A stretch of DNA of 63,080 nt, counting the filler, from assembly GCF_002087085.1 (NCBI RefSeq). It is 7 parts of 7 records of this genome, joined end to end, with 100 filler letters (N's around TTAATTAATTAA, not from the genome) between each part and the next. Parts side by side here need not be neighbours in the genome. Positions count along the whole stretch, not along the records: positions 30,113 to 42,275 come from NZ_MWQY01000039.1; 6 more parts are not named here. One strand, 5' to 3'. A program made the translations under genes and the position numbers. The notes below the pieces were generated by a model, which worked only from the letters and a program-made list of their open reading frames with translations, made no database searches and had not been told where the DNA came from. This document shows, one piece after another, positions 1-63,080 of this stretch; position 1 is the stretch's first letter, and every line of letters starts with the position of its first letter.

Positions 1-134
1 CTCCTGACCAGTCCTTCGAGCCCACTGCTTGAACTGGTTTAATGCGCTGGCCCTGCATATTATCCGGACAACTGTTGAAGAGAAGCCGCCTCTCTGGTAC
101 TATGGGCAGCATTATCAGACAACAGGAGATCTTC

Positions 135-2780
135 ATGGGTACCGAAATGTTACCGAAAGCATATAATCCCAAGGATTTTGAAGACCGAATCTACGCAATG
201 TGGGAAGAACAGAACGCCTTTGCTCCTGAGGGCGATGCCCATGAGTCCCCTTTTGTTATTGTCATTCCTCCTCCCAATGTAACCGGTGTTCTTCATATGG
301 GGCACGGTCTTAACAACACCCTGCAGGACATCCTTATCCGATTTTACCGCATGAAGGGCGTTCCTACTCTCTGGGTTCCCGGAACGGATCACGCGGGAAT
401 AGCAACCCAGAATGTCGTGGAGCGGCGCCTGAAGGCCCGGGGGACCGGCAGGCACGAAATCGGCAGGGAGAAGTTCGTCCAGGAGACCTGGAAGGTTAAA
501 GAGGAGCACCACGGAATAATTACCCGCCAGCTCAAGAAGATCGGCGCCTCCTGCGACTGGAGCCGGGAACGCTTTACCCTTGACGAGGGGCTCTCCAGGG
601 CCGTACGGGAGGTCTTTGTCTCCCTCTATGAACGGGGACTGATTTACAAAGGCAATTACCTGGTCAACTGGTGCCCATCCTGCGGAACTGCCCTTGCGGA
701 TGATGAAGTTGAACACCAGGAAGCCCGCGGCCGGCTGACCTGGCTTAAATATCCCCTGGAGGACGGTTCAGGCCATATCCAGGTTGCCACCACACGGCCG
801 GAAACCATGCTCGGCGACACCGCGGTGGCGGTGCATCCCGAGGATGAACGCTATACCCGGCTGGTGGGAAAAAATGTACGCCTTCCCCTGGCGGACCGGC
901 TTATTCCGATCATTGCGGATGCCTACGTGGACCGTGAGTTCGGCTCCGGCGCGGTAAAGATAACCCCCGCCCACGACCCCAACGACTGGGAGATCGGAAA
1001 GCGGCATAATCTCGAGGTAATCAACGTCCTGGCGGAAGACGCCAGCATGAACGAAAACGTCCCGGAAGAGTTCCGGGGACTGCCGGTTCAGGAAGCCAGG
1101 AAAAAGGTGCTTGAGGCCCTGGACGGGCTCGGTGTGGTGGTTGATTCCAAGGAACATGTCCACCAGGTAGGCCACTGCTACCGCTGCGATACGGTTATAG
1201 AACCCTACCTGTCGGAACAGTGGTTCGTGCGTATGCGCTCCCTGGCGGACAAAGCTCTTGAAGCCTGGCGAAAGGAAGAAATCGTATTTTTCCCCAGGAA
1301 GTGGGAAAATACCTACCGCAACTGGCTGGAGGGAATACGGGACTGGTGTATCTCCCGGCAGCTCTGGTGGGGACACCGGATCCCCGTCTGGTACTGTGAG
1401 GAATGCGGCGAGACCATGGTGCTGAGGGATGACCCGGAAGCCTGTTCCAAATGCGGTTCGAAGAAGATCCGGCAGGATGAAGACGTGCTGGACACCTGGT
1501 TCTCCTCCTGGCTCTGGCCGTTCTCCACCCTCGGCTGGCCTGAAAAAACCGAAGACCTCAAGCGATTTTATCCTACCACCGCACTGGTGACCGGTTACGA
1601 TATCATCTTTTTCTGGGTTTCCCGGATGATTATGGCGGGACTTGAGTTCATGGAAAAGGTACCCTTCCGGGACATCTATATAACCGGGCTGGTCAGGGAC
1701 AAACAGGGCCGCAAGATGTCCAAGTCCCTGGGCAACGGTATAGATCCCCTGGAGGTGGTCGATACCTACGGCGCGGATGCCATGCGCTTTACCCTGGTTT
1801 TCCTTGCGTCCCAGGGACAGGATATCCTCATAGACATGGACAGCTTCAAACTGGGCAGCAAGTTCGCGAACAAGATATGGAATGCCGCCCGCTTTCTGCT
1901 GATGAACATGGAGGGACGTACCCTGAAATCCCTGGAAGAGTGTGAACTGAACCAGGTTGACCTCTGGATTCTGCATCAGCTGAACGAAGCCGCAGCTACG
2001 GTAAACCGCGCCATTACCGGCTATCGCTTTAATGAAGCCGCCCAGGCTGTTTACGAGTTTTTCTGGAACGACTTCTGCGACTGGTACATCGAAGCTTCAA
2101 AACTCTCCCTCTATTCGGACGACGAGGCAGAGAGGGACCGGGCGGCAAGCCTGCTGGCGGCCATTCTGGAAGAATCCCTGAGACTGCTGCACCCCTTTGT
2201 CTCTTTCCTCACGGAAGAAATCTACCAGAAACTTCCCCTGAAGACGGGAATTCTGATCAGCGCTAAATATCCTGAATACCGCGAAGAGCGCCGCTCGGAT
2301 GCTACGGTCCGGCAGTTCGGCCTGCTTCAGGACATGATCCGCGGAGTGCGGACCCTTCGCAGCGAATTTACTGTTCCTCCGGAGAAGAAAGTGAGGGTAC
2401 TGGTTAAGGTCGATCCTGGTTTCCCGGCTGCCGACTTTTTTCAGAACCACAGCGCCCTGGCTAAAAATCTTATGAGTGCCTCAGAACTCGTAATCGGGGA
2501 TGACATCAGCGTCGAGGAGGGCGCTATCCCTGTGGCGGGAAGCGGCTATGAGAGTTTTGTCTATATCCGGGACGCCATCGATGTGGAAGCAGAAACCGCA
2601 AAAATGGAAAAAGAGATAGGCAAGCTGATGAAGCTGATAAAATCCACCGAAGGAAAACTCTCCAACGACAAGTTTATCTCCAATGCCCCGGAAGAGGTTA
2701 TTGCCAAGGAACGGGAAAAACTGAGCGAGTTTCAGGAACGGAGTACCAAGCTCTCACGCTATATCGAGGAACTGAAGTAG
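135..2780 (+). CDS. valS: Valine--tRNA ligase
   Basis: PPPNVTGVLHMGH (HIGH-like), KMSKS, DWCISRQLWWGHRIP and a C-terminal coiled coil. Start placed at ATG 135 after AGGAG. Confidence 0.98.
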   Translation: MGTEMLPKAYNPKDFEDRIYAMWEEQNAFAPEGDAHESPFVIVIPPPNVTGVLHMGHGLNNTLQDILIRFYRMKGVPTLWVPGTDHAGIATQNVVERRLKARGTGRHEIGREKFVQETWKVKEEHHGIITRQLKKIGASCDWSRERFTLDEGLSRAVREVFVSLYERGLIYKGNYLVNWCPSCGTALADDEVEHQEARGRLTWLKYPLEDGSGHIQVATTRPETMLGDTAVAVHPEDERYTRLVGKNVRLPLADRLIPIIADAYVDREFGSGAVKITPAHDPNDWEIGKRHNLEVINVLAEDASMNENVPEEFRGLPVQEARKKVLEALDGLGVVVDSKEHVHQVGHCYRCDTVIEPYLSEQWFVRMRSLADKALEAWRKEEIVFFPRKWENTYRNWLEGIRDWCISRQLWWGHRIPVWYCEECGETMVLRDDPEACSKCGSKKIRQDEDVLDTWFSSWLWPFSTLGWPEKTEDLKRFYPTTALVTGYDIIFFWVSRMIMAGLEFMEKVPFRDIYITGLVRDKQGRKMSKSLGNGIDPLEVVDTYGADAMRFTLVFLASQGQDILIDMDSFKLGSKFANKIWNAARFLLMNMEGRTLKSLEECELNQVDLWILHQLNEAAATVNRAITGYRFNEAAQAVYEFFWNDFCDWYIEASKLSLYSDDEAERDRAASLLAAILEESLRLLHPFVSFLTEEIYQKLPLKTGILISAKYPEYREERRSDATVRQFGLLQDMIRGVRTLRSEFTVPPEKKVRVLVKVDPGFPAADFFQNHSALAKNLMSASELVIGDDISVEEGAIPVAGSGYESFVYIRDAIDVEAETAKMEKEIGKLMKLIKSTEGKLSNDKFISNAPEEVIAKEREKLSEFQERSTKLSRYIEELK

Positions 2781-2801
2781 CCGTCGGCGCAGATTCGGGG
2801 T

Positions 2802-3287
2802 ATGGGAATGACTACAGGCCTCTATGTCGTAACACTGGCAGTGCTGGGCATATCTTTTTGTAAAGACAGAGAAAAGACGTTCATGGCCTTGAAAAAAGCC
2901 TGGAAGGCCTTTGAGAACATCATGCCCCAGTTTCTGGGAGTTCTCATACTTACCGGGATTATGATTGCCGTGCTGAACCCGCGCCTTATATCCCGGATTA
3001 TAGGGGTCGAGTCCGGCTGGGCCGGTACTGTACTGGCGGCACTGGTGGGAGCCTTGACCCTGATTCCCGGTTTTGTGGCTTTTCCTACTGCTTCCCTGCT
3101 TCTTGAGAACGGGGCCGGTTATATGCAGATTGCCGCCTTTGTCTCGGCCCTGATGATGGTGGGGGTCGTTACCTTTCCTGTGGAGATAAGCTATTTCGGA
3201 AGAAAAGCCACGGTACTCCGCAACCTTTTCGCCTTCATTTTTACCTTTCTCGTTGCCGGAATAATAGCCTGGGTGCATGCATGGTAA
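2802..3287 (+). CDS. Predicted permease, half-size subunit 1 (DUF318/ArsP-like)
   Basis: Hydrophobic multi-TM protein with TLIPGFVAFP motif; overlaps the next permease gene. Confidence 0.75.
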   Translation: MGMTTGLYVVTLAVLGISFCKDREKTFMALKKAWKAFENIMPQFLGVLILTGIMIAVLNPRLISRIIGVESGWAGTVLAALVGALTLIPGFVAFPTASLLLENGAGYMQIAAFVSALMMVGVVTFPVEISYFGRKATVLRNLFAFIFTFLVAGIIAWVHAW

Positions 3288-3838
3288 AGCGACTTGTCAG
3301 ACGCTACCGTTTTTTTCTTACCATGCTTGTTTTGCTGATGCTGCTGTGTGCTTTTAACAGCGGTATGGCCCGCAGGGCGGTTGAGGTAAGCGTTTTCAGT
3401 GTGCGGGAGATGCTGCTTATACTACCACCCATCTTTATACTCCTTGGAATGCTCGATGTATGGGTGCCCCGGCACACCATGGTACGCTTTATGGGAAAGG
3501 AGTCAGGAATAAAGGGCGTAGTGCTTGCCGTGCTCATCGGGTCGGCGGCAGCAGGACCGCTGTACGGTGCTTTTCCGGTGGCAGCGGTTTTCCTGAAAAA
3601 AGGAGCCAGTTTTAAGAATATATTCATATTTCTCGGCGCCTGGTCGACGACCAAAATCCCCATGTTTCTTTTTGAACTGGAGGCCCTCGGCGCACCCTTC
3701 GCCCTGACCCGTATGATTGTGAACATTCCCGGAATCATAATAATCGCCCATGTGCTGACCGCGTTTCTGAACAATCATGACCGACTGGAGATTGTCCGCC
3801 GGGTGGAGATAATGAACAGGGAGCAGCCGAAGGGGTAA
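3281..3838 (+). CDS. Predicted permease, half-size subunit 2 (DUF318/ArsP-like)
   Basis: GSAAAGPLYGAFPVA and GAWSTTKIP motifs, multi-TM; typical partner of the upstream gene. Confidence 0.75.
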   Translation: MVKRLVRRYRFFLTMLVLLMLLCAFNSGMARRAVEVSVFSVREMLLILPPIFILLGMLDVWVPRHTMVRFMGKESGIKGVVLAVLIGSAAAGPLYGAFPVAAVFLKKGASFKNIFIFLGAWSTTKIPMFLFELEALGAPFALTRMIVNIPGIIIIAHVLTAFLNNHDRLEIVRRVEIMNREQPKG

Positions 3839-3858
3839 GAACCAGTCAATCCTGCTGA

Positions 3859-4989
3859 TCAGACCAGAGAAAACAGCGTAACAGCGTCCACCCGGTTTCT
3901 GCCGCTCATTTTTGCCTGGTACAGGCGCATATCCGCGATCTTGAGCAGGGAGTCCAGATCGGGAAACTCCCTGAAGGATGCAATACCGAAACTGGCGGTG
4001 ACTTTTTTATTGTGCTGAAATGTATACTCTCCTATGAGGAGCCTCAGGCGCTCCGCTATCCCCTCGGCATGGGGAATATCCGCTTCCGGGCATATAATAA
4101 GAAACTCTTCTCCCCCCCAGCGTCCGCAGGTGTCGACCTCCCTGATGTTTCCCGAAAGGATTGCAGAGATCTGCCTGAGAACGATATCTCCCAGGTGATG
4201 TCCGAAGGTATCGTTTATATGCTTGAAATGATCGATGTCCAGAATTATCACGGAGAAATCGGACGCATAGCGTTCCGCCCTGGCATGCACCTCCTTAAGA
4301 ACGCTGTTTATATTTCTCCGGTTGTACAGATCCGTCAGTTCGTCCCGGATGGAGCGTTCCCGGAGTTCCTCGTTCTTTTTCTCGATCTCTTTTCTGTTCA
4401 GGAAGATACTTACAAAGTTGCGATAGTTCATGGCCGAGACTATCCAGGCGATGATTCCGTTGGAGCTGATATCCGCAATATAGCGGGTCGTCAGAGTTCC
4501 TGGATGATAGAGGGGAGTCAGCAGGATTATTGAGAGGCTTAGAAGGGCATACAGGAACAGCCCGTAGCCATAGGAGAGATAAAATAGAACGGCCACACCG
4601 TAGAGCACGGCAATATAGATAGTAGGAATGCGGAGCATGTCGAATTCGAAAAAGAGCAGCCGGATAAGGGCAACTCCCATTCCAAGGATTCCAAGACTGA
4701 GCTCATGGATCTTGTGGTGTATACCAATATTTTCAGGCTTATGCAGGATAAAAAAGCCGCAGACCAGGGACATCAGAAGCATGGCAAAGGCGGAGATATA
4801 ATAGACGGCGTGAAGACTGGAACCTCTCCCGCTGACAAAGATTCCGTAAAAAAGCTGTTCAAAGACGAGAAACACGGAGATGATAAAAATCCGCTGATTG
4901 TTCCGCTGAAATCTGTACCCGTCAAAGTCGCTTTTAAGGTTTTCTGTAACCTGGGGGAACATCTGTGGCAAATATTTTGTAATAATCAT
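3859..4989 (-). CDS. Membrane-bound diguanylate cyclase
   Basis: N-terminal TM helices; DELTDLYNRR, DIDHFKHIND, intact RWGGEEF and an RxxD I-site (REVD). Confidence 0.93.
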   Translation of the reverse strand: MIITKYLPQMFPQVTENLKSDFDGYRFQRNNQRIFIISVFLVFEQLFYGIFVSGRGSSLHAVYYISAFAMLLMSLVCGFFILHKPENIGIHHKIHELSLGILGMGVALIRLLFFEFDMLRIPTIYIAVLYGVAVLFYLSYGYGLFLYALLSLSIILLTPLYHPGTLTTRYIADISSNGIIAWIVSAMNYRNFVSIFLNRKEIEKKNEELRERSIRDELTDLYNRRNINSVLKEVHARAERYASDFSVIILDIDHFKHINDTFGHHLGDIVLRQISAILSGNIREVDTCGRWGGEEFLIICPEADIPHAEGIAERLRLLIGEYTFQHNKKVTASFGIASFREFPDLDSLLKIADMRLYQAKMSGRNRVDAVTLFSLV

Positions 4990-5135
4990 TATCGTATTCT
5001 TTTTCAGCCATAGTACCTGTCGCGTATGAAAATATCAAGGGGAAGCCGGAATTACCTGCCCGCTGCAGGCATTTTCCTGCAGGCTGCATTATAATATAAA
5101 ATGTAATGGAATGCAGAATACGTAAGGGGAGTACA

Positions 5136-6197
5136 ATGAAAATACTGATTTCCGTAATCCTTTGTATCGGTATTTTGACCAGCATTTTTTCCCAGCAGAA
5201 TGACTATAACGAATATTTTGCCAAAAAGGCCCAATTGCACATACTCGTAAACGACATTGACCTGGCAAACAAACGAATCAACGGTATCATCTCCGAACTG
5301 AGTCTCAAGGTCGATGCCATCAACATCGATAATCAGCGCCTTGTAAGTGAATATACTCTGGTTACCGACAAAGAGAAGCTGGATTCCCTTATTCAGCGCT
5401 TCGAAAACCTGGGCAGTATCGATCTTAAGAATATCGAAACCAGGAATAATATCAACGATCTGGAAGCCAATGCCTTCGAAGTGGAATATCTTGAGAGCAG
5501 AAAACTCAAGTACCAGCAGGCACTGGAACAGGTTGACCCTGAGGCTGATTCTGAAACCTATCGTTCCCTGTGGAATGAGATACGGGAAACAGAAGAGCAA
5601 CTCTACCAGAAACGGAAAACCGAGATGGAGCTGCGGGATGATGTTCAAAACTCAACCCTGGTCTTCAAGGTGTCTGAGAAGACTGTTCAGTATCTGAACG
5701 ATCAGGGAGACTTCCCCGATTTTATCAATATGCCGGGATTGGAAACCTTCCTCTATGTTATCGAAAATCCTGAAAAGGAGATCAGCGCAGACATCTATGC
5801 CGGTGGAGCATTGCGGTACATGTTTACCATGGGTAAATCGTTTTTTACCGTGGGAATCCTGAAACCCCTGCGCGGCCGGGACAGGGATATACAGGGGCAG
5901 GCCAATGATATTGTAACCTACAGTATCGGCAAGGATTTTTATCCCCGATATCTCGGTCAGGGAAAGAGGACCTATTTCAATCCATACAGCGGTTTTCAGC
6001 TGGGTGGAATGGTTCTAACCTCTGAAGAGGAAATCACCCATTTTTTTACCGCCGAACCCCATCTGGGACTTGAGATATTCAAGAACAAATACATCATCGT
6101 GGACTTTCGTCTGGGATATCTGTTTCCCCTGGATGAAGAGAAGGTCAAGGTTATGCGCGGCCTTACGAACAATTTCAGTGTCAACATTGTGTTCTAA
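5136..6197 (+). CDS. Exported protein: DUF4349-like coiled-coil N-terminus plus predicted outer-membrane beta-barrel
   Basis: Signal peptide MKILISVILCIGILTSIFSQ, coiled coil, alternating beta-strand C-terminal half ending in Phe. RBS GGGGAG precedes ATG 5136. Confidence 0.55.
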   Translation: MKILISVILCIGILTSIFSQQNDYNEYFAKKAQLHILVNDIDLANKRINGIISELSLKVDAINIDNQRLVSEYTLVTDKEKLDSLIQRFENLGSIDLKNIETRNNINDLEANAFEVEYLESRKLKYQQALEQVDPEADSETYRSLWNEIRETEEQLYQKRKTEMELRDDVQNSTLVFKVSEKTVQYLNDQGDFPDFINMPGLETFLYVIENPEKEISADIYAGGALRYMFTMGKSFFTVGILKPLRGRDRDIQGQANDIVTYSIGKDFYPRYLGQGKRTYFNPYSGFQLGGMVLTSEEEITHFFTAEPHLGLEIFKNKYIIVDFRLGYLFPLDEEKVKVMRGLTNNFSVNIVF

Positions 6198-6293
6198 AAT
6201 CTGTGGAACAGTATATGCCGAGTCATAAACGTTGAATTAACGGAACAGCAAAAGACTTGATATTAAATTATTCACCCAGTATGGTAGGCCCTT

Positions 6294-7661
6294 ATGGATA
6301 AAACCCAACGAATTGAACTCCTGCGCAGCGGCGAGATAGGCACAGCTCTTCGAACTCTGGCAATACCGGCGGCCACCGCGATGATGGTGAACGCAATTTA
6401 CAATGTAGTGGATACCGCTTTTATCGGTATGCTGAACGATACCGCCGCCATAGGGGCGGCTGCCATTCTGTTCCCGATTTTCATGCTTATCGGCGCCATC
6501 GGCCTGACCTTCGGCATGGGCTCCGCCTCCCTTATTTCCCGGCAGCTGGGTGAACAGAATGTCGAGGGAGCCATAAGCACTGCCTCCACGGCTTTCTATT
6601 CTACCCTCATAATAGGCGTGACCTTCGCTATATTCGGCAATATTTACATAGAGGAGATCCTGATCCTTTTCGGAGCCACCGACACGATTCTTGACCGTGC
6701 TGTTCTGTACGGACGGATAATAATCGGCGGTTCCTTTTTCCAGATCCTCAATATGTGCATGAACAATCTGCTGAGGGCGGAAGGGGCTGCCAGGTACAGC
6801 AGTATAGCCCTGATAACCGGCGGGGTGCTGAATATCATCTTTGATCCTGTCTTTATGTTTGTTCTCGATTTCGGACTGGCCGGCGCTGCCCTGGCTACCA
6901 TCAGTGCGCAGATGGTAAGTACTCTCTATCTGCTCTATTATTTTCTGAGCGACAGAGGGGTCCTGAAGATACGGCTCAGGGATTTCTCTCCCCGCCTTGG
7001 TCTGTACCGGGACATAATGACCATTGGACTTCCCACCTTTTTTCGACAGGTACTGACCAGTATTGCCATGGGTATGTTCAATAATGCAGCCGCGGCCTAC
7101 GGAGACCCGGCGGTGGCGGCAATTGGAATTGTCATGCGGGTAGTCTCACTGCTCATGATGGCCATATTCGGCATCGGGCAGGGACTGCAGCCCCTGGCGG
7201 GGTATAACTTTGGCGCCCGGCAGTTCTCCCGGGTCATAGATGCCACCAAAAAAGCCCTGACCTGGAGCACTGTCTTTGCGGGGTGTATGGCAGCAGCGTT
7301 CTTTGTTTTTGCCCGCTGGATTGTGCTGGCTTTTTCCCAGGATCCGGAGGTCGTGACCCTGGGGGTACAGGCCTTTCGCTTTCTCAGTACCACCATGATC
7401 TTTGTCGGCAGCCAGGTCGTTTTCAGCACCCTCTTTCAGGCCCTGGGAAAGGGCCGCCAGGCCGGAATCCTGGCAGTCGCGCGGCAGGGAATATTCTTTA
7501 TTCCTCTGGTACTGATTCTTCCCGGACTGTGGGGTCTGAACGGGGTGTTCCTGGCCCAGCCTGCGGCGGACATTCTGGCCTTTATCGTTACGGCGGTACT
7601 GGCAGCAGTGGAGATGGCTGAGCTGAAAAAGATGCGGGAAACCCGTGAGGTGAAGGAGTAA
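6294..7661 (+). CDS. MATE family efflux transporter (MepA-like)
   Basis: About 12 TMs; YNVVDTAFIG, LNIIFDP and QPLAGYNFGA motifs. Confidence 0.93.
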   Translation: MDKTQRIELLRSGEIGTALRTLAIPAATAMMVNAIYNVVDTAFIGMLNDTAAIGAAAILFPIFMLIGAIGLTFGMGSASLISRQLGEQNVEGAISTASTAFYSTLIIGVTFAIFGNIYIEEILILFGATDTILDRAVLYGRIIIGGSFFQILNMCMNNLLRAEGAARYSSIALITGGVLNIIFDPVFMFVLDFGLAGAALATISAQMVSTLYLLYYFLSDRGVLKIRLRDFSPRLGLYRDIMTIGLPTFFRQVLTSIAMGMFNNAAAAYGDPAVAAIGIVMRVVSLLMMAIFGIGQGLQPLAGYNFGARQFSRVIDATKKALTWSTVFAGCMAAAFFVFARWIVLAFSQDPEVVTLGVQAFRFLSTTMIFVGSQVVFSTLFQALGKGRQAGILAVARQGIFFIPLVLILPGLWGLNGVFLAQPAADILAFIVTAVLAAVEMAELKKMRETREVKE

Positions 7662-7672
7662 CAGGATCGGCG

Positions 7673-10069
7673 GTGAAAAAAAATACGATTGAACTCCTTG
7701 CCCCCGGCGGAGACGCCCGGTCGGTCAAGGCCGCAATTCTTGCGGGAGCCGACGCGGTTTACCTGGGGGTAGGAGATTTTAACGCCCGCAAAAGGGCGGT
7801 AAATATTCGTCCGGAGGACCTCCCGGAGCTGTGCAGTCTGGCGCACCGGTACGGTTGCAGAATTTATCTCACCCTGAATATCCTCGCCTTCGAGGAAGAG
7901 TTTTCAGCCCTTTCGGATCTGCTTGACCGGACAGTGAGGTTCGGTATCGATGCCGTCATTATCCAGGACTATGGGCTATTGCAGCATGTCCGCCGCGCCT
8001 TTCCTGATCTGGAGATACATGCCTCCACCCAGATGACCACTCATAATACCGGACAGTTGAAGCTGCTTGCCGAAAGCGGTGTAAAACAGGTCAATTTTGC
8101 CCGGGAGCTTTCCCTGTCTGAGCTGACTGAACTGACCGCTGCAGCTCATAAAGAGGGGCTTAAGGCAGAAGTATTTGTGCACGGTGCGTACTGCGTCTCC
8201 TTTTCCGGACAGTGTTACATGTCGGGACTGCTCTACGAGAACAGCGCCAACAGGGGAGCCTGCGTTCAGCCCTGCCGCAGAGATTACAAACCTGAATCGG
8301 GAAGCAGGGGGGACGGCAGTAAGGTTCTGAACCTCAAGGACAATTCAGTTTTCTCCCGGGCGGCGGATCTTTATGCGGCAGGAGTCGATTCCCTCAAAAT
8401 AGAAGGACGGATCAAGGGCTATGAGTACGTGTACAGCACCGTACTCTCCTGGAGGGAACAGCTCGACAGGGTATACGCGGGAAAAGACCCTGCCGGGAAG
8501 GATTCCCGGCTTTCCGTGGTTTTCAACCGATCCTTCAGCGACAACCTCATTCAAGGCCGACTGGGGGCCGATTCCTTTACCCCCGACAGCAGAGACCAGT
8601 CCCTGTTTCCCGCAGGACGGGTGGATGCTTACAATGCCAGGGATGGGGAGCTTATTGTTTCCCGGGACACGCAGCTTTCCACCGGGCAGAGCATTACCGT
8701 TACGGAGAACAGCGGCAGCTTTATCTGTACCGGGACCCTGGGGGAGAGTACCGGAAACCGGGGCTTCCGCTTCCGTATTGAACACAAGCTGATGGGAAAG
8801 ATAAAAAAAGGCCAGCTGATTCTTGCGCAAGCACGGCTGATAGATTTTTCTGCGATAGATGACAGAATCTCCTCCATGTCTGCGGACCCGGAAAAGTTGC
8901 CCCTCGAGTTCAGTCTGCGGGGAAAAGCAGGAGAAGCCCTGGAGCTTACCGCGAGTTTCCGGGGGACAGGCGTTACTCTTGTCGCTGATGTTCTTCTCGA
9001 GAAAGCAACGGGGCATCCGACAAGTCCCGAAACGATTAAAAAGCAGCTTTCCCGCCTGGGGAATACTCCGTTTTACCTGAGTTCCTGTGATCTTGACTGC
9101 CTGGAAGGGGGCCTTTTTATTCCGCTGGCAGTACTGAACGATCTGCGCCGAAAAGCCGTTGCGGCTTTTGAAGCGGATCTGAAGGGTGAATCAGAAAAGG
9201 CAAAGCCCCTCACGCTGGTGCCCGGTGACTTGCCCGAAAGCCCACGGATAGCCCTTGCGGTGGCGGACAGGGAACAGCTGAAACAGATCCCCGACGACGG
9301 ATCGGTGCTCCCGGTTTTTCAGCTCCCCGCGGACGCTGAGGTCCTGGCAGAGGTAGCGCCCCTGTTTGATGAGTACCCGGACCTGATCCCCTGGTTTCCT
9401 TCGATTCTGATAGGACCGCAATATACGGCGGCCGGCGATTTTCTTCTGCGGACAGGAGCCGGGCAGATAATAACCGACAACAGCGGAATCGCCTGCCTGG
9501 CCCGGGAACGGGGCATTCCCTGGATTGCCGGGCCATTATTGAATGCCACCAACGGTTACGCCCTGGACTTCTTCCGGCAGCACGGTGCAGCGGGGGCCTT
9601 TTGTTCTTCCGAGCTGGAGGATTCTCGCTTCGATGGTATTACTGTTCCGGCGGGGATAGAACTATGGGCGCCTTTCGCAGGGCCCGATTTCCTGATGAAG
9701 AGCCGGCACTGCATTGTACGGAACTGCAGGGACTGCGGAAAACGCGTTATGGATGCACGCTGTCTCCCGGATTGTAGCCGAAGCGCTGAAATTACGGATA
9801 CACAGGGTAACGAGATCCTGGTTATCAAGAGCAGAGGAGATTACAACAGTCTCTATCGAAAGGGCCTCAGGGTTCATACCGACCGTTTAAAGGATCCCCG
9901 GGTCAGGACCTGGCTTCTTGATCTCCGGGTGCGACACAGGTCGATGCAGCCGGACTGCTCCATTCCGCAGTTTATCGAGTACGCCCAGGGTCAGATACGG
10001 GGGGCTGGAAGTTCAAAAGCTTCTCCCGGCATAATGCCCGGGAGCCCAGTGAAAGGCGGGTGCCCGTGA
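7673..10069 (+). CDS. Peptidase U32 family protein with DUF3656 (RlhA-like RNA hydroxylase)
   Basis: ELLAPGG, HASTQ, EVFVHGAYCVSFSGQCY, NRGACVQPCR, LKIEGR and LSRLGNTPF. Confidence 0.9.
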   Translation: MKKNTIELLAPGGDARSVKAAILAGADAVYLGVGDFNARKRAVNIRPEDLPELCSLAHRYGCRIYLTLNILAFEEEFSALSDLLDRTVRFGIDAVIIQDYGLLQHVRRAFPDLEIHASTQMTTHNTGQLKLLAESGVKQVNFARELSLSELTELTAAAHKEGLKAEVFVHGAYCVSFSGQCYMSGLLYENSANRGACVQPCRRDYKPESGSRGDGSKVLNLKDNSVFSRAADLYAAGVDSLKIEGRIKGYEYVYSTVLSWREQLDRVYAGKDPAGKDSRLSVVFNRSFSDNLIQGRLGADSFTPDSRDQSLFPAGRVDAYNARDGELIVSRDTQLSTGQSITVTENSGSFICTGTLGESTGNRGFRFRIEHKLMGKIKKGQLILAQARLIDFSAIDDRISSMSADPEKLPLEFSLRGKAGEALELTASFRGTGVTLVADVLLEKATGHPTSPETIKKQLSRLGNTPFYLSSCDLDCLEGGLFIPLAVLNDLRRKAVAAFEADLKGESEKAKPLTLVPGDLPESPRIALAVADREQLKQIPDDGSVLPVFQLPADAEVLAEVAPLFDEYPDLIPWFPSILIGPQYTAAGDFLLRTGAGQIITDNSGIACLARERGIPWIAGPLLNATNGYALDFFRQHGAAGAFCSSELEDSRFDGITVPAGIELWAPFAGPDFLMKSRHCIVRNCRDCGKRVMDARCLPDCSRSAEITDTQGNEILVIKSRGDYNSLYRKGLRVHTDRLKDPRVRTWLLDLRVRHRSMQPDCSIPQFIEYAQGQIRGAGSSKASPGIMPGSPVKGGCP

Positions 10070-10710
10070 AAAAGCTGACGCGGGTGTCCTTTTTTCTGTT
10101 GCTGCTCTGTACGGCCTATACTCAGGGGCGTGCCGCCGAGGAGCCTGCAATTGACGTTCCCTATTATACCCAGGGCAGGGATGCCCCCTGGGCTGATGAG
10201 ACACTGGGGCTTCGGTCGTCGGTTACTATTCGTACCCACGGCTGCGCCCTGACATGCATCGCCATGGTGTACTCCTATTTTACCGGAGACGACGTCAATC
10301 CTTCGATTATGAATCGCTGGCTGAAAGGGAACAACGGGTTCAAGGACGACGAAGACATAAGCGACTACTCCGGACAGGTGGTTCTTAACTGGCCGGCCCT
10401 GACCCATTACGGGGACGGCTGGGTCTACACACGTTTTAACTGGCGGGCCCTTCCGGCGGATCTGCTGCTGGTTAAATACTACCTTGGAAGGAGGATCCCC
10501 GTTATCGCCGAGGTCCTCTATAAGGGTGCACCCCATTATGTTGTGTTGACAGGCTACGGAGAGAAGGGATTTACTATGCATGACCCGGAGCAGCCCGGAG
10601 CGAAAATCTTTAACGATTTCTACAACATCCGGGACGAGCATGGTTCAGGCCCCGGGAGGAATATTTACGGAATACGGGTGCTGTATCCGAAGGGCTATGG
10701 GGATGAGTAA
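10066..10710 (+). CDS. Exported peptidase C39-like protein
   Basis: Signal peptide; VPYYTQ..W, GCALTC, HYVVLTGY and HDP papain-like motifs. Confidence 0.8.
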   Translation: MKKLTRVSFFLLLLCTAYTQGRAAEEPAIDVPYYTQGRDAPWADETLGLRSSVTIRTHGCALTCIAMVYSYFTGDDVNPSIMNRWLKGNNGFKDDEDISDYSGQVVLNWPALTHYGDGWVYTRFNWRALPADLLLVKYYLGRRIPVIAEVLYKGAPHYVVLTGYGEKGFTMHDPEQPGAKIFNDFYNIRDEHGSGPGRNIYGIRVLYPKGYGDE

Positions 10711-10711
10711 T

Positions 10712-11242
10712 ATGAAAAATCTGATTTATTTATTGTGTTTCTGTCCTCTTCTTTGCATATTATCGTGCCGGAGCATTCCGCCGGGGGGCCAGGTGGTACG
10801 TCCTTTCGATGCGGACAGGTATCTGGGTACCTGGTTCGAGGTAGCACGCATGGATTTCTTTTTTGAACGGGGATTGAACAATACAACCGCAACATATACC
10901 CGAAACCCTGACGGTTCAATAAAGGTCGTCAATCGAGGATATAACCCGCAGAAGGATCGCTGGAAAACGGCAGAAGGACGAGCGGTTTTTGTTGACAGCC
11001 CTAATGAGGGACGGCTCAAGGTCTCTTTTTTTGGACCCTTTTACGGTGGCTACAATATTATTGCCCTGGATGATGATTACCAGTACGCCATGGTTGCCGG
11101 CAATGACACCGATAATCTTTGGATACTGTCGCGTTCACCATCAATACCAAGCGACGTCAGAGATCGATACCTGGTGATTGCCCGGCAGGCAGGATTTGCA
11201 GTTAATGAGCTCTTGTGGATAGAGCATGACAAGTCCTCCTGA
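10712..11242 (+). CDS. blc: Bacterial lipocalin lipoprotein
   Basis: Lipobox ILSC; RYLGTWFEVAR, LKVSFFGPFYGGY and LWILSR. Confidence 0.93.
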   Translation: MKNLIYLLCFCPLLCILSCRSIPPGGQVVRPFDADRYLGTWFEVARMDFFFERGLNNTTATYTRNPDGSIKVVNRGYNPQKDRWKTAEGRAVFVDSPNEGRLKVSFFGPFYGGYNIIALDDDYQYAMVAGNDTDNLWILSRSPSIPSDVRDRYLVIARQAGFAVNELLWIEHDKSS

Positions 11243-11346
11243 TGATACCGGTTCATAGCTTGCACAGAAAAGTATGATACAAAAACCCTCGCTTCAGGAG
11301 TATACTGTAAAGAAAAAAGCGGGCCTACCGCTGCGGGGGCACTATC

Positions 11347-12843
11347 ATGGAACGATCAATCATAATTATCGGGGCCGGGTTAACCGGTCTGGCTGCCGGA
11401 TGCTACGGCCGGATGAACGGCTACAAGACGCGCATATTCGAGATGCATACCATTCCAGGAGGTGTCTGTACTGCCTGGAAGCGAAAGGGTTACACCATCG
11501 ACGGAGCGGTCAACTGGGTATTGGGCACGGCCCCAGGTACGGCATTCCATCGATTCTGGCTTGAACTGGGGGCAGCCCGGAACTGGCAGGTCTACAATCA
11601 CGAACGAAACCTGGACATAGAAAACAGAGAGGGCAGGGCATTCACCTTCTACACCGACGCCGATCGTCTCGAACGCGAAATGATGGAAATCGCACCGGAG
11701 GACGGCAAGCTTATCCGGGAGTTCACGGATGCAATCCGCTATGCTGCGGGTATAAATATGTCGGTGGACAAGCCGGAGGAGCTGTACAGTATCATTGACA
11801 AGCTGAAAATGATCAGGAAGCTTCCCTTACTGAGATTCATGCAGAAATGGGGCAGGAAATCCGTAAGGGATTTTGTCGCTGGACTCAAGAGCCCCTATCT
11901 AAAGGAGATGCTTCCCCTCGTCTTCGGATTCGATGCACCAATGATCATGATGATAATGATGCTCGGCTGGCAGCACGGAAAGCTGGCGGGGTACCTGATC
12001 GGCGGCGCGCTGCCTTTGGTGGAGTCGATCGAGAAGCGTTATAAAGACCTGGGCGGCGAAGTGCACTACCAGGCACGGGTGGAGAAAATCCTCGTCGAGA
12101 ACGACACTGCGACGGGTATCCGTCTTTCCGACGGCACAGAGCATCGCGCCGACTGGATTATTTCTGCGGCTGACGGCAGGACAACAATTTTTGACATGCT
12201 GGACGGGCGGTATGTCGATAAGAAGATTATTGATCGATACGAGAACCCAAAACTGTTTAAGCCCCTGGTCTATGTCTCCCTGGGAGTGGACGGTATGGTC
12301 GAAGAACTGCCGGCTTCATGCGGTGGATTGACCTACCCCCTGGACCGGCCGCTGATAATTGCCGGAAAGGAACAGAAAATAATAAACGTCCGGTCCTACT
12401 GTTTTGATCCGACCCTTGCACCGAAAGGGAAAACTCTGCTCATTGTGCAGTACGAAACCGACTACGATTACTGGAAGAATCTGAAGGAGGAACCGGACAG
12501 GTATACGAAGGAGAAGGAACGAATTACCGCGGAGGTAATCGCCGGCCTGGAGCAGCGGTTTAACGGAATCACTGGGCGGATAGAAATGACCGATGTTGCC
12601 ACCCCGATTACCTGGGAACGCTATACCGGTAACTGGCGCGGTTCCTACGAAGGATGGCTCTTCGATGCGGAGAGTTTTACCTCCTCCATGAGAAAGACCC
12701 TGCCGGGGCTTAAGAATTTCTACATGGCCGGACAGTGGGTCAACCCGGGGGGCGGAATCCCGACGGCTGTAATGTCGGGTAACCATACTATCCAGCTCAT
12801 CTGCAGAGAGGACCACAGGAGCTTTGTTTCCAGTGAACCGTAG
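11347..12843 (+). CDS. Phytoene desaturase-like NAD(P)/FAD-dependent oxidoreductase
   Basis: IIIGAGLTGL Rossmann motif, PGGVCTAWKRKGYTIDG and MAGQWVNPGGG. Confidence 0.88.
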   Translation: MERSIIIIGAGLTGLAAGCYGRMNGYKTRIFEMHTIPGGVCTAWKRKGYTIDGAVNWVLGTAPGTAFHRFWLELGAARNWQVYNHERNLDIENREGRAFTFYTDADRLEREMMEIAPEDGKLIREFTDAIRYAAGINMSVDKPEELYSIIDKLKMIRKLPLLRFMQKWGRKSVRDFVAGLKSPYLKEMLPLVFGFDAPMIMMIMMLGWQHGKLAGYLIGGALPLVESIEKRYKDLGGEVHYQARVEKILVENDTATGIRLSDGTEHRADWIISAADGRTTIFDMLDGRYVDKKIIDRYENPKLFKPLVYVSLGVDGMVEELPASCGGLTYPLDRPLIIAGKEQKIINVRSYCFDPTLAPKGKTLLIVQYETDYDYWKNLKEEPDRYTKEKERITAEVIAGLEQRFNGITGRIEMTDVATPITWERYTGNWRGSYEGWLFDAESFTSSMRKTLPGLKNFYMAGQWVNPGGGIPTAVMSGNHTIQLICREDHRSFVSSEP

Positions 12844-12957
12844 ACTTTTCCACTTACTCGATCAATTATCGCTTTCGAGGAGCAGAGTAAAGACGTTTTA
12901 AAAACCACAACAAAGGAACAGAATCCTCAGCTGTGTCGCGCTCCTATAGTGGCCGTC

Positions 12958-13358
12958 GTGGTTAATCTCTCCTGAAGCACCAGCCCATCTTCCGCTGTAT
13001 TTATAGTACGGAACATAGTATATTACAAAAGATGACCATGGAGTCTTTTGTGGAAATTCTTGAGCAGGAACTCGAAGAGGCGGTGGAGGTAAAGAATAAA
13101 CGCTCCCTGCACCGTTATATAACCCTGCTCACGGAGAACCTTGTACGACAGGACCGGAACGAACGGGAACACTCGGAGTTCCGGGAGGCCATAATCCGCA
13201 TCGATACCAGAATCGAGGAAGGCTTTAAACGCATGGACCAGCGTTTTGAGTCAATGCAGAGTTCAATGGATATGCGCTTCGACATGATGTTCAAGTTCAT
13301 GACCACCGGGTTCGTCATCCTTGCTACAATGATGTCGGTTTACCAGTTTCTGGCGTAA
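12958..13358 (+). repeat. Direct repeat copy 1 (74-bp upstream region plus gene), paired with 16135-16622
   Basis: GTGGTTAATCTCTCCTGAAG begins both copies exactly 74 bp before the ATG; the coding sequences align outside the repeat tract. Confidence 0.9.
13032..13358 (+). CDS. Bdr/DUF1640-like coiled-coil protein with C-terminal TM anchor, short copy
   Basis: MDxRF repeats followed by a hydrophobic C-terminal helix; near-identical paralogue at 16209. Confidence 0.7.
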   Translation: MTMESFVEILEQELEEAVEVKNKRSLHRYITLLTENLVRQDRNEREHSEFREAIIRIDTRIEEGFKRMDQRFESMQSSMDMRFDMMFKFMTTGFVILATMMSVYQFLA

Positions 13359-13482
13359 TGAAACATTAACCGCGGCATCCCCGGAAAACATGGTTACAGG
13401 TACGGAACCCTCGACTATCCCGTTTTCCTGTGGTCTCGGCATCCAATCCGCTGTGAAGCGGCAGCTGCTTCATAATAAATTG

Positions 13483-13515
13483 AAAAAGGGCAACCTATCT
13501 GCCGATAAGTTGCCC
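13483..13515 (-). terminator. Rho-independent terminator after the sugar kinase
   Basis: GGGCAAC-CTATC-TGCC-GATAA-GTTGCCC hairpin; a T tract follows on the minus strand. Confidence 0.75.
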
Positions 13516-13545
13516 GTATAAAACAGTAGTCAGGCTTAATAATCC

Positions 13546-14877
13546 TCAAGGCTTTACATTGTTCAAATATCGTACAGCCGCAATTGCGTTTCCAAGAATC
13601 GGACAGTCATCCTTCTGTTCGAAATCAAAACCTTTAAGAAGGCGCTTTTTAAAATTGATGAAGTTCTCGCTGATGAGGCCGCCGGTAAGCTTAATTACAG
13701 GATTAAGTTTCTGAAACTCTCCGGCCAGCCGGATTGTATCGATAACCGGCTCGTGGATACCTGTGAGCAGGCTCAAAAGCATTTCATCCCGTCCGGTATC
13801 GAGGCTTAAACCGTTAAATGCTCCTTTCTTTTTTCTGAGACTCTGCCTGTCCCCCGTAAGGTAGGGTAGAAAGGTAACAGGATTCTCTGCCGGGTTCCGC
13901 TGCATGATTTCCGGAACGTAGGAACTGAAGAATTCCTCCTTGGACATTTCCCGGCAGAACTCATTCTTGAACCAGTCTATGGCAAAGCCGCCGGTGGTAA
14001 TGGCGAAAATCTGCCACTGTCCGGGGTAGTAGGCATTGCGCAGGTAATATTTGCTGTTAGTGACCGGCTTATCGGACAGAATGGTGATAATTTCGCTGCT
14101 GCCGGATATGTCCAGGATATCTCCGGGATTGTTGTTACCGGCACCGACATGTGCGACTGTAGCATCATTGGTTCCCAATAATACCGGTATGCCTTCCTTC
14201 AAGCCCGTAAGCCTGGAAAACTCCCGGGACAAACCGGAAAGGACTGTACCTGCGTTGTGGATTTCCGGCAGTTTGGATTCATCGATACCGAACTGTGTGA
14301 GGATTTCCTTTGACCAGCCGCTCCATTTGGTGGTTTCATACATTGCCATCTGTGCAGCGTTTGTCGGGTCCGTTGCCCAGTGCCCGGTAAACTTTTTATA
14401 CAGGTAGGTAACCAGGTGACCGATTTTACAGGTGTCGCCATAAATACCGGGCATATTCTCCTTGACCCAGAGCATCGTGGTAACGGATGCGCCGCCGGTA
14501 AACGGAAAAGTCCCGGTAATACGCTGAAACTCGTTTTCTCCCATTTCACGGATAATCTTTTTCGACTGTTCGCTGCTGCGCCGGTCAAGGTGCGTAATAA
14601 TCGGATACAGGGGATTGCCATCTTTGTCCATGAAGGCGACGGAGGGTGAAAAAGTGTCGTAGGCAATCGCCTCAATCCCGTTATGGTAAGGCCCAAAGCG
14701 CTTAATACATTTCAGCATGGCAGAGAAAACATCCTCAGGGTCCAATTCTACGAAGTTCGGTTTCGGGATTTTAAAGAAATACTCTTCCTTTACAGTGTCT
14801 ACGGTACGCAGGTGTTCGTCGATCAGCGAAGCTTTGATTGAAGAGGTCCCGAAATCCATGGAAAGTATGTACATCAT
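13546..14877 (-). CDS. FGGY family carbohydrate kinase (xylulokinase-like)
   Basis: SMDFGTSSIKA, ITHLDRRS and FLPYLTGDR. Confidence 0.9.
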   Translation of the reverse strand: MMYILSMDFGTSSIKASLIDEHLRTVDTVKEEYFFKIPKPNFVELDPEDVFSAMLKCIKRFGPYHNGIEAIAYDTFSPSVAFMDKDGNPLYPIITHLDRRSSEQSKKIIREMGENEFQRITGTFPFTGGASVTTMLWVKENMPGIYGDTCKIGHLVTYLYKKFTGHWATDPTNAAQMAMYETTKWSGWSKEILTQFGIDESKLPEIHNAGTVLSGLSREFSRLTGLKEGIPVLLGTNDATVAHVGAGNNNPGDILDISGSSEIITILSDKPVTNSKYYLRNAYYPGQWQIFAITTGGFAIDWFKNEFCREMSKEEFFSSYVPEIMQRNPAENPVTFLPYLTGDRQSLRKKKGAFNGLSLDTGRDEMLLSLLTGIHEPVIDTIRLAGEFQKLNPVIKLTGGLISENFINFKKRLLKGFDFEQKDDCPILGNAIAAVRYLNNVKP

Positions 14878-14885
14878 GAACTCCT

Positions 14886-15872
14886 TCAGGCTTCATTAAG
14901 GTGAAGCGTATTTTTCAGTTCTCTGTTTACGAAGCATTTTGGAAAGTAACCATCCAATACCATACGGCACTGTTCTGCAGCGATTCTCTGCAAATCCTTG
15001 AGGGAGCTTTCGGAATAATACCCAACGTGAGGAGTGACGATTACATTGTCGAGTTTGTCCAGCGGACTTTTGAGCGGTATGGTTTCCACCACGTCCAGAC
15101 CCGCACCGGCAATTTTTCCGTTCTTCAGAGCGTCGATTAATGCGTCTTCATCGATCAGACCGCCCCGTCCGGTGTTGATTATATAGACATTGCTTTTTAC
15201 CCGGGTCAGGGCCTGCGCGTCTATCATATGCTCAGTCTGCTTGTTCAGGGGCATGTGGAGGGACAGGAAATCCGATTCCTGCAGGACTGTATCAAAGTCG
15301 ACAAGCTTTACATTATTGTTTTTGGCAGTCTGCTCATCTACATAGGGATCAAAGGCTATCACCTTAAGGTTAAAAGCCTGCGCTTTTCGGGCGACCTCTC
15401 TACCGATGGATCCGAAACCGCAGATACCCAGCGTCATGCCTCGTAATCTGTTGACAGGCTTAATATGGTTATAGCTCCATTCACCGCTTTTAACCGATCT
15501 GTCCAGGGAATTAATCTTCCGGGATAATGATAAAAGCAGGGCAATGGCATGATCTGACACTTCGTCGATGCAGTAGTCGGTTACATTGGCCACAATAATG
15601 GAGTGGTCAGTGGCGGCTTCAACATCTATTGTGTCGACGCCGACGCCGTATCTGGTGATAACCTTGCATTTGGTCAGCTGCTCAATGACCTTTCTGGTTA
15701 CCGGTGCATACTGATTAAGGATGGCGTCAGCGTCTTTGGCGACCTCGATTACCTCGTCTTCGGTTTTGCACTGATGGATGTGCAGAGTGAACGTATCATC
15801 CTCAAAAATCTTTTTTTCCCCATCAAAACTCGCGTATTCTCCATCGGTAATGACAATTTTAAAACTTCCCAT
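14886..15872 (-). CDS. D-isomer-specific 2-hydroxyacid dehydrogenase (CtBP-like)
   Basis: RYGVGVDTID, GFGSIG, INTGRG and TPHVGYYSE. Start moved to ATG 15872 after GGAGG. Confidence 0.92.
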   Translation of the reverse strand: MGSFKIVITDGEYASFDGEKKIFEDDTFTLHIHQCKTEDEVIEVAKDADAILNQYAPVTRKVIEQLTKCKVITRYGVGVDTIDVEAATDHSIIVANVTDYCIDEVSDHAIALLLSLSRKINSLDRSVKSGEWSYNHIKPVNRLRGMTLGICGFGSIGREVARKAQAFNLKVIAFDPYVDEQTAKNNNVKLVDFDTVLQESDFLSLHMPLNKQTEHMIDAQALTRVKSNVYIINTGRGGLIDEDALIDALKNGKIAGAGLDVVETIPLKSPLDKLDNVIVTPHVGYYSESSLKDLQRIAAEQCRMVLDGYFPKCFVNRELKNTLHLNEA

Positions 15873-16134
15873 AGATACCTCCTGTTTTTCCCCTGTGTTG
15901 TGTACCGGCCCGAATTGACCGGCAGGAATGGTGAATATTGGTATGATAGTTGAATTAATTTTGGCCGTCAATGGCTAAGCCACGTGACGTGTAAAAAAGG
16001 GTGTTGAAGCAGGGTGAGGTATACACATCTCACAAACAAGCGTGGTTCTCCGCTCTTCTGAAAAAAGAATTTTAACCACCACCCCTACAATCACAACATT
16101 AAAATAGAACCTATAAAAATGTAGTGCTTCTGCA

Positions 16135-16622
16135 GTGGTTAATCTCTCCTGAAGAAGCAGCGTATGTTCCGCTGTATTAATATTACAGAACATAGTATAT
16201 TACAGGAGATGACCATGGAATCCTTGGCGGACATTCTGGAACAGGAACTCGAAGAAGCGGTGGAGGTAAAGAACAAACGCTCCCTGCACCGTTATATAAC
16301 CCTGCTGACTGAGAATCTTGTACGACAGGATCGGAACGAACGGGAACGCTCGGAGTTCCGGGAAGCCATAATCCGTATCGATACCCGCATCGAGGAAGGC
16401 TTTAAACGCATGGATGAGCGTTTTGAAGCTATGCAACGTACGATGGATGAACGCTTCGAATCTATGCAGCGCTCGATGGACGAGCGTTTTGGTGCCGTAC
16501 AGAAATCGATGGATGAGCGTTTTACATCTGTGGACAAACGTTTTGACATGATGTTCAAGTTCATGACCACAGGGTTTGTCATCCTTGCAACCATGATGTC
16601 GGTCTACCAGTTTCTGGCATGA
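16135..16622 (+). repeat. Direct repeat copy 2, paired with 12958-13358
   Basis: Same upstream block and gene; 87 nt longer because of extra repeat units. Confidence 0.9.
16209..16622 (+). CDS. Bdr/DUF1640-like coiled-coil protein with C-terminal TM anchor, long copy
   Basis: 137 aa; tandem 11-aa units MDERFEAMQRT/MDERFESMQRS/MDERFGAVQKS; RBS AGGAG. Confidence 0.72.
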   Translation: MTMESLADILEQELEEAVEVKNKRSLHRYITLLTENLVRQDRNERERSEFREAIIRIDTRIEEGFKRMDERFEAMQRTMDERFESMQRSMDERFGAVQKSMDERFTSVDKRFDMMFKFMTTGFVILATMMSVYQFLA

Positions 16623-16705
16623 GAAGAAGCGGAACCACGACATTCACGACAGAGGACTCTTGATTTTTCTGGGTGGTTATGGAACGGCGGATAAAGCTTC
16701 AGGAC

Positions 16706-16732
16706 AAAAAAAGTCCCACAAAGCGGGGACTC
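16706..16732 (-). terminator. Rho-independent terminator closing the tRNA-linked array
   Basis: The minus strand reads AGAGTCCCCGCTTTGTGGGACTTTTTTT. Confidence 0.7.
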
Positions 16733-16738
16733 TTCGCA

Positions 16739-17038
16739 TCGACTGATACCTTACGGTTTCAGGACGCTTCATTTCGGCCATGAGTGAGCTTCGCTCCCTC
16801 GCGGCCCTCAATTTCAGCGCCTGATACTTTACAGTTTCAGGCGCTTCGGTTCGGGAATGACAAAGCAAGCTTTGCCATTCCGCTCACTCTACAGCGCCTG
16901 ATCTCCAAGGGAGTTCAGGACGATTCATTTCGGCCATGAGTGAGCTTCGCTCACTCTCAGCGCCTGATACCTTGCGGTTTCAGTCACTTCGACTCGGAAA
17001 TGTCAGAGCAGGAAGCTCTGCCATTTCACTCGTTTTCA
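16739..17038 (-). repeat. Four-unit (66-79 bp) hairpin array linked to the tRNA-Gly 3' end
   Basis: Units start near 16739, 16817, 16894 and 16960 with (G)CG(A/C)CTGAT, matching the tRNA acceptor end at 17039. Each unit holds two stem-loops. Confidence 0.85.
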
Positions 17039-17082
17039 GCGACTGATCGGAATCGAACCGACGTCATCAGCTTGGAAGGCTG
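17038..17082 (-). pseudogene. 3' half of tRNA-Gly(TCC), probable att scar of an integrated element
   Basis: The minus strand reads CAGCCTTCCAAGCTGATGACGTCGGTTCGATTCCGATCAGTCGCT (anticodon arm, T arm, acceptor 3' strand). No D arm or 5' acceptor strand is present upstream. Confidence 0.85.
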
Positions 17083-17386
17083 TAACGTAGAGATATTAGA
17101 GATATTTAATAACTCTCAAGAGTTACATAATTCATTATATAGTAAGAAATAAACTTGTCAAGAATAATCTCGAGCTATCATAATACTTAGAAAATCGAGA
17201 GAATAGTGCTTACTCAATTGCCTACACGGGAATGTGAGCATTAAAAACTTAAGGATCTGGTAGGTGGGAAAGTCGGGGGTATTTCAGATTCTATTACTCT
17301 GAACATGCCTTCCTTATACGAATCAGATTATTGAGGTAGTTTTTCTTCTGAAAGGAAATTATGCAGTACCTTGATAACGATCGACG

Positions 17387-17441
17387 CTAACCCGCATTTC
17401 TCACAAATAAAATGAAAAAGAGGGCCTTTTTATGATAAATT
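17387..17441. mobile_element. Possible IS terminus at contig end, family unknown
   Basis: The last 55 nt (CTAACCCGCATTTCTCACAAATAAA...) match the length of the repeat stubs at other contig ends. Inference only. Confidence 0.3.
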
Positions 17442-17541
17442 NNNNNNNNNNNNNNNNNNNNNNNNNNNNNNNNNNNNNNNNNNNNTTAATTAATTAANNN
17501 NNNNNNNNNNNNNNNNNNNNNNNNNNNNNNNNNNNNNNNNN
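17442..17541. other. Artificial contig linker
   Basis: N run with central TTAATTAATTAA (stops in all frames). Confidence 0.98.
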
Positions 17542-17596
17542 AAACCGGTCATAATTGCCGTATAAACGGGGAAACTGAGTTTTTCAGGAGACCCTA
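17542..17596. mobile_element. IS terminus (IS5-like inverted repeat)
   Basis: TTTTTCAGGAGACCCTA, also found at 30151-30167; both lie in the first 55 nt of a contig and abut a broken gene. Confidence 0.7.
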
Positions 17597-17853
17597 CATA
17601 CGAAAATACATACAATGCCCCTACTTCAACATTCACCGCAAACTTCAATTATTTCAATCCTGATCCTGCGCAATTTTCTTCCGCGCTATCCGGTACATTG
17701 ACGACAGTAACTGATACGACGGATGATTCTTCCTCAACGACGGGAACGCTGTACTATGCCGGTGATCCCATGGTATTCGATATTTCAAACGACAGCACCG
17801 GCAACAGCAGCGGAACGATTACATATCGAGGGACGTCGTATCCAATGGAATAG
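17596..17853 (+). pseudogene. 3' fragment of a Ser/Thr-rich probable surface protein, cut by the IS
   Basis: Open frame TYENTYNAPTSTF...GTITYRGTSYPME* starts at the IS end with no start codon. Confidence 0.6.
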
Positions 17854-18149
17854 CAGAAACAGGAGCTGAATTGGGTCATCATTTATGTTATTGAACACCT
17901 TAAACTTTCCTGGGACGCAAGGATGTTATTCGTATTGCAGGTTTTGAACACATAATTAAGGAACAATGCTTTTGCATTGTTCCTGTACTGCCCTTCCCCA
18001 TTTTTGTATCAAGGGGGAGGTTTTGTTTTTTCGCATCTTTGAGGTGACGGTCCTATTCTTCGGAGTCAGCAATTTTTGGCTGCATTGATATGATCCTGGA
18101 GGCTGATGGAGAGTCTGGTTTGGTCGGGCTTCCGGCGTTATTGCTGGGT

Positions 18150-18262
18150 GGGTGATTATGCGAAATTCGGGAAAGCCAGCAGGGATGGGGGTTATGCGCA
18201 ATGGGGGATGATGCGTAATAATTTATGAACAACAGTTTTGTGCTGATTATAGGATGTTATGT
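18150..18262 (+). promoter_or_regulatory. Putative integron attI region
   Basis: Core GTTATGT at 18256-18262; GTTATGTGG is the exact complement of the R'' region CCACATAAC of the downstream attC. Short (TT)ATGCG repeats lie upstream and the DNA becomes AT-rich after the core. Confidence 0.65.
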
Positions 18263-18301
18263 GGACAAAAGGTTTAAATTGAATAACTAAGGATATGAAA
18301 A

Positions 18302-18952
18302 ATGCGAAGATTTACAATTATAGAGAGAAAAATAATAAATTTTATCATAAAAATGTATGAAAATCAGCATTATAATTGTCTTTACAACTTACTTTTTGAT
18401 ATAGATGGAATTATTGGTATTACACATCATTTTTACTTAAACTTTGAGAAAAAAGATGAAGTTCATTTTTTTTTTGAAGAAGCAACTCTAAATGAAATGA
18501 CGAAAGATCAGCGTAAAATAAAAAATTATATAAATGAGAAAACACAAATTTTTGCAAATACAATTGAATTTATTCAGTATTTAATAGATGAAAAATATTT
18601 AACTATAATAGAAAGTGATAACAAGAGTTCTGACGAAAATCCAAAACCAAATCAGGGCTATATACATACTTCATTTGTTCAAATGAGTACTGAATTTCAA
18701 AGAAAATTTTATAAACATGAGAAATACATTTATATTCCTACTCAAAAATTATTTGATCTTGTTAATAATAAGTTTATTGATGAAAACGGAATTCGGGAAA
18801 AAAATGAAAAGTTCCATAAAGGAATAACTTTATCATTAGCTATTATCTCAATTCTTATTGCTTTAGGGAGCTTATTCCTTACTATTTTGAATAATAAAGA
18901 AAGTACTGAGCCAATTAAAGTAGAAATAATTAATACTAAACCAAACCCATAA
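18302..18952 (+). CDS. Hypothetical protein with C-terminal TM helix (cassette 1, ORF1)
   Basis: AT-rich 216-aa ORF with one hydrophobic segment, ITLSLAIISILIALGSLFLTIL. Confidence 0.75.
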   Translation: MRRFTIIERKIINFIIKMYENQHYNCLYNLLFDIDGIIGITHHFYLNFEKKDEVHFFFEEATLNEMTKDQRKIKNYINEKTQIFANTIEFIQYLIDEKYLTIIESDNKSSDENPKPNQGYIHTSFVQMSTEFQRKFYKHEKYIYIPTQKLFDLVNNKFIDENGIREKNEKFHKGITLSLAIISILIALGSLFLTILNNKESTEPIKVEIINTKPNP

Positions 18953-18979
18953 TATTGAATTAATAGTTAGGAGAATAAT

Positions 18980-19900
18980 ATGTCTTTATTCAGAATTGAT
19001 AATGATAACATTCAGAATATTAAAGAAGAACCTTTCAAGTTAGAAAAAGAAATTCAGACTCTTTGTGAAGAAAACTTGGAATTATTATTAAACTTAGAAT
19101 TCGTAAAAAGTGAATTTCAAATTGATCGTTTTCGCCTTGATTCTTTAGCTTACGACAAAAAAACAAATTCTTTTATAATTGTCGAATATAAAAGAGATAA
19201 GAATTTCAGTGTTATTGATCAAGGGTATGCATATTTATCGCTCATGTTGAATAATAAAGCAGACTTCATCCTCGAATATAATGAAAACTCTGGTAAAACA
19301 ATAAAACGAAATGAAGTAGATTGGTCTCAATCGCGCGTAATATTTATAGCTCCAAGTTTTTCAAATTATCAGAAGGAAGCAATAAATTTTAAAGATTTAC
19401 CAATCGAATTATGGGAAATAAAAAGATTTTCAAATAAAACAATATTATTTTCACAAATCAATACAAAAGGGTCAACAGAATCAATTCAAACCATATCGAA
19501 ATCGAATGAAGAAATTTCCTATGTGAGTAAGGAAGTGAAAGTCTATTCAGAACAAGACAATATTGATAACGGAAGTGATGAAACTATTGAACTATATGAG
19601 AAAATAAAAATATACATTCTTAATCTTGGTGATGATATAAATATAAGACCAACAAAACTCTATATCGGTTTTATTACAAAATCAAATTTCTGTGATATAG
19701 CGATTCTTAGGAGTTCAATAAAAATCTGGATAAACCTTCAAAAAGGTCAACTAGATGATCCAAAAGAAGTTGCTAGAGATGTTTCAAATGTAGGACATCA
19801 TGGAAATGGTGATTATCAAATACAGATTAGTGATGCAGCTAATTTAGAATATATTATTAGCTTGGTAAAGCAGAGCTATAATTTATCAAAGGCCACATAA
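18980..19900 (+). CDS. NucS-like PD-(D/E)xK nuclease domain fused to DUF5655 (cassette 1, ORF2)
   Basis: EKEIQ, RLDSLAYD and IIVEYKR nuclease motifs; C-terminal RDVSNVGHHGNGD and LVKQSY. RBS AGGAG. Confidence 0.8.
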   Translation: MSLFRIDNDNIQNIKEEPFKLEKEIQTLCEENLELLLNLEFVKSEFQIDRFRLDSLAYDKKTNSFIIVEYKRDKNFSVIDQGYAYLSLMLNNKADFILEYNENSGKTIKRNEVDWSQSRVIFIAPSFSNYQKEAINFKDLPIELWEIKRFSNKTILFSQINTKGSTESIQTISKSNEEISYVSKEVKVYSEQDNIDNGSDETIELYEKIKIYILNLGDDINIRPTKLYIGFITKSNFCDIAILRSSIKIWINLQKGQLDDPKEVARDVSNVGHHGNGDYQIQISDAANLEYIISLVKQSYNLSKAT

Positions 19901-20000
19901 CAAACGCATGCAACTGTCAATTTTTTTGTCGTGCTTTTTGCTTACGCAAAAATCCTGCCAACCCTTCGGGACAAAATTGCAGCTGATGCGGGCGTTATAC
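19895..20000 (+). mobile_element. Integron attC site
   Basis: R'' ACATAAC overlapping the stop codon, 5-nt spacer, L'' CATGCAAC, imperfect palindromic centre, L' GCTGATG, 5-nt spacer, R' GTTATAC. Confidence 0.88.
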
Positions 20001-20026
20001 ACCACGATAGCAGGTTAAAAATAAAA

Positions 20027-20467
20027 ATGGAATTAAGAATACATCATATATTTGATATTATTAGAGATATAGGAAAAGGTAAAATACTCGAAAAACATGA
20101 ATATGGACATTCTTATCATATTATTGCTAAAAAAATATTAAATGAAGAGTTTGAAATAATTAAAATTGTTGTAAAGAGTGATGATGTATGTAGAGGCTGC
20201 GTAAAATTATATGATGGAAAATGTATAGATATTATTGATCATCGCAATGATTTTACAAAAAAAGATGAATTTAATAACTATTTAGACAATAGGATTATAA
20301 AAGTTCTAGAAATTAATAATTGCGATACTTTCACATTTAAAGAAATATTACAGCTGACTGAAGAATATCTAAAAAATATAGAATTTATTTATGAAGGTAA
20401 TGATATATTACATACTCAAGAAAGAAAAAAGAATGTAGAAAAAGGTATATTGAAATTAAAGAATTAA
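20027..20467 (+). CDS. DUF1284-like Cys/His metal-binding protein (cassette 2)
   Basis: LRIHH and DDVCRGC motifs; starts 27 nt after attC; AT-rich. Confidence 0.65.
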   Translation: MELRIHHIFDIIRDIGKGKILEKHEYGHSYHIIAKKILNEEFEIIKIVVKSDDVCRGCVKLYDGKCIDIIDHRNDFTKKDEFNNYLDNRIIKVLEINNCDTFTFKEILQLTEEYLKNIEFIYEGNDILHTQERKKNVEKGILKLKN

Positions 20468-20726
20468 GAAAGTTGGTGGAAAATGAATTATAGATATCGA
20501 ATCTATCTGTACAGAAATAGTATTCACCTGACAGTTGCCTCTTTATAAATATCTCTCTGAACAATAGTTTTCCATTGTTCCTGTCATTAGGTCATCGGTA
20601 GAGAGGGTTGCCGGTAGAAGAGATTCCCACGCGCCGGATTTTTCCACTTTCGGCAGTTTCTGTAATACAACAAATAGAGCTTGCAATAGTTACGTAATGG
20701 TTGTATTTTATAACCAAGGAGTGCTT

Positions 20727-21014
20727 ATGGCAAGTATTACGATACGAAACATACCAGATTCGATTTTAAGGCGCATTAGAACTTTATCCGAAATAGAAAA
20801 ACGCAGTATCAATAGTGAACTTCTGATACTGATAGAAAACGGCTTGAATAAGGAAATAGAAACCAAAGAAACAGGTACGCTTATTCTATCAAAGGAGAGT
20901 CAAATCAAAATGTGGGAAAGTATGTCAGGAACCTGGGAAGATATTCGCTCAACCGAGGAAATCATAGAAGATATCTACAGTCATAGAACAAAGGGGAGAG
21001 CGGTAGATCTATGA
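20727..21014 (+). CDS. Arc/FitA-like ribbon-helix-helix antitoxin
   Basis: MASITIRNIPD...KRSINSE; overlaps the PIN gene by ATGA. Confidence 0.85.
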   Translation: MASITIRNIPDSILRRIRTLSEIEKRSINSELLILIENGLNKEIETKETGTLILSKESQIKMWESMSGTWEDIRSTEEIIEDIYSHRTKGRAVDL

Positions 21015-21403
21015 TTTTGATAGATACCGATATATGTATCGAGTTACTACGAGGCAACAAAAAGGTTATAGAGAAACGAAAAGAAGAAAACGATACAATA
21101 GCAGTATCTTTCATGACTGTATCAGAACTCTATTATGGCGCGTACAAATCGAATAAACCTTCACATAATACTTCTTTGGTAGAAGAATTTATTCTGACGG
21201 TAAATGTAATCCAGAGTTCCCTTCGAATATCAAAGAGATTTGGTGATTTGAAGAGCAAACTACAAAGAGAAGGAATACTGATAGAGGACGCCGATATATT
21301 TTTAGCAGCAACATGCCTGGAGACTTGTGAAAAACTCATTACCGGAAATATAAAACATTACAATCGGATAGATGAGCTAAAAATAGAAAATTGGATAAGA
21401 TAA
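21011..21403 (+). CDS. vapC: VapC PIN-domain toxin
   Basis: MILIDTD, ELYYGA, DIFLAA and LITGNIKHY acidic PIN motifs. Confidence 0.92.
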   Translation: MILIDTDICIELLRGNKKVIEKRKEENDTIAVSFMTVSELYYGAYKSNKPSHNTSLVEEFILTVNVIQSSLRISKRFGDLKSKLQREGILIEDADIFLAATCLETCEKLITGNIKHYNRIDELKIENWIR

Positions 21404-21482
21404 GGGCAGCTCTAAAAACGTGGTATTTTTACCATAGTCAAAGAGGAAAGATTTTGTAGCGCCCGGAGGCGTGCCTCTTAGT

Positions 21483-21911
21483 CTATTTCCCGCGCAAGAA
21501 ACGGACAAGAACCTCGTCGTTTTCATTCAGCAGATGCAGTTCTTCTCCTTCGATGCGGTAGGAAACAGTACGTTCCAAAGCAAGAAAAAACATGTGCTCC
21601 CAGTCTGCCTCGGCACAGTAGCGCCGGGTGGAACCTGTCGGCCCCAGCGAGAGGCTGCCGTCATCCGCGGCACGATACTCGCCGAAAAAAAGATTACAGC
21701 CGGCAAAGCCGTTGAATTGACTTTTTTCCGTCCCGAACTGAATATACGGCACTTGATCCACCGTTGGAAAAGGAGCAGTGCGTCCGTCAAATTCCTGAAG
21801 GAGCCATGTTTCGCCTTCAAGAGGAACCGGAACAGAAACTATCCCCGCAGAATGCATACACGCGCCCAATATCAGGAATAAGAAAACGGAACCTGCAAAT
21901 AACTGCTTCAT
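21483..21911 (-). CDS. META domain (HslJ-like) lipoprotein
   Basis: Lipobox LGAC; GFAGCN and STRRYC. Confidence 0.85.
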   Translation of the reverse strand: MKQLFAGSVFLFLILGACMHSAGIVSVPVPLEGETWLLQEFDGRTAPFPTVDQVPYIQFGTEKSQFNGFAGCNLFFGEYRAADDGSLSLGPTGSTRRYCAEADWEHMFFLALERTVSYRIEGEELHLLNENDEVLVRFLRGK

Positions 21912-22038
21912 GCGAGAAACATTAGCACCCGGTACAACTCTTTTCAAGCATATCGTCAAAGCATGAGCTTGTTGACGGATACGTTTTTCACTAAAATCAA
22001 ATTACAGTCATGGTGCTCATAGGGGCAAGGAGAATTTT

Positions 22039-23289
22039 GTGATGAAAAACAGTGTTCCCGATATTGAATGGATCATAAAGCAGCGGACATCGAAAAACAC
22101 AGGGATTGCAAAGAAAATGTTCCCCCTTGAGGTATCCCGGACGGCCAGGAAGTTCCACCGGCAGATACCAGGCTACAAGATGAGCCCTCTACGAGCGCTG
22201 CCCAACCTGGCCCAGATGTTCGGAGTCGGAGGGATTCTGGTAAAGGACGAATCATTACGCCTGGAGCTCAACAGTTTCAAAGTTCTCGGCGGTTCCTTTG
22301 CGCTCTACCGTTTTATTCAGGAAAAAATCGGTATTGATGATAAACTGATGAACTTCGACTATCTTACATCCCAGGAAGTAACCGGAAAGCTCGGAGACCT
22401 TACCTTTGCCAGCGCTACCGACGGGAATCACGGCAGGGGACTTGCCTGGGCGGCTCAAAGGCTGGGTTTCAAGTGCGTTATTTATGTTCATTCCGGAACA
22501 AGTATTCGGCGTATCGATGCAATAAAGAGTTACGGCGCCCGGGTGGAGGTGATCACGGGTAATTACGATGACGCGGTGCGTCAGATTGTGGTCGATGCCG
22601 GGAAATACGGCTGGGAGATAATAAGCGACACCAGCTGGGAAGGATATACAAAGGTCCCGACCTGGATAATGCAGGGCTATACAACCATGACGGCGGAAAT
22701 TCAGGAGCAACTGAGCGCCCAGGGCCTGACCAAACCTAGCCATATTTTTGTGCAGGCCGGAGTCGGAGCATTAGCGGCGGCGGTTATCGGTTACTATCAC
22801 AGTCTGTTCGGTCAGGAGGCTCCCCGATGCATTGTCGTAGAACCGGAAAATGCGGCATGCCTTTACCACACGGCCCGGGTCGATGACGGAAGAATCCATT
22901 CCATCGACGGAAAACTCGACACCATCATGGCCGGCCTGGCCTGCGGCGAACCCAGTTCGATTGCCTGGGATGTTCTCAAGGACACCGCCGATGCTTTTGT
23001 GTCTGTTCCCGATTACATTGCCGCGCGAGGAATGCGGATATACGCCACCCCTCTGGCGGGAGACCCCTTTATCGTCAGCGGCGAGAGCGGAGCGGTTACC
23101 CTGGGAGCACTGGTCTCCATTCTAAAGGAAAACGGCGTGGAGGAGCTGCGGGATTTTCTGGGTATCGATGAAGACAGTCAGATCCTTTTTCTAAATACCG
23201 AAGGCAATACCGATCCCATACAGTTCCGGCGGATAATCTGGGACGGGAGCAAACCCGTGCCCCAGGAATACTGGATAGAAACGGATTAG
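22039..23289 (+). CDS. dpaL: Diaminopropionate ammonia-lyase
   Basis: VKDES.RLELNSFKVLGGS, ATDGNHGRG, SDTSWEGY and TIMAGLACGEP. Confidence 0.92.
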   Translation: MMKNSVPDIEWIIKQRTSKNTGIAKKMFPLEVSRTARKFHRQIPGYKMSPLRALPNLAQMFGVGGILVKDESLRLELNSFKVLGGSFALYRFIQEKIGIDDKLMNFDYLTSQEVTGKLGDLTFASATDGNHGRGLAWAAQRLGFKCVIYVHSGTSIRRIDAIKSYGARVEVITGNYDDAVRQIVVDAGKYGWEIISDTSWEGYTKVPTWIMQGYTTMTAEIQEQLSAQGLTKPSHIFVQAGVGALAAAVIGYYHSLFGQEAPRCIVVEPENAACLYHTARVDDGRIHSIDGKLDTIMAGLACGEPSSIAWDVLKDTADAFVSVPDYIAARGMRIYATPLAGDPFIVSGESGAVTLGALVSILKENGVEELRDFLGIDEDSQILFLNTEGNTDPIQFRRIIWDGSKPVPQEYWIETD

Positions 23290-23427
23290 TTTCCCGTGGA
23301 TGGACAAGCTGCACGGAAAAGAGAGTATATGCCGAACATGAGCGTACAAATTTCCGCCGGTGAACTTGTTTGATTTCTGCGGGCTATTCGCACTATAATT
23401 AAGGGGAATCCATTACAAAGAGGGTGC

Positions 23428-24006
23428 GTGATAAAAAGACTGTTTATCTGTATTCTGGTTTTTGTCCTGGCGGGATCGGTGTATTCCCAGGGCCTCTATT
23501 TCGACATCGGCTTCGGCCTGGGCAGTGCAACAACTGAAATCGACGGTGAGGATGTTGGCGATTCCCTTGGATCAGGCGTCGACGAGGTTGGCGTTGATCT
23601 GGGGCTCAAGGTCGGGTATGGTCCGATCGCCGGGATGCCGCTCTACATTGCCGGAACCCTGGAAGGTATTGGACACCGCTTTGATGACGGTACCAATTAC
23701 ATACAGTTCAACTCCTATCTTCTCGGACCAAGCCTTATTGTATATCCGATACCCCTTATACAGATCGCGGGTTCCATAGGTCACTCGTGGGTATCCAATC
23801 AAAGCGATTTACCCATAAGTTTCCATGACAGCGAATCAGGGTTTGCCGGTGATCTCTCCGTTGCGCTGGACTTGGGACAAAAAAATCACGGTTTCCTTCT
23901 GGGGCTTAAGTATTTCACCTCGACAAATACCCTTGAAACAAGTAAAGCGGAACAGAATTCATCGATGCTGAGTATTTTCGTTAAATACGCCTATCGGCAC
24001 AAATAA
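23428..24006 (+). CDS. Small outer-membrane beta-barrel protein
   Basis: Signal peptide followed by about eight amphipathic Gly/aromatic strands. Confidence 0.65.
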   Translation: MIKRLFICILVFVLAGSVYSQGLYFDIGFGLGSATTEIDGEDVGDSLGSGVDEVGVDLGLKVGYGPIAGMPLYIAGTLEGIGHRFDDGTNYIQFNSYLLGPSLIVYPIPLIQIAGSIGHSWVSNQSDLPISFHDSESGFAGDLSVALDLGQKNHGFLLGLKYFTSTNTLETSKAEQNSSMLSIFVKYAYRHK

Positions 24007-24015
24007 TCCTGATTA

Positions 24016-24210
24016 GCGGCTGCTTCGATCATGACGATGGTCGAACCGGTTACCGCATCATTGTTTGGAGTCGTGGTTCTACAGGAACGCCTGGTCGCTA
24101 CGCAGATTTTCGGTATGAGACTTATTCTGGTCACCGTTACTGGTCTCTGTATCTTTTCACGCCAGCGCCGGTCATTTTACGATCGAAAAACCTCCCCGAT
24201 GTCACCGTAA
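24016..24210 (+). pseudogene. 3' remnant of an EamA/DMT transporter
   Basis: Translates to AAASIMTMVEPVTASLFGVVVLQERLVATQIFGMRLILVTV; the 5' part is absent. Confidence 0.7.
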
Positions 24211-24332
24211 TTTTCTCTTTCTCCGTTCCGGGAACTGCATTGACAAGAAGGCGAAAAGCAGGGGTATCTTAAGTACTGACCATCAAATTCGGGACGGAAT
24301 ATGAAGCATATCAAAAAAAACAGCATTACATA

Positions 24333-25103
24333 ATGGAAGGAAAGATGACGGAATTGGAATTATTAATAGACTTTCACAAAGACGCGGAAAGACAGGGCCC
24401 AGGCAGTACTGCGGATACCCTGCGGGCATTGAGTTTTATCGACCTGAATCGGAACAGTCCATTGAAGGTCGCGGACATCGGCTGCGGTTCAGGAGCCCAG
24501 ACCATTATCCTGGCACAAAATATTGCAGGCCGCATTACGGCCGTCGATTTGTTTCCCGAGTTTCTGGACAGGCTGCGACAAAAATCTGCAGGCCTGGGTC
24601 TGCAGGACAAAATTACCCCGCTGAAAGCCTCGATGGAGGATTTGTCTTTCGGCCGCGAGGAATACGATATTATCTGGTCGGAAGGCGCAATCTACAACAT
24701 CGGTTTCGAGAAGGGTATAAAATATTGGAAATCTTTCCTGAAACCCGGCGGTTACCTGGCGCTAAGCGAACTTACCTGGATCACCAACTCGCGGCCCCGG
24801 GAGATCGAGGAACACTGGAACAGGGAATACCCGGAGATTGATACCGCTTCAGGCAAGATCAGAATTCTGGAGGAAAACGGTTTTTCTCCTGCTGGGTATT
24901 TCCCTTTACCCCGGAGCAGCTGGATCGATAACTATTATGAACCGATGGAAGAGCGCTTCGAAGATTTCCTTATACGACATGGGAATTCCGAAGCTGCGAT
25001 GAGGATTGTGGATGCCGAAAAGGAGGAAATACGAAAATACAGGAAGTACAAGAATTACTTTAGTTACGGTTTTTATGTAGCGAAGAAACTGCCGGGAGAA
25101 TAA
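24333..25103 (+). CDS. Class I SAM-dependent methyltransferase
   Basis: RQGPGS, ADIGCGSG, IIWSEGAIY and LKPGG. Confidence 0.92.
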   Translation: MEGKMTELELLIDFHKDAERQGPGSTADTLRALSFIDLNRNSPLKVADIGCGSGAQTIILAQNIAGRITAVDLFPEFLDRLRQKSAGLGLQDKITPLKASMEDLSFGREEYDIIWSEGAIYNIGFEKGIKYWKSFLKPGGYLALSELTWITNSRPREIEEHWNREYPEIDTASGKIRILEENGFSPAGYFPLPRSSWIDNYYEPMEERFEDFLIRHGNSEAAMRIVDAEKEEIRKYRKYKNYFSYGFYVAKKLPGE

Positions 25104-25134
25104 AAATAACTGATTTCTGATAGTAATTAAAAGG

Positions 25135-26172
25135 ATGTACCGAATGTACGACGTTGTAATTGTCGGTGGAGGACCTTCCGGCGCCACCCTGGCCAGATTG
25201 ATTGATCAGAGTAAATCTGTGCTGATTATTGAGAAAACTGATGAAAAATCTATTTCAAAGCTGTGCGGAGGGTTAATTGCCCCCGATGCTCAGAGAATGC
25301 TGGGAAAATTCGGGCTATTTCTGCCGAAAAAGGTTCTCGTCGATCCTCAAATGTTCTATGTTGAATCATATGACCTGGAAACAAAAAACAAACAAAGATA
25401 TCAACGGTTTTATCTAAATATTAACAGAAAAGATTTTGACAACTGGCTCCTGAAACTTGTCGACAGGAATGTATCCATATCAAGAAACACAAAATATCTT
25501 TCTCATGAATATTCCGGGGATAGTATTACAATACAAATAGAAAAGAATGGTAAAAGGGATTTTGTAGAATCCAAAATTCTTGTGGGCGCCGACGGTTCGC
25601 AGTCGCAAGTACGCAGGAAAACCTTCAATGATTTCAGATATATAACCAAATATATATCTATTCAGTCTGAAATAGTCGGCGGTGTGATTCTTCCCTGCTA
25701 TGAGGTCTATTTTGACAGAGGATTAACCGACTTTTATGGATGGACAATCCCAAAAAACGGAACAAATATTATCGGCATCGCCTTACAGGGAAAGGATGCC
25801 AGAGAAAAATACGAAAGATATTTGAAAAATGTGCTTGGGAATAACTTTCAGGAAGTATCACGAAGATCAACGGTAATAATACGCCCAAGAAGATTGAATG
25901 ATCATAAAACAGACAAGGACAATCGGGTTTTCCTTATTGGTGAAGCTGCTGGTTTTATCAGCCCCAGTTCAGCTGAAGGCCTCAGTTATGCGTTCAGAAG
26001 CGCGGAGGCGCTGGCAGCCTCCATTAATAGTGGAAAGAATACCGGAAAAGATTATAGAAAGAGATCACTTAGAATCAAGTTCAACCTGTTCATGAAGAAC
26101 ATAAAGAGCATATTCATGTATACTAAATTCCTGCGAAACCTGATTTTCAAATTGGGCATCAGAAAATTGTAG
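25135..26172 (+). CDS. cbrA: CbrA-like FAD-dependent oxidoreductase (geranylgeranyl reductase family)
   Basis: GGGPSG, CGGLIAPDAQ, DPQMF and GEAAGFISPSS.EG, as recalled for E. coli CbrA/YidS. Confidence 0.75.
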   Translation: MYRMYDVVIVGGGPSGATLARLIDQSKSVLIIEKTDEKSISKLCGGLIAPDAQRMLGKFGLFLPKKVLVDPQMFYVESYDLETKNKQRYQRFYLNINRKDFDNWLLKLVDRNVSISRNTKYLSHEYSGDSITIQIEKNGKRDFVESKILVGADGSQSQVRRKTFNDFRYITKYISIQSEIVGGVILPCYEVYFDRGLTDFYGWTIPKNGTNIIGIALQGKDAREKYERYLKNVLGNNFQEVSRRSTVIIRPRRLNDHKTDKDNRVFLIGEAAGFISPSSAEGLSYAFRSAEALAASINSGKNTGKDYRKRSLRIKFNLFMKNIKSIFMYTKFLRNLIFKLGIRKL

Positions 26173-26224
26173 CCTTTACAGACAGTCTAAGGATGATCTT
26201 CTGAATAACAGGAGCGGTATGTAG

Positions 26225-26932
26225 ATGGACCTTGACGGAATATACGACGGGTTATATAACGGATCGGTACGTAAGATTTCTAACAGCTGCTACACGATTG
26301 ATGATCTGATAAATTCTCCCAATGACACAAGACGCGGTATATCCTTGATATTCCGACCTTCATCTTCAGTACGGAAGGAGATATCACGATTTTTAGACAC
26401 GCTACAGCAGCTTGACCCGAACCAGTACTATTATCCTGAATCTGACATGCATGTAACCATCTTATCCATTGTTTCCTGTTATCCTGAGTTCAACGTCGCA
26501 AGCATCCATATACCGGCCTACATTAATCTTCTTCAGAAAGCGATCTCCGATGCAAAAGGTTTTACCCTTCATTTCAGGGGAATCACCGCATCACCGTCGT
26601 GTGTCATGATTCGTGGCTTTCCAGAAAATAATACACTGAATGACTTGAGAAACAATCTTCGATCAATCTTTAAAATGTCATCCCTGGAACATTCCATCGA
26701 CAAAAGATATGAATTGCAGACTGCCCATTCAACGGTGCTTCGATTCAGGGACAGAATATCCGACATATCGAGGTTTCTGGAAATTCTGGAATCGTATAAG
26801 GATTTTTATTTTGGTTCCTGCACAGTTGATTCTCTGGAGTTTGTCGTGAATGACTGGTACCTGCGCAAAAGGAATACGGAAAAGTTGTTCAGTTTTTCTT
26901 TACCTCCGGGCGGAGATCAGTTGATTGAATAA
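26225..26932 (+). CDS. 2H phosphoesterase (2'-5' RNA ligase superfamily)
   Basis: Two HxT motifs, MHVTI and AHSTV. Confidence 0.8.
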   Translation: MDLDGIYDGLYNGSVRKISNSCYTIDDLINSPNDTRRGISLIFRPSSSVRKEISRFLDTLQQLDPNQYYYPESDMHVTILSIVSCYPEFNVASIHIPAYINLLQKAISDAKGFTLHFRGITASPSCVMIRGFPENNTLNDLRNNLRSIFKMSSLEHSIDKRYELQTAHSTVLRFRDRISDISRFLEILESYKDFYFGSCTVDSLEFVVNDWYLRKRNTEKLFSFSLPPGGDQLIE

Positions 26933-28239
26933 CGCCAGACTCCAATATCCCTGTTTCCGCCGGCTTCAGAAAAATCACCCCCCACAATTATTCGTCCTGC
27001 TGAATCAATACCAACAGTATTCCCGGTAGCTTTTGTCCCCCGGGATGCTGAAATGATCCCGTTCTCTCCGAAACTATCCGTCATGTTTCCCCATTCATCA
27101 AACAGAAAAAGCGCCATTTTCTGAACATCATCGATACCGGTTATAAAACCGCTGGCGAGAATCCTGCCTCCCGAAAAGGGTATCAGGTCATAAATACCAT
27201 CGTTTTCATCGGCATGATCATAGAGTACAAAACCATTGCTGCCGAAGTCGGCATCAGGAGTGCCGTCGGGAAGGTACCGCAGCAGATACAGATCATAGCC
27301 CCTCGAAGAAGGGACTCCGAAACCGCCTGCGGTTATTCTGTTCTGACTGTCGACAGTCAGGGCAAATATTTCGTCAAAATTGCCGGCATCATAGACTGCA
27401 ACCCCGTCGCCGTCAAAAGAACTGTCAGGCTGACCATCTGGCAGGTATCGCCATACCGCTATGTCTGAATCCGTTCCGTTCCAGCTTCGTCCGGCTGCGA
27501 CTATACGGCCGCTTGAATCGGTCGAAACGGCAAAGGAAATGTCTTCGCCGTCTCCCCCGGCCGCGCTGTTGTCTGTCACAAATCCTTCAGGATCGTTGAA
27601 CGCAGTATCTGGATCCCCCCCGGCGCTGACACGCCAGACTGCAAGGTCGATTTGTGATCCATCGGCGGTACTCCCCGCCAGAATGATATTAGCGGTCTCA
27701 TCCGGAACCATCGCCTTTGAACGCTCGTCATTTCCTCCGATATCGAGACTGGATGTTCCGTTTGTCCCGAAGCTGTTATCCAGGGTTCCGTCGGAATTAA
27801 AACGCCAGAGCGCAGCATCATAGTCTCCGCCATTATCTCGTTCCCCGCCAACCAGGATACTCCCGTCATCCAGTACACGTATGTCTCTTCCAATTGAAAA
27901 AACTGCTTCAAGATACACTCCGTTATCCGCAAAGCTGGTATCAAGCTCACCATCATGGCGTAATCTGGCGGTATACATGACGTAACCGCCGGTGACGCTT
28001 CTTGACCCTGTAATAAGTATTCTGTCCTGTGTGTCTCCTGCAATGCCGTTCAGATATTCGCTGGTCCCGATCCCCGCACCCAGGTCCGGACTGGTAAATC
28101 CGCTGTTCCCGAAGCCTGAGTCCGGCTGCCACGCTGATGCTGAAAACTCCGCAGCTCCGGGATGACAAGCGGATAGAAGGAGCAGCCCGATACCAGCCAG
28201 GAGATACACCAGTAATCCGGGTCCCTCACCTGTCTTCAT
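26917..28239 (-). CDS. Delta-60 repeat (DUF5122) beta-propeller lipoprotein
   Basis: Lipobox LSAC; repeated RxxxDGxxDxSFGxxG and DxxGRIxxxG units. Confidence 0.85.
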   Translation of the reverse strand: MKTGEGPGLLVYLLAGIGLLLLSACHPGAAEFSASAWQPDSGFGNSGFTSPDLGAGIGTSEYLNGIAGDTQDRILITGSRSVTGGYVMYTARLRHDGELDTSFADNGVYLEAVFSIGRDIRVLDDGSILVGGERDNGGDYDAALWRFNSDGTLDNSFGTNGTSSLDIGGNDERSKAMVPDETANIILAGSTADGSQIDLAVWRVSAGGDPDTAFNDPEGFVTDNSAAGGDGEDISFAVSTDSSGRIVAAGRSWNGTDSDIAVWRYLPDGQPDSSFDGDGVAVYDAGNFDEIFALTVDSQNRITAGGFGVPSSRGYDLYLLRYLPDGTPDADFGSNGFVLYDHADENDGIYDLIPFSGGRILASGFITGIDDVQKMALFLFDEWGNMTDSFGENGIISASRGTKATGNTVGIDSAGRIIVGGDFSEAGGNRDIGVWRYSIN

Positions 28240-28376
28240 TTTTTCTATTCTCCCTTTTCTCCCTTTGGGACGTTCTTATATGACTTAATAACTAATATAA
28301 CAGCAGATAATGTGAGAGAATAGCAAAAGAGGGTTTTATCAGGCTATAATAATCAGAACACACAGAAAAGGTGCCT

Positions 28377-29060
28377 ATGAAAACATACGAACTGGTATTT
28401 ATTGACGCGGATGATACGCTTTTTGATTACCGAAAGGCTGAAAAAGAGGCCTTGTCCGGGGCATTTCAATCCCATGATATTTCAATCAATGATGAAATAA
28501 TCAAAAGCTATGGAAGCATAAATAAGGAGCTTTGGAGAAAATACGAAAAGAATGAAATTACCCAGGAAGCCTTGAGAACTGAACGCTTCAGGCTGCTTTT
28601 CAACGATCTATCCCTGACAATAGACCACGCGAGCTTCAGTGAAATCTATCTTGATTTTCTATCCAATTCCGCTGTCCTGATGGAAAACGCAGATACAATC
28701 TGCAGGTATCTTCATGAAAACTATACAACCGTAATAATAACGAACGGGATCAGCAAGGTTCAGCGAAACAGGTTCGACAAGTCGCCGATCAGGGACTGCT
28801 TTGATTACCTGGTTATTTCTGAAGAAGCCGGCTGCAACAAACCTCATATCGGTATTTTCGAGTACGCCGAGCAGATAACAGGCTTCAGCGACAGGGAAAA
28901 AATGATCATTGTCGGAGATTCCCTGACCTCGGACATCGCAGGGGGAATCAATTACGGCATTGATACCTGTTGGCTGAATCTCCACGGAACAGACAATACA
29001 AAGGGGATTCAGCCTACCTACTCTGTTTCTAACCTGTTGGAATTAAGGAATATACTCTGA
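28377..29060 (+). CDS. yjjG: YjjG family HAD pyrimidine nucleotidase
   Basis: DADDTLFD, ITNG, KP and VGDSLTSDIAGG. Confidence 0.88.
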   Translation: MKTYELVFIDADDTLFDYRKAEKEALSGAFQSHDISINDEIIKSYGSINKELWRKYEKNEITQEALRTERFRLLFNDLSLTIDHASFSEIYLDFLSNSAVLMENADTICRYLHENYTTVIITNGISKVQRNRFDKSPIRDCFDYLVISEEAGCNKPHIGIFEYAEQITGFSDREKMIIVGDSLTSDIAGGINYGIDTCWLNLHGTDNTKGIQPTYSVSNLLELRNIL

Positions 29061-29164
29061 AAAGTATTGAGCCGACCGTTACTTCGGAATTCAGGCTTTA
29101 CATTTGCCGCATCCTGGATTCTTGTGGTACATTGGTACTGTAAATTCTGTTGGGATATTTCAGG

Positions 29165-29869
29165 ATGAACGACACACTATTAATTATATTATACTCGAGC
29201 GCCGCAGGACTGCCGATTTTTATCGGCGGACTGATATCCAGTTTGTTTCAGGCCCATAATACAGTACTCAAGGATGAGATCAATCATTGGATCGTAGCCT
29301 TCGGCGGTGGCGCACTGATGTCTGCCATAGCCTTTGCTCTGATTCCCAAGGCCTTGCACGAGCTGCCATCCGGTTTGATTATTGTTGTTTTCCTTGCCGG
29401 AACCTTTTCTTTTATGGGTCTGGATATGCTTAGTACCAGAATTGGCGGTTCCATCGCACAGGTTGTGTCGATGATGATGGACTTTATCCCCGAAGCCCTT
29501 GCCCTGGGGGCCTCGTTTGCCTATGACCATAAATTCGGATTATTGCTCGCGATCTTCATAGGTCTGCAGAATTTGCCCGAGGGTTTTAACTCGTATGTCG
29601 AGCTGAGAGAAAAGATGAGAAGGCGCTCAGTTCTTGCACTGCTGCTTGCCTTGAGCACTGTCGGAATAGTCGCCTCCCTTACAGGAGAGATGTTACTGAA
29701 GGATAACCTCAAGGTTATCCATTCCATCATGCTCCTTGCAGGCGGCGGTATTCTCTATCTTATTTTTCAGGATATTGCACCCATGTCAAAACGAAAGAAC
29801 GACTGGGTCCCGGCAACCGGTGCATGTGTCGGTTTTCTCATCGGTATGCTGGGGGACAAAATTCTCTGA
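29165..29869 (+). CDS. ZIP family divalent metal transporter
   Basis: DFIPEALALG and QNLPEGF; multi-TM. Confidence 0.85.
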   Translation: MNDTLLIILYSSAAGLPIFIGGLISSLFQAHNTVLKDEINHWIVAFGGGALMSAIAFALIPKALHELPSGLIIVVFLAGTFSFMGLDMLSTRIGGSIAQVVSMMMDFIPEALALGASFAYDHKFGLLLAIFIGLQNLPEGFNSYVELREKMRRRSVLALLLALSTVGIVASLTGEMLLKDNLKVIHSIMLLAGGGILYLIFQDIAPMSKRKNDWVPATGACVGFLIGMLGDKIL

Positions 29870-30012
29870 ACAACAGTATCATCCCGTCTGTAACAGCAGC
29901 TGACACGCTTTTTTGACTCAGGTTGACCAGAACCTTCAAAGCTTTTTTAGTGTTCCTGACCGTGGGGATATCTTACGCCCATGAATAGGCGGGAAGGTAT
30001 TCTGCCATCTGT

Positions 30013-30112
30013 NNNNNNNNNNNNNNNNNNNNNNNNNNNNNNNNNNNNNNNNNNNNTTAATTAATTAANNNNNNNNNNNNNNNNNNNNNNNNNNNNNNNN
30101 NNNNNNNNNNNN
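30013..30112. other. Artificial contig linker
   Basis: N run with TTAATTAATTAA. Confidence 0.98.
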
Positions 30113-30167
30113 ATCCTAACATATTTCCCCGCTCTATGGGAATTTATCTATTTTTCAGGAGACCCTA
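30113..30167. mobile_element. IS terminus (IS5-like) inserted in an Rhs core
   Basis: TTTTTCAGGAGACCCTA joins directly to Rhs core codons YVENDPVNWVDP. Confidence 0.72.
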
Positions 30168-30570
30168 TGTGGAGAATGATCCGGTGAATTGGGTTGACCC
30201 ATTCGGATTGATGCCGGAGGTTCCGGGGGATGGGACGGTAGTTGATCCAGATGATGGATTATCAGCAGCAGAAAAAGATTTAGCTGCTTCAAGAGAATTA
30301 TCTATAAAAGATGAAGAAATTATGAAAGAAACATTACACAAACAAGAGTTAGTTGGTATTGCAGAAATAGTTGTAGGTGGTATTGGAATATTTGCAGGAG
30401 GAAATGTGCCTGCTGCATTTGTTATGGCGGATGGTGCTATTCGATATACAAAAGCGAAGTATGCTAAAGAATTTTATTCGACGCGAGATTCAATACGATT
30501 TATTTCTGAATTGTCTACTCCGGCTGTAAAAAATTTGGCTGAGGAATTATGGGAAAGGCATGATGATTGA
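30166..30570 (+). pseudogene. Rhs core end plus C-terminal toxin tip 1, IS-truncated
   Basis: NDPVNWVDPFGL core boundary followed by a tip with a Gly/Ala-rich hydrophobic segment. Confidence 0.85.
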
Positions 30571-30733
30571 TAAAAAATATCTTAGGATTATCAATGTAGT
30601 TTTTCTTTTGCTTCTTGTTATATTAGGAATAATTGGAATGAAGAAAGATAAATTTACAGCGATTCCGATGATTGTTATTGGAATTAGTGGTATCTGTGTT
30701 GAAGTGACTATAATCTCATGGAGGAAGAAATGA
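30560..30733 (+). CDS. 57-aa two-TM protein, candidate immunity protein (not in the ORF track)
   Basis: MMIDKKYLRIINVVFLLLLVILGIIGMKKDKFTAIPMIVIGISGICVEVTIISWRKK*; overlaps the toxin stop and the next start (ATGA). Confidence 0.7.
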   Translation: MMIDKKYLRIINVVFLLLLVILGIIGMKKDKFTAIPMIVIGISGICVEVTIISWRKK

Positions 30734-30915
30734 ATCTCTACTTTAATGATTATTACTTCCTTAGCATTGTTTTCTTTGTTTTCGGTTGTTTTTTTGTTTT
30801 TAAAATGAATAGAGTATTAAGAATAAAAAGGAAAACAAAAATTCCGCTGATTATTATATATTTGATAGCTACATTGATCTGTTTCTTTTCCATAGTTTAT
30901 TTAGTTTTTGGGTGA
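30730..30915 (+). CDS. 61-aa two-TM protein, candidate immunity protein
   Basis: Two hydrophobic helices around a basic loop; translationally coupled, with GGAGG upstream. Confidence 0.7.
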   Translation: MNLYFNDYYFLSIVFFVFGCFFVFKMNRVLRIKRKTKIPLIIIYLIATLICFFSIVYLVFG

Positions 30916-31001
30916 AGAAAAATAATTATACGTTTCAAAGGAAGAAGTGCAGGCCAAAACGAACTAAGCTGTGCTCATTTTATAAAAAGAAATAGGAGAC
31001 T

Positions 31002-31922
31002 GTGTATGTTTTAATCCTGAACAAAAGCTACGGTTTCCATAAACAACTGGAATGGAACAGGGAGAGTACGGAAACCTACCTCTACGAGGCGTTGAGCTTT
31101 GACATTCTGGCGGAATACCGAGATACTGAGTATGAAGTGAACCGACGAAGCAGACACTTCTTCCCATCCTTCTCGAACAGATTCAAGCCCATAGCGGAGT
31201 ACATAACAGCCAATGGACGGCACCTGTCGAGAAAGGAGTTTGCCGAAAGCAGCTGGGGACGCCTGCGCTGTAAAGACAAGGACTACTATCTGCAGGATGT
31301 ACTGGGATCGGTAGTGGGATTAACCGACGAGCATGGACACCAGAAAGAGGAATACCGCTACGATGTGTGGGGTAAGGAGTACCACGAGAAAAATGGCCAT
31401 CCCTATTCCGACATCTTCCCTACACATTACGGCTATAATGGTAAGCGGTTTGATCCGAAGGTTGGGCTGTATGATTACGGCTTCAGGGACTACAAGCCCG
31501 ACATCAACAGATGGACGTCGATCGATCCGATACGATCGGGTAATAACTGGTACGCCTATGTGGGGAATGATCCGGTGAACTGGGTTGATCCGTTGGGGTT
31601 GTTGCCGGAGGTTCCGGGGGATGGGACGGTGTTTGAACCAGATGACGGACTATCAGTGGCTGAAAAAGATTTAGCCGCTTCAAGAGAATTAGCGAGATTA
31701 GAAACATTATATTCTGAACTTGAAGAAGCAGATAAAGATTTCGGTGAAGCTGCAGTCGGGATGTTTGTTGTTGCTCAATATGATCGAGCTTTTGATCAGT
31801 CAATAGTGTCTACAAATTTTGCTGAGGAACTAAGAGAACAGCTTATTAGTAATCAAAGAAGAGGTGAAAAGATTCGATCTGAGATTAATCGGATATTTGA
31901 TAATTCAATTTATAAAGCATAG
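31002..31922 (+). CDS. Orphan Rhs core fragment plus C-terminal toxin tip 2
   Basis: YYLQDVLGSV, YRYDVWG, GYNGKRFD, LYDYGFRDY, RWTSIDP and NDPVNWVDPLGL; 5' truncated. Confidence 0.9.
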   Translation: MYVLILNKSYGFHKQLEWNRESTETYLYEALSFDILAEYRDTEYEVNRRSRHFFPSFSNRFKPIAEYITANGRHLSRKEFAESSWGRLRCKDKDYYLQDVLGSVVGLTDEHGHQKEEYRYDVWGKEYHEKNGHPYSDIFPTHYGYNGKRFDPKVGLYDYGFRDYKPDINRWTSIDPIRSGNNWYAYVGNDPVNWVDPLGLLPEVPGDGTVFEPDDGLSVAEKDLAASRELARLETLYSELEEADKDFGEAAVGMFVVAQYDRAFDQSIVSTNFAEELREQLISNQRRGEKIRSEINRIFDNSIYKA

Positions 31923-31934
31923 GAGCATATTGGA

Positions 31935-32324
31935 ATGGGTGATTACCTAAGTATAATAATGGCCCTGATTCTGTTGACTGTGTTTGGGGTACCATTAATC
32001 TTTTTCTGTAAATATCTAATACTAAAAAATAGAATGAAATGGTTCTTAAAAAATGGAATAATAATTGACGCAAAAATCGTAAAGATAGAAAATGAACCAT
32101 TTTTACGATATCCAACGAACTCAAGCCATATGTATAATACGACTGTTCATAGATTAATAGCGATAGCTGAAATTGGTAAAATCAAATATAGGTTTAGAAG
32201 TGAAAGACTGACTAAAAATGAACATCATTTTAAGCTCGGTGACCATGTACCTGTCCTTATAAAACCTGATAATCCACTTAAATATTTTTTTGACCCTTTG
32301 ATCAATATAACACGAGAACAATAA
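31935..32324 (+). CDS. Candidate immunity protein (DUF3592-like, N-terminal TM)
   Basis: Immediately after tip 2 and AT-rich; KNGIIIDAKIV...GDHVPVLIKPDNP pattern. Confidence 0.7.
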   Translation: MGDYLSIIMALILLTVFGVPLIFFCKYLILKNRMKWFLKNGIIIDAKIVKIENEPFLRYPTNSSHMYNTTVHRLIAIAEIGKIKYRFRSERLTKNEHHFKLGDHVPVLIKPDNPLKYFFDPLINITREQ

Positions 32325-32509
32325 CATACTTGTTATGGTGTAGCTGCTAAGGATATCAAGGCACTCACACCGGAATGAAATTGCAGGTTTAATACGGGAG
32401 AACAATTTCTCACATAATCCTCCCTTTCGGGTGTTGACAGGATGCGTATTATGGATAAAAATAGGATTTAATATTTTAATGTCTATTTAGAGATATTAGT
32501 GAATTAACA

Positions 32510-34006
32510 ATGAAAAGAACCCTGCAGAAGAATCTAATAATTGTAATTCTTTCCGTTCTCCTTATTCTGATCTGCGTATTCTGCGTCGGCATTTCCATGC
32601 TGATAACCTCACGCAACGAGAAATCCCTGTCGGATTTGCATGATGTACTCAAAAAGCAAGGCGACGTTCTCGATGAACAAAGGGACCTGATAAGCGACCA
32701 GCAGAAACTTCTGGATGACTACACACATGCTTTGACCTCCTTTGAGATGCCCACCGGAACCTATGTTCTCTCTACAGAAGAGCGGCGGCTTCTACTGCAA
32801 GGGATCAGGGAGGAGTTTGGTACACGTCTGGAAGGGATTGAACACAAGCTCGATACGGTGAATGCCCACGAAATCAGCCATTTTGAAGCGACCAGAAACG
32901 ACCTGCATCACCTTGCAGAGGAAGGCACGGGACATTATCAGCAGCTTCACCGGCAGATAGAGCTGATGAATACCGATTTGAACGCCCATTTTGATGGGCT
33001 GACTTCTACAATTACAGCCACTGAGAGTCTTCCAGAGACCTTGTTGGCATCTGAATATCGGCAGTTCGGAGATACAAGCCGGGATGAGGGTGAATACGCC
33101 GATGCTGTCGAATACTACCGGAAGTCCGCCGGGTATCAGGAAACGAATGAGACCCTGCTCAGGTATGCGGAGTCCCTCTATCTGGCCGATCCGGCAGTAC
33201 GAAAGGACGCTGAAATCATACAAAGCCTGCTGACCGTTCTGGAACGTGACCCGGTACACTCGGAGGCTTTGACACTGCTGGGAGATGTCTACCTTGAGCA
33301 GGGAAACCTCAACGACGCGGAAATGTATTACGAACGCCTGGTTCGTCTGGAACCGGAGAATGGTGCTGCGCGTAAACGCCTGGGCGAGATTTATCTGAAA
33401 ATCAAAGAGTATGAAAAGGCGGTCGGGCATCTTTCAAGGGCAGGAGAGCTACTGCCCGACGATCCTGTGGTTCCCTGTGAATTGGGCGATGCATATTTTG
33501 AGCTTGGAGACTATGAAGCTGCAGAGAGCGCCTATTCACATGCGCTCTCGGTCAGGTATCCCTATCCCCCGGCGCTTATAGGTCGCGGCAACAGTCGCAG
33601 TGCGTTGGGCCTGCTCGACAAGGCAGTTGAAGATATTTCCGCTTACATAAGACTGCGCCCGCGGGATTTCCATGCCCTGGTGGAGCTTGGAGATGTGTAT
33701 GAACGCATGGGTATGAATGCCGAGGCACTGAAATCCTGGGAAAAGGCTCGCGGTGTTCTTTCTCTCAACAGCGAAGAGGACATCCTGCGTTGGGGTGATG
33801 TAAGCCGCAGGCAGGCCCGTCTCTGTTTGTCCCACGGTGATTATCGGGGAACTCTGTTCTATGTGGAAAAAGGTCTCGAACTGACGCAGGACAGGGAACT
33901 GCTGGCGCTGGGGATGACCGCGGCGGACAAGATGGGCGATGAGGATTCTCACAGAAAGTACAGCCGCCGGATGGGGGCTCTCGAGGAGCAGGGGATGGCA
34001 GAATGA
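32510..34006 (+). CDS. Membrane-anchored coiled-coil/TPR protein
   Basis: N-terminal TM, coiled coil and multiple TPRs (LGDVYLEQG...A, LGEIY, LGDAYF). Confidence 0.88.
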   Translation: MKRTLQKNLIIVILSVLLILICVFCVGISMLITSRNEKSLSDLHDVLKKQGDVLDEQRDLISDQQKLLDDYTHALTSFEMPTGTYVLSTEERRLLLQGIREEFGTRLEGIEHKLDTVNAHEISHFEATRNDLHHLAEEGTGHYQQLHRQIELMNTDLNAHFDGLTSTITATESLPETLLASEYRQFGDTSRDEGEYADAVEYYRKSAGYQETNETLLRYAESLYLADPAVRKDAEIIQSLLTVLERDPVHSEALTLLGDVYLEQGNLNDAEMYYERLVRLEPENGAARKRLGEIYLKIKEYEKAVGHLSRAGELLPDDPVVPCELGDAYFELGDYEAAESAYSHALSVRYPYPPALIGRGNSRSALGLLDKAVEDISAYIRLRPRDFHALVELGDVYERMGMNAEALKSWEKARGVLSLNSEEDILRWGDVSRRQARLCLSHGDYRGTLFYVEKGLELTQDRELLALGMTAADKMGDEDSHRKYSRRMGALEEQGMAE

Positions 34007-35040
34007 AGCGTCTATGGGTTGTACTGATCATGTTCGTGATTTTTTCCGCGGCTGGTTTTGCGGTGGAAACCGTTCTTGCTCCAATGGAAGTTGTAGGCCA
34101 GGCAGTTCCAGGGGAAGAACTGCCCAAGGGTGATTCCTTCTCGAAAACTGTGGTCAGGTACTTGAAGGTATTGGACAGATCGGGCGTCTTGCAGCCTTCG
34201 GTACACCCCTTGCCGAAGGGAGAGGACCATCCGCGTTCGATTCTTGACGCCTCCTCTTTTTCCGCTTATTACGGGCTGGATATGCTCGTTTTTGGGCGCT
34301 TGTCCTGTACTCCCGAGTACATCGACGGGTACCTACAGGTGTACGATGTACAGAATGGGGAGATTCGTCACCGGATTTACAGCCGCGATCAGGCCGGCAG
34401 GTATGAGCGTCTGGCGGAGGATCTGGCCGGAAAACTCTTTGAGTACCTGACCGAGGATTTGGGACTCGCTCCGGTTTACCCGTCTTACGAGGTCCGGCGA
34501 AATATCTGGGACCTGCGGGGACGGATTGGTTACTGGAGTCCCATGGGCTCCTGGCGGGACAATCTGTCGGGTATCTTATCATTGGAGGCGGCGGGGTTTC
34601 TGACTCCCGAGTATCCCCTTGGCGATTACGGCCCCTGGCTGTACGGGATGAGATTCGGTCTCTCCCTCGGATACGATGTCGGAGTCAGTACTCCGGGGCA
34701 TGAGGAGTTTGTCTTTCACGGGATCCGGACAGGAATACCTGTGGAACTGACTCTTATGCGATACAGTGACAGCAGAAAGAGCTATTCCGTGGGGCTTACT
34801 CCCTTTTTTATGCTGGATGTGCTGGTTCAGGAGCGCCGCTATGAGGGAAGCTATACGACAAGTACCGCAGCGATTGGAATGAGTCTTTCGGGAACAGTCC
34901 GGTACTCTCTGAATGAAACCTCCGCGCTGGGACTCGGCCTTGAGTTTTCCTCTGTGTTCTACGATCCGCCGCGCTATGAGATCCGGCCGAGTCTGGTATA
35001 TGAGTGCCGTTTTCCGGGCAGTAAGGAGAAAGTTGAATGA
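34003..35040 (+). CDS. Exported protein: TolB-N/CsgG-like domain plus predicted outer-membrane beta-barrel
   Basis: Signal peptide; LVFGRL..LQVYDVQNGEI..LAEDLA pattern; amphipathic strands in the C-terminal half; ATGA-coupled on both sides. Confidence 0.55.
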   Translation: MKRLWVVLIMFVIFSAAGFAVETVLAPMEVVGQAVPGEELPKGDSFSKTVVRYLKVLDRSGVLQPSVHPLPKGEDHPRSILDASSFSAYYGLDMLVFGRLSCTPEYIDGYLQVYDVQNGEIRHRIYSRDQAGRYERLAEDLAGKLFEYLTEDLGLAPVYPSYEVRRNIWDLRGRIGYWSPMGSWRDNLSGILSLEAAGFLTPEYPLGDYGPWLYGMRFGLSLGYDVGVSTPGHEEFVFHGIRTGIPVELTLMRYSDSRKSYSVGLTPFFMLDVLVQERRYEGSYTTSTAAIGMSLSGTVRYSLNETSALGLGLEFSSVFYDPPRYEIRPSLVYECRFPGSKEKVE

Positions 35041-35831
35041 TAAAAGGAATATGCACACTTGCGGGCCTCTTCTTTATTGTATGCGGAGTCGTTTCCTGCG
35101 GGACCGGCCTTATCTCCGATATGGGAAGGCTGGATGAAGATCCGGAGATTGCCAGTCCGGGTGTGGAATCTTTTACGGTACCGAACCTGATAAGCGTTAC
35201 CTGGAATGAAGATGAAGCCGCGGATGAGTACCTGCTGCGCCGTGCGGCGGGAGAGAACAATCCCCTGAACTGGGTCGACGTGTACAGGGGCAGTGATCTC
35301 AGCTGGCAGGATAATGGTGTTGGCAATGAGCGTTTGAATCTGTATCAGCTATATAAAATACGGGGGTCTGTTCTCTTCGGCCCCTCGGAGTCGGTGCTCG
35401 GGGTTGGGAGTGATATCTGCCGGGACCCCCATGAACCAAACGACTCGATCGCCACTGCCACAGTGCTGGAATCCGATCTGGAGTCGAACCTGTGGTATTT
35501 TGTCGCTACAAACGGCAAAGAGAGCCGGGACTTCGACTGGTATGCAGTCAGCCTGCCGCCGCGGCGCCAGGCGGTTATTGTTGTTACGGATAATACGAAT
35601 ACCAGTTCCACCTATAATTACATGAGCTGGTCGACTCCGTCAAAAAGTGAAGCAGATATCGTCAGCGGCGAATCACTTTCAATCCAGAATCATGAATATG
35701 AAGCTGCGGTTGTGTACTTCCGTGTTTCTCCGAACGAACAGACCTTTCTGTCTCAGCTATCCGGATACGGAGGGATGGTAATCTCGTATACAGTGAGTCT
35801 GGATCAGATAACGAATTTCAATAATGAGTAA
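35037..35831 (+). CDS. Lipoprotein with FN3-like and PPC-like beta domains
   Basis: Lipobox VVSC; ISVTW..EYLLRR; DPHEPNDS and DFDWY motifs. Confidence 0.65.
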   Translation: MIKGICTLAGLFFIVCGVVSCGTGLISDMGRLDEDPEIASPGVESFTVPNLISVTWNEDEAADEYLLRRAAGENNPLNWVDVYRGSDLSWQDNGVGNERLNLYQLYKIRGSVLFGPSESVLGVGSDICRDPHEPNDSIATATVLESDLESNLWYFVATNGKESRDFDWYAVSLPPRRQAVIVVTDNTNTSSTYNYMSWSTPSKSEADIVSGESLSIQNHEYEAAVVYFRVSPNEQTFLSQLSGYGGMVISYTVSLDQITNFNNE

Positions 35832-35851
35832 GTAAAACCCGGAGTAGAAAA

Positions 35852-36508
35852 GTGGCAGATGTAAAAGGGTGGTGTATTTTTATTGCGTTTGCGGTCCTGT
35901 TTTCGGGATGCCAGTTTATCGATACCTCGAAACCGACGGGATGGGACGGAAATCTCGGCGGAGACGGGGTACAGGTGGATTCGACACTCTTCTCGGAGGA
36001 CGAAACCGCCGGGGAAATTATCTTCGAGACCAACGATGAGCAGTATTCCGACCCGTACGGAAGCAGTTTCTGGTATCCCGTGGAGAATTCCGACCAGCAG
36101 CCTTTTACTGAATGGACAGTGAGTGCGGCAAAATCGAGTGGAAACCGAAACGCCGGTTTCGGGATCGTTTTCTGTCACAGCGTGGATGAAGACTCCGGCG
36201 AAGAGCGAATGCTGAGCGTCATGATTCGGACCGACAGGTATTACCAGATAGCGTCAATCATCGGAACCGAGTATGCGCCGAATACAAGCTGGACCCAGAG
36301 TTCCGCAATCTACGGGACCGGTCTTTTTAATGAACTAAGGGTACAGAGAGCCTCGGACGGTATTTTTACCCTGTATATAAATGATCAGGAGATTACTGAT
36401 TTCGAGTATTCAGGATTCAGCGGAGGAAGCCAGGGATATCTGGTGGTTGTTTCTCCCCTGGAGGATTTTCCCGATGTGCCGGTGAATGTCTCGTTTAAAA
36501 CCGAATAG
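35852..36508 (+). CDS. Lipoprotein with ConA/LamG-like beta-sandwich
   Basis: Lipobox FSGC; GFGIVF, NELRV and FTLYINDQ pattern. Confidence 0.62.
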   Translation: MADVKGWCIFIAFAVLFSGCQFIDTSKPTGWDGNLGGDGVQVDSTLFSEDETAGEIIFETNDEQYSDPYGSSFWYPVENSDQQPFTEWTVSAAKSSGNRNAGFGIVFCHSVDEDSGEERMLSVMIRTDRYYQIASIIGTEYAPNTSWTQSSAIYGTGLFNELRVQRASDGIFTLYINDQEITDFEYSGFSGGSQGYLVVVSPLEDFPDVPVNVSFKTE

Positions 36509-36517
36509 GAAAAGAAG

Positions 36518-39500
36518 ATGAAAAATGTCGTAGTACGAAGTTTGACGCTTTTTGTTATCTACAGCCTGGTTCTTGCACCCTTGCCGTTGTTCAGTGAAAC
36601 ACCCCGGGATGCCCTGTTGCGCGGGCTGCCGACGTATGAAAAAGACCCGGACAGTGCATACTCCGCCGAGATAGGAGGCGCCGGGGGAGTTATCTCCTTC
36701 GATGGCGTTACGGTAGACGTGCCCGCCGGTGCGGTGGACGACACCGTTGAAATAACGGTGATCAAGCTCGGCGGAACAGCTCCGATAGGCGGAGGGCGTC
36801 AGAATGTTACCAAGGGGGCGGCGGCGTACCGCTTTCTTCCTGACGGGCAACAATTCCAAAAGCCCGTGAGTATAAGCATTCCCTATGATCCTGAAATGAA
36901 TAAATCCGAAGCCGCGTTGAGCAATCTTTTTACCTATTTTTTCAATGAAGATAAACAAAGATGGGAACGTCTGGAGCGAGTTTCCCTGAATAATGAGGCG
37001 AGTACGGTAACGAGTCTGAGCACCCATTTTACCGACATGATCAATTCCACCTTAACACTGCCCGAGAGTCCTGATCCTGTGGAGTTCGACCTGAACTCGA
37101 TAAAGAATCTGGAAGCGGCGAATCCTGATGCAGGAGTCCCCGGGCTGGAGGGACTGGAGGGGAGCTGGTCCGGCTCAGCCTCCTTTTCCATCCCCCTGCG
37201 GCTTCCCCCGGGACGGGGAAAGGCCTCCCCTCAGGTATCCCTGCGCTACGACAGCGGGCGATCTGCGGGGGTGATGGGTGCAGGTTTCTCCCTGCCTGTT
37301 AGCACAATTGATACGGATACGCGTTTCGGTCTGCCGGAATACGACGGAAAGGATACCTATCTGCTGGACGGCGAGGAACTGGTAAACATTACTCCCGACT
37401 CATCCTCGGGGTCGGTCTACAGGCAGCGGAAAGAGGGGCGATTCGCCCGGATAGAACGCTTTCGTTCTACTTCTGCGGGTACAGATTATTGGAAAGTAAC
37501 GGACAGGGACGGGACCGTTCGTTACTACGGTAACCACGCGGCTGTAAGCGACGGCGCAGAACAGTCTGCACCCTGGCTTGGTCCCGACAGAACGAACGGA
37601 ATGCAGGTCTATCGCTGGTATTTGTCGAGGATTGTCGATATGGACGGAAATACCGTCGACTACCGCTATACCTACGATGAAAGCGACAAGAATCTGTATC
37701 TGAAGAGCATATCCTGGTCAGGGATAAATGGCAATGATGCCGATGAGAGCGGTTATTATCGGATCGATTTCGGGTACAACGAGGCGGGACACCTGGAACC
37801 GACGGAGGAAAGTACGCGCTTAGGCTATTCGGTCGAGAGTAGCGGTGTGCACAGCTGGACGGGAGAGTTCGCGTCGAGTCTGAGCGGGGGCGAGCGGCAG
37901 GATGTCCGCAGCGACGGGCGCGGAAGGTTTATCTGCAAGACCTCGAAGCGCCTGGACCGGATAGGGATATCCGCGGGGGAACAGGGGAATCGAACAGAGA
38001 AGCGCTCTTATGAGTTCTATTACCGGATGGACGATTTCGGGCGGACGATTCTGGACCGGTACGAGGAATGGGCCCCGGGAGCTGCTGATGCGCTCTATTC
38101 CTTCGGCTTTGACTATTACGGTCTGGAAAAAGATATTGATGAGCTCCCCCAGGGCTTCGGGCCTGAGGAGATCTGGAGTGTAGGGTCGGGGGCGCAGGAG
38201 AAGGACCTTTCCAATTCCAGGTCCGTATCCGCCGGGGCCAACCTGTATACCGGCCTTGAAATATTCATAAAGATTCCGTTTGTCGGAAAAAAGACCCTGG
38301 TCTCTCTGGGTGTGCGGGGAGGGAGCTCCGGCGGTTCGAGCGTATCCCTGACGGATGTGGCCGATATTGATGGAGACGGCATCCCTGAACTGATCTGGAA
38401 AAGCGGAAACGATGTAAACGGCTACGCAGCGGACCCGGAGCTCTACGGCTGGGCAGGCTCCGCGGTCTCTCTTGACGGATTTAACGGTCCCCTGTCGAAA
38501 ACCTCGAACTCCTCCGCCTCCCTGGGGCTCTCGATGAAAATAGGCCCGGTGTCGGGAGGCAAGACGAAACAGTGGAACTGGGCCGATGGAAAGCGTTCAA
38601 TCATGGATGTCAACGGCGACGGATTCATCGATGTGGTGGAGAAGGGCACAGCCTTGTACGGTCTGAACCGGGGGGATGGTACCATCGACTGGACCGCGGG
38701 CTGGGTCGGAGGGGCCGACCCTGACCGCGCAGAATCGTATACGGAAGATGAATTAAAGGAGTTCGACGGGACATATTACCGGAAGGACCCCTTCCGCAGG
38801 TGGGACGCCTATCGCTCGGGAAGGGTACTGGTTAGCGACGAGGTCGGCTACAACCCGAATGCACAGATATCCTCCGATGGTGCGGTTGCGGAGATCCGGG
38901 CCCCGGAGCGCGGGAGCAACGCGGCGCTGACAGAGCTTGCTATAAGCGAGGATTCTCCACAGAACGGACGAAGCGATGCCGAGTATGAGCTCAGCCGCGG
39001 GGATTCCCTCTTTTTCCGCCTGAATCCGAACAAGGACGAGCGCGGAGATATCGTGGACTGGAGTACACGCATCCGCTACCGGGATATTCAGTACTTTGAG
39101 GATATGGAGGATTCCCCCGTACTCTGTTTGCCTGCACAAGTAAGCAGAAGCATGTACGAGGACGGCCTTGAGGATTTTTATACCCCCCACAGGCATGAAA
39201 CAGAAAGCGACGGACATACAAGCCATTACTACACCTACGACCGGAACAGTGACTGGATTTCCGTGCTGACCCAGGGGAATATTAGTACATTGTTGTCGAA
39301 GGGCTTTTTTGTCCCGCGCCTGATCCCGGCGAATACCTTTTATTCAATTTATAACAGCCTAAGTGAAATCCATAAAAAGCAATTCTATTTCTGCTACTAC
39401 CATGAACCGGCAGGAGACCGGTATCGGCTTGTTGAGGCAAAAAGGACTGTAGCCTTTAGCTGCCTGGAGAGCATCCTGAACTCGAATGCAGGCTTGCGGG

Positions 39501-42275
39501 CACAGCTTTCCGGCTATACCTTCCCGGATGGCGATGAGGTTTTTCCGGTCCCTGATGAAAACCAGAGGGTGTACAGCTACAGTACGGCGGCACCGCCGGT
39601 ATCGGTTGAGCCGATACTCTGCAGAGCCATCGAGCCGGAAACGGCCCTGGGAGGAACAGAAAGCGACGGTACTATCCTGCTTGACCGTATGGGCAATGAG
39701 GCGGGCGATAGCTACCGTGTCTATCTTGAACCCGACGGAGAGGATTCGTACGCCCTGGTGGATGAGAGCGACAGCGAAGATGGAACGGCCTACCGGACAA
39801 CGGAGATTTCATCCTCCGATACGCTAATCCGTGTCCGCTACGAGCGGGACGGGGTTCGGCATACCTATGCGCTTACACAGCCGTCGTATCGGCTGGAACA
39901 GGTGCCGGGCGAGCTGTTCCGCCCGGCAGTGGAGGAGTACTTCAGCGATTGCCGCACAGGCGTACCCGATCCGGCACGCTTGTCTGCAGGACAGCATGCG
40001 GCATTCCAAGCCCAGGCAGCCCTGGCCGAAATCTCCATACCGGAAGACGCGTATCTGCTGGTCATCCATAACGAAGGGACGGTGGACGAGTACAGTCTCT
40101 ATGAGCTGAGTGAGGAACTTTCTGCCGAAGACCAGGCCGCGGTCTACAGCGTATGGGCATCCTTCGATGCTGTGGAATCCAATAACGGTACGACGAGCCT
40201 CTTTTTCAGTTTTCTGAACACAGACGGCGAAGAAGCGCTGTGGCCGAGGCTCCTGACTGCGGAGGAAGCGGGCGCATTGTGCGGCAGCCAGGACATTTCA
40301 GAAAGCCTGTTTACTCCCGTCAGCCTTCTGGACGGCAGCACCGTCTACACGGTTGCCGATAATCTGGATGGAGATCAAGAGAACCGGCTGACTGAGGCCC
40401 TCCGTTCCTATCGGATATACGCCGAACTGTTTCCGTTTTACAACCTGGATGAGTCTGATGATATGTACAGTCTTGATGATGAAACGGACCCGGAGTATTT
40501 CGAATTAATAGAAGAGCTCTTCCGGACGGCGGAATTACGGGTAATGACGCGGCTCGCGCGGAGCCTGACCTACTCCTCGAACGGTGTGTTTCCTGTACGG
40601 GGATCGGTGGAAGCCCGTACGGGCGATGAAATCTCTGTCAGCAGGAATGAAGAGCAGGCCGCAGGAGGCTGGGAAGAGAGCGGGGTCGTCAATATTCCGC
40701 GCTTTGATGGTGAGGGGGATACCGTCCTTGTTCCAGGCTATGTGCATGTTTTCGACAGCCGCTACGATTTTGCGGCAGAGAGCATAATTGCGGAAGACGA
40801 AAATGAGTACGATTTTGTCGATACGAAAATTGAGGATAATGAGACGACCCTGGAGAGCCTTTACGGGGCAAATATACCCAGGGAGTATCTTGAAGGCGGT
40901 GTGTACGGCTGGTATTACGGCGCGTGGAGCGGATTTTATGCATGGAACAGTGATTGGCTGGGAGACGCACCGAATTATAGCGGGCAGCACAACACGGGAG
41001 TAACCCCCCCGCCGTATTATACACAGCTGAATCCGAATCCTCCGACTGCAGATACCGCAGACAGCCATCTGCATACCTGGGGACGGCAGGAACTTGTCAT
41101 GAGCGACGATACCTGGATTGGTTCGGTGGATGTAATTACAGACACGAGTATCGATGATAATGGCAACCCGGTGTATACACCGTATCAGTTTTCTGTCGCC
41201 CTTACGGGAGAAACCATGTGGCCCACCCGCAGCGGAGGCGATTATTACTGGACGATTCCGAATATAACTCTTGACGAGGAGGGCAGTAGCGGTCCTTCGC
41301 AATCCCTCTCTTTTATTAGTACCAGCCGCGGAAAATCTACGGACATAAACGGCGAAGTCTCCTTCGGAATGGGAGCCAGCGGAGGCTCCAACCGCGGAAA
41401 TACCCAGCAGTACGAAGGCTTCATGGATATCAATGGTGACCGTTTCCCGGATCTTGTACGCTTCGACAAACAGGGGAAGGGCGGCAGTTTTACCTATTGG
41501 CCGGGAACTGGGTACGGCTTTGGTGCCGCAGAACGGGGAAACAAGGTAATAGATTACATTACCCGGAATTCCAATGACGGACTAACCTTCGGCGCGAGCA
41601 TCGGCAGCTCTTCCGGCGGCGGAATCTACGAGGCCGACGGGGAGGGGTTTATACAGGAGTTCAAAACGAACGTTCAGGATGCCACGGCTGAACCAAATTT
41701 ATCTGCAGGAATAAATGTATCCGCCGCCGAAAGCATCCAGAACATGGGACTACTGGATATAAACGGCGACGGTCTGCCGGACCAGGTGACCGGATCATCA
41801 GATCTGAACGCTTACCTGAACGCCGGCGGGACCTTTGTCGGCACCGCCGGTTTCTCCGGACCGGCCATAACGAAAAAGGTTGCCGCCAGCGCGGGGGGTG
41901 TCTTGTCAGGGGAGACCCAGGGGATCTCCTACTCCCATACCGGGTCCTTCGGCGGAACCTTTTCCCTCTCTGGCGGAGTGAATGTCGGAGCGGCCTCCGC
42001 GACGCTCGGGTCTTCGTTCAGCTACGGCGGATCGACAAAAAAGGTAAACGGGCGTCTGATGGACATAAACGGGGACGGCTTACCCGATTATGTGGTCAAG
42101 GACAACAACGAAGGCTTCTTCCGGGTACGGGTGAACACGGGCAGCGGCTTTAGCCCCTCGGAAATCCGCCTGTATCGCCCCGGCTGGGGAACCGGTATGG
42201 ATTTAAATGCCGACCTGGAAAGTGACCTGAGGCAGATAGCGAATAACCTGAGCTTTCCCGGCTCGGCGGCGGGAG
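36518..42275 (+). CDS. Giant polymorphic toxin precursor: signal peptide, ZU5, SpvB/TcaC N-terminal domain, FG-GAP repeats (3' end cut off by contig end)
   Basis: ZU5 (GGVISFDGVTVDVPAGA...PDGQQFQKPVSISIPY...THFT), SpvB (FSIPLRLPPGR..PQVSLRYDS..G.GFSL), five DxN/DGDGxxD-like repeats; no stop before the gap. Confidence 0.88.
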
Positions 42276-42375
42276 NNNNNNNNNNNNNNNNNNNNNNNNN
42301 NNNNNNNNNNNNNNNNNNNTTAATTAATTAANNNNNNNNNNNNNNNNNNNNNNNNNNNNNNNNNNNNNNNNNNNN
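42276..42375. other. Artificial contig linker
   Basis: N run with TTAATTAATTAA. Confidence 0.98.
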
Positions 42376-42430
42376 ACCCTCACTCCCAAAATAGTAAAGG
42401 AGCTGACTAAGATTCTTCTTAGACAGCCCC
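42376..42430. mobile_element. Probable IS1182-like terminus
   Basis: The first 55 nt of the contig end in TTAGACAGCCCC and contain an internal hairpin GGAGCTGACTAAG...CTTAGACAGCCCC, resembling IS1182 right ends. Confidence 0.45.
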
Positions 42431-42633
42431 TTTTACGTCAGCGAGCGAAGGGAATCCTCTCCGGTCGTCGTCATCGTGACGACTCCCTTCGAGCCGCCGC
42501 GTTCGCTGGCGCGCGGCATCGTGCCGCGCTTCCGGGCCTGTGCGGCCCGCGCTCACTTGTTTCGATTCCCTTCTCTATATAGTAAAAAGCCTCCCTGCCG
42601 GGAGGCTTTTTACGTCAGCGAGCGAAGGGAATC
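42431..42633 (-). repeat. 26-bp duplication of the tRNA-Gly(CCC) 3' end with a structured insert
   Basis: TTTTACGTCAGCGAGCGAAGGGAATC at 42431-42456 and 42608-42633 (177-bp period). Confidence 0.88.
42584..42611 (-). terminator. Terminator after tRNA-Gly(CCC)
   Basis: AAAAAGCCTCCCTGCCGGGAGGCTTTTT. Confidence 0.85.
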
Positions 42634-42687
42634 GAACCCTCGTCACAAGCTTGGGAAGCTTGGGTAATACCATTATACGACGCTCGC
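42617..42687 (-). tRNA. tRNA-Gly (CCC)
   Basis: GCGAGCGTCGTATAATGGTATTACCCAAGCTTCCCAAGCTTGTGACGAGGGTTCGATTCCCTTCGCTCGCT folds as a cloverleaf; CCA not encoded. Confidence 0.96.
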
Positions 42688-42699
42688 ATTTACATGTGC

Positions 42700-42729
42700 A
42701 GTATACTTATCCGTGTTGTACTTGGTCAA
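42700..42729 (-). promoter_or_regulatory. Sigma70-like promoter of tRNA-Gly
   Basis: TTGACC-18 nt-TATACT just upstream of the tRNA. Confidence 0.6.
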
Positions 42730-42819
42730 GACAGATTCTGCCTGATAAGCACTTGCCTTGATCAAGCAGACATGTTTCTGCTACACATGAAGCGCGGACG
42801 TTTCCGCTGGAAGGTATGT

Positions 42820-43185
42820 ATGCCGGAAAAAAAGACTATTATAGAAAACAAAGGTAAAAAGATTGTCTCTTCCGGACTGGTACGACGGGGATTCCTGGTC
42901 GGCGTTTCAGCCAATATTCTTGGTCAGGGATATGTCCTCGAATCAGGTGAAACCCTGATCGGCAGGGATTCTTCCTGCAGGATTCGTATTAACGACAAAC
43001 AGATCAGCGGAATCCATTGCCGGATCAACTCGTCATCCCAGGGTATAATCATCGAGGATCTGGACTCGTCCAACGGCACCTATCTTAATCGTAAAAAGAT
43101 CAAAAAGCCCATGCCAATCAACTACGGTGACAGAATAGTGATCGGGGAATCGATCCTTCGCTTTCTGTTTGAAGAGGAACTTTGA
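42820..43185 (+). CDS. FHA domain protein
   Basis: IGR, SGIH and DLDSSNGTYLN motifs. Confidence 0.88.
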   Translation: MPEKKTIIENKGKKIVSSGLVRRGFLVGVSANILGQGYVLESGETLIGRDSSCRIRINDKQISGIHCRINSSSQGIIIEDLDSSNGTYLNRKKIKKPMPINYGDRIVIGESILRFLFEEEL

Positions 43186-43203
43186 ATTCCTCCATTTTCT
43201 GAC

Positions 43204-45421
43204 TCAACCGAATACGCTGCGAAGCCACTTATACAGCGCCTCTTCTTCCAGAGGTTTTGAGAAAAACCATCCCTGGGCCTCATCGCAGCCCAGGTCCCGC
43301 AGGGCACGGTACTGGTCCCCTGTTTCAACACCTTCGGCAGTAACCATCATCCCGAGATTTCTGCCAAGACCGAGAATAATGCGGGCGATACTGTCGTCCT
43401 GCTCCATTTCCAGGATAAAACTCCTGTCTATCTTGAGCCTGCCCGCGGGAATATACTTGAGAATGCTCAAGGATGAGAAACCTGTTCCGAAATCATCTAT
43501 GGCAATATTTACCCCGATCTCCCTGATCTTCAGCAGCAGATCCCGTGTTTTTTTGGGATCATCGGCCGCTATGGATTCGGTTATCTCCAGCTCAATCTTA
43601 TCCGGAGGTACATTGTAATCCTGAAGAATCCGTTCAAGAACCTGGACGAAGTCTGCTTCCTGCAGCTGGAGCTGAGAAACGTTTATGGACATAACCAGCG
43701 AGGTGTATCCCTGTTCGCGAAGCCGGGACAGCTGCCAGCAGGCACTCCTGAGAACATGGTTCCCGATAATGACCATCAATCCTGACTGTTCCGCCAGGGG
43801 AATAAAGTAATCCGGAGAAATATAATCTCCCTCCTCGTTCTGCCATCGCAGAAGGGCCTCAAGACCGTCCGGTTTTCCCGTATCAAGACTGATTTTCGGC
43901 TGGTAGACCAGAAAGAATTTCTGAGCCTCTATGGCGCTGCGGATTCCCCGCAGCAGCCGGATCCTGTCCCGCATGATACCGCCCATTTCATCTGAGAAAT
44001 AGACAGCCGACCCGCGTTTGGTGTGCTTTGCCGGTTTAAGGGCAAGATTGGCGTTTTTCAGCACCTCCGGATCCGCTGGCTTTCCCCTTTCCAGAGCCAC
44101 AAGACCGATGGTGGCAGAAAGTCTCAGTTCGTTCCCCTGAATGGGAAAAGGGTTGTCAAAAAGGGCGAGCAGTTTGACGGCATTGACCTCCGAGGCAGGT
44201 CCCAGCAAACCGAAAGTGTCGCTGTTTATCCTTGATATAACGCTTTCATTCAGATTATTCCGAAGAGTACGGTAGACCTCCTTCAGGACTGCGTCACCAA
44301 ACTCATGCCCCAGGGTATCGTTTATTGATGAGAAGTCGTCGATATCAATGACGGCGAAGCATCGGTCTCCGCTGATTACAGGGGATTCTGTAATGAGCTC
44401 CAGCATCTTGTTGAGATTCGGAATACGCAGCAATGGATCGAGATACGCCTGGTCCCGCAGACGTTCGTACAGTACAACATTGTCAAAGCCCACGGCCATA
44501 TTGGAACCAAAGACCTCCAGCAGGTGTCTGTTATTCTCTTCAATACGCTCACCCGTCTCCACGAAGGCTACGAGCTCACCCCCATTTTCTGTGGAAAAAT
44601 AGAGAGCCAGTCCCTCGTCGTACAAATTACACCTCTCTCAGACAGCGTTCTATCGCCCCCCTGATGGCCTGATTGTCAAGATTCGTCAACGGCTGCTCGA
44701 TAAGGCTGCTGTAACGGCCGGCTGCGGCTATTATGCGGGGAGACCCCTTATCTTCCGGCCCTCCCGTCTGGGCACAGATGAGCCCCTCGGGTTCGATGTT
44801 CAACAGAGCGCAGAGCTGTTCCACAACCCCGGCGGCAAAAAGTTCGAGCCCCCGTTTCTGATTGAGTTCCGTACTTGCCTTGACGACCATTTCCAGACCG
44901 GAACGCATCTCGTCAATCTTCTTCATTTGATTATAGGAACGGATTGCAGTGGTCAGACTTGTATACAGCCTTGTGCGGGTCAGCTCCGATTTTGTCTTGT
45001 AGTCATTTATGTCGAAGTGACGGATTGTGTCCAGTTCGGGAGCATAACCCGGCTGACCGGTCCGCAGTATAATCCGCAGGCTCTGAGAGCCGGGTAATTT
45101 CCGAATTTGCCTGATTACTGCAAGCCCGGCATCCTCGGTTTCCATAACTACATCCAGGATCGCAACTGCAATATCCCTGGTATCGGTAATGAGCTTAAGA
45201 GCTTCCCCGGCACTGTAGGCGTGGATAAGCCGAATGGGACGATCCTCGATAATGAGTCCCCGAAGGGCAAAGTCTGTAGCCTTATGCACGTCGGGATCAT
45301 CATCAACCACAAGGACCTTCCAGCTCTTTCGGGATTTTACCTCCAATCCTGTTTCGACGGAATCTTCCAATATCGAAAGATATTCATTCTCGTTATTATC
45401 GATTACATTCACACTGTCCAC
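43204..45421 (-). pseudogene. REC-DUF3369-GGDEF(degenerate)-EAL regulator, frameshifted near 44635
   Basis: ORF 44627-45421 has REC (VVDDD, LDVVME, LRTGQPG); ORF 43204-44625 continues in another frame with SRINSDTF, EAL and DDFGTG. Confidence 0.85.
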
Positions 45422-45490
45422 CAGACAACCAGTTATTCAGTACTCATTACTAGTATTGGAAATTAATTTCTCCAATGCAAATTTTTCTGT

Positions 45491-47142
45491 TCAGGCCTCA
45501 TCGGGAGCCTTAACAGGTAATGAGATGTTCACGCTGGTTCCCTGTCCGGGTTCACTTATTACCCGGATCGATCCCCCCAGGATTCCGGTCACCAGGGAAT
45601 AGACAATATGAAGCCCGAGACCGGATCCCCCCTTTCCGAGTTTTGTGGTGAAAAAGGGATCAAAGATTTGGGGAAGAACCTCAGGTTCAATCCCGCAGCC
45701 GTTGTCGACGACCGCAAGCTTCACATACCCGTCCGTGCCCATATGGGCGGAAAAACGGATTTCACCCTCCGGGGAATCTTCGAAGGCGTGGACCAGCGCG
45801 TTATTCACCAGATTCATCAGTACCTGGGATAAGGGGCCGGGGTAACTGTTCATCCTGATCTCAGGATCCACATCAAGGGTCAGTGAGACGGTGCTTCGTT
45901 TGAACAGAGGGCTGAGGGTGAGCCGCAGCTCATTTGCTATCTCGGTGAGCATGAAGGGACGTCGCTGATGACTCGACTGGTCCACCGCCACCTGTTTGAA
46001 GCTCTTGATCATCTCGGCCGCCCGGAGCAGGTTCCGCTCCATTATCTCCGAGGACTCCTGCAAATCCTGAAGAAACCTGTCCAGCTCGGAGCGCTTGAGC
46101 CCTTCGGCCAGAAATTCGTTAAAACGCGGCCCCATATCCCGCATGGTGCTGGCCACCATAAGCGCATTTCCGATCGGCGTATTCAGCTCATGAGCCACTC
46201 CAGCGACAAGGGCTCCAAGGCCCGCCAGCTTCTCCGACCGTATCAGCCCCTCATGAGTCAGCTCCAGTGTAGAAAGGGCATCCGCCAGTTCCCTGGTCCG
46301 CTCCCGCACCCTGTCCTCAAGCTCAGCGTTGAGTCTTTCAAGCTCCGCCTGAACCCGCCGTTCCTCTGTTACATCGTAGAAACTGACTACAATCTCCGAG
46401 CCGATCATTGCTCCGCCGAATATCAGGTTTCGCCGTTCGCCGCTTTTCGTTGCGACCAACAGCTCCGTGGGACGCAACTCTCCTCCCTTTTCCCTTATCC
46501 GCCTGATCCCGGCTCCCCACATGGTTTTTGCTCTCTCACGGTCTTCAGGATCGGGATAAGCCAGGGGCCACCAATGATCCAGGTCTGGCAGCTCATCCAG
46601 GGTATAGCCAAAAAGATTTCGGTGCCATCTGTTATGGGCTACAATGCCCCATCCAGAGATAAAAGAGCAAGGGCCACAGGAGCCAGCTCAAAGAGCCGGC
46701 GGAAACGCTGTTCGCTCTCCTCCAGGGCCCGCTCCGCTTCTATGCTGCGGGTTACATCCCGGAATACGGAGACGTAGCGTTTTACCTCTTTACCCTCGGA
46801 CAGACGCACCGTTTTCGCCGGGTTCAGGGAGATCTCTGCGGTAAAAACAGTGCCGTCGGACCTGAGATGCTGCCACAGAAAATGCCTGGCCCTGCCCGCC
46901 ATGGCATCCGCCATCAATTCCCGGGAATACTCGATGGATTTCCGTCCGTTTTTCTGATATTCCGGGGAGAGGGTTCCCGGATGCCGTCCTACAAGATCAT
47001 CACGGGACAGACCATAGAGAAGACAAACCGCAGGATTGCACTCGATAATTATTTCATCTTCTATCAGGAGCATACCGTCGTTGGCATGCTCCACCATCTC
47101 TCGAAAAACAAGCAGCTCTTCGTCATGTTTCTGCAGGGACAT
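45491..47142 (-). pseudogene. PAS-PAS sensor histidine kinase, frameshifted near 46648
   Basis: The PAS ORF stops at 46639; a shifted frame reads IVAHNRWHRNLFGYTLDELPDLDHWWPLAYPDP and joins the HELNTP / FDPFFTTK / GSGLGL kinase. Confidence 0.88.
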
Positions 47143-47186
47143 GCATTAAGCCTAGGCAGGCCCCAGGCAGAAGTCAAGGAAAGTCC

Positions 47187-49391
47187 TCAGTAATCGTATT
47201 CCCGGGCTTCGCCGCGGACCTCAAAGACCGCACTGAGAGGTTCGATCCCGGTGAGTACGATGCTCCTTCTGTCCGGCTGACTGCCTCCGATGTAGACCTG
47301 GAACTTGCCCGGTTCCAGGATCCGCCGTCCCTCGTCATCGATCATGGTCATGAGGCGGGGAGCAAGGGTAAAGCTGACCTCCGATTCTTCGCCGGGTTTC
47401 AACTTCAGCTTGCGAACTCCTTTCAATTCCCACCGGGGGACACGGGTACCCGCCTCGAGGTCCCGGAGGTACAGCTGTACTGTTTCGCCGGACTCAAAGC
47501 TGCCGGTATTTTTTACCCGGACCCGGCACTCCAGCCGGTCGCCGACTTCGATGGCATCCTTCTCCAAGGTCAAAGCACTGTATTCAAAGCTGGAGTAACT
47601 CAAACCATAGCCGAAGGGATACAGGGCCTCCCCCGTCATATACCGATAGGTACGGTTAATCATGGAATAGTCCCGGAAGTCAGGCAGATCTTCAGTGGAA
47701 CGATAGAAGGTAACCGGGAGTCTTCCCGAGGGGCTGTAATCACCGAAGATCATCGATGCTATGGCTTGTCCCCCCTCCGCTCCGGGGTACCAGCCGAGGA
47801 GAATTGCAGGTACCTGCTCATCAGCCCAGGTAAGGGCCAGAGCACTGCCGGTCAGGAGCACCAGGATAACCGGTTTTCCTGTGGAACAGACGGCCTCCAA
47901 AAGCTCCTGCTGTTGTCCGGGGAGTTTCAGGTCCTTCTTGTCACCCCGGGGAATCTCCTCCGCTCCGCCGGGACCTGCCGCTTCACCCTCGATAATGTGG
48001 ATCTCTTCCCCTTCTATGGTGGGATCCAGCCCGAGGCAGACCACTGCGACGTCCGCTCTTTGAGCCGCCGCCACAGCCTCGGCAAGGCGGTCCTTCGGTT
48101 CCGCCCGCTTTTCTATTCTGTTGGCGTAGAGATGGCAGCCTTCGGCATAATAGACCCGGGTATCCGGCTCAACCGCCTGCTGGATACCCCGCAGCACGGT
48201 GACCATGTGCGACGGGGTACCGCAGTAATTGGCCTTCATAGCCTCTTCATTGTCGGCGTTGGGACCGATAACGGCGATGGATTTAATACTCTTCCTGTCC
48301 AGGGGCAGCAGCTTCTTCTCGTTTTTCAGGAGAACCAGAGACTGTCCGGATACCTCCAGGGCAAAGTCCCTGTGTTCCCGGCAGTCATTCACCTCATAGG
48401 GAGTGGAAGCAAAGGGGACATGACCGGGATCATCGAACATTCCCAGCTTCATGCGGGTTAGCATCAGGCGGGTTACCGCCCGGTCGATCGCCTCTTCCGG
48501 GACCAGGCCTTCCTTACAGGCGTCCATAAGATGCATGTACATGTGTCCGCAGTTAAGGTCGCAGCCGTTGTTCATGGCAAGGGCGATGGATTCGGAGGGA
48601 GTCTTTGTAATCTTGTGGTCCTCATGAAAGTCCTTTATGGCCCAGCAATCGGATACTACATGGCCCTTGAAGCCCCACTCCTCCCGCAGGATTTTCTGCA
48701 GCAGGGTCGGGCTTCCGCAGCAGGGCTCGCCGTTCGTCCTGTTGTAGGCGCCCATAACAGATTCCACCCCAGCCTCCTTTACAGCATCCCGGAAGGCCGG
48801 AAGGTAGGTCTCCCGTATGTCCTTGGGAGATGCCACCGCATTGAAACTGTGCCGTTCAGCCTCGGGTCCGCTGTGAACGGCGAAATGTTTTGCACAGGCT
48901 GCACTCTTGAGGTACTTTTTATCCGCACCCTGGAGTCCCCGGATAAAGGCTACACCGAGCCTGCCGGTCAGATAGGGGTCCTCCCCGTAGGTCTCATGCC
49001 CCCGGCCCCATCGTGGATCCCGGAAAATATTGATGTTGGGAGACCAGAAGGTCAGCCCCTTGTAGATACCATGATCATTCTGGCGCTGAAACTCATGATA
49101 CTTGGCCCTCCCTTCGGTGGAGATTACATCGGCGACCCGGAAGAGCAGCTCTTCGTCAAATGTAGACGCCATGGCTATGGCCTGGGGAAACATGGTAGCC
49201 ACCCCGGCCCGGGCGACCCCATGAAGGGCCTCGTTCCACCAGTTGTAGGCGGGGATTTCCAGCCGGGGGATTGCGGGAGAATTGTAGCGGGTCTGAGAGG
49301 CCTTTTCTTCCAGGGTCATTCTGGAAACAAGATCACGGGCACGCTCCTCGAAACTCAGGGATTCATCTTTGTAAGCCGGTTTTTCTTTCAT
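47187..49391 (-). CDS. Glycoside hydrolase family 3 (beta-xylosidase/glucosidase)
   Basis: WWNEALHG, RDPRWGRGHETYGEDP, KHFAVH, VVSDC nucleophile and an Fn3-like C-terminus. Confidence 0.95.
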   Translation of the reverse strand: MKEKPAYKDESLSFEERARDLVSRMTLEEKASQTRYNSPAIPRLEIPAYNWWNEALHGVARAGVATMFPQAIAMASTFDEELLFRVADVISTEGRAKYHEFQRQNDHGIYKGLTFWSPNINIFRDPRWGRGHETYGEDPYLTGRLGVAFIRGLQGADKKYLKSAACAKHFAVHSGPEAERHSFNAVASPKDIRETYLPAFRDAVKEAGVESVMGAYNRTNGEPCCGSPTLLQKILREEWGFKGHVVSDCWAIKDFHEDHKITKTPSESIALAMNNGCDLNCGHMYMHLMDACKEGLVPEEAIDRAVTRLMLTRMKLGMFDDPGHVPFASTPYEVNDCREHRDFALEVSGQSLVLLKNEKKLLPLDRKSIKSIAVIGPNADNEEAMKANYCGTPSHMVTVLRGIQQAVEPDTRVYYAEGCHLYANRIEKRAEPKDRLAEAVAAAQRADVAVVCLGLDPTIEGEEIHIIEGEAAGPGGAEEIPRGDKKDLKLPGQQQELLEAVCSTGKPVILVLLTGSALALTWADEQVPAILLGWYPGAEGGQAIASMIFGDYSPSGRLPVTFYRSTEDLPDFRDYSMINRTYRYMTGEALYPFGYGLSYSSFEYSALTLEKDAIEVGDRLECRVRVKNTGSFESGETVQLYLRDLEAGTRVPRWELKGVRKLKLKPGEESEVSFTLAPRLMTMIDDEGRRILEPGKFQVYIGGSQPDRRSIVLTGIEPLSAVFEVRGEAREYDY

Positions 49392-49621
49392 AATTTCATC
49401 CTTTATCTTATATATGTACGCTGACTATAAATTTAAAAGATTTTAACATGAAATTCCGGTAATGGAACAATAATTCATAAGCGCCCCTCAATCCGTATAG
49501 AGAAGCGGAATACATAAGCCCGGATACTGCGGGAAGAACAGAAGTCCCAAAACCTTGCCGGGTCCAGGTGAAAAGCTTTCAATTTTCAATATATTGGGGG
49601 AAAACAGCCCTCACGTTTTTC

Positions 49622-49650
49622 TTGACAAAGCAGTATCCAGGGATTACCGT
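49622..49650 (+). promoter_or_regulatory. Sigma70-like promoter of tRNA-Val
   Basis: TTGACA-17 nt-TACCGT, 10 nt before the tRNA. Confidence 0.6.
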
Positions 49651-49660
49651 ATGATCAATC

Positions 49661-49732
49661 GGGCGATTAACTCAGTGGGAGAGTGCTACCTTCACACGGT
49701 AGAAGTCACTGGTTCAAATCCAGTATCGCCCA
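49661..49732 (+). tRNA. tRNA-Val (CAC)
   Basis: GGGCGATTAACTCAGTGGGAGAGTGCTACCTTCACACGGTAGAAGTCACTGGTTCAAATCCAGTATCGCCCA cloverleaf. Confidence 0.96.
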
Positions 49733-49808
49733 GTCTGTCTTCCGGGGAAGACCATTCCTGCAAGCTGGGCGCACTTCGTGCTATCCAGTATCGCCCAGTC
49801 TGTCTTCC
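49718..49808 (+). repeat. 26-bp duplication of the tRNA-Val 3' end
   Basis: ATCCAGTATCGCCCAGTCTGTCTTCC at 49718-49743 and 49783-49808 (65-bp period); the contig breaks here. Confidence 0.9.
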
Positions 49809-49809
49809 A

Positions 49810-49909
49810 NNNNNNNNNNNNNNNNNNNNNNNNNNNNNNNNNNNNNNNNNNNNTTAATTAATTAANNNNNNNNNNNNNNNNNNNNNNNNNNNNNNNNNNN
49901 NNNNNNNNN
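49810..49909. other. Artificial contig linker
   Basis: N run with TTAATTAATTAA. Confidence 0.98.
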
Positions 49910-49964
49910 TCATTACACCACATGGAGGTATTTTTTTCTACACGTGAAAATCGCTCAGGTTAGG
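49910..49964 (-). mobile_element. Terminus of a multicopy IS (CCTAACCTGAGCG..., IS1380/IS1634-like), copy 1
   Basis: Identical 55-mer at four contig ends with different flanks. Confidence 0.8.
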
Positions 49965-50011
49965 ATATCATAGAAGCAGAGGAGTTGAAAGAGATAAAAG
50001 GGCTCTTTCCC

Positions 50012-51205
50012 TTATCCCTGAACAGTTTTCCGTAAGTGTACTGCCCGGAATCCCCGGTATTTTTTGTTTCCCCGGAGCTCGAATCCCTTGAGGGCTTTCA
50101 GAAAAAGATGGATTTCTGAGCTTTTACCGTGAACCAGCAGCTCGCCTTTTGGTTTGAGGGTTTTCCCGAGTGCCGGCATTCCAAAGTCCGGCGAAACACC
50201 CGGGATCGTCTCCAGGGTCATGCAGATACTGTCGAAGGAACCGGTCACAGCACCTGTTTCCGCCGGAAAAGGTACAGGCAGAACCTCCGCCGGCAGTTCC
50301 GGGCTGTTCAGTGCCAGGTTGCGGGCAGTGACTTTGAGCTGAAGAAGGTCCCGTCCGGCGACGACGGCGGAATTATACGAGGCCTTCCGGGCCAGGCAGA
50401 CGGGCAGGTGTCCCTGCCCCGGATTTACAAAAAGAACCCGTCCGGAAGCCCGTTTGTCCGCGATGGATGCCGCAGTCTGAGTCCCGTAGGCGGGGGTATC
50501 GAATTCCGGCAGGCCGTAGACAGTTTCCAGGGTATATTTTTCTCCGGCCATTTCGAACTCGCCGCGTCGCTTGAAGGCCGCGCCCAGTTCTTCGGGTCTA
50601 TCTTCACTTTTTTGTTCCGGGTCTGCAGGCGAAAGATGCAGTACCAGGTGGTTGGCGGTCTTCTCCTCGTAGAGAATCTCAAACCCTGCTGCTGCGGCAT
50701 ACCTGCGAAAAGCCTCCTCCAGGGGGCTTACGACAACCAGAGCTGCGATACCTCCCGGATTCAGCAGGCCCGTCAACCCTGAAACAAAGGCCTGGTGAAC
50801 GGGGGTTCCGGCTTTGGCCGGAACATTGCTGACCACAAGGTCCGATGGCCTGTTCTTGAGGCAGTGCATAAGGGCAGGTTCGGCGCCGGCCACTGCAATC
50901 CTGTTGATCCCGGCGTTGTGCAGACTCATCTCCACCGCCAGGGCGTCACGGTCGCAGATTGAAAGCTCAGCCTCGGGCCTGACCTTCTTCAGGGCCAGGC
51001 CCAGGGTTCCCACGCCGCAGCCCACATCCAGGAAGGACCGGCGTTCAGGGAGGTTTCCGTGTTGTGCCAGGGTTTTGAGGAGCAGGCGGCTTCCGTCGTC
51101 GATCTTGTAACTGGAGAAAAGGGCATGGGAAAGATCAAAAAAAAGGCGTTCCCCCATAAAATTGAGGGGAACGCGCTTGTTGATAAGTTCCGCGGGAAAA
51201 CTCAA
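50012..51205 (-). CDS. RsmC-like two-domain methyltransferase
   Basis: LFSSYKIDDGSRLLL, LDVGCGVG and VSNVPAKAG; second domain degenerate. Confidence 0.8.
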   Translation of the reverse strand: MSFPAELINKRVPLNFMGERLFFDLSHALFSSYKIDDGSRLLLKTLAQHGNLPERRSFLDVGCGVGTLGLALKKVRPEAELSICDRDALAVEMSLHNAGINRIAVAGAEPALMHCLKNRPSDLVVSNVPAKAGTPVHQAFVSGLTGLLNPGGIAALVVVSPLEEAFRRYAAAAGFEILYEEKTANHLVLHLSPADPEQKSEDRPEELGAAFKRRGEFEMAGEKYTLETVYGLPEFDTPAYGTQTAASIADKRASGRVLFVNPGQGHLPVCLARKASYNSAVVAGRDLLQLKVTARNLALNSPELPAEVLPVPFPAETGAVTGSFDSICMTLETIPGVSPDFGMPALGKTLKPKGELLVHGKSSEIHLFLKALKGFELRGNKKYRGFRAVHLRKTVQG

Positions 51206-51768
51206 TTGTTTACCCGTTCAACATACTCCCGGGTCTCGGTATTCACCATGATTCTCTCGCCCTGCTTGATGAAGATCGGAACCTTTACGGAGAGCCCGGT
51301 TTCCACCTTTACGACCTTGGTGGCGCCGGTAACCGTGTCGCCCTTGACGGCGTCTTCGGCCTCGGTTACCTCGTAGACCACCTTGTAGGGTATCTTGATA
51401 TCGATGGGTTTGCCTTCCCAGAAGACCACGCGGTAGGTTTCGCCGTCCTTCATGAAAAGACCCTTGTCTTCCATGCCGCCTGCAGCGGAAACCTCGAACT
51501 GTTCATAGGTCGATGCGTCCATGAAATGGTAGTTCTCACCGTCGGAATAGAGGTACTGGCAGTCGTGGTCTTCCACGATGCACTCCTCCACAGTGTCCTG
51601 GGTTTTGTAGGTCGGTTTCAGGACCGAACCGGAAACCACGTGTTTGAGCTTTAAACGTACGAAGGCTGAACCCTTGCCGGGGTTGACAAACTCCCGCTCA
51701 ACAACGGCATAGGGTTCGCCCTTTTCCAGGAGAAACATTCCCTGGTCAATCTGTCCTGCTTTGATCAT
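51202..51768 (-). CDS. efp: Translation elongation factor P
   Basis: VNPGKGSAFVR, KGDT and ETGLSVKVPIFI. Confidence 0.98.
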   Translation of the reverse strand: MIKAGQIDQGMFLLEKGEPYAVVEREFVNPGKGSAFVRLKLKHVVSGSVLKPTYKTQDTVEECIVEDHDCQYLYSDGENYHFMDASTYEQFEVSAAGGMEDKGLFMKDGETYRVVFWEGKPIDIKIPYKVVYEVTEAEDAVKGDTVTGATKVVKVETGLSVKVPIFIKQGERIMVNTETREYVERVNN

Positions 51769-51971
51769 TGTAACGCCTCTATCCTTTATCCTGAGTACGA
51801 AATTAAGATTCAGTGTTGATGAGGCACAAGTATAGAATATATCCCGGATTTAATCGAGACCCCGGCATGAAAAACAGGCGGCCCCGGAGGGTGAGAAATC
51901 CCCGGATATGAAATTTGCCATATACCTGCTCATTTCTTATAATACTTAACAACATTCCTGGAGCAGGTCGA

Positions 51972-54113
51972 ATGTCGAAAAAGATCCTCATTGTCGAAGA
52001 CGAAGCTCTCATTGCGATGGCTACTGCCGGGGCCATTGCAAAGCATGACTATAAAACACAAACAGTCTTTAACGGTGAAGCCGCAGTCGCCGCGGTGGAT
52101 GAAGATCCGGAAATCTCCCTGGTGCTGATGGATATAGACCTGGGCAGAGGCATGGACGGCACCCAGGCTGCCGAACAGATCCTCGAGAATCATGAGATTC
52201 CTGTTATATTTCTAACCAGCCATTCCGAGAAGGAGATGGTGGAAAAGGTGCGGGGAATTACTCGCTATGGATATGTCTTAAAAAGTTCCGGAGAGTTTGT
52301 GTTGATGGAAGCCATTCACATGGCCTTTGAACTCTTTGAGTCCCGGCGCATAGTGAAGGAGCGGGAAGAACTGTTCCGCTATATCATTGAACACAATCCC
52401 AACGATATAGCTGTTTTTGACACAGAGCTGCGCTACCTGTACGGGAGCAGGCGCTACCTGCAGGATTTCAACGTGAACCTTGATTCCATAATAGGCAAAA
52501 GCCATTATGAAGTGTTTCCTGATATCCCGCCGAAATGGCGGGAGGTCCACCGGCGGGCCCTGCAGGGGGAAGTTCTGAGTAACGACTATGACTATTATGA
52601 AAGAAAGGATGGTTCAATCGTCTATTCGCGCTGGGAATGTCGCCCCTGGTACAACAGCGACAGCTCAGTGGGAGGCATCATTATCTATTCCGAGGAACTG
52701 AATACCGTGGAGCCCCGCGAAGGGTCGGTAACCCGGGAGGGGCCGTATCGCGAACTTTTTGAGAAGGCCCCGGTGGGTATCTTTCTGACCAGTTCCTCCG
52801 GAGAAGCCCTGCAGGTAAACTGGACAATGGCAGATATCCTCGAAGCCTCGTCTCCCCGGGAGGCGCTTTCCTTTTTCTCTGATCTTGAAAGCGGACTCTA
52901 CGTTCGGGCTGAAAAGCGCCGGGAGCTGCTGAAGGTCCTGGAGGAATCGGGGAGGGTGGATGATTTTGAACTGCAGGTTAAAACATTGAAAGGAAATCTG
53001 CGGTGGCTGAATATCAGCGCCAGGGCCAGGGATATCCAGGCGGACGGAAGCTTCCTGATCGACGGTTCCGCTCAGGATATAACCCGTGTAAAGGAGGCGG
53101 AAAAACGGCTTACCAGGGAGCGACACTACTTATCCACCATTCTGCATACCAGCCTGGACGGCTTCTGGGTTCTCGATATGGAGGGCCGGGTTGTTGATGT
53201 GAACGAAGCATACCTTGCCATGTCGGGCTATTCCCGAGAAGAGTTCCTGGGAATGAGTATATCCGATATTGATGCCGATGAGGCCCCAGAGCTAACGCGG
53301 GAAAGAATCAAACGGATTCTATCCGTCGGATCGGAACACTTCCAGACCAATCATCGCCGCAGGAACGGAAGCGTCTTTACCGTGGATATCTCGGCATCCT
53401 ACATCGACTCCGACGACGGCCGGCTCGTCTGCTTCTGCCGGGACGTGACGGAACCGCTCCGGGCTAAGAATGAGATGCACAACCTGAATCAGGAACTTCA
53501 GCAGACCCTGAAAGAGCGGGAGTTTCTGGTACGTGAGATAATCCACCGGGTAAAGAACAACCTGCAGATGATCAGCTCCCTGGTCAGCTTGAAGGAGTCC
53601 TCCTCAGGAACCAACCTGTCGGATATAAAGGGCCAGATTGACGCCATCCGGATCGTCCATGAACTTCTTTACCAGAGCAGCGATTTAAGCAGCATCTCCT
53701 TTAACGAGTACTGCAGTGATCTTCTGGGGAGTATCTTTGACGGATTTTCGGGACGGGAGGTAAAAGTTCTGAATACTGTGGACGAGATTCGACTCCCCGC
53801 CAAAATGGCGATACCCCTCGGGCTGATTGTGAACGAGATAGCCATAAATGCCGTGAAATACGCCTTCTCTGATTCTGTGGAGGCAGTGTTCAGCATAGAT
53901 CTTAGCCCCGACGGAGAAGAGGAGGGTTTTCTTTTTTCCCTGGAAAATAACGGCCCTCCCTTTCCGGAGGATATCGACCTGGAAAACCCCGAAACCCTGG
54001 GCTTGAGGCTCATCAGCGCCCTGACCGATCAGATCGGCGGCAGCCTGGAACTCCGCAAATCACCAAGCCCCCGTTTCTGTATCCGTATACCGCGAAGCTC
54101 AATCACGGAGTAA
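51972..54113 (+). CDS. Hybrid REC-PAS-PAS-PAS-HisKA_2 histidine kinase
   Basis: ILIVEDE, LMDIDL, three PAS domains, EIIHRVKNNLQ, NAVKYAF and LGLRLI. Confidence 0.92.
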   Translation: MSKKILIVEDEALIAMATAGAIAKHDYKTQTVFNGEAAVAAVDEDPEISLVLMDIDLGRGMDGTQAAEQILENHEIPVIFLTSHSEKEMVEKVRGITRYGYVLKSSGEFVLMEAIHMAFELFESRRIVKEREELFRYIIEHNPNDIAVFDTELRYLYGSRRYLQDFNVNLDSIIGKSHYEVFPDIPPKWREVHRRALQGEVLSNDYDYYERKDGSIVYSRWECRPWYNSDSSVGGIIIYSEELNTVEPREGSVTREGPYRELFEKAPVGIFLTSSSGEALQVNWTMADILEASSPREALSFFSDLESGLYVRAEKRRELLKVLEESGRVDDFELQVKTLKGNLRWLNISARARDIQADGSFLIDGSAQDITRVKEAEKRLTRERHYLSTILHTSLDGFWVLDMEGRVVDVNEAYLAMSGYSREEFLGMSISDIDADEAPELTRERIKRILSVGSEHFQTNHRRRNGSVFTVDISASYIDSDDGRLVCFCRDVTEPLRAKNEMHNLNQELQQTLKEREFLVREIIHRVKNNLQMISSLVSLKESSSGTNLSDIKGQIDAIRIVHELLYQSSDLSSISFNEYCSDLLGSIFDGFSGREVKVLNTVDEIRLPAKMAIPLGLIVNEIAINAVKYAFSDSVEAVFSIDLSPDGEEEGFLFSLENNGPPFPEDIDLENPETLGLRLISALTDQIGGSLELRKSPSPRFCIRIPRSSITE

Positions 54114-55065
54114 AGGGAAAGTAGATAACATCCTCCAGGTTCTCCTTACCCGCAAGGAGCATGAGGAGCCGGTCGAAGCCCAGGGCCACCCCGGAGGAGG
54201 CAGGGTAGGGGACTTGAAAGGTACGCCAGTATTCGGTGTCCGGATTTACCCTGACAACAGCACTCCGCTCCTTTTCCGCCGCTTCCTCCGCGAGGAAAGA
54301 CTTTACGGTTTCCGGGTCGGTCATTTCCGTGTAGCAGTTGGCAAGCTCGATACCCTTCCAGTAGAGTTCCCAGCGTTCGCGGTAGGGTCCGTCCTCTTTT
54401 TCCCGGGCCAGGCAGGTAATCCCCGCAGGGTAGTCGTAGAGAAAAAGCGGCATCTCAGACGGCAGCGCAGGCTCGATAAGCGTGATGAAAAGGCGCTGAA
54501 AAAGATCGTTCCAGTCGTCCGAAGGGGAAAAGAAAATATCCCGCTCCGCCAGCACCCGGCGGAGTGCCTCACCGTCATCGCATAGAGATGGAAGCTCGAG
54601 ACCCGCATAACGGGTAAAAGCCTCCTCAACCGTCATGCTGCGGAATCCGGGAATCATGACTCCCGCAGAGTCTGCCATGGCTGTAATATATTCCCGGGTC
54701 TCCGCCTCGATATCCCGGTAATCGCAGCCCGGCCGGTACCACTCAAGCATGGTGAACTCGATATTATGGAGCCGCCCGGACTGTTCCCGGTTGCGAAAGG
54801 CCCTGGCCAGCTGGAAAACCGGGGTTTCCGGAAACATCTTCAGAAGCTTCTTGAGCCAGTATTCCGGCGACGGCAGAAGGTAGAGCTCCCTGTCTCCGCC
54901 GTAGGGGTTGGAAAAACGGACCGGAAAAAGCTCGATGGTCGGTTCGGGGATCACCTTCTCTGCCAGCAGGGGCGTGTCAGCCTCCAGAAAACCCCGGCTG
55001 CGGAAGAAGTTCCGGGTTTCATGCAGAATGTCGGCCCGCAGACCGGCTGTGGATAGATTAATCAT
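54103..55065 (-). CDS. epmA: EF-P lysine aminoacylase
   Basis: LysRS catalytic core without anticodon domain: SPEYWLK, FRNRE, EFTMLEWY, GIELANCYTE and GVALGFDRL. Confidence 0.93.
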   Translation of the reverse strand: MINLSTAGLRADILHETRNFFRSRGFLEADTPLLAEKVIPEPTIELFPVRFSNPYGGDRELYLLPSPEYWLKKLLKMFPETPVFQLARAFRNREQSGRLHNIEFTMLEWYRPGCDYRDIEAETREYITAMADSAGVMIPGFRSMTVEEAFTRYAGLELPSLCDDGEALRRVLAERDIFFSPSDDWNDLFQRLFITLIEPALPSEMPLFLYDYPAGITCLAREKEDGPYRERWELYWKGIELANCYTEMTDPETVKSFLAEEAAEKERSAVVRVNPDTEYWRTFQVPYPASSGVALGFDRLLMLLAGKENLEDVIYFPFTP

Positions 55066-55127
55066 GATGTCGATAGAGAATATACCAATTTCCCGCCTGT
55101 TTATAGCATTTTTTTAATGTGTTTTTC

Positions 55128-55156
55128 TTGCATTAGTTTCAACTAGGGGGTAAGCT
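55128..55156 (+). promoter_or_regulatory. Sigma70-like promoter whose downstream gene is cut off by an IS
   Basis: TTGCAT-17 nt-TAAGCT; the IS end begins at 55194. Confidence 0.45.
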
Positions 55157-55193
55157 GTCTGATAGGTTCGGTCATGGGCCGACAAAATTAAAA

Positions 55194-55248
55194 CCTAACC
55201 TGAGCGATTTTCACGTGTAGAAAAAAATACCTCCATGTGGTGTAATGA
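55194..55248 (+). mobile_element. Terminus of the multicopy IS, copy 2
   Basis: CCTAACCTGAGCGATTTTCACGTGTAGAAAAAAATACCTCCATGTGGTGTAATGA. Confidence 0.8.
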
Positions 55249-55348
55249 NNNNNNNNNNNNNNNNNNNNNNNNNNNNNNNNNNNNNNNNNNNNTTAATTAA
55301 TTAANNNNNNNNNNNNNNNNNNNNNNNNNNNNNNNNNNNNNNNNNNNN
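55249..55348. other. Artificial contig linker
   Basis: N run with TTAATTAATTAA. Confidence 0.98.
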
Positions 55349-55403
55349 TCATTACACCACATGGAGGTATTTTTTTCTACACGTGAAAATCGCTCAGGTT
55401 AGG
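55349..55403 (-). mobile_element. Terminus of the multicopy IS, copy 3
   Basis: Reverse complement of the same 55-mer. Confidence 0.8.
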
Positions 55404-55729
55404 TGTAATTTAAATTTGCTTATTGTAATTTAATAGGGCAACTTGACTGTACATATATTTGTCTGAAAACAATTATATATTCTCGCGATCATCGGGAGCA
55501 ACGAATGCGGTGTGACTGCTGACATTAAATATGGCAAAGCGGTCTTCTTGTAAAACTGGAGAGTATTAAGGAAATAGAAAATGCAATCATTACTATACCG
55601 TCAAACACGAAAACCGCAGGCAGGATGGGTGAGTATGGGCGAAAACGTTCGGAAGAGCAAATAAACTGGAATAAAACAGCCAAAATAATATCTGATATTA
55701 TTAGAATGAAATGAGGTAGTTTTTTTGCG

Positions 55730-56575
55730 ATGTATCTGAATCAATCGAATAAAAAAACCATATTATACACAAAATTATCATTGATTCTTGTGTACATTGT
55801 TTTCTGCATTTCATGCAATGGAGGAAGTATGAACGGTATTCCCGATGAACAGGTTAATAATGCTCTTGAAAAAATAGCTGACATGAAAATATTCTTCGGG
55901 CATCAATCGGTTGGAAGAAACATACTATCCGGTGTTGATGATTTGGCACGGGGAGCCGAAATTCCTGTAAGAATGGTAACTTTTGAATCCGGTGATAGCC
56001 CTGACGATGTGAATATCTTTGATGCACATGTAGGCGAAAACACGGAACCAAGTAGCAAAATACATGATTTTGCAGATATGGTTAGATCCGGTGTTGGAAA
56101 TTCGGTCGACGTTGCTTTTATGAAGTTTTGCTATGTTGATACAAGGGGAGATGAGGATATCGATTCATTCTTTAACAGGTATATCTCCGAGATGGAAGAG
56201 CTAGAAAAGGAATTTCCTCAAACGACTTTCATATATATGACAATGCCGCTCACATCTCCCATGACTGGATTTCAGAATATGATCAAGGGTATACTTGGAC
56301 GTCTGCATAAGACAGATGACGGGCGTGAAGCCAATATTGTACGGCATAGTTTTAATAACATGCTTCGAAAGGCGAAAAAGCAGACTGGGCGACTATTCGA
56401 TCTTGCCGCCGCTGAGGCTACAAAGCCCAATGGTTCATTATTTACAGTGAATATAGAAGGTGTGGAATACGAAGCACTGTATCCTGGCTATACTTGGGAT
56501 GGCGGGCATCTTGATGAGAAAGGGAGAAAGGTGATCGCGAAGAAGTTAATCGTCTTTTTATCGCGATTAGGCTGA
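55730..56575 (+). CDS. SGNH-like hydrolase lipoprotein
   Basis: Lipobox CISC; FFGHQSVG in block I position, FMKFCYVD and a C-terminal DGGHL (DxxH). Confidence 0.65.
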   Translation: MYLNQSNKKTILYTKLSLILVYIVFCISCNGGSMNGIPDEQVNNALEKIADMKIFFGHQSVGRNILSGVDDLARGAEIPVRMVTFESGDSPDDVNIFDAHVGENTEPSSKIHDFADMVRSGVGNSVDVAFMKFCYVDTRGDEDIDSFFNRYISEMEELEKEFPQTTFIYMTMPLTSPMTGFQNMIKGILGRLHKTDDGREANIVRHSFNNMLRKAKKQTGRLFDLAAAEATKPNGSLFTVNIEGVEYEALYPGYTWDGGHLDEKGRKVIAKKLIVFLSRLG

Positions 56576-56644
56576 TTTTAGTGTCGACCATAAATCTATC
56601 GGTTATTTCTTTACTCAGTGGAAATAGAAAGGTAAACAAAAAAG

Positions 56645-57859
56645 ATGGCGGAAAACCAACAACCAAAACAGTTCTCAGAGCAGGAAAGAACCTTAATCGA
56701 AGGTGTGCTATATTATCTGTCTTATCTGTTTCGGCATAAGTATTTGATTATATCGATTACTTTACTTACAGCATTGGGCAGCGTTGTTTTTGCTATAGTC
56801 TCCTTGCGACTTCCCCCGGAGAAGAGCCCGTTACCCAATTTTTATGTTTCTTATGCCGTTCTGATTGCAGGGGAAGGTGGAGGATCAGATATGGGGTCCA
56901 TGCTGGCCGCGCTTGGAATACAGGCTCCTCGGAACGAAACTAACTATGGGGAACTTGGCGTTCGGGTACTTCGAAGTAATCCTTTCATCGATACAATTGT
57001 GGAAGAAAATAGCATAATAGAAAAGTATGGGATTACTGATAAAGTACGGACAAACTCACGAAATATAATTCTTGGAAACAGTACTTTTGTATATGAAAGT
57101 CGGACAGGGAGCTTGAGGATTAGCTTTGAAAGTACTGATCCTCAATTTGCCCGAGATGTCGTTAATAGCATGGTTAATAACTTACAGAAATGGTTTCGGC
57201 AATGGGAAGGCAGCAGTTCTAGTCAGAATCTATCCGCTATGGAATATAAGCTGGAAGAGGTGAGCCAGGAAATACGACGACTGGAAGAGGAAATCGCCAG
57301 ATTCCAGACAGAGTATGGAGTCTTTTCGATTGAACAGTTGGCAGAGGCACAGACCCGTATTATAAATGATCTGGAGAATCAACTGATTCAAACGGAGATG
57401 GCTATTAAAAACTACACCGGCTTTTCAACGCTGCAGGATCAGGAGCTAATACAGCTTCAGGCTCAGCGAGACAGCTTAAGGGAACTGATTCAACAGATAG
57501 AGCAAGGACAGGGGTCCGGGATTCGTAATATGCCCTCGCGTCAGGAGCTTTCTGCACTGGCAATAGAGTACTCTCATCTGCAAATGAACCACCAGATACA
57601 AATGCGAATATTTCAAAACCTGAAAGAGCAGTATGAGGTACAAAAATTGACAACTACAAGCGAAAGCTCTCCGTTCAGTATTCTCGAACCCGCGGAAGTT
57701 CCGGAGGAGAAATCAAGACCTCGAAGAAGTCAGATATGCATGATGGCTACTGTTATAGGTTTTTTTGGATCTATTGGTTTAGCCCTCTTCATAGATCTTG
57801 TTCGCCATGTTAAAAATGACCCGAAAAAAATTAAAATTCTTAAAGGCGAGTATTCGTAA
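56645..57859 (+). CDS. Polysaccharide co-polymerase (Wzz/Wzc-N, GNVR domain)
   Basis: Two TMs flanking a periplasmic coiled coil; ILEPAEVPEEKSRPRRS. Confidence 0.88.
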   Translation: MAENQQPKQFSEQERTLIEGVLYYLSYLFRHKYLIISITLLTALGSVVFAIVSLRLPPEKSPLPNFYVSYAVLIAGEGGGSDMGSMLAALGIQAPRNETNYGELGVRVLRSNPFIDTIVEENSIIEKYGITDKVRTNSRNIILGNSTFVYESRTGSLRISFESTDPQFARDVVNSMVNNLQKWFRQWEGSSSSQNLSAMEYKLEEVSQEIRRLEEEIARFQTEYGVFSIEQLAEAQTRIINDLENQLIQTEMAIKNYTGFSTLQDQELIQLQAQRDSLRELIQQIEQGQGSGIRNMPSRQELSALAIEYSHLQMNHQIQMRIFQNLKEQYEVQKLTTTSESSPFSILEPAEVPEEKSRPRRSQICMMATVIGFFGSIGLALFIDLVRHVKNDPKKIKILKGEYS

Positions 57860-57941
57860 ATTTTTTGGTATACTCGAAATTAGTATCATTTCCTGCATTG
57901 GTTGTTCAAATTTATTCAAAAGATAATAAAGGTACTTTTTC

Positions 57942-59147
57942 ATGAAAAACTTATTTCTCCTGCTTGCCTTATCATGTTTTAGTTTCGTGCTTTCTTCTCA
58001 GGATTTTGGTGTAACCCCATCGAGCCCGGGCTCTGATGGAGTAACCGGAGGTGGGCAGGAAGAGGAACTTGTTGAAGCCCAAACAAACAGACTTCAGCTG
58101 GCAATATCGAACGAAGGCTATCCTGTGACCCCTGGTGATATTTACCGTATCACCTTCACGGCGGCAGGGTCATTAATAACCAATCAGATAATCGTTGAGA
58201 GTGATTATTCAATCAATCTTGGCATATTTGGGGAGATTGATGTCCAAGATACCAACTTCCCGGAACTTAAAAAACGGGTTGAACGTCTGATTCAGGAAGG
58301 ATATCCTCGCAGTCTGCCGTCCCTTACAATGATTTCCACCGGTACCTTTGAAGTCCCGATAATTGGAGAGATCCCACAAACCAGATATGTTACTGCCTGG
58401 GGACTTTCCCGACTAAACGATGTAGTTTCCGGTTCTCTGGGAGCATATTCTTCCATGAGGAACGTTGCGGTAAACGCCAAAGATGGAACAGAAAGAACAT
58501 TTGATCTCTGGATGGCACGCTATAAGGGAGATCTTTCACAGAATCCTCTTGTACGCCCGGGCGACAGGATCACGATTTCTCGGGTTGATAAACAGATCAG
58601 AATAAACGGAGAAGTCTATCGTCCCGGTATTTATCAACTGCTGGAGAACGAAGACCTGCAGGATATCCAATATTTTTCCGGAGGGTTTACTCCGCTGGCA
58701 GATCTTAGAAGGGTAACTGTGGAAAGGTTCTCTGGTGAAGGTCCCGAACTTATTGTATTTGATTACAATAACACAGACAGCGATTTTGAGTTCAAGGATC
58801 GGGACATTATTACAATCCCTTCAAAACGCGATCAGGATCTGCAGGTAACAGTTGTTGGGGCTGTATTCAATCCAGGACGATATCAGTATGCACCCCCCGA
58901 GAGCTATATGTATTATGTAAATCTTGCTGGCGGCATTGATTTTGAACGAAATTCAGGCAATGAGGTAACTGTTGTAGATCGCTATGGTAACCAGCAGGAT
59001 CCGACTTACCCCATAAGCCCCGGGGACACCATTACTGTGCTTAATAATAATTTTATTTATAATTTCAACCGGCATTTCCCCGTTGTAACTACTGGCTTAG
59101 CTTTTATTTTAACTATTATCTCCATTGTAAACCTTGCAAACCAGTAA
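57942..59147 (+). CDS. Polysaccharide export protein with SLBB domains (Wza/KpsD-like)
   Basis: YPVTPGD, GEVYRPGIY, VVGAVFNPGRY and LAGG repeats. Confidence 0.85.
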   Translation: MKNLFLLLALSCFSFVLSSQDFGVTPSSPGSDGVTGGGQEEELVEAQTNRLQLAISNEGYPVTPGDIYRITFTAAGSLITNQIIVESDYSINLGIFGEIDVQDTNFPELKKRVERLIQEGYPRSLPSLTMISTGTFEVPIIGEIPQTRYVTAWGLSRLNDVVSGSLGAYSSMRNVAVNAKDGTERTFDLWMARYKGDLSQNPLVRPGDRITISRVDKQIRINGEVYRPGIYQLLENEDLQDIQYFSGGFTPLADLRRVTVERFSGEGPELIVFDYNNTDSDFEFKDRDIITIPSKRDQDLQVTVVGAVFNPGRYQYAPPESYMYYVNLAGGIDFERNSGNEVTVVDRYGNQQDPTYPISPGDTITVLNNNFIYNFNRHFPVVTTGLAFILTIISIVNLANQ

Positions 59148-59326
59148 AAATCTGCTGCTAAATTATTCAAAAACTGCGGAAAGAAGTTATTTGGCAATGC
59201 ATGCTGTATATTATCAATTGTTGTGAATATATCAGATTGATTATAAATGTGAGCTGTATTTGGTCATTAAGAACATCTTTTAAGATATACAGCATGCTAA
59301 TAAACTTTTTTCGAGGCGAATGAACA

Positions 59327-59540
59327 GTGGTTTTACAACATGCCCGTATGATTTTGTTGTTTTTTGGTACACTGCTTGTTTCCTGTATTGATCCTGGCAG
59401 TGAGTCTATTATAAAGACCAATCCTCCTGTAACAACTGAGAAGCTTGTTTTCATCCATCACTCTTGCGGCAACAACTGGCTTAATACAGGGAATGGTAAT
59501 CTTGGGAATAGTCTTGGATCTAATAATTATTATGTGAGAG
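59327..59540 (+). pseudogene. 5' part of an SGNH-like lipoprotein, truncated by IS4
   Basis: Lipobox LVSC and LVFIHHSCGNNWL; the frame runs into the IS end at 59541. Confidence 0.7.
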
Positions 59541-60533
59541 CATAGCTGTCCAAAATAAGGACTATTAATGGCCTGAGATCCAAAGTATACTGATTTAAGC
59601 TTGGCGGCATAAATCTTTATACAAGAAGGAAATCAGGCCATGGGATATCAAAATAGCATTTTTAAGCAGATTCTTCAAAGCATACCGAGATATGAATTTG
59701 AAAAATCAGTAAGAAAGCACAATGGAGATTTTGCTTCCAAAGGATTTACTTGCTGGGAACAATTTGTTTCCATGATATTTGCTCAGTTATCGGGACAAAC
59801 AGGACTTCGAGGTATAGAAACTACAATGGAATCTATGCGGCAATCTCTTTATCATCTGGGGGTAAAACAAGTTAAGCGCTCAACGTTGTCGTATGCGAAT
59901 AACAATCGTTCATCAATGATTTATGAAAACGTTTTTTCGGGCCTTCTGGAAAAAATACTGTCAATGGAACGGCGCCATAAGCATAAATTCAAGAATCCGC
60001 TTTACAGCATAGATGCTACAACAATCGATCTATGTCTCAGCTTGTTCCCCTGGGCTGATTTCAGAAAACGAAAAGGCGGCATCAAGTTGAATATGAAGCT
60101 GGATCACAAAGGATACATTCCAACCTTCATATCAATGACCACAGCAAAGATCCATGAACTGAAGTCGTTAAAGGAAATGCAGTTCAATCCCGGGGACGTA
60201 ATAACCTTCGATAGAGGCTATACAGATTTCAAATTATTTGCAACTTATTGTAGTAAAGGCATTTATTTCGTTACCAGACAGAAAAAGAATGCTGACTACG
60301 CAGTCGTTGAGCGAAAGGATGTTTCTTCATACAAAAATATTTCATCGGATCAGACAATAATAATGGAAGGTTATTACACCAGAAAGAAATGTCCTTTAAA
60401 GCTGCGCCGAATTCGGTCGAAAGATCCAGAAACTGGCAAATATATTGTTATTCTCACAAATAATTTTGTTTGGTCTCCGACTACAATATCTGCCATCTAT
60501 AAAGACCGTTGGCAGATTGAAATATTTTTAAAA
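59541..60533 (+). mobile_element. IS4 family element, interrupted by a second IS
   Basis: Left end CATAGCTGTCCAAAATAAG followed by a transposase gene. Confidence 0.88.
59640..60533 (+). pseudogene. IS4 family transposase (DUF4372 plus DDE), 3' truncated
   Basis: FTCWEQF..M.FAQL, RSTLSYAN, IDAT, FDRGY and YKDRWQIE; the sequence switches to the other IS end right after this motif. Confidence 0.92.
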
Positions 60534-60588
60534 CCTAACCTGAGCGATTTTCACGTGTAGAAAAAAATACCTCCATGTGGTGTAATGA
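60534..60588 (+). mobile_element. Terminus of the multicopy IS, copy 4 (inside IS4)
   Basis: Same 55-mer. Confidence 0.82.
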
Positions 60589-60688
60589 NNNNNNNNNNNN
60601 NNNNNNNNNNNNNNNNNNNNNNNNNNNNNNNNTTAATTAATTAANNNNNNNNNNNNNNNNNNNNNNNNNNNNNNNNNNNNNNNNNNNN
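60589..60688. other. Artificial contig linker
   Basis: N run with TTAATTAATTAA. Confidence 0.98.
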
Positions 60689-60723
60689 GTAACCGTCAAT
60701 TAAACCCCACCCCTGACAAGAAA

Positions 60724-62268
60724 TCAGAGGGAAATATTCCAAGGGAGCAGTGTTTCCCAGTTATCAGAGACCTTCACCTGTGGAGCCTCTTCAAAAACCC
60801 TTCGCAGATAATCATTCGGGTTCACGCCATTGGCATTGGCCGTTTCAATGAGCGAGTACATGCCGCAGGAACTTTCCGCACCTTTGGGACTGCCTAAAAA
60901 TAGCCAGTTCTTACGGCCAAGCACAAACGGTCGAATCGCCCGCTCAGCCGCATTATTATCCGGGGTGAGCCAGGGGGAACCCAGATACCGTACCAGGTTC
61001 TCCCATTCATTCAACGTGTAGTGAATTGCCTTGCCCAACAGTACCGAAGGAGGTACCTGCTGACCTCTATTCAAAAGCCAGGTCTTAAATGAGTGTAATA
61101 CCGGTTCAACCTGGACCTTGCGGTTTTCCAGGAACTCCGCCTCGGAAAGTTTTTTATCTTCACGCAAACGGCTTTCGATAGTGTACAGCTGCTTGATGAA
61201 CTTCATCCCTTCCTGGGCACTTCCGGACTTTTTTGAGACTTTTCCCGCTTCATGGAACTTTCTCCGCGCATGGGCCCAGCAGCCAACAAGAGTTACCGTA
61301 TCGTTGCCTCTCAGCGCTGTTGTATACGCCTCATACCCGTCGACTTGGAGATATCCCGTGAAGCCTTTAAGAAGATCTTTAATATGTTCTGAACCACGGG
61401 TTTCCCGGTATGAATACAGGAACGCCGGTTTTTCAGGCGGTCCTCCGCGAGTCAGCCACATATAGGATTTTTGTGTATCCTTCCGCTCAGGTTCCCCCAG
61501 GACCTGGACCGGCGTTTCGTCCATATTGATGACCGGTCCTGAACGAATGTGCTCATGGATCAATCCTATTAGCGGCCGGATCTTCTCATAAGCCGCCTGT
61601 TGCCAGTTGCTCATGTTCTGACGGCTTATGTGGATGCCGATGCGTTCGAACCGTTTTTCCTGCCGGTAGTACGGTAGATGATCGATAAACTTATTGGTGA
61701 TAATAAACGACAGGAGACTGGGAGTCGCAATACTCTTCGGAATGATCGATGCCGGAACATCGGCAATGCGCACAGCCGGATTCTCTTCGTCTCCTGATCC
61801 TTCGCACGATTTACAGGCATATTTCGGACGAACAATCCGCTCAACCCACATCTTCGGGGGTATGACCTGAAGCTTTTCTGAGGTCTCCTCACCAATCCTG
61901 GTCATCATGTGCCCGCAACCGCACTGCTTTTCGTCTTCAGGTATGTCGATGATCACGTTTTCCCGGGGAATACTCTCATCGATTGGCTTGCGGCCCTGCG
62001 GCGACTTGCGTGAATGTGACCTGACAGTTGTTGCCTGCTCCACAGCCTGTTCAGCAGATGCACATGGTTCACTGTCAAAGAGAACCTGCTGTGCCGTGTC
62101 GTCCGATTCCTTCTCACTTTTTCGTCCGAACTTTTGCAGTAACAAGAGCTTATACTGCTCTTCAAGGGAAGCATAACGAGTTTCCCATGAACGAACGGAT
62201 TGCTCCGCTTTCTCTTCGACTGAGCGAATATATTCCTGGACTTCCGCAGGAAGTTCTGCAACATCCAT
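60724..62268 (-). CDS. tnpC: IS66 transposase TnpC
   Basis: FGRKSE, zinc finger, HLPYYRQ, MDETP, CWAHARRKF and DNNAAERAIRP. Confidence 0.96.
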   Translation of the reverse strand: MDVAELPAEVQEYIRSVEEKAEQSVRSWETRYASLEEQYKLLLLQKFGRKSEKESDDTAQQVLFDSEPCASAEQAVEQATTVRSHSRKSPQGRKPIDESIPRENVIIDIPEDEKQCGCGHMMTRIGEETSEKLQVIPPKMWVERIVRPKYACKSCEGSGDEENPAVRIADVPASIIPKSIATPSLLSFIITNKFIDHLPYYRQEKRFERIGIHISRQNMSNWQQAAYEKIRPLIGLIHEHIRSGPVINMDETPVQVLGEPERKDTQKSYMWLTRGGPPEKPAFLYSYRETRGSEHIKDLLKGFTGYLQVDGYEAYTTALRGNDTVTLVGCWAHARRKFHEAGKVSKKSGSAQEGMKFIKQLYTIESRLREDKKLSEAEFLENRKVQVEPVLHSFKTWLLNRGQQVPPSVLLGKAIHYTLNEWENLVRYLGSPWLTPDNNAAERAIRPFVLGRKNWLFLGSPKGAESSCGMYSLIETANANGVNPNDYLRRVFEEAPQVKVSDNWETLLPWNISL

Positions 62269-62330
62269 ACTGATAGAAATTCTAGCACACCTTGATGTAT
62301 GTGTAAATTCCCTAAGGCGTATTAAATGCT

Positions 62331-62678
62331 TTAAGAAACCCTTGAATATTCCAAAGCAGTATGTTCATGCCAGAAATCAATACCTTTCAACAGCATGGTA
62401 AGCTGCTCTGGGTTGATGATGCGAGCATCTTCTTCAGTTAATGGCCAGGGGAATTTGTGCTTTTCCAGTTTCTTCTGCCAAAGGCAGAACCCATTCCGGT
62501 CCCAGTACAAGGCTTTCATAATGCGTCGTTCACGGTTGCAGAACAAATACAGATTCCCGCTTAACGGGTTACCATTCATCTGGTCCTGCACCATTACAGC
62601 CAGGCCGTTGATGGCTTTGCGCATATCGGTGATTCCAGGCCGGATAAATATTTGAACTGATGAAAAATCAGGAGTCAT
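62331..62678 (-). CDS. tnpB: IS66 accessory protein TnpB
   Basis: TDMRKAINGL and LYWDRNGFCLWQKKLE. Confidence 0.96.
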   Translation of the reverse strand: MTPDFSSVQIFIRPGITDMRKAINGLAVMVQDQMNGNPLSGNLYLFCNRERRIMKALYWDRNGFCLWQKKLEKHKFPWPLTEEDARIINPEQLTMLLKGIDFWHEHTALEYSRVS

Positions 62679-63006
62679 GCCGGGGCTCCATTGCAGATAA
62701 TACCCTGGCTATTTGTTCCTGCGTGGCGGTTAGCGGAAGGGTAATAACAATATCGTGCAACTTTATGGTTATGGCTTCTTTTTCGGATAAACGATGAAAA
62801 GTGCTTTTTACTGGTATGAACCGGGCTGCAGCTTCTGTTTTAGAAACTATCCCGGTTTGTACGGCACGTTTTTTTTCGGCTTTTTTCCAGCTGTAAAAGG
62901 TCGTTGGTGGTATTTCATGCTGCCGGCAATACTCCTGCCCGCTTAATCCGCTTTCTTCCCATTTTCTAAGATGTTCATGCTGCTGTCTCCGGTTATATTT
63001 GACCAT
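62668..63006 (-). CDS. tnpA: IS66 accessory protein TnpA
   Basis: WEESGLS..EYCRQHEI..TFYSW helix-turn-helix. Confidence 0.92.
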   Translation of the reverse strand: MVKYNRRQQHEHLRKWEESGLSGQEYCRQHEIPPTTFYSWKKAEKKRAVQTGIVSKTEAAARFIPVKSTFHRLSEKEAITIKLHDIVITLPLTATQEQIARVLSAMEPRHDS

Positions 63007-63080
63007 TCAATTCCTCCGTAAAGGGAGGATTGTAGGGTATACAGCTATCCGGTATAAGGTGGGGTTTAATTGACGGTTAC

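Follow-up and report, generated by a model that had tools for sequence, protein, structure and literature searches.

A conserved, secretin-linked five-gene cassette encodes a TcB-TcC-type Rhs toxin in Spirochaetota

Introduction

The export of very large Rhs and Tc toxins outside type VI secretion is largely unsolved in diderm bacteria, and the sole worked-out route for a Tc toxin is cell lysis. Once folded, a TcB-TcC cocoon has a width that roughly equals or exceeds the lumen of the known type II secretins. We know of no Rhs or Tc protein recognised as a type II substrate, and an Rhs-shell cargo of ~370 kDa would be unprecedented to our knowledge. Slam, which defines type 11 secretion and handles surface proteins with a TPR module and an outer-membrane barrel, combines a periplasmic TPR part and a 14-stranded DUF560 barrel in a single protein. 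In Yersinia entomophaga, Tc toxins are released by a type 10 secretion system, a lysis cassette (PMC10847048). Such a cassette is made of holin, endolysin and spanin genes and serves cytoplasmic toxins without signal peptides. Zhang et al. (2012) described a 'TcdB/TcaC' export class combining a signal peptide, SpvB, an integrin-like propeller, RHS repeats and a variable tip, often with an N-terminal ZU5 domain, and named spirochaetes among its lineages; the passages on this class name no accessory genes and no link to a secretin (PMC3482391). A genome comparison of treponemes lists, in its Table 2, no complete secretion system for those compared (PMC8049484), and long YD-repeat genes are described in Treponema denticola and T. 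pedis (PMC3747143).

Results

Gene layout and conservation

The window, the whole stretch of 63,080 nucleotides analysed here, consisted of seven contigs joined by linkers (Ns around TTAATTAATTAA). The five-gene block at 32510-42275 lay on contig C33 (12.2 kb), corresponding to window positions 30113-42275. The apparent 'gap' at 42276 was therefore the end of this contig. The features were as follows:

30136..30570, + strand: orphan Rhs C-terminal cassette 1, PVNWVDPFGL then a 119-aa tip (core-end motif; 5' end missing at the contig start)
30718..30915, + strand: hydrophobic 65-aa ORF behind orphan tip 1 (like an immunity gene in its position only; no Pfam family above cut-off)
31002..31922, + strand: orphan Rhs C-terminal cassette 2, YD-type repeats, PVNWVDPLGL and a 106-aa tip (core-end motif; no Pfam family matched)
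31935..32324, + strand: 129-aa ORF with a hydrophobic helix at its N-terminus (immunity-like by position only)
32434..32462, + strand: promoter-like site, TTGACA-17-AAAAAT, 10/12 (consensus match only; ~50 nt upstream of the first cassette gene)
32510..34006, + strand: predicted inner-membrane-anchored coiled-coil/TPR protein, 498 aa (ORF, Pfam, comparison with relatives)
34003..35040, + strand: predicted exported outer-membrane 'barrel' protein, 345 aa (ORF, predicted structure)
35037..35831, + strand: lipoprotein lipA, 264 aa (ORF, invariant Cys21)
35852..36508, + strand: lipoprotein lipB, 218 aa, GTG start (ORF, invariant Cys20)
36518..42275, + strand: Rhs fusion toxin, 5' 1919 codons, ended by the contig end (ORF, Pfam, family profile)
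36665..37042, + strand: ZU5-like domain of the toxin, ~aa 50-175 (weak PF00791 matches and alignment)
37169..37690, + strand: SpvB domain of the toxin, aa 218-391 (PF03534, 5.9e-30)
38675..41317, + strand: ~900-aa insertion relative to TcB, roughly aa 720-1600 (between FG-GAP-type DxNGDG motifs)
41711..42202, + strand: FG-GAP repeats plus the beginning of TcdB_toxin_midN, aa 1732-1895 (Pfam)
42276..42375, no strand: artificial inter-contig linker (Ns around TTAATTAATTAA), contig joins

The tight operon reported by the first-pass annotation was recovered: its first two junctions are ATGA overlaps (34003-34006 and 35037-35040), and the next two are spacers of 20 and 9 nt. A second complete cassette was present on contig C1 of the same genome, in the same order and 26-36 % identical, and an ortholog occurred in genome G002 (88-93 % identity). 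Among loci with lipA and enough flanking sequence on either side, all of them in Spirochaetota, 20 of 23 had the five genes in order. This repeated gene order places the arrangement far beyond chance and, with the second copy, bears out the co-conservation of toxin and accessory genes on which the earlier interpretation depended. Component by component, lipB was present in 25/25 loci, always immediately upstream of the toxin, the toxin in 22/23 and the barrel gene in 28/30. The matches of the genome-contig search were all from Spirochaetota (24/24). Its carriers include the cultivable Breznakiella homolactica RmG30 and, at the level of the family, Treponema.

The toxin

The full toxin is a TcB-TcC-type Rhs fusion of ~3,350 aa (~370 kDa) in a single polypeptide, and the family profile matched the TcdB2-TccC3 fusion (E 1.4e-50). 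The SpvB toxin of more than 1900 aa announced by the first reading was found as 1919 codons before the Ns, with SpvB, FG-GAP (FG-GAP_3, 8.1e-10) and a weak TcdB_toxin_midN match. The latter was sub-threshold in the contig-cut window copy (21.1 bits for a cut-off of 24.8); the ortholog of 91 % identity gave 1.5e-17 and the paralog 5e-25. The start of the SpvB domain aligned with about residues 31-70 of YenB/TcdB1. Pfam and PDB sequence searches gave no match to the ~900-aa insertion.

The N-terminus carries a predicted Sec signal peptide, judged by eye and from the N-terminal alignment. The ZU5-like domain ends in H170-F171-T172 (nt 37025-37033). H170 and F171 were invariant in 17/17 toxin N-termini, and position 172 was T in 16 of them and S in one. 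PF00791 (ZU5) matched 13 of the 17 weakly, the best E value being 4.4e-4 and all matches lying under the Pfam cut-off. HF|T is given here as a predicted ZU5 self-cleavage site, at which the chemistry would be that of ZU5/Nup98-type sites.

The Rhs half of the toxin was absent from the window contig and was found on other contigs. The final 54 codons form a repeat that occurs again on contig C74 (357 bp), and this accounts for the break in the assembly; contigs C63 and C39 carry on the gene with 92-95 % identity to the ortholog. RHS_repeat was matched at 2.4e-24 in the ortholog and 1.3e-18 in the paralog. The core-end motif PxxxxDPxG[LM] was present in the C1 toxin and in the orphan cassettes, and a pattern search did not find it on C39. 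The Rhs core and tip expected from the truncated copy were thus seen in the ortholog, in the paralog and on other contigs. The sole recognisable tip, that of the paralog, is a Peptidase_M23 domain followed by a lipoprotein ORF; it suggests a bacterial target, and the Rhs toxin is polymorphic and probably antibacterial. The features of TcdB/TcaC polymorphic toxins were present (signal peptide, SpvB and propeller, RHS, variable tips, orphan cassettes), immunity being assigned from position.

The toxin shares with the TcB-TcC cocoons (TcdB2-TccC3, YenB-YenC2) the SpvB, FG-GAP and TcdB_toxin_midN domains, the Rhs shell, the core-end motif and a variable tip. It differs from them in being one polypeptide with a Sec signal peptide, a ZU5-like domain and the ~900-aa insertion. 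Compared with the Tc (ABC) complexes, it comes with orphan tips and immunity-like ORFs, and no TcA was found by searches to which the controls were silent.

The four accessory proteins

The 498-aa protein shows an N-terminal transmembrane helix, a coiled coil and TPR repeats (Pfam TPR_1, 1.4e-25), in agreement with the inner-membrane coiled-coil/TPR protein first proposed. Related proteins are between 195 and 515 aa long and have in common the helix, the coiled coil and the first TPR-like block.

The exported barrel protein of the first-pass annotation is supported by an AlphaFold2 model (pLDDT 86.8); a Pfam search gave no family. Residues 164-337, beyond a signal peptide, are predicted to form an 8-stranded OmpA/NspA-like barrel, with matches to NspA (Z 18.3, rmsd 2.5 over 150 residues), the OmpA transmembrane domain (Z 16.5) and OprF-N (Z 16.5), and by Foldseek to OmpA-short (E 8.4e-9). 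Members of this class serve as anchors and not as protein channels. The protein models as an OmpA-like anchor, too small to be a pore for a ~370-kDa toxin. Residues 20-155 model as a TolB-N/PelC/CsgG/LpoB-like fold (TolB Z 11.9, CsgG complex Z 10.9, PelC Z 10.2). The likeness to PelC-PelB, CsgG and the TolB N-domain is at the fold level and for this domain only, although Pel, like the cassette, has an accompanying TPR protein. Unlike in PelC and CsgG, the domain has no lipid anchor but continues into the OmpA-like barrel of 8 strands, and the cassette contains no large barrel partner.

Both predicted lipoproteins kept an invariant lipobox cysteine among relatives (Cys21 in 10 lipA sequences, Cys20 in 24 lipB sequences), consistent with the original call. 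LipA gave leads to an FN3-like N-domain and a PPC-like C-domain. LipB models as a ConA-like lectin/CBM jelly roll (CBM66, Z 16.1). The predicted topologies of the four proteins would together span the envelope, from the inner membrane through the periplasm to the outer membrane.

Other secretion systems

The lack of VgrG, PAAR, Hcp, TcA and TpsB genes noted on the contig is true, and trivial for 12 kb. In the whole genome, 97 % complete, no T6SS_HCP or PAAR was found and the controls were responsive. The searches of the same genome for TcA_TcB_BD and VRP1 and for ShlB (TpsB) gave no match either, but there the control genomes also gave none. In the cassette itself, no gene for a holin, endolysin or spanin was noticed. 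Membership of Slam/type 11 was considered and rejected: the barrel is modelled with 8 strands and matched no Pfam family, and the TPR protein is separate and predicted to be inner-membrane-anchored. TPR_Slam on the latter was sub-threshold (27.9 bits vs a cut-off of 35.2).

Link with secretin genes

The window's genome carried a type II secretion operon on contig C18, adjoining neither cassette. It comprised the single Secretin match of the profile search (2.6e-31), homologues of GspE, GspF and GspG found by tblastn, and five more ORFs where GspH-M are usually located. In B. homolactica RmG30 (L041), the secretin, GspE, GspF, GspG, pseudopilin-like ORFs, a 190-aa lipoprotein, the cassette and the toxin were encoded in this order on one strand. 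The same layout was seen in L037, L038, L051 and L055, making the cassette the tail of a type II operon in five loci in total. In the congener Ca. Marispirochaeta associata (L027/L046), the secretin operon was adjacent and divergent to the cassette, and in G230 the toxin lay immediately 3' of secretin-GspE-F-G. In genus g35 of the Treponema family, all four cassette-bearing genomes had their only secretin, a short one (405-codon frame), between lipA and lipB-toxin; these four genomes gave no T2SSE match over cut-off and no T2SSG match. In L039, L048, L049, L052, L053 and L054, the roughly 8-10 kb upstream contained no type II genes. This repeated linkage of cassette and secretin is new here, and we found no published description of a secretin-linked five-gene cassette in the literature searched.

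The phyletic test covered a 401-genome sample of the phylum, with 12 genomes containing full-length lipA. A secretin was present in 11 of the 12 and, in family f34, in 8/8 lipA genomes vs 11/42 others, counts which overstate the support because genomes of the same clade are not independent. In G011, the lipA genome that had no secretin, the barrel gene was a remnant containing a stop and the toxin was fragmented. The complete genome G103, of genus g35, had two long lipB-toxin pairs, one with a frame of 3,228 codons; no secretin, barrel or lipA was found in it, merely a 32-codon secretin remnant. Among the 25 same-class genomes of the sample with a secretin, 16 were without lipA, so that secretins here do not serve this toxin exclusively.

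Discussion

We propose that the cassette is a secretin-dependent module for the export or display of a polymorphic antibacterial Rhs toxin, a reading to which we give about an even chance. In this model, the toxin would enter the periplasm via Sec and form its cocoon there, enclosing the variable C-terminal tip. The next step would fall to a secretin, in the window's genome that of the type II operon on C18, which would carry the toxin across the outer membrane or display it there. The four co-conserved proteins would be cargo-specific docking or anchoring parts holding the toxin at the secretin or at the cell surface, and self-cleavage of the ZU5-like domain at HF|T would free the cocoon from its tether. 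Type II secretion likewise has Sec-exported cargo, and its secretin, GspE, GspF, GspG and pseudopilin-like genes are linked to the cassette; the cassette adds four cargo-linked envelope proteins, and g35 keeps only a short secretin. To the TcdB/TcaC class, this analysis adds the set of four genes, the conservation of that set and its association with secretins.

The first-pass annotation had seen in the four genes an envelope-spanning chaperone/translocon or surface anchor, with export not depending on a known system encoded elsewhere. The envelope-spanning topologies stand as predictions, and the gene order is tight and conserved; both cassettes of the window's genome are also away from the secretin operon, and no Hcp or PAAR was found in the genome. 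A self-sufficient translocon with the barrel as outer-membrane channel is nevertheless very unlikely in our estimate, as the 8-strand model has its best matches in the anchor class and secretin genes are embedded in or adjoin the cassette in many lineages. This linkage and the C18 operon also touch the annotation's condition on systems encoded elsewhere, and because the linkage is repeated, the four genes look like cargo-specific partners of the secretin rather than a translocon of their own. They could conversely be ordinary spirochaete type II parts (analogues of GspC, GspL, GspM or a pilotin), lying as they do directly 3' of the pseudopilin genes, in one operon, in five loci; known pilotins of secretins include both small lipoproteins and lipoproteins with TPRs. 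We regard this as the least probable reading: the C18 operon already has its five ORFs in GspH-M positions, 16 same-class genomes have a secretin and no lipA, and the window's genome has one secretin operon yet two divergent full accessory sets, each with its own toxin, which argues for cargo-specific partners.

A less improbable alternative, though still an unlikely one, is that the accessory proteins act after export, lipA and lipB being surface lipoproteins held by the barrel that display the toxin and/or bind target glycans in place of TcA, the secretin mainly bringing them and the toxin to the surface. Spirochaetes commonly expose lipoproteins on their surface, and the ConA-like/CBM fold of lipB, the fn3 and PPC leads of lipA, the lack of TcA families in the genome (controls silent) and the persistence of lipB with the toxin in G103, where the other accessory genes are lost, all fit. 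However, a shared fold shows no function, and both the TolB-N/PelC-like domain and the coiled-coil protein of the inner membrane suggest a task in the periplasm. It is more doubtful that the toxin is never actively secreted and stays tethered under the outer membrane for release in vesicles or by lysis, the secretin link being a by-product of regulation or island structure. The size of the cocoon argues against passage through a secretin, G103 retains long toxin frames without one, and the known Tc toxins exit by lysis through the type 10 system, which, as described, answers the same problem of moving very large Tc-type toxins out of a diderm cell (PMC10847048). The cassette differs from that system by its signal peptide, secretin and envelope proteins, with no lysis gene of the three kinds noticed, and a sole secretin kept inside the cassette in four genomes lacking GspE and GspG matches is hard to explain without a direct role.

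Returning to secretin-dependent export, these four Treponema-family genomes raise the prospect of a minimal secretin machine that has neither an ATPase nor a pseudopilus. Their set consists of the coiled-coil/TPR protein, a PelC-like outer-membrane anchor, two or three lipoproteins and the short secretin. A tentative extension of our model, less probable than the model itself, is that cassette and secretin form their own kind of secretion system. In g35 all of the type II machine but the short secretin would have been lost, and this set would move a ~370-kDa cocoon to the surface with the ZU5-like domain as release switch. The link with the cassette also offers a likely role for a secretin in treponemes, and the cassette is a candidate context for the YD-repeat genes described in T. 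denticola and T. pedis (PMC3747143). The compact, conserved set ties a cocoon toxin predicted to be Sec-dependent to a secretin and four defined envelope proteins and points to an undescribed exit route. Its presence in cultivable spirochaetes such as B. homolactica RmG30 opens the export question to simple knockouts. Related toxins in other spirochaete classes had a lipobox of their own and were encoded 3' of a gene for a 475-517-aa lipoprotein, in keeping with the anchoring and release proposed in our model.

The Five-Gene Cassette and Its Surroundings

The source genome is a 4.2-Mb draft of 79 contigs, seven of which make up the window in the order C30, C32, C33, C35, C37, C38 and C44. The linkers between them (44 N, TTAATTAATTAA, 44 N) occupy positions 17442–17541, 30013–30112, 42276–42375, 49810–49909, 55249–55348 and 60589–60688, and because the window consists of several contigs and not of one molecule, arguments from gene neighbourhood do not hold across these points. 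The first-pass annotation had placed a block of five genes on contig C33, and the coordinates of the open reading frames (ORFs) confirmed it, with all five on the same strand:

32510–34006, + strand, coiled-coil/TPR gene, ORF of 498 aa
34003–35040, + strand, barrel gene, ORF of 345 aa
35037–35831, + strand, lipoprotein gene lipA, ORF of 264 aa
35852–36508, + strand, lipoprotein gene lipB, ORF of 218 aa
36518 onwards, + strand, toxin gene, 1919 codons up to the end of C33

The first two junctions of this cassette are ATGA overlaps; at the other two the genes are separated by 20 nt and 9 nt. About 50 nt 5′ of the coiled-coil/TPR gene lies a promoter-like site, recognized by consensus match only. 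Farther upstream on the same strand, positions 30136–32324 of C33 hold two orphan Rhs C-terminal cassettes, one with the core-end motif PVNWVDPFGL followed by a 119-aa tip and the other with PVNWVDPLGL followed by a 106-aa tip. Neither tip belonged to a Pfam family, and a small hydrophobic ORF is located 3′ of each orphan cassette. On the next contig, just past the linker at 42276–42375, a stretch of about 26 nt (tttacgtcagcgagcgaagggaatc) is present twice between positions 42420 and 42650, the copies being about 180 nt apart.

The Toxin

In the window toxin, Pfam recognized an SpvB domain at residues 218–391 (5.9e-30), FG-GAP repeats and, below threshold, TcdB_toxin_midN. The gene is not naturally truncated. 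Its ortholog in genome G002, 91% identical and 3364 aa long, carries TcdB_toxin_midN and RHS repeats, and with this ortholog as a ruler the continuation was found on two other contigs of the window's genome: C63 covers ortholog residues 1902–2127 (95%), and C39 covers residues 2110–3199 (92%) before ending in a tip of its own. The Rhs region that had been expected for the cut toxin thus exists, although the pieces on C33, C63 and C39 were left unjoined. Core-end copies with different tips are also present on C43, C40, C48 and C36, and the assembly broke at the end of C33 because of these copies repeated on several contigs. A profile of the toxin family (11 members) matched the TcdB2-TccC3 fusion with an E-value of 1.4e-50, and matched YenB/TcdB1 over the SpvB domain.

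The N-terminus before SpvB is composed of a signal peptide and a ZU5-like domain. Of 17 relatives, 13 gave a weak match to the Pfam ZU5 model (best E-value 4.4e-4, below the cut-off). The domain ends with H170-F171-T172, of which the H and the F are invariant; position 172 is occupied by T in 16 sequences and by S in the remaining one of the 17. A “TcdB/TcaC” class combining a signal peptide, SpvB, a propeller and RHS, in some members with an N-terminal ZU5, was already set out by Zhang et al. (2012, PMC3482391), who include spirochaetes in the class and propose surface release of the toxin by ZU5.

Between propeller-type DxNGDG motifs lies a stretch of about 900 aa (approximately residues 720–1600, window 38675–41317) for which no Pfam or PDB sequence match was obtained. 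This stretch is conserved in the family. Compared with TcB it is a large insertion, located where contact of TcB with TcA would be expected.

Conservation of the Cassette

A second complete cassette, 26–36% identical gene for gene, is located on contig C1 of the same genome. Its 3345-aa toxin has a Peptidase_M23 domain at the C-terminal end, and 3′ of the toxin gene lies a lipobox-bearing ORF of 206 aa, so that the pair would fit an antibacterial tip acting in the periplasm with a periplasmic immunity protein. For five other toxins or pieces of toxins, Pfam found no family in the C-terminal 220–231 aa, and several downstream ORFs likewise gave none.

A lipA profile detected relatives in eight of 41 related genomes, and a pattern scan over 185,579 species genomes returned 24 loci, all from Spirochaetota. 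The scoring of 31 non-redundant lipA loci with HMMs showed the five genes in the same order in 20 of the 23 loci that extend far enough on both sides. Since the HMMs derive from the window plus 5–9 related loci per family, only the later loci are independent. By the same HMMs, lipB was present in every lipA locus with at least 700 nt downstream (25/25) and the toxin in 22 of 23, the exception being L044, where an acyltransferase-like ORF takes its place. The barrel gene was found in 28 of 30 loci; it is missing from L052 and L053, reduced to a remnant in L029 and partial in L054. Two divergent full accessory sets exist in both the window's genome and G002. The ordered loci and the divergent copy on C1 strongly support conservation of the five-gene neighbourhood in Spirochaetota.

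G103 and G011 are counter-examples to the secretin link set out below. G103, of genus g35 in the Treponema family and represented by one complete contig, possesses two lipB-toxin pairs in tandem, whose open frames are long and in one case reach 3228 codons; lipA, the barrel gene and the secretin are absent, and a 32-codon secretin remnant lies 5′ of lipB. In G011, lipA and lipB are accompanied by a barrel remnant with a stop and a toxin in several ORFs, and the secretin is absent, a state that looks like decay.

The second cassette of G002 (contig C6) has a gene for a group II intron reverse transcriptase/maturase (L026 7247–8578; Pfam RVT_1 9e-41, GIIM 2e-10) between lipB and the toxin frame; this frame, as listed, starts around residue 56 of the window toxin. 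In Spirochaetia bacterium PG1894_85 (L056 5696–8266), lipA is an 857-codon frame of several tandem lipA-like units, and a further lipA-like ORF begins 3′ of it.

The Accessory Proteins

Pfam assigned no family to the barrel protein, lipA or lipB. The barrel protein was modelled from an alignment of 24 sequences (pLDDT 86.8). Residues 164–337 form eight strands in the model and resemble NspA (Z 18.3, rmsd 2.5 Å over 150 residues) and, with Z 16.5 in each case, the OmpA transmembrane domain and OprF-N. Residues 20–155 adopt a TolB-N fold (Z 11.9), also similar to a flagellar LPHT-ring entry (Z 11.3), the CsgG (curli) complex (Z 10.9), PelC (Z 10.2) and LpoB. The protein-atlas neighbours belong to the LpoB/CsgG/TolB_N and OMP_b-brl families; a search of solved-structure sequences with the barrel profile gave no useful match (best E-value 1.3). 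Because an eight-stranded NspA/OmpA-like barrel is joined to a TolB-N/PelC-like domain, the modelled protein is read as an outer-membrane anchor whose periplasmic module is of a type that often forms rings under export channels, and not as a wide pore. A Slam/type 11 identity, prompted by a sub-threshold TPR_Slam match, was rejected on the basis of the eight-stranded model.

The lipB model is a ConA-like jelly roll (pLDDT 88.8) with best matches to CBM66 (Z 16.1) and a DUF1080-type protein (Z 14.1), and no solved-structure sequence matched below an E-value of 0.44. For lipA, the sole match among such sequences was an Fn3-like N-domain (E-value 0.025), and the atlas offered fn3 plus PPC for the whole protein (score 0.87, a lead only). 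All relatives of the first gene encode a transmembrane helix, a variable coiled coil and a first TPR-like block, the long forms having extra TPRs; its profile matched only generic TPR proteins of solved structure. A single pair run of complex prediction between lipB residues 30–218 and toxin residues 28–217 gave ipSAE values of 0.00 and 0.01, which speak neither for nor against an interaction.

Toxins with a ZU5-SpvB N-terminus and none of the four accessory genes occur in other spirochaete classes (G228, G238, G138, G339, G077, G193, G268 and G313). In the seven loci examined (L058–L064, all of these genomes except G313), the toxin N-terminus has its own lipobox. A conserved gene for a lipoprotein of 475–517 aa is located 5′ of the toxin in six of them, one product giving a CarboxypepD_reg match below threshold; in the seventh, G193, the sequence available 5′ of the toxin is very short. 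This is a different and simpler type of cassette, and a lipid anchor in cis with a self-cleaving domain just behind it is the simplest anchor-and-release design. For toxins like that of the window, the lipoproteins together with the barrel protein would provide this anchor in trans.

The Proposed Export Channel

The first-pass annotation had seen in the accessory genes a dedicated envelope-spanning helper set. The strong co-conservation supports such a set, but the channel itself is most likely a secretin rather than the small barrel. In the genus g35 genomes G319, G201, G250 and G290, the single secretin is a 405-codon frame between lipA and the toxin, T2SSE gave no match over the cut-off and T2SSG no match at all; these four genomes are the most telling. 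The G319 gene, between lipA and lipB, encodes a 399-aa Secretin_N plus Secretin protein. In Breznakiella homolactica RmG30, a single strand without large gaps carries secretin, GspE, GspF, GspG and pseudopilin-like ORFs, then ORFs of 306 and 590 aa, a 190-aa CarboxypepD_reg lipoprotein, the four accessory genes and the toxin. The same layout, a secretin operon followed by the cassette, occurs in L037, L038, L051 and L055, and in Candidatus Marispirochaeta associata the operon adjoins the cassette divergently. In G230, one toxin is directly 3′ of secretin-GspE-GspF-GspG, and the coordinates place the accessory genes and a second toxin about 25 kb further on, on the same strand.

Across a 401-genome sample of the phylum, 11 of the 12 genomes with full-length lipA possess a secretin; within family f34 the figures are 8/8 for lipA genomes and 11/42 for the others, a co-occurrence that is indicative only because related genomes are not independent. 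Sixteen genomes of the same class in this sample have a secretin and no lipA, and no secretin or type II gene was found in the 8–10 kb upstream in L039, L048, L049, L052, L053 and L054. In the window's genome the only secretin, on contig C18, belongs to a type II secretion operon away from the cassette, with GspE, F, G and five unassigned ORFs. By the dimensions of cocoon and secretin, passage of a folded cocoon would be tight at best, and this passage is the main physical doubt. Full-text searches outside subscription journals found no paper that describes the accessory set or links an Rhs/Tc-type toxin of spirochaetes to a secretin.

A lipoprotein of 174–193 aa, CarboxypepD_reg-like and in some cases with TPR, recurs at these loci (L041, that of Breznakiella, 7176–7745; L065 5900–6478; L068 3521–4045; L057 17468–17869). 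It lies directly 5′ of the cassette in Breznakiella and G319, persists in G103 and, as a 174-aa homologue, is encoded last in the C18 operon. It may be a fifth accessory component. A third cassette beside this operon was considered and rejected, the four accessory HMMs giving no match at an E-value of 0.1. Divergent from the operon, the genome's only one for type II secretion, are genes (L068 13747–20000, L069) for TatC, a radical SAM/SPASM protein, a 266-aa ORF and a DUF6531-Rhs protein of 2030 codons with many RHS repeats, after which comes a further Rhs frame; this is a second, different Rhs locus, adjoining the secretin.
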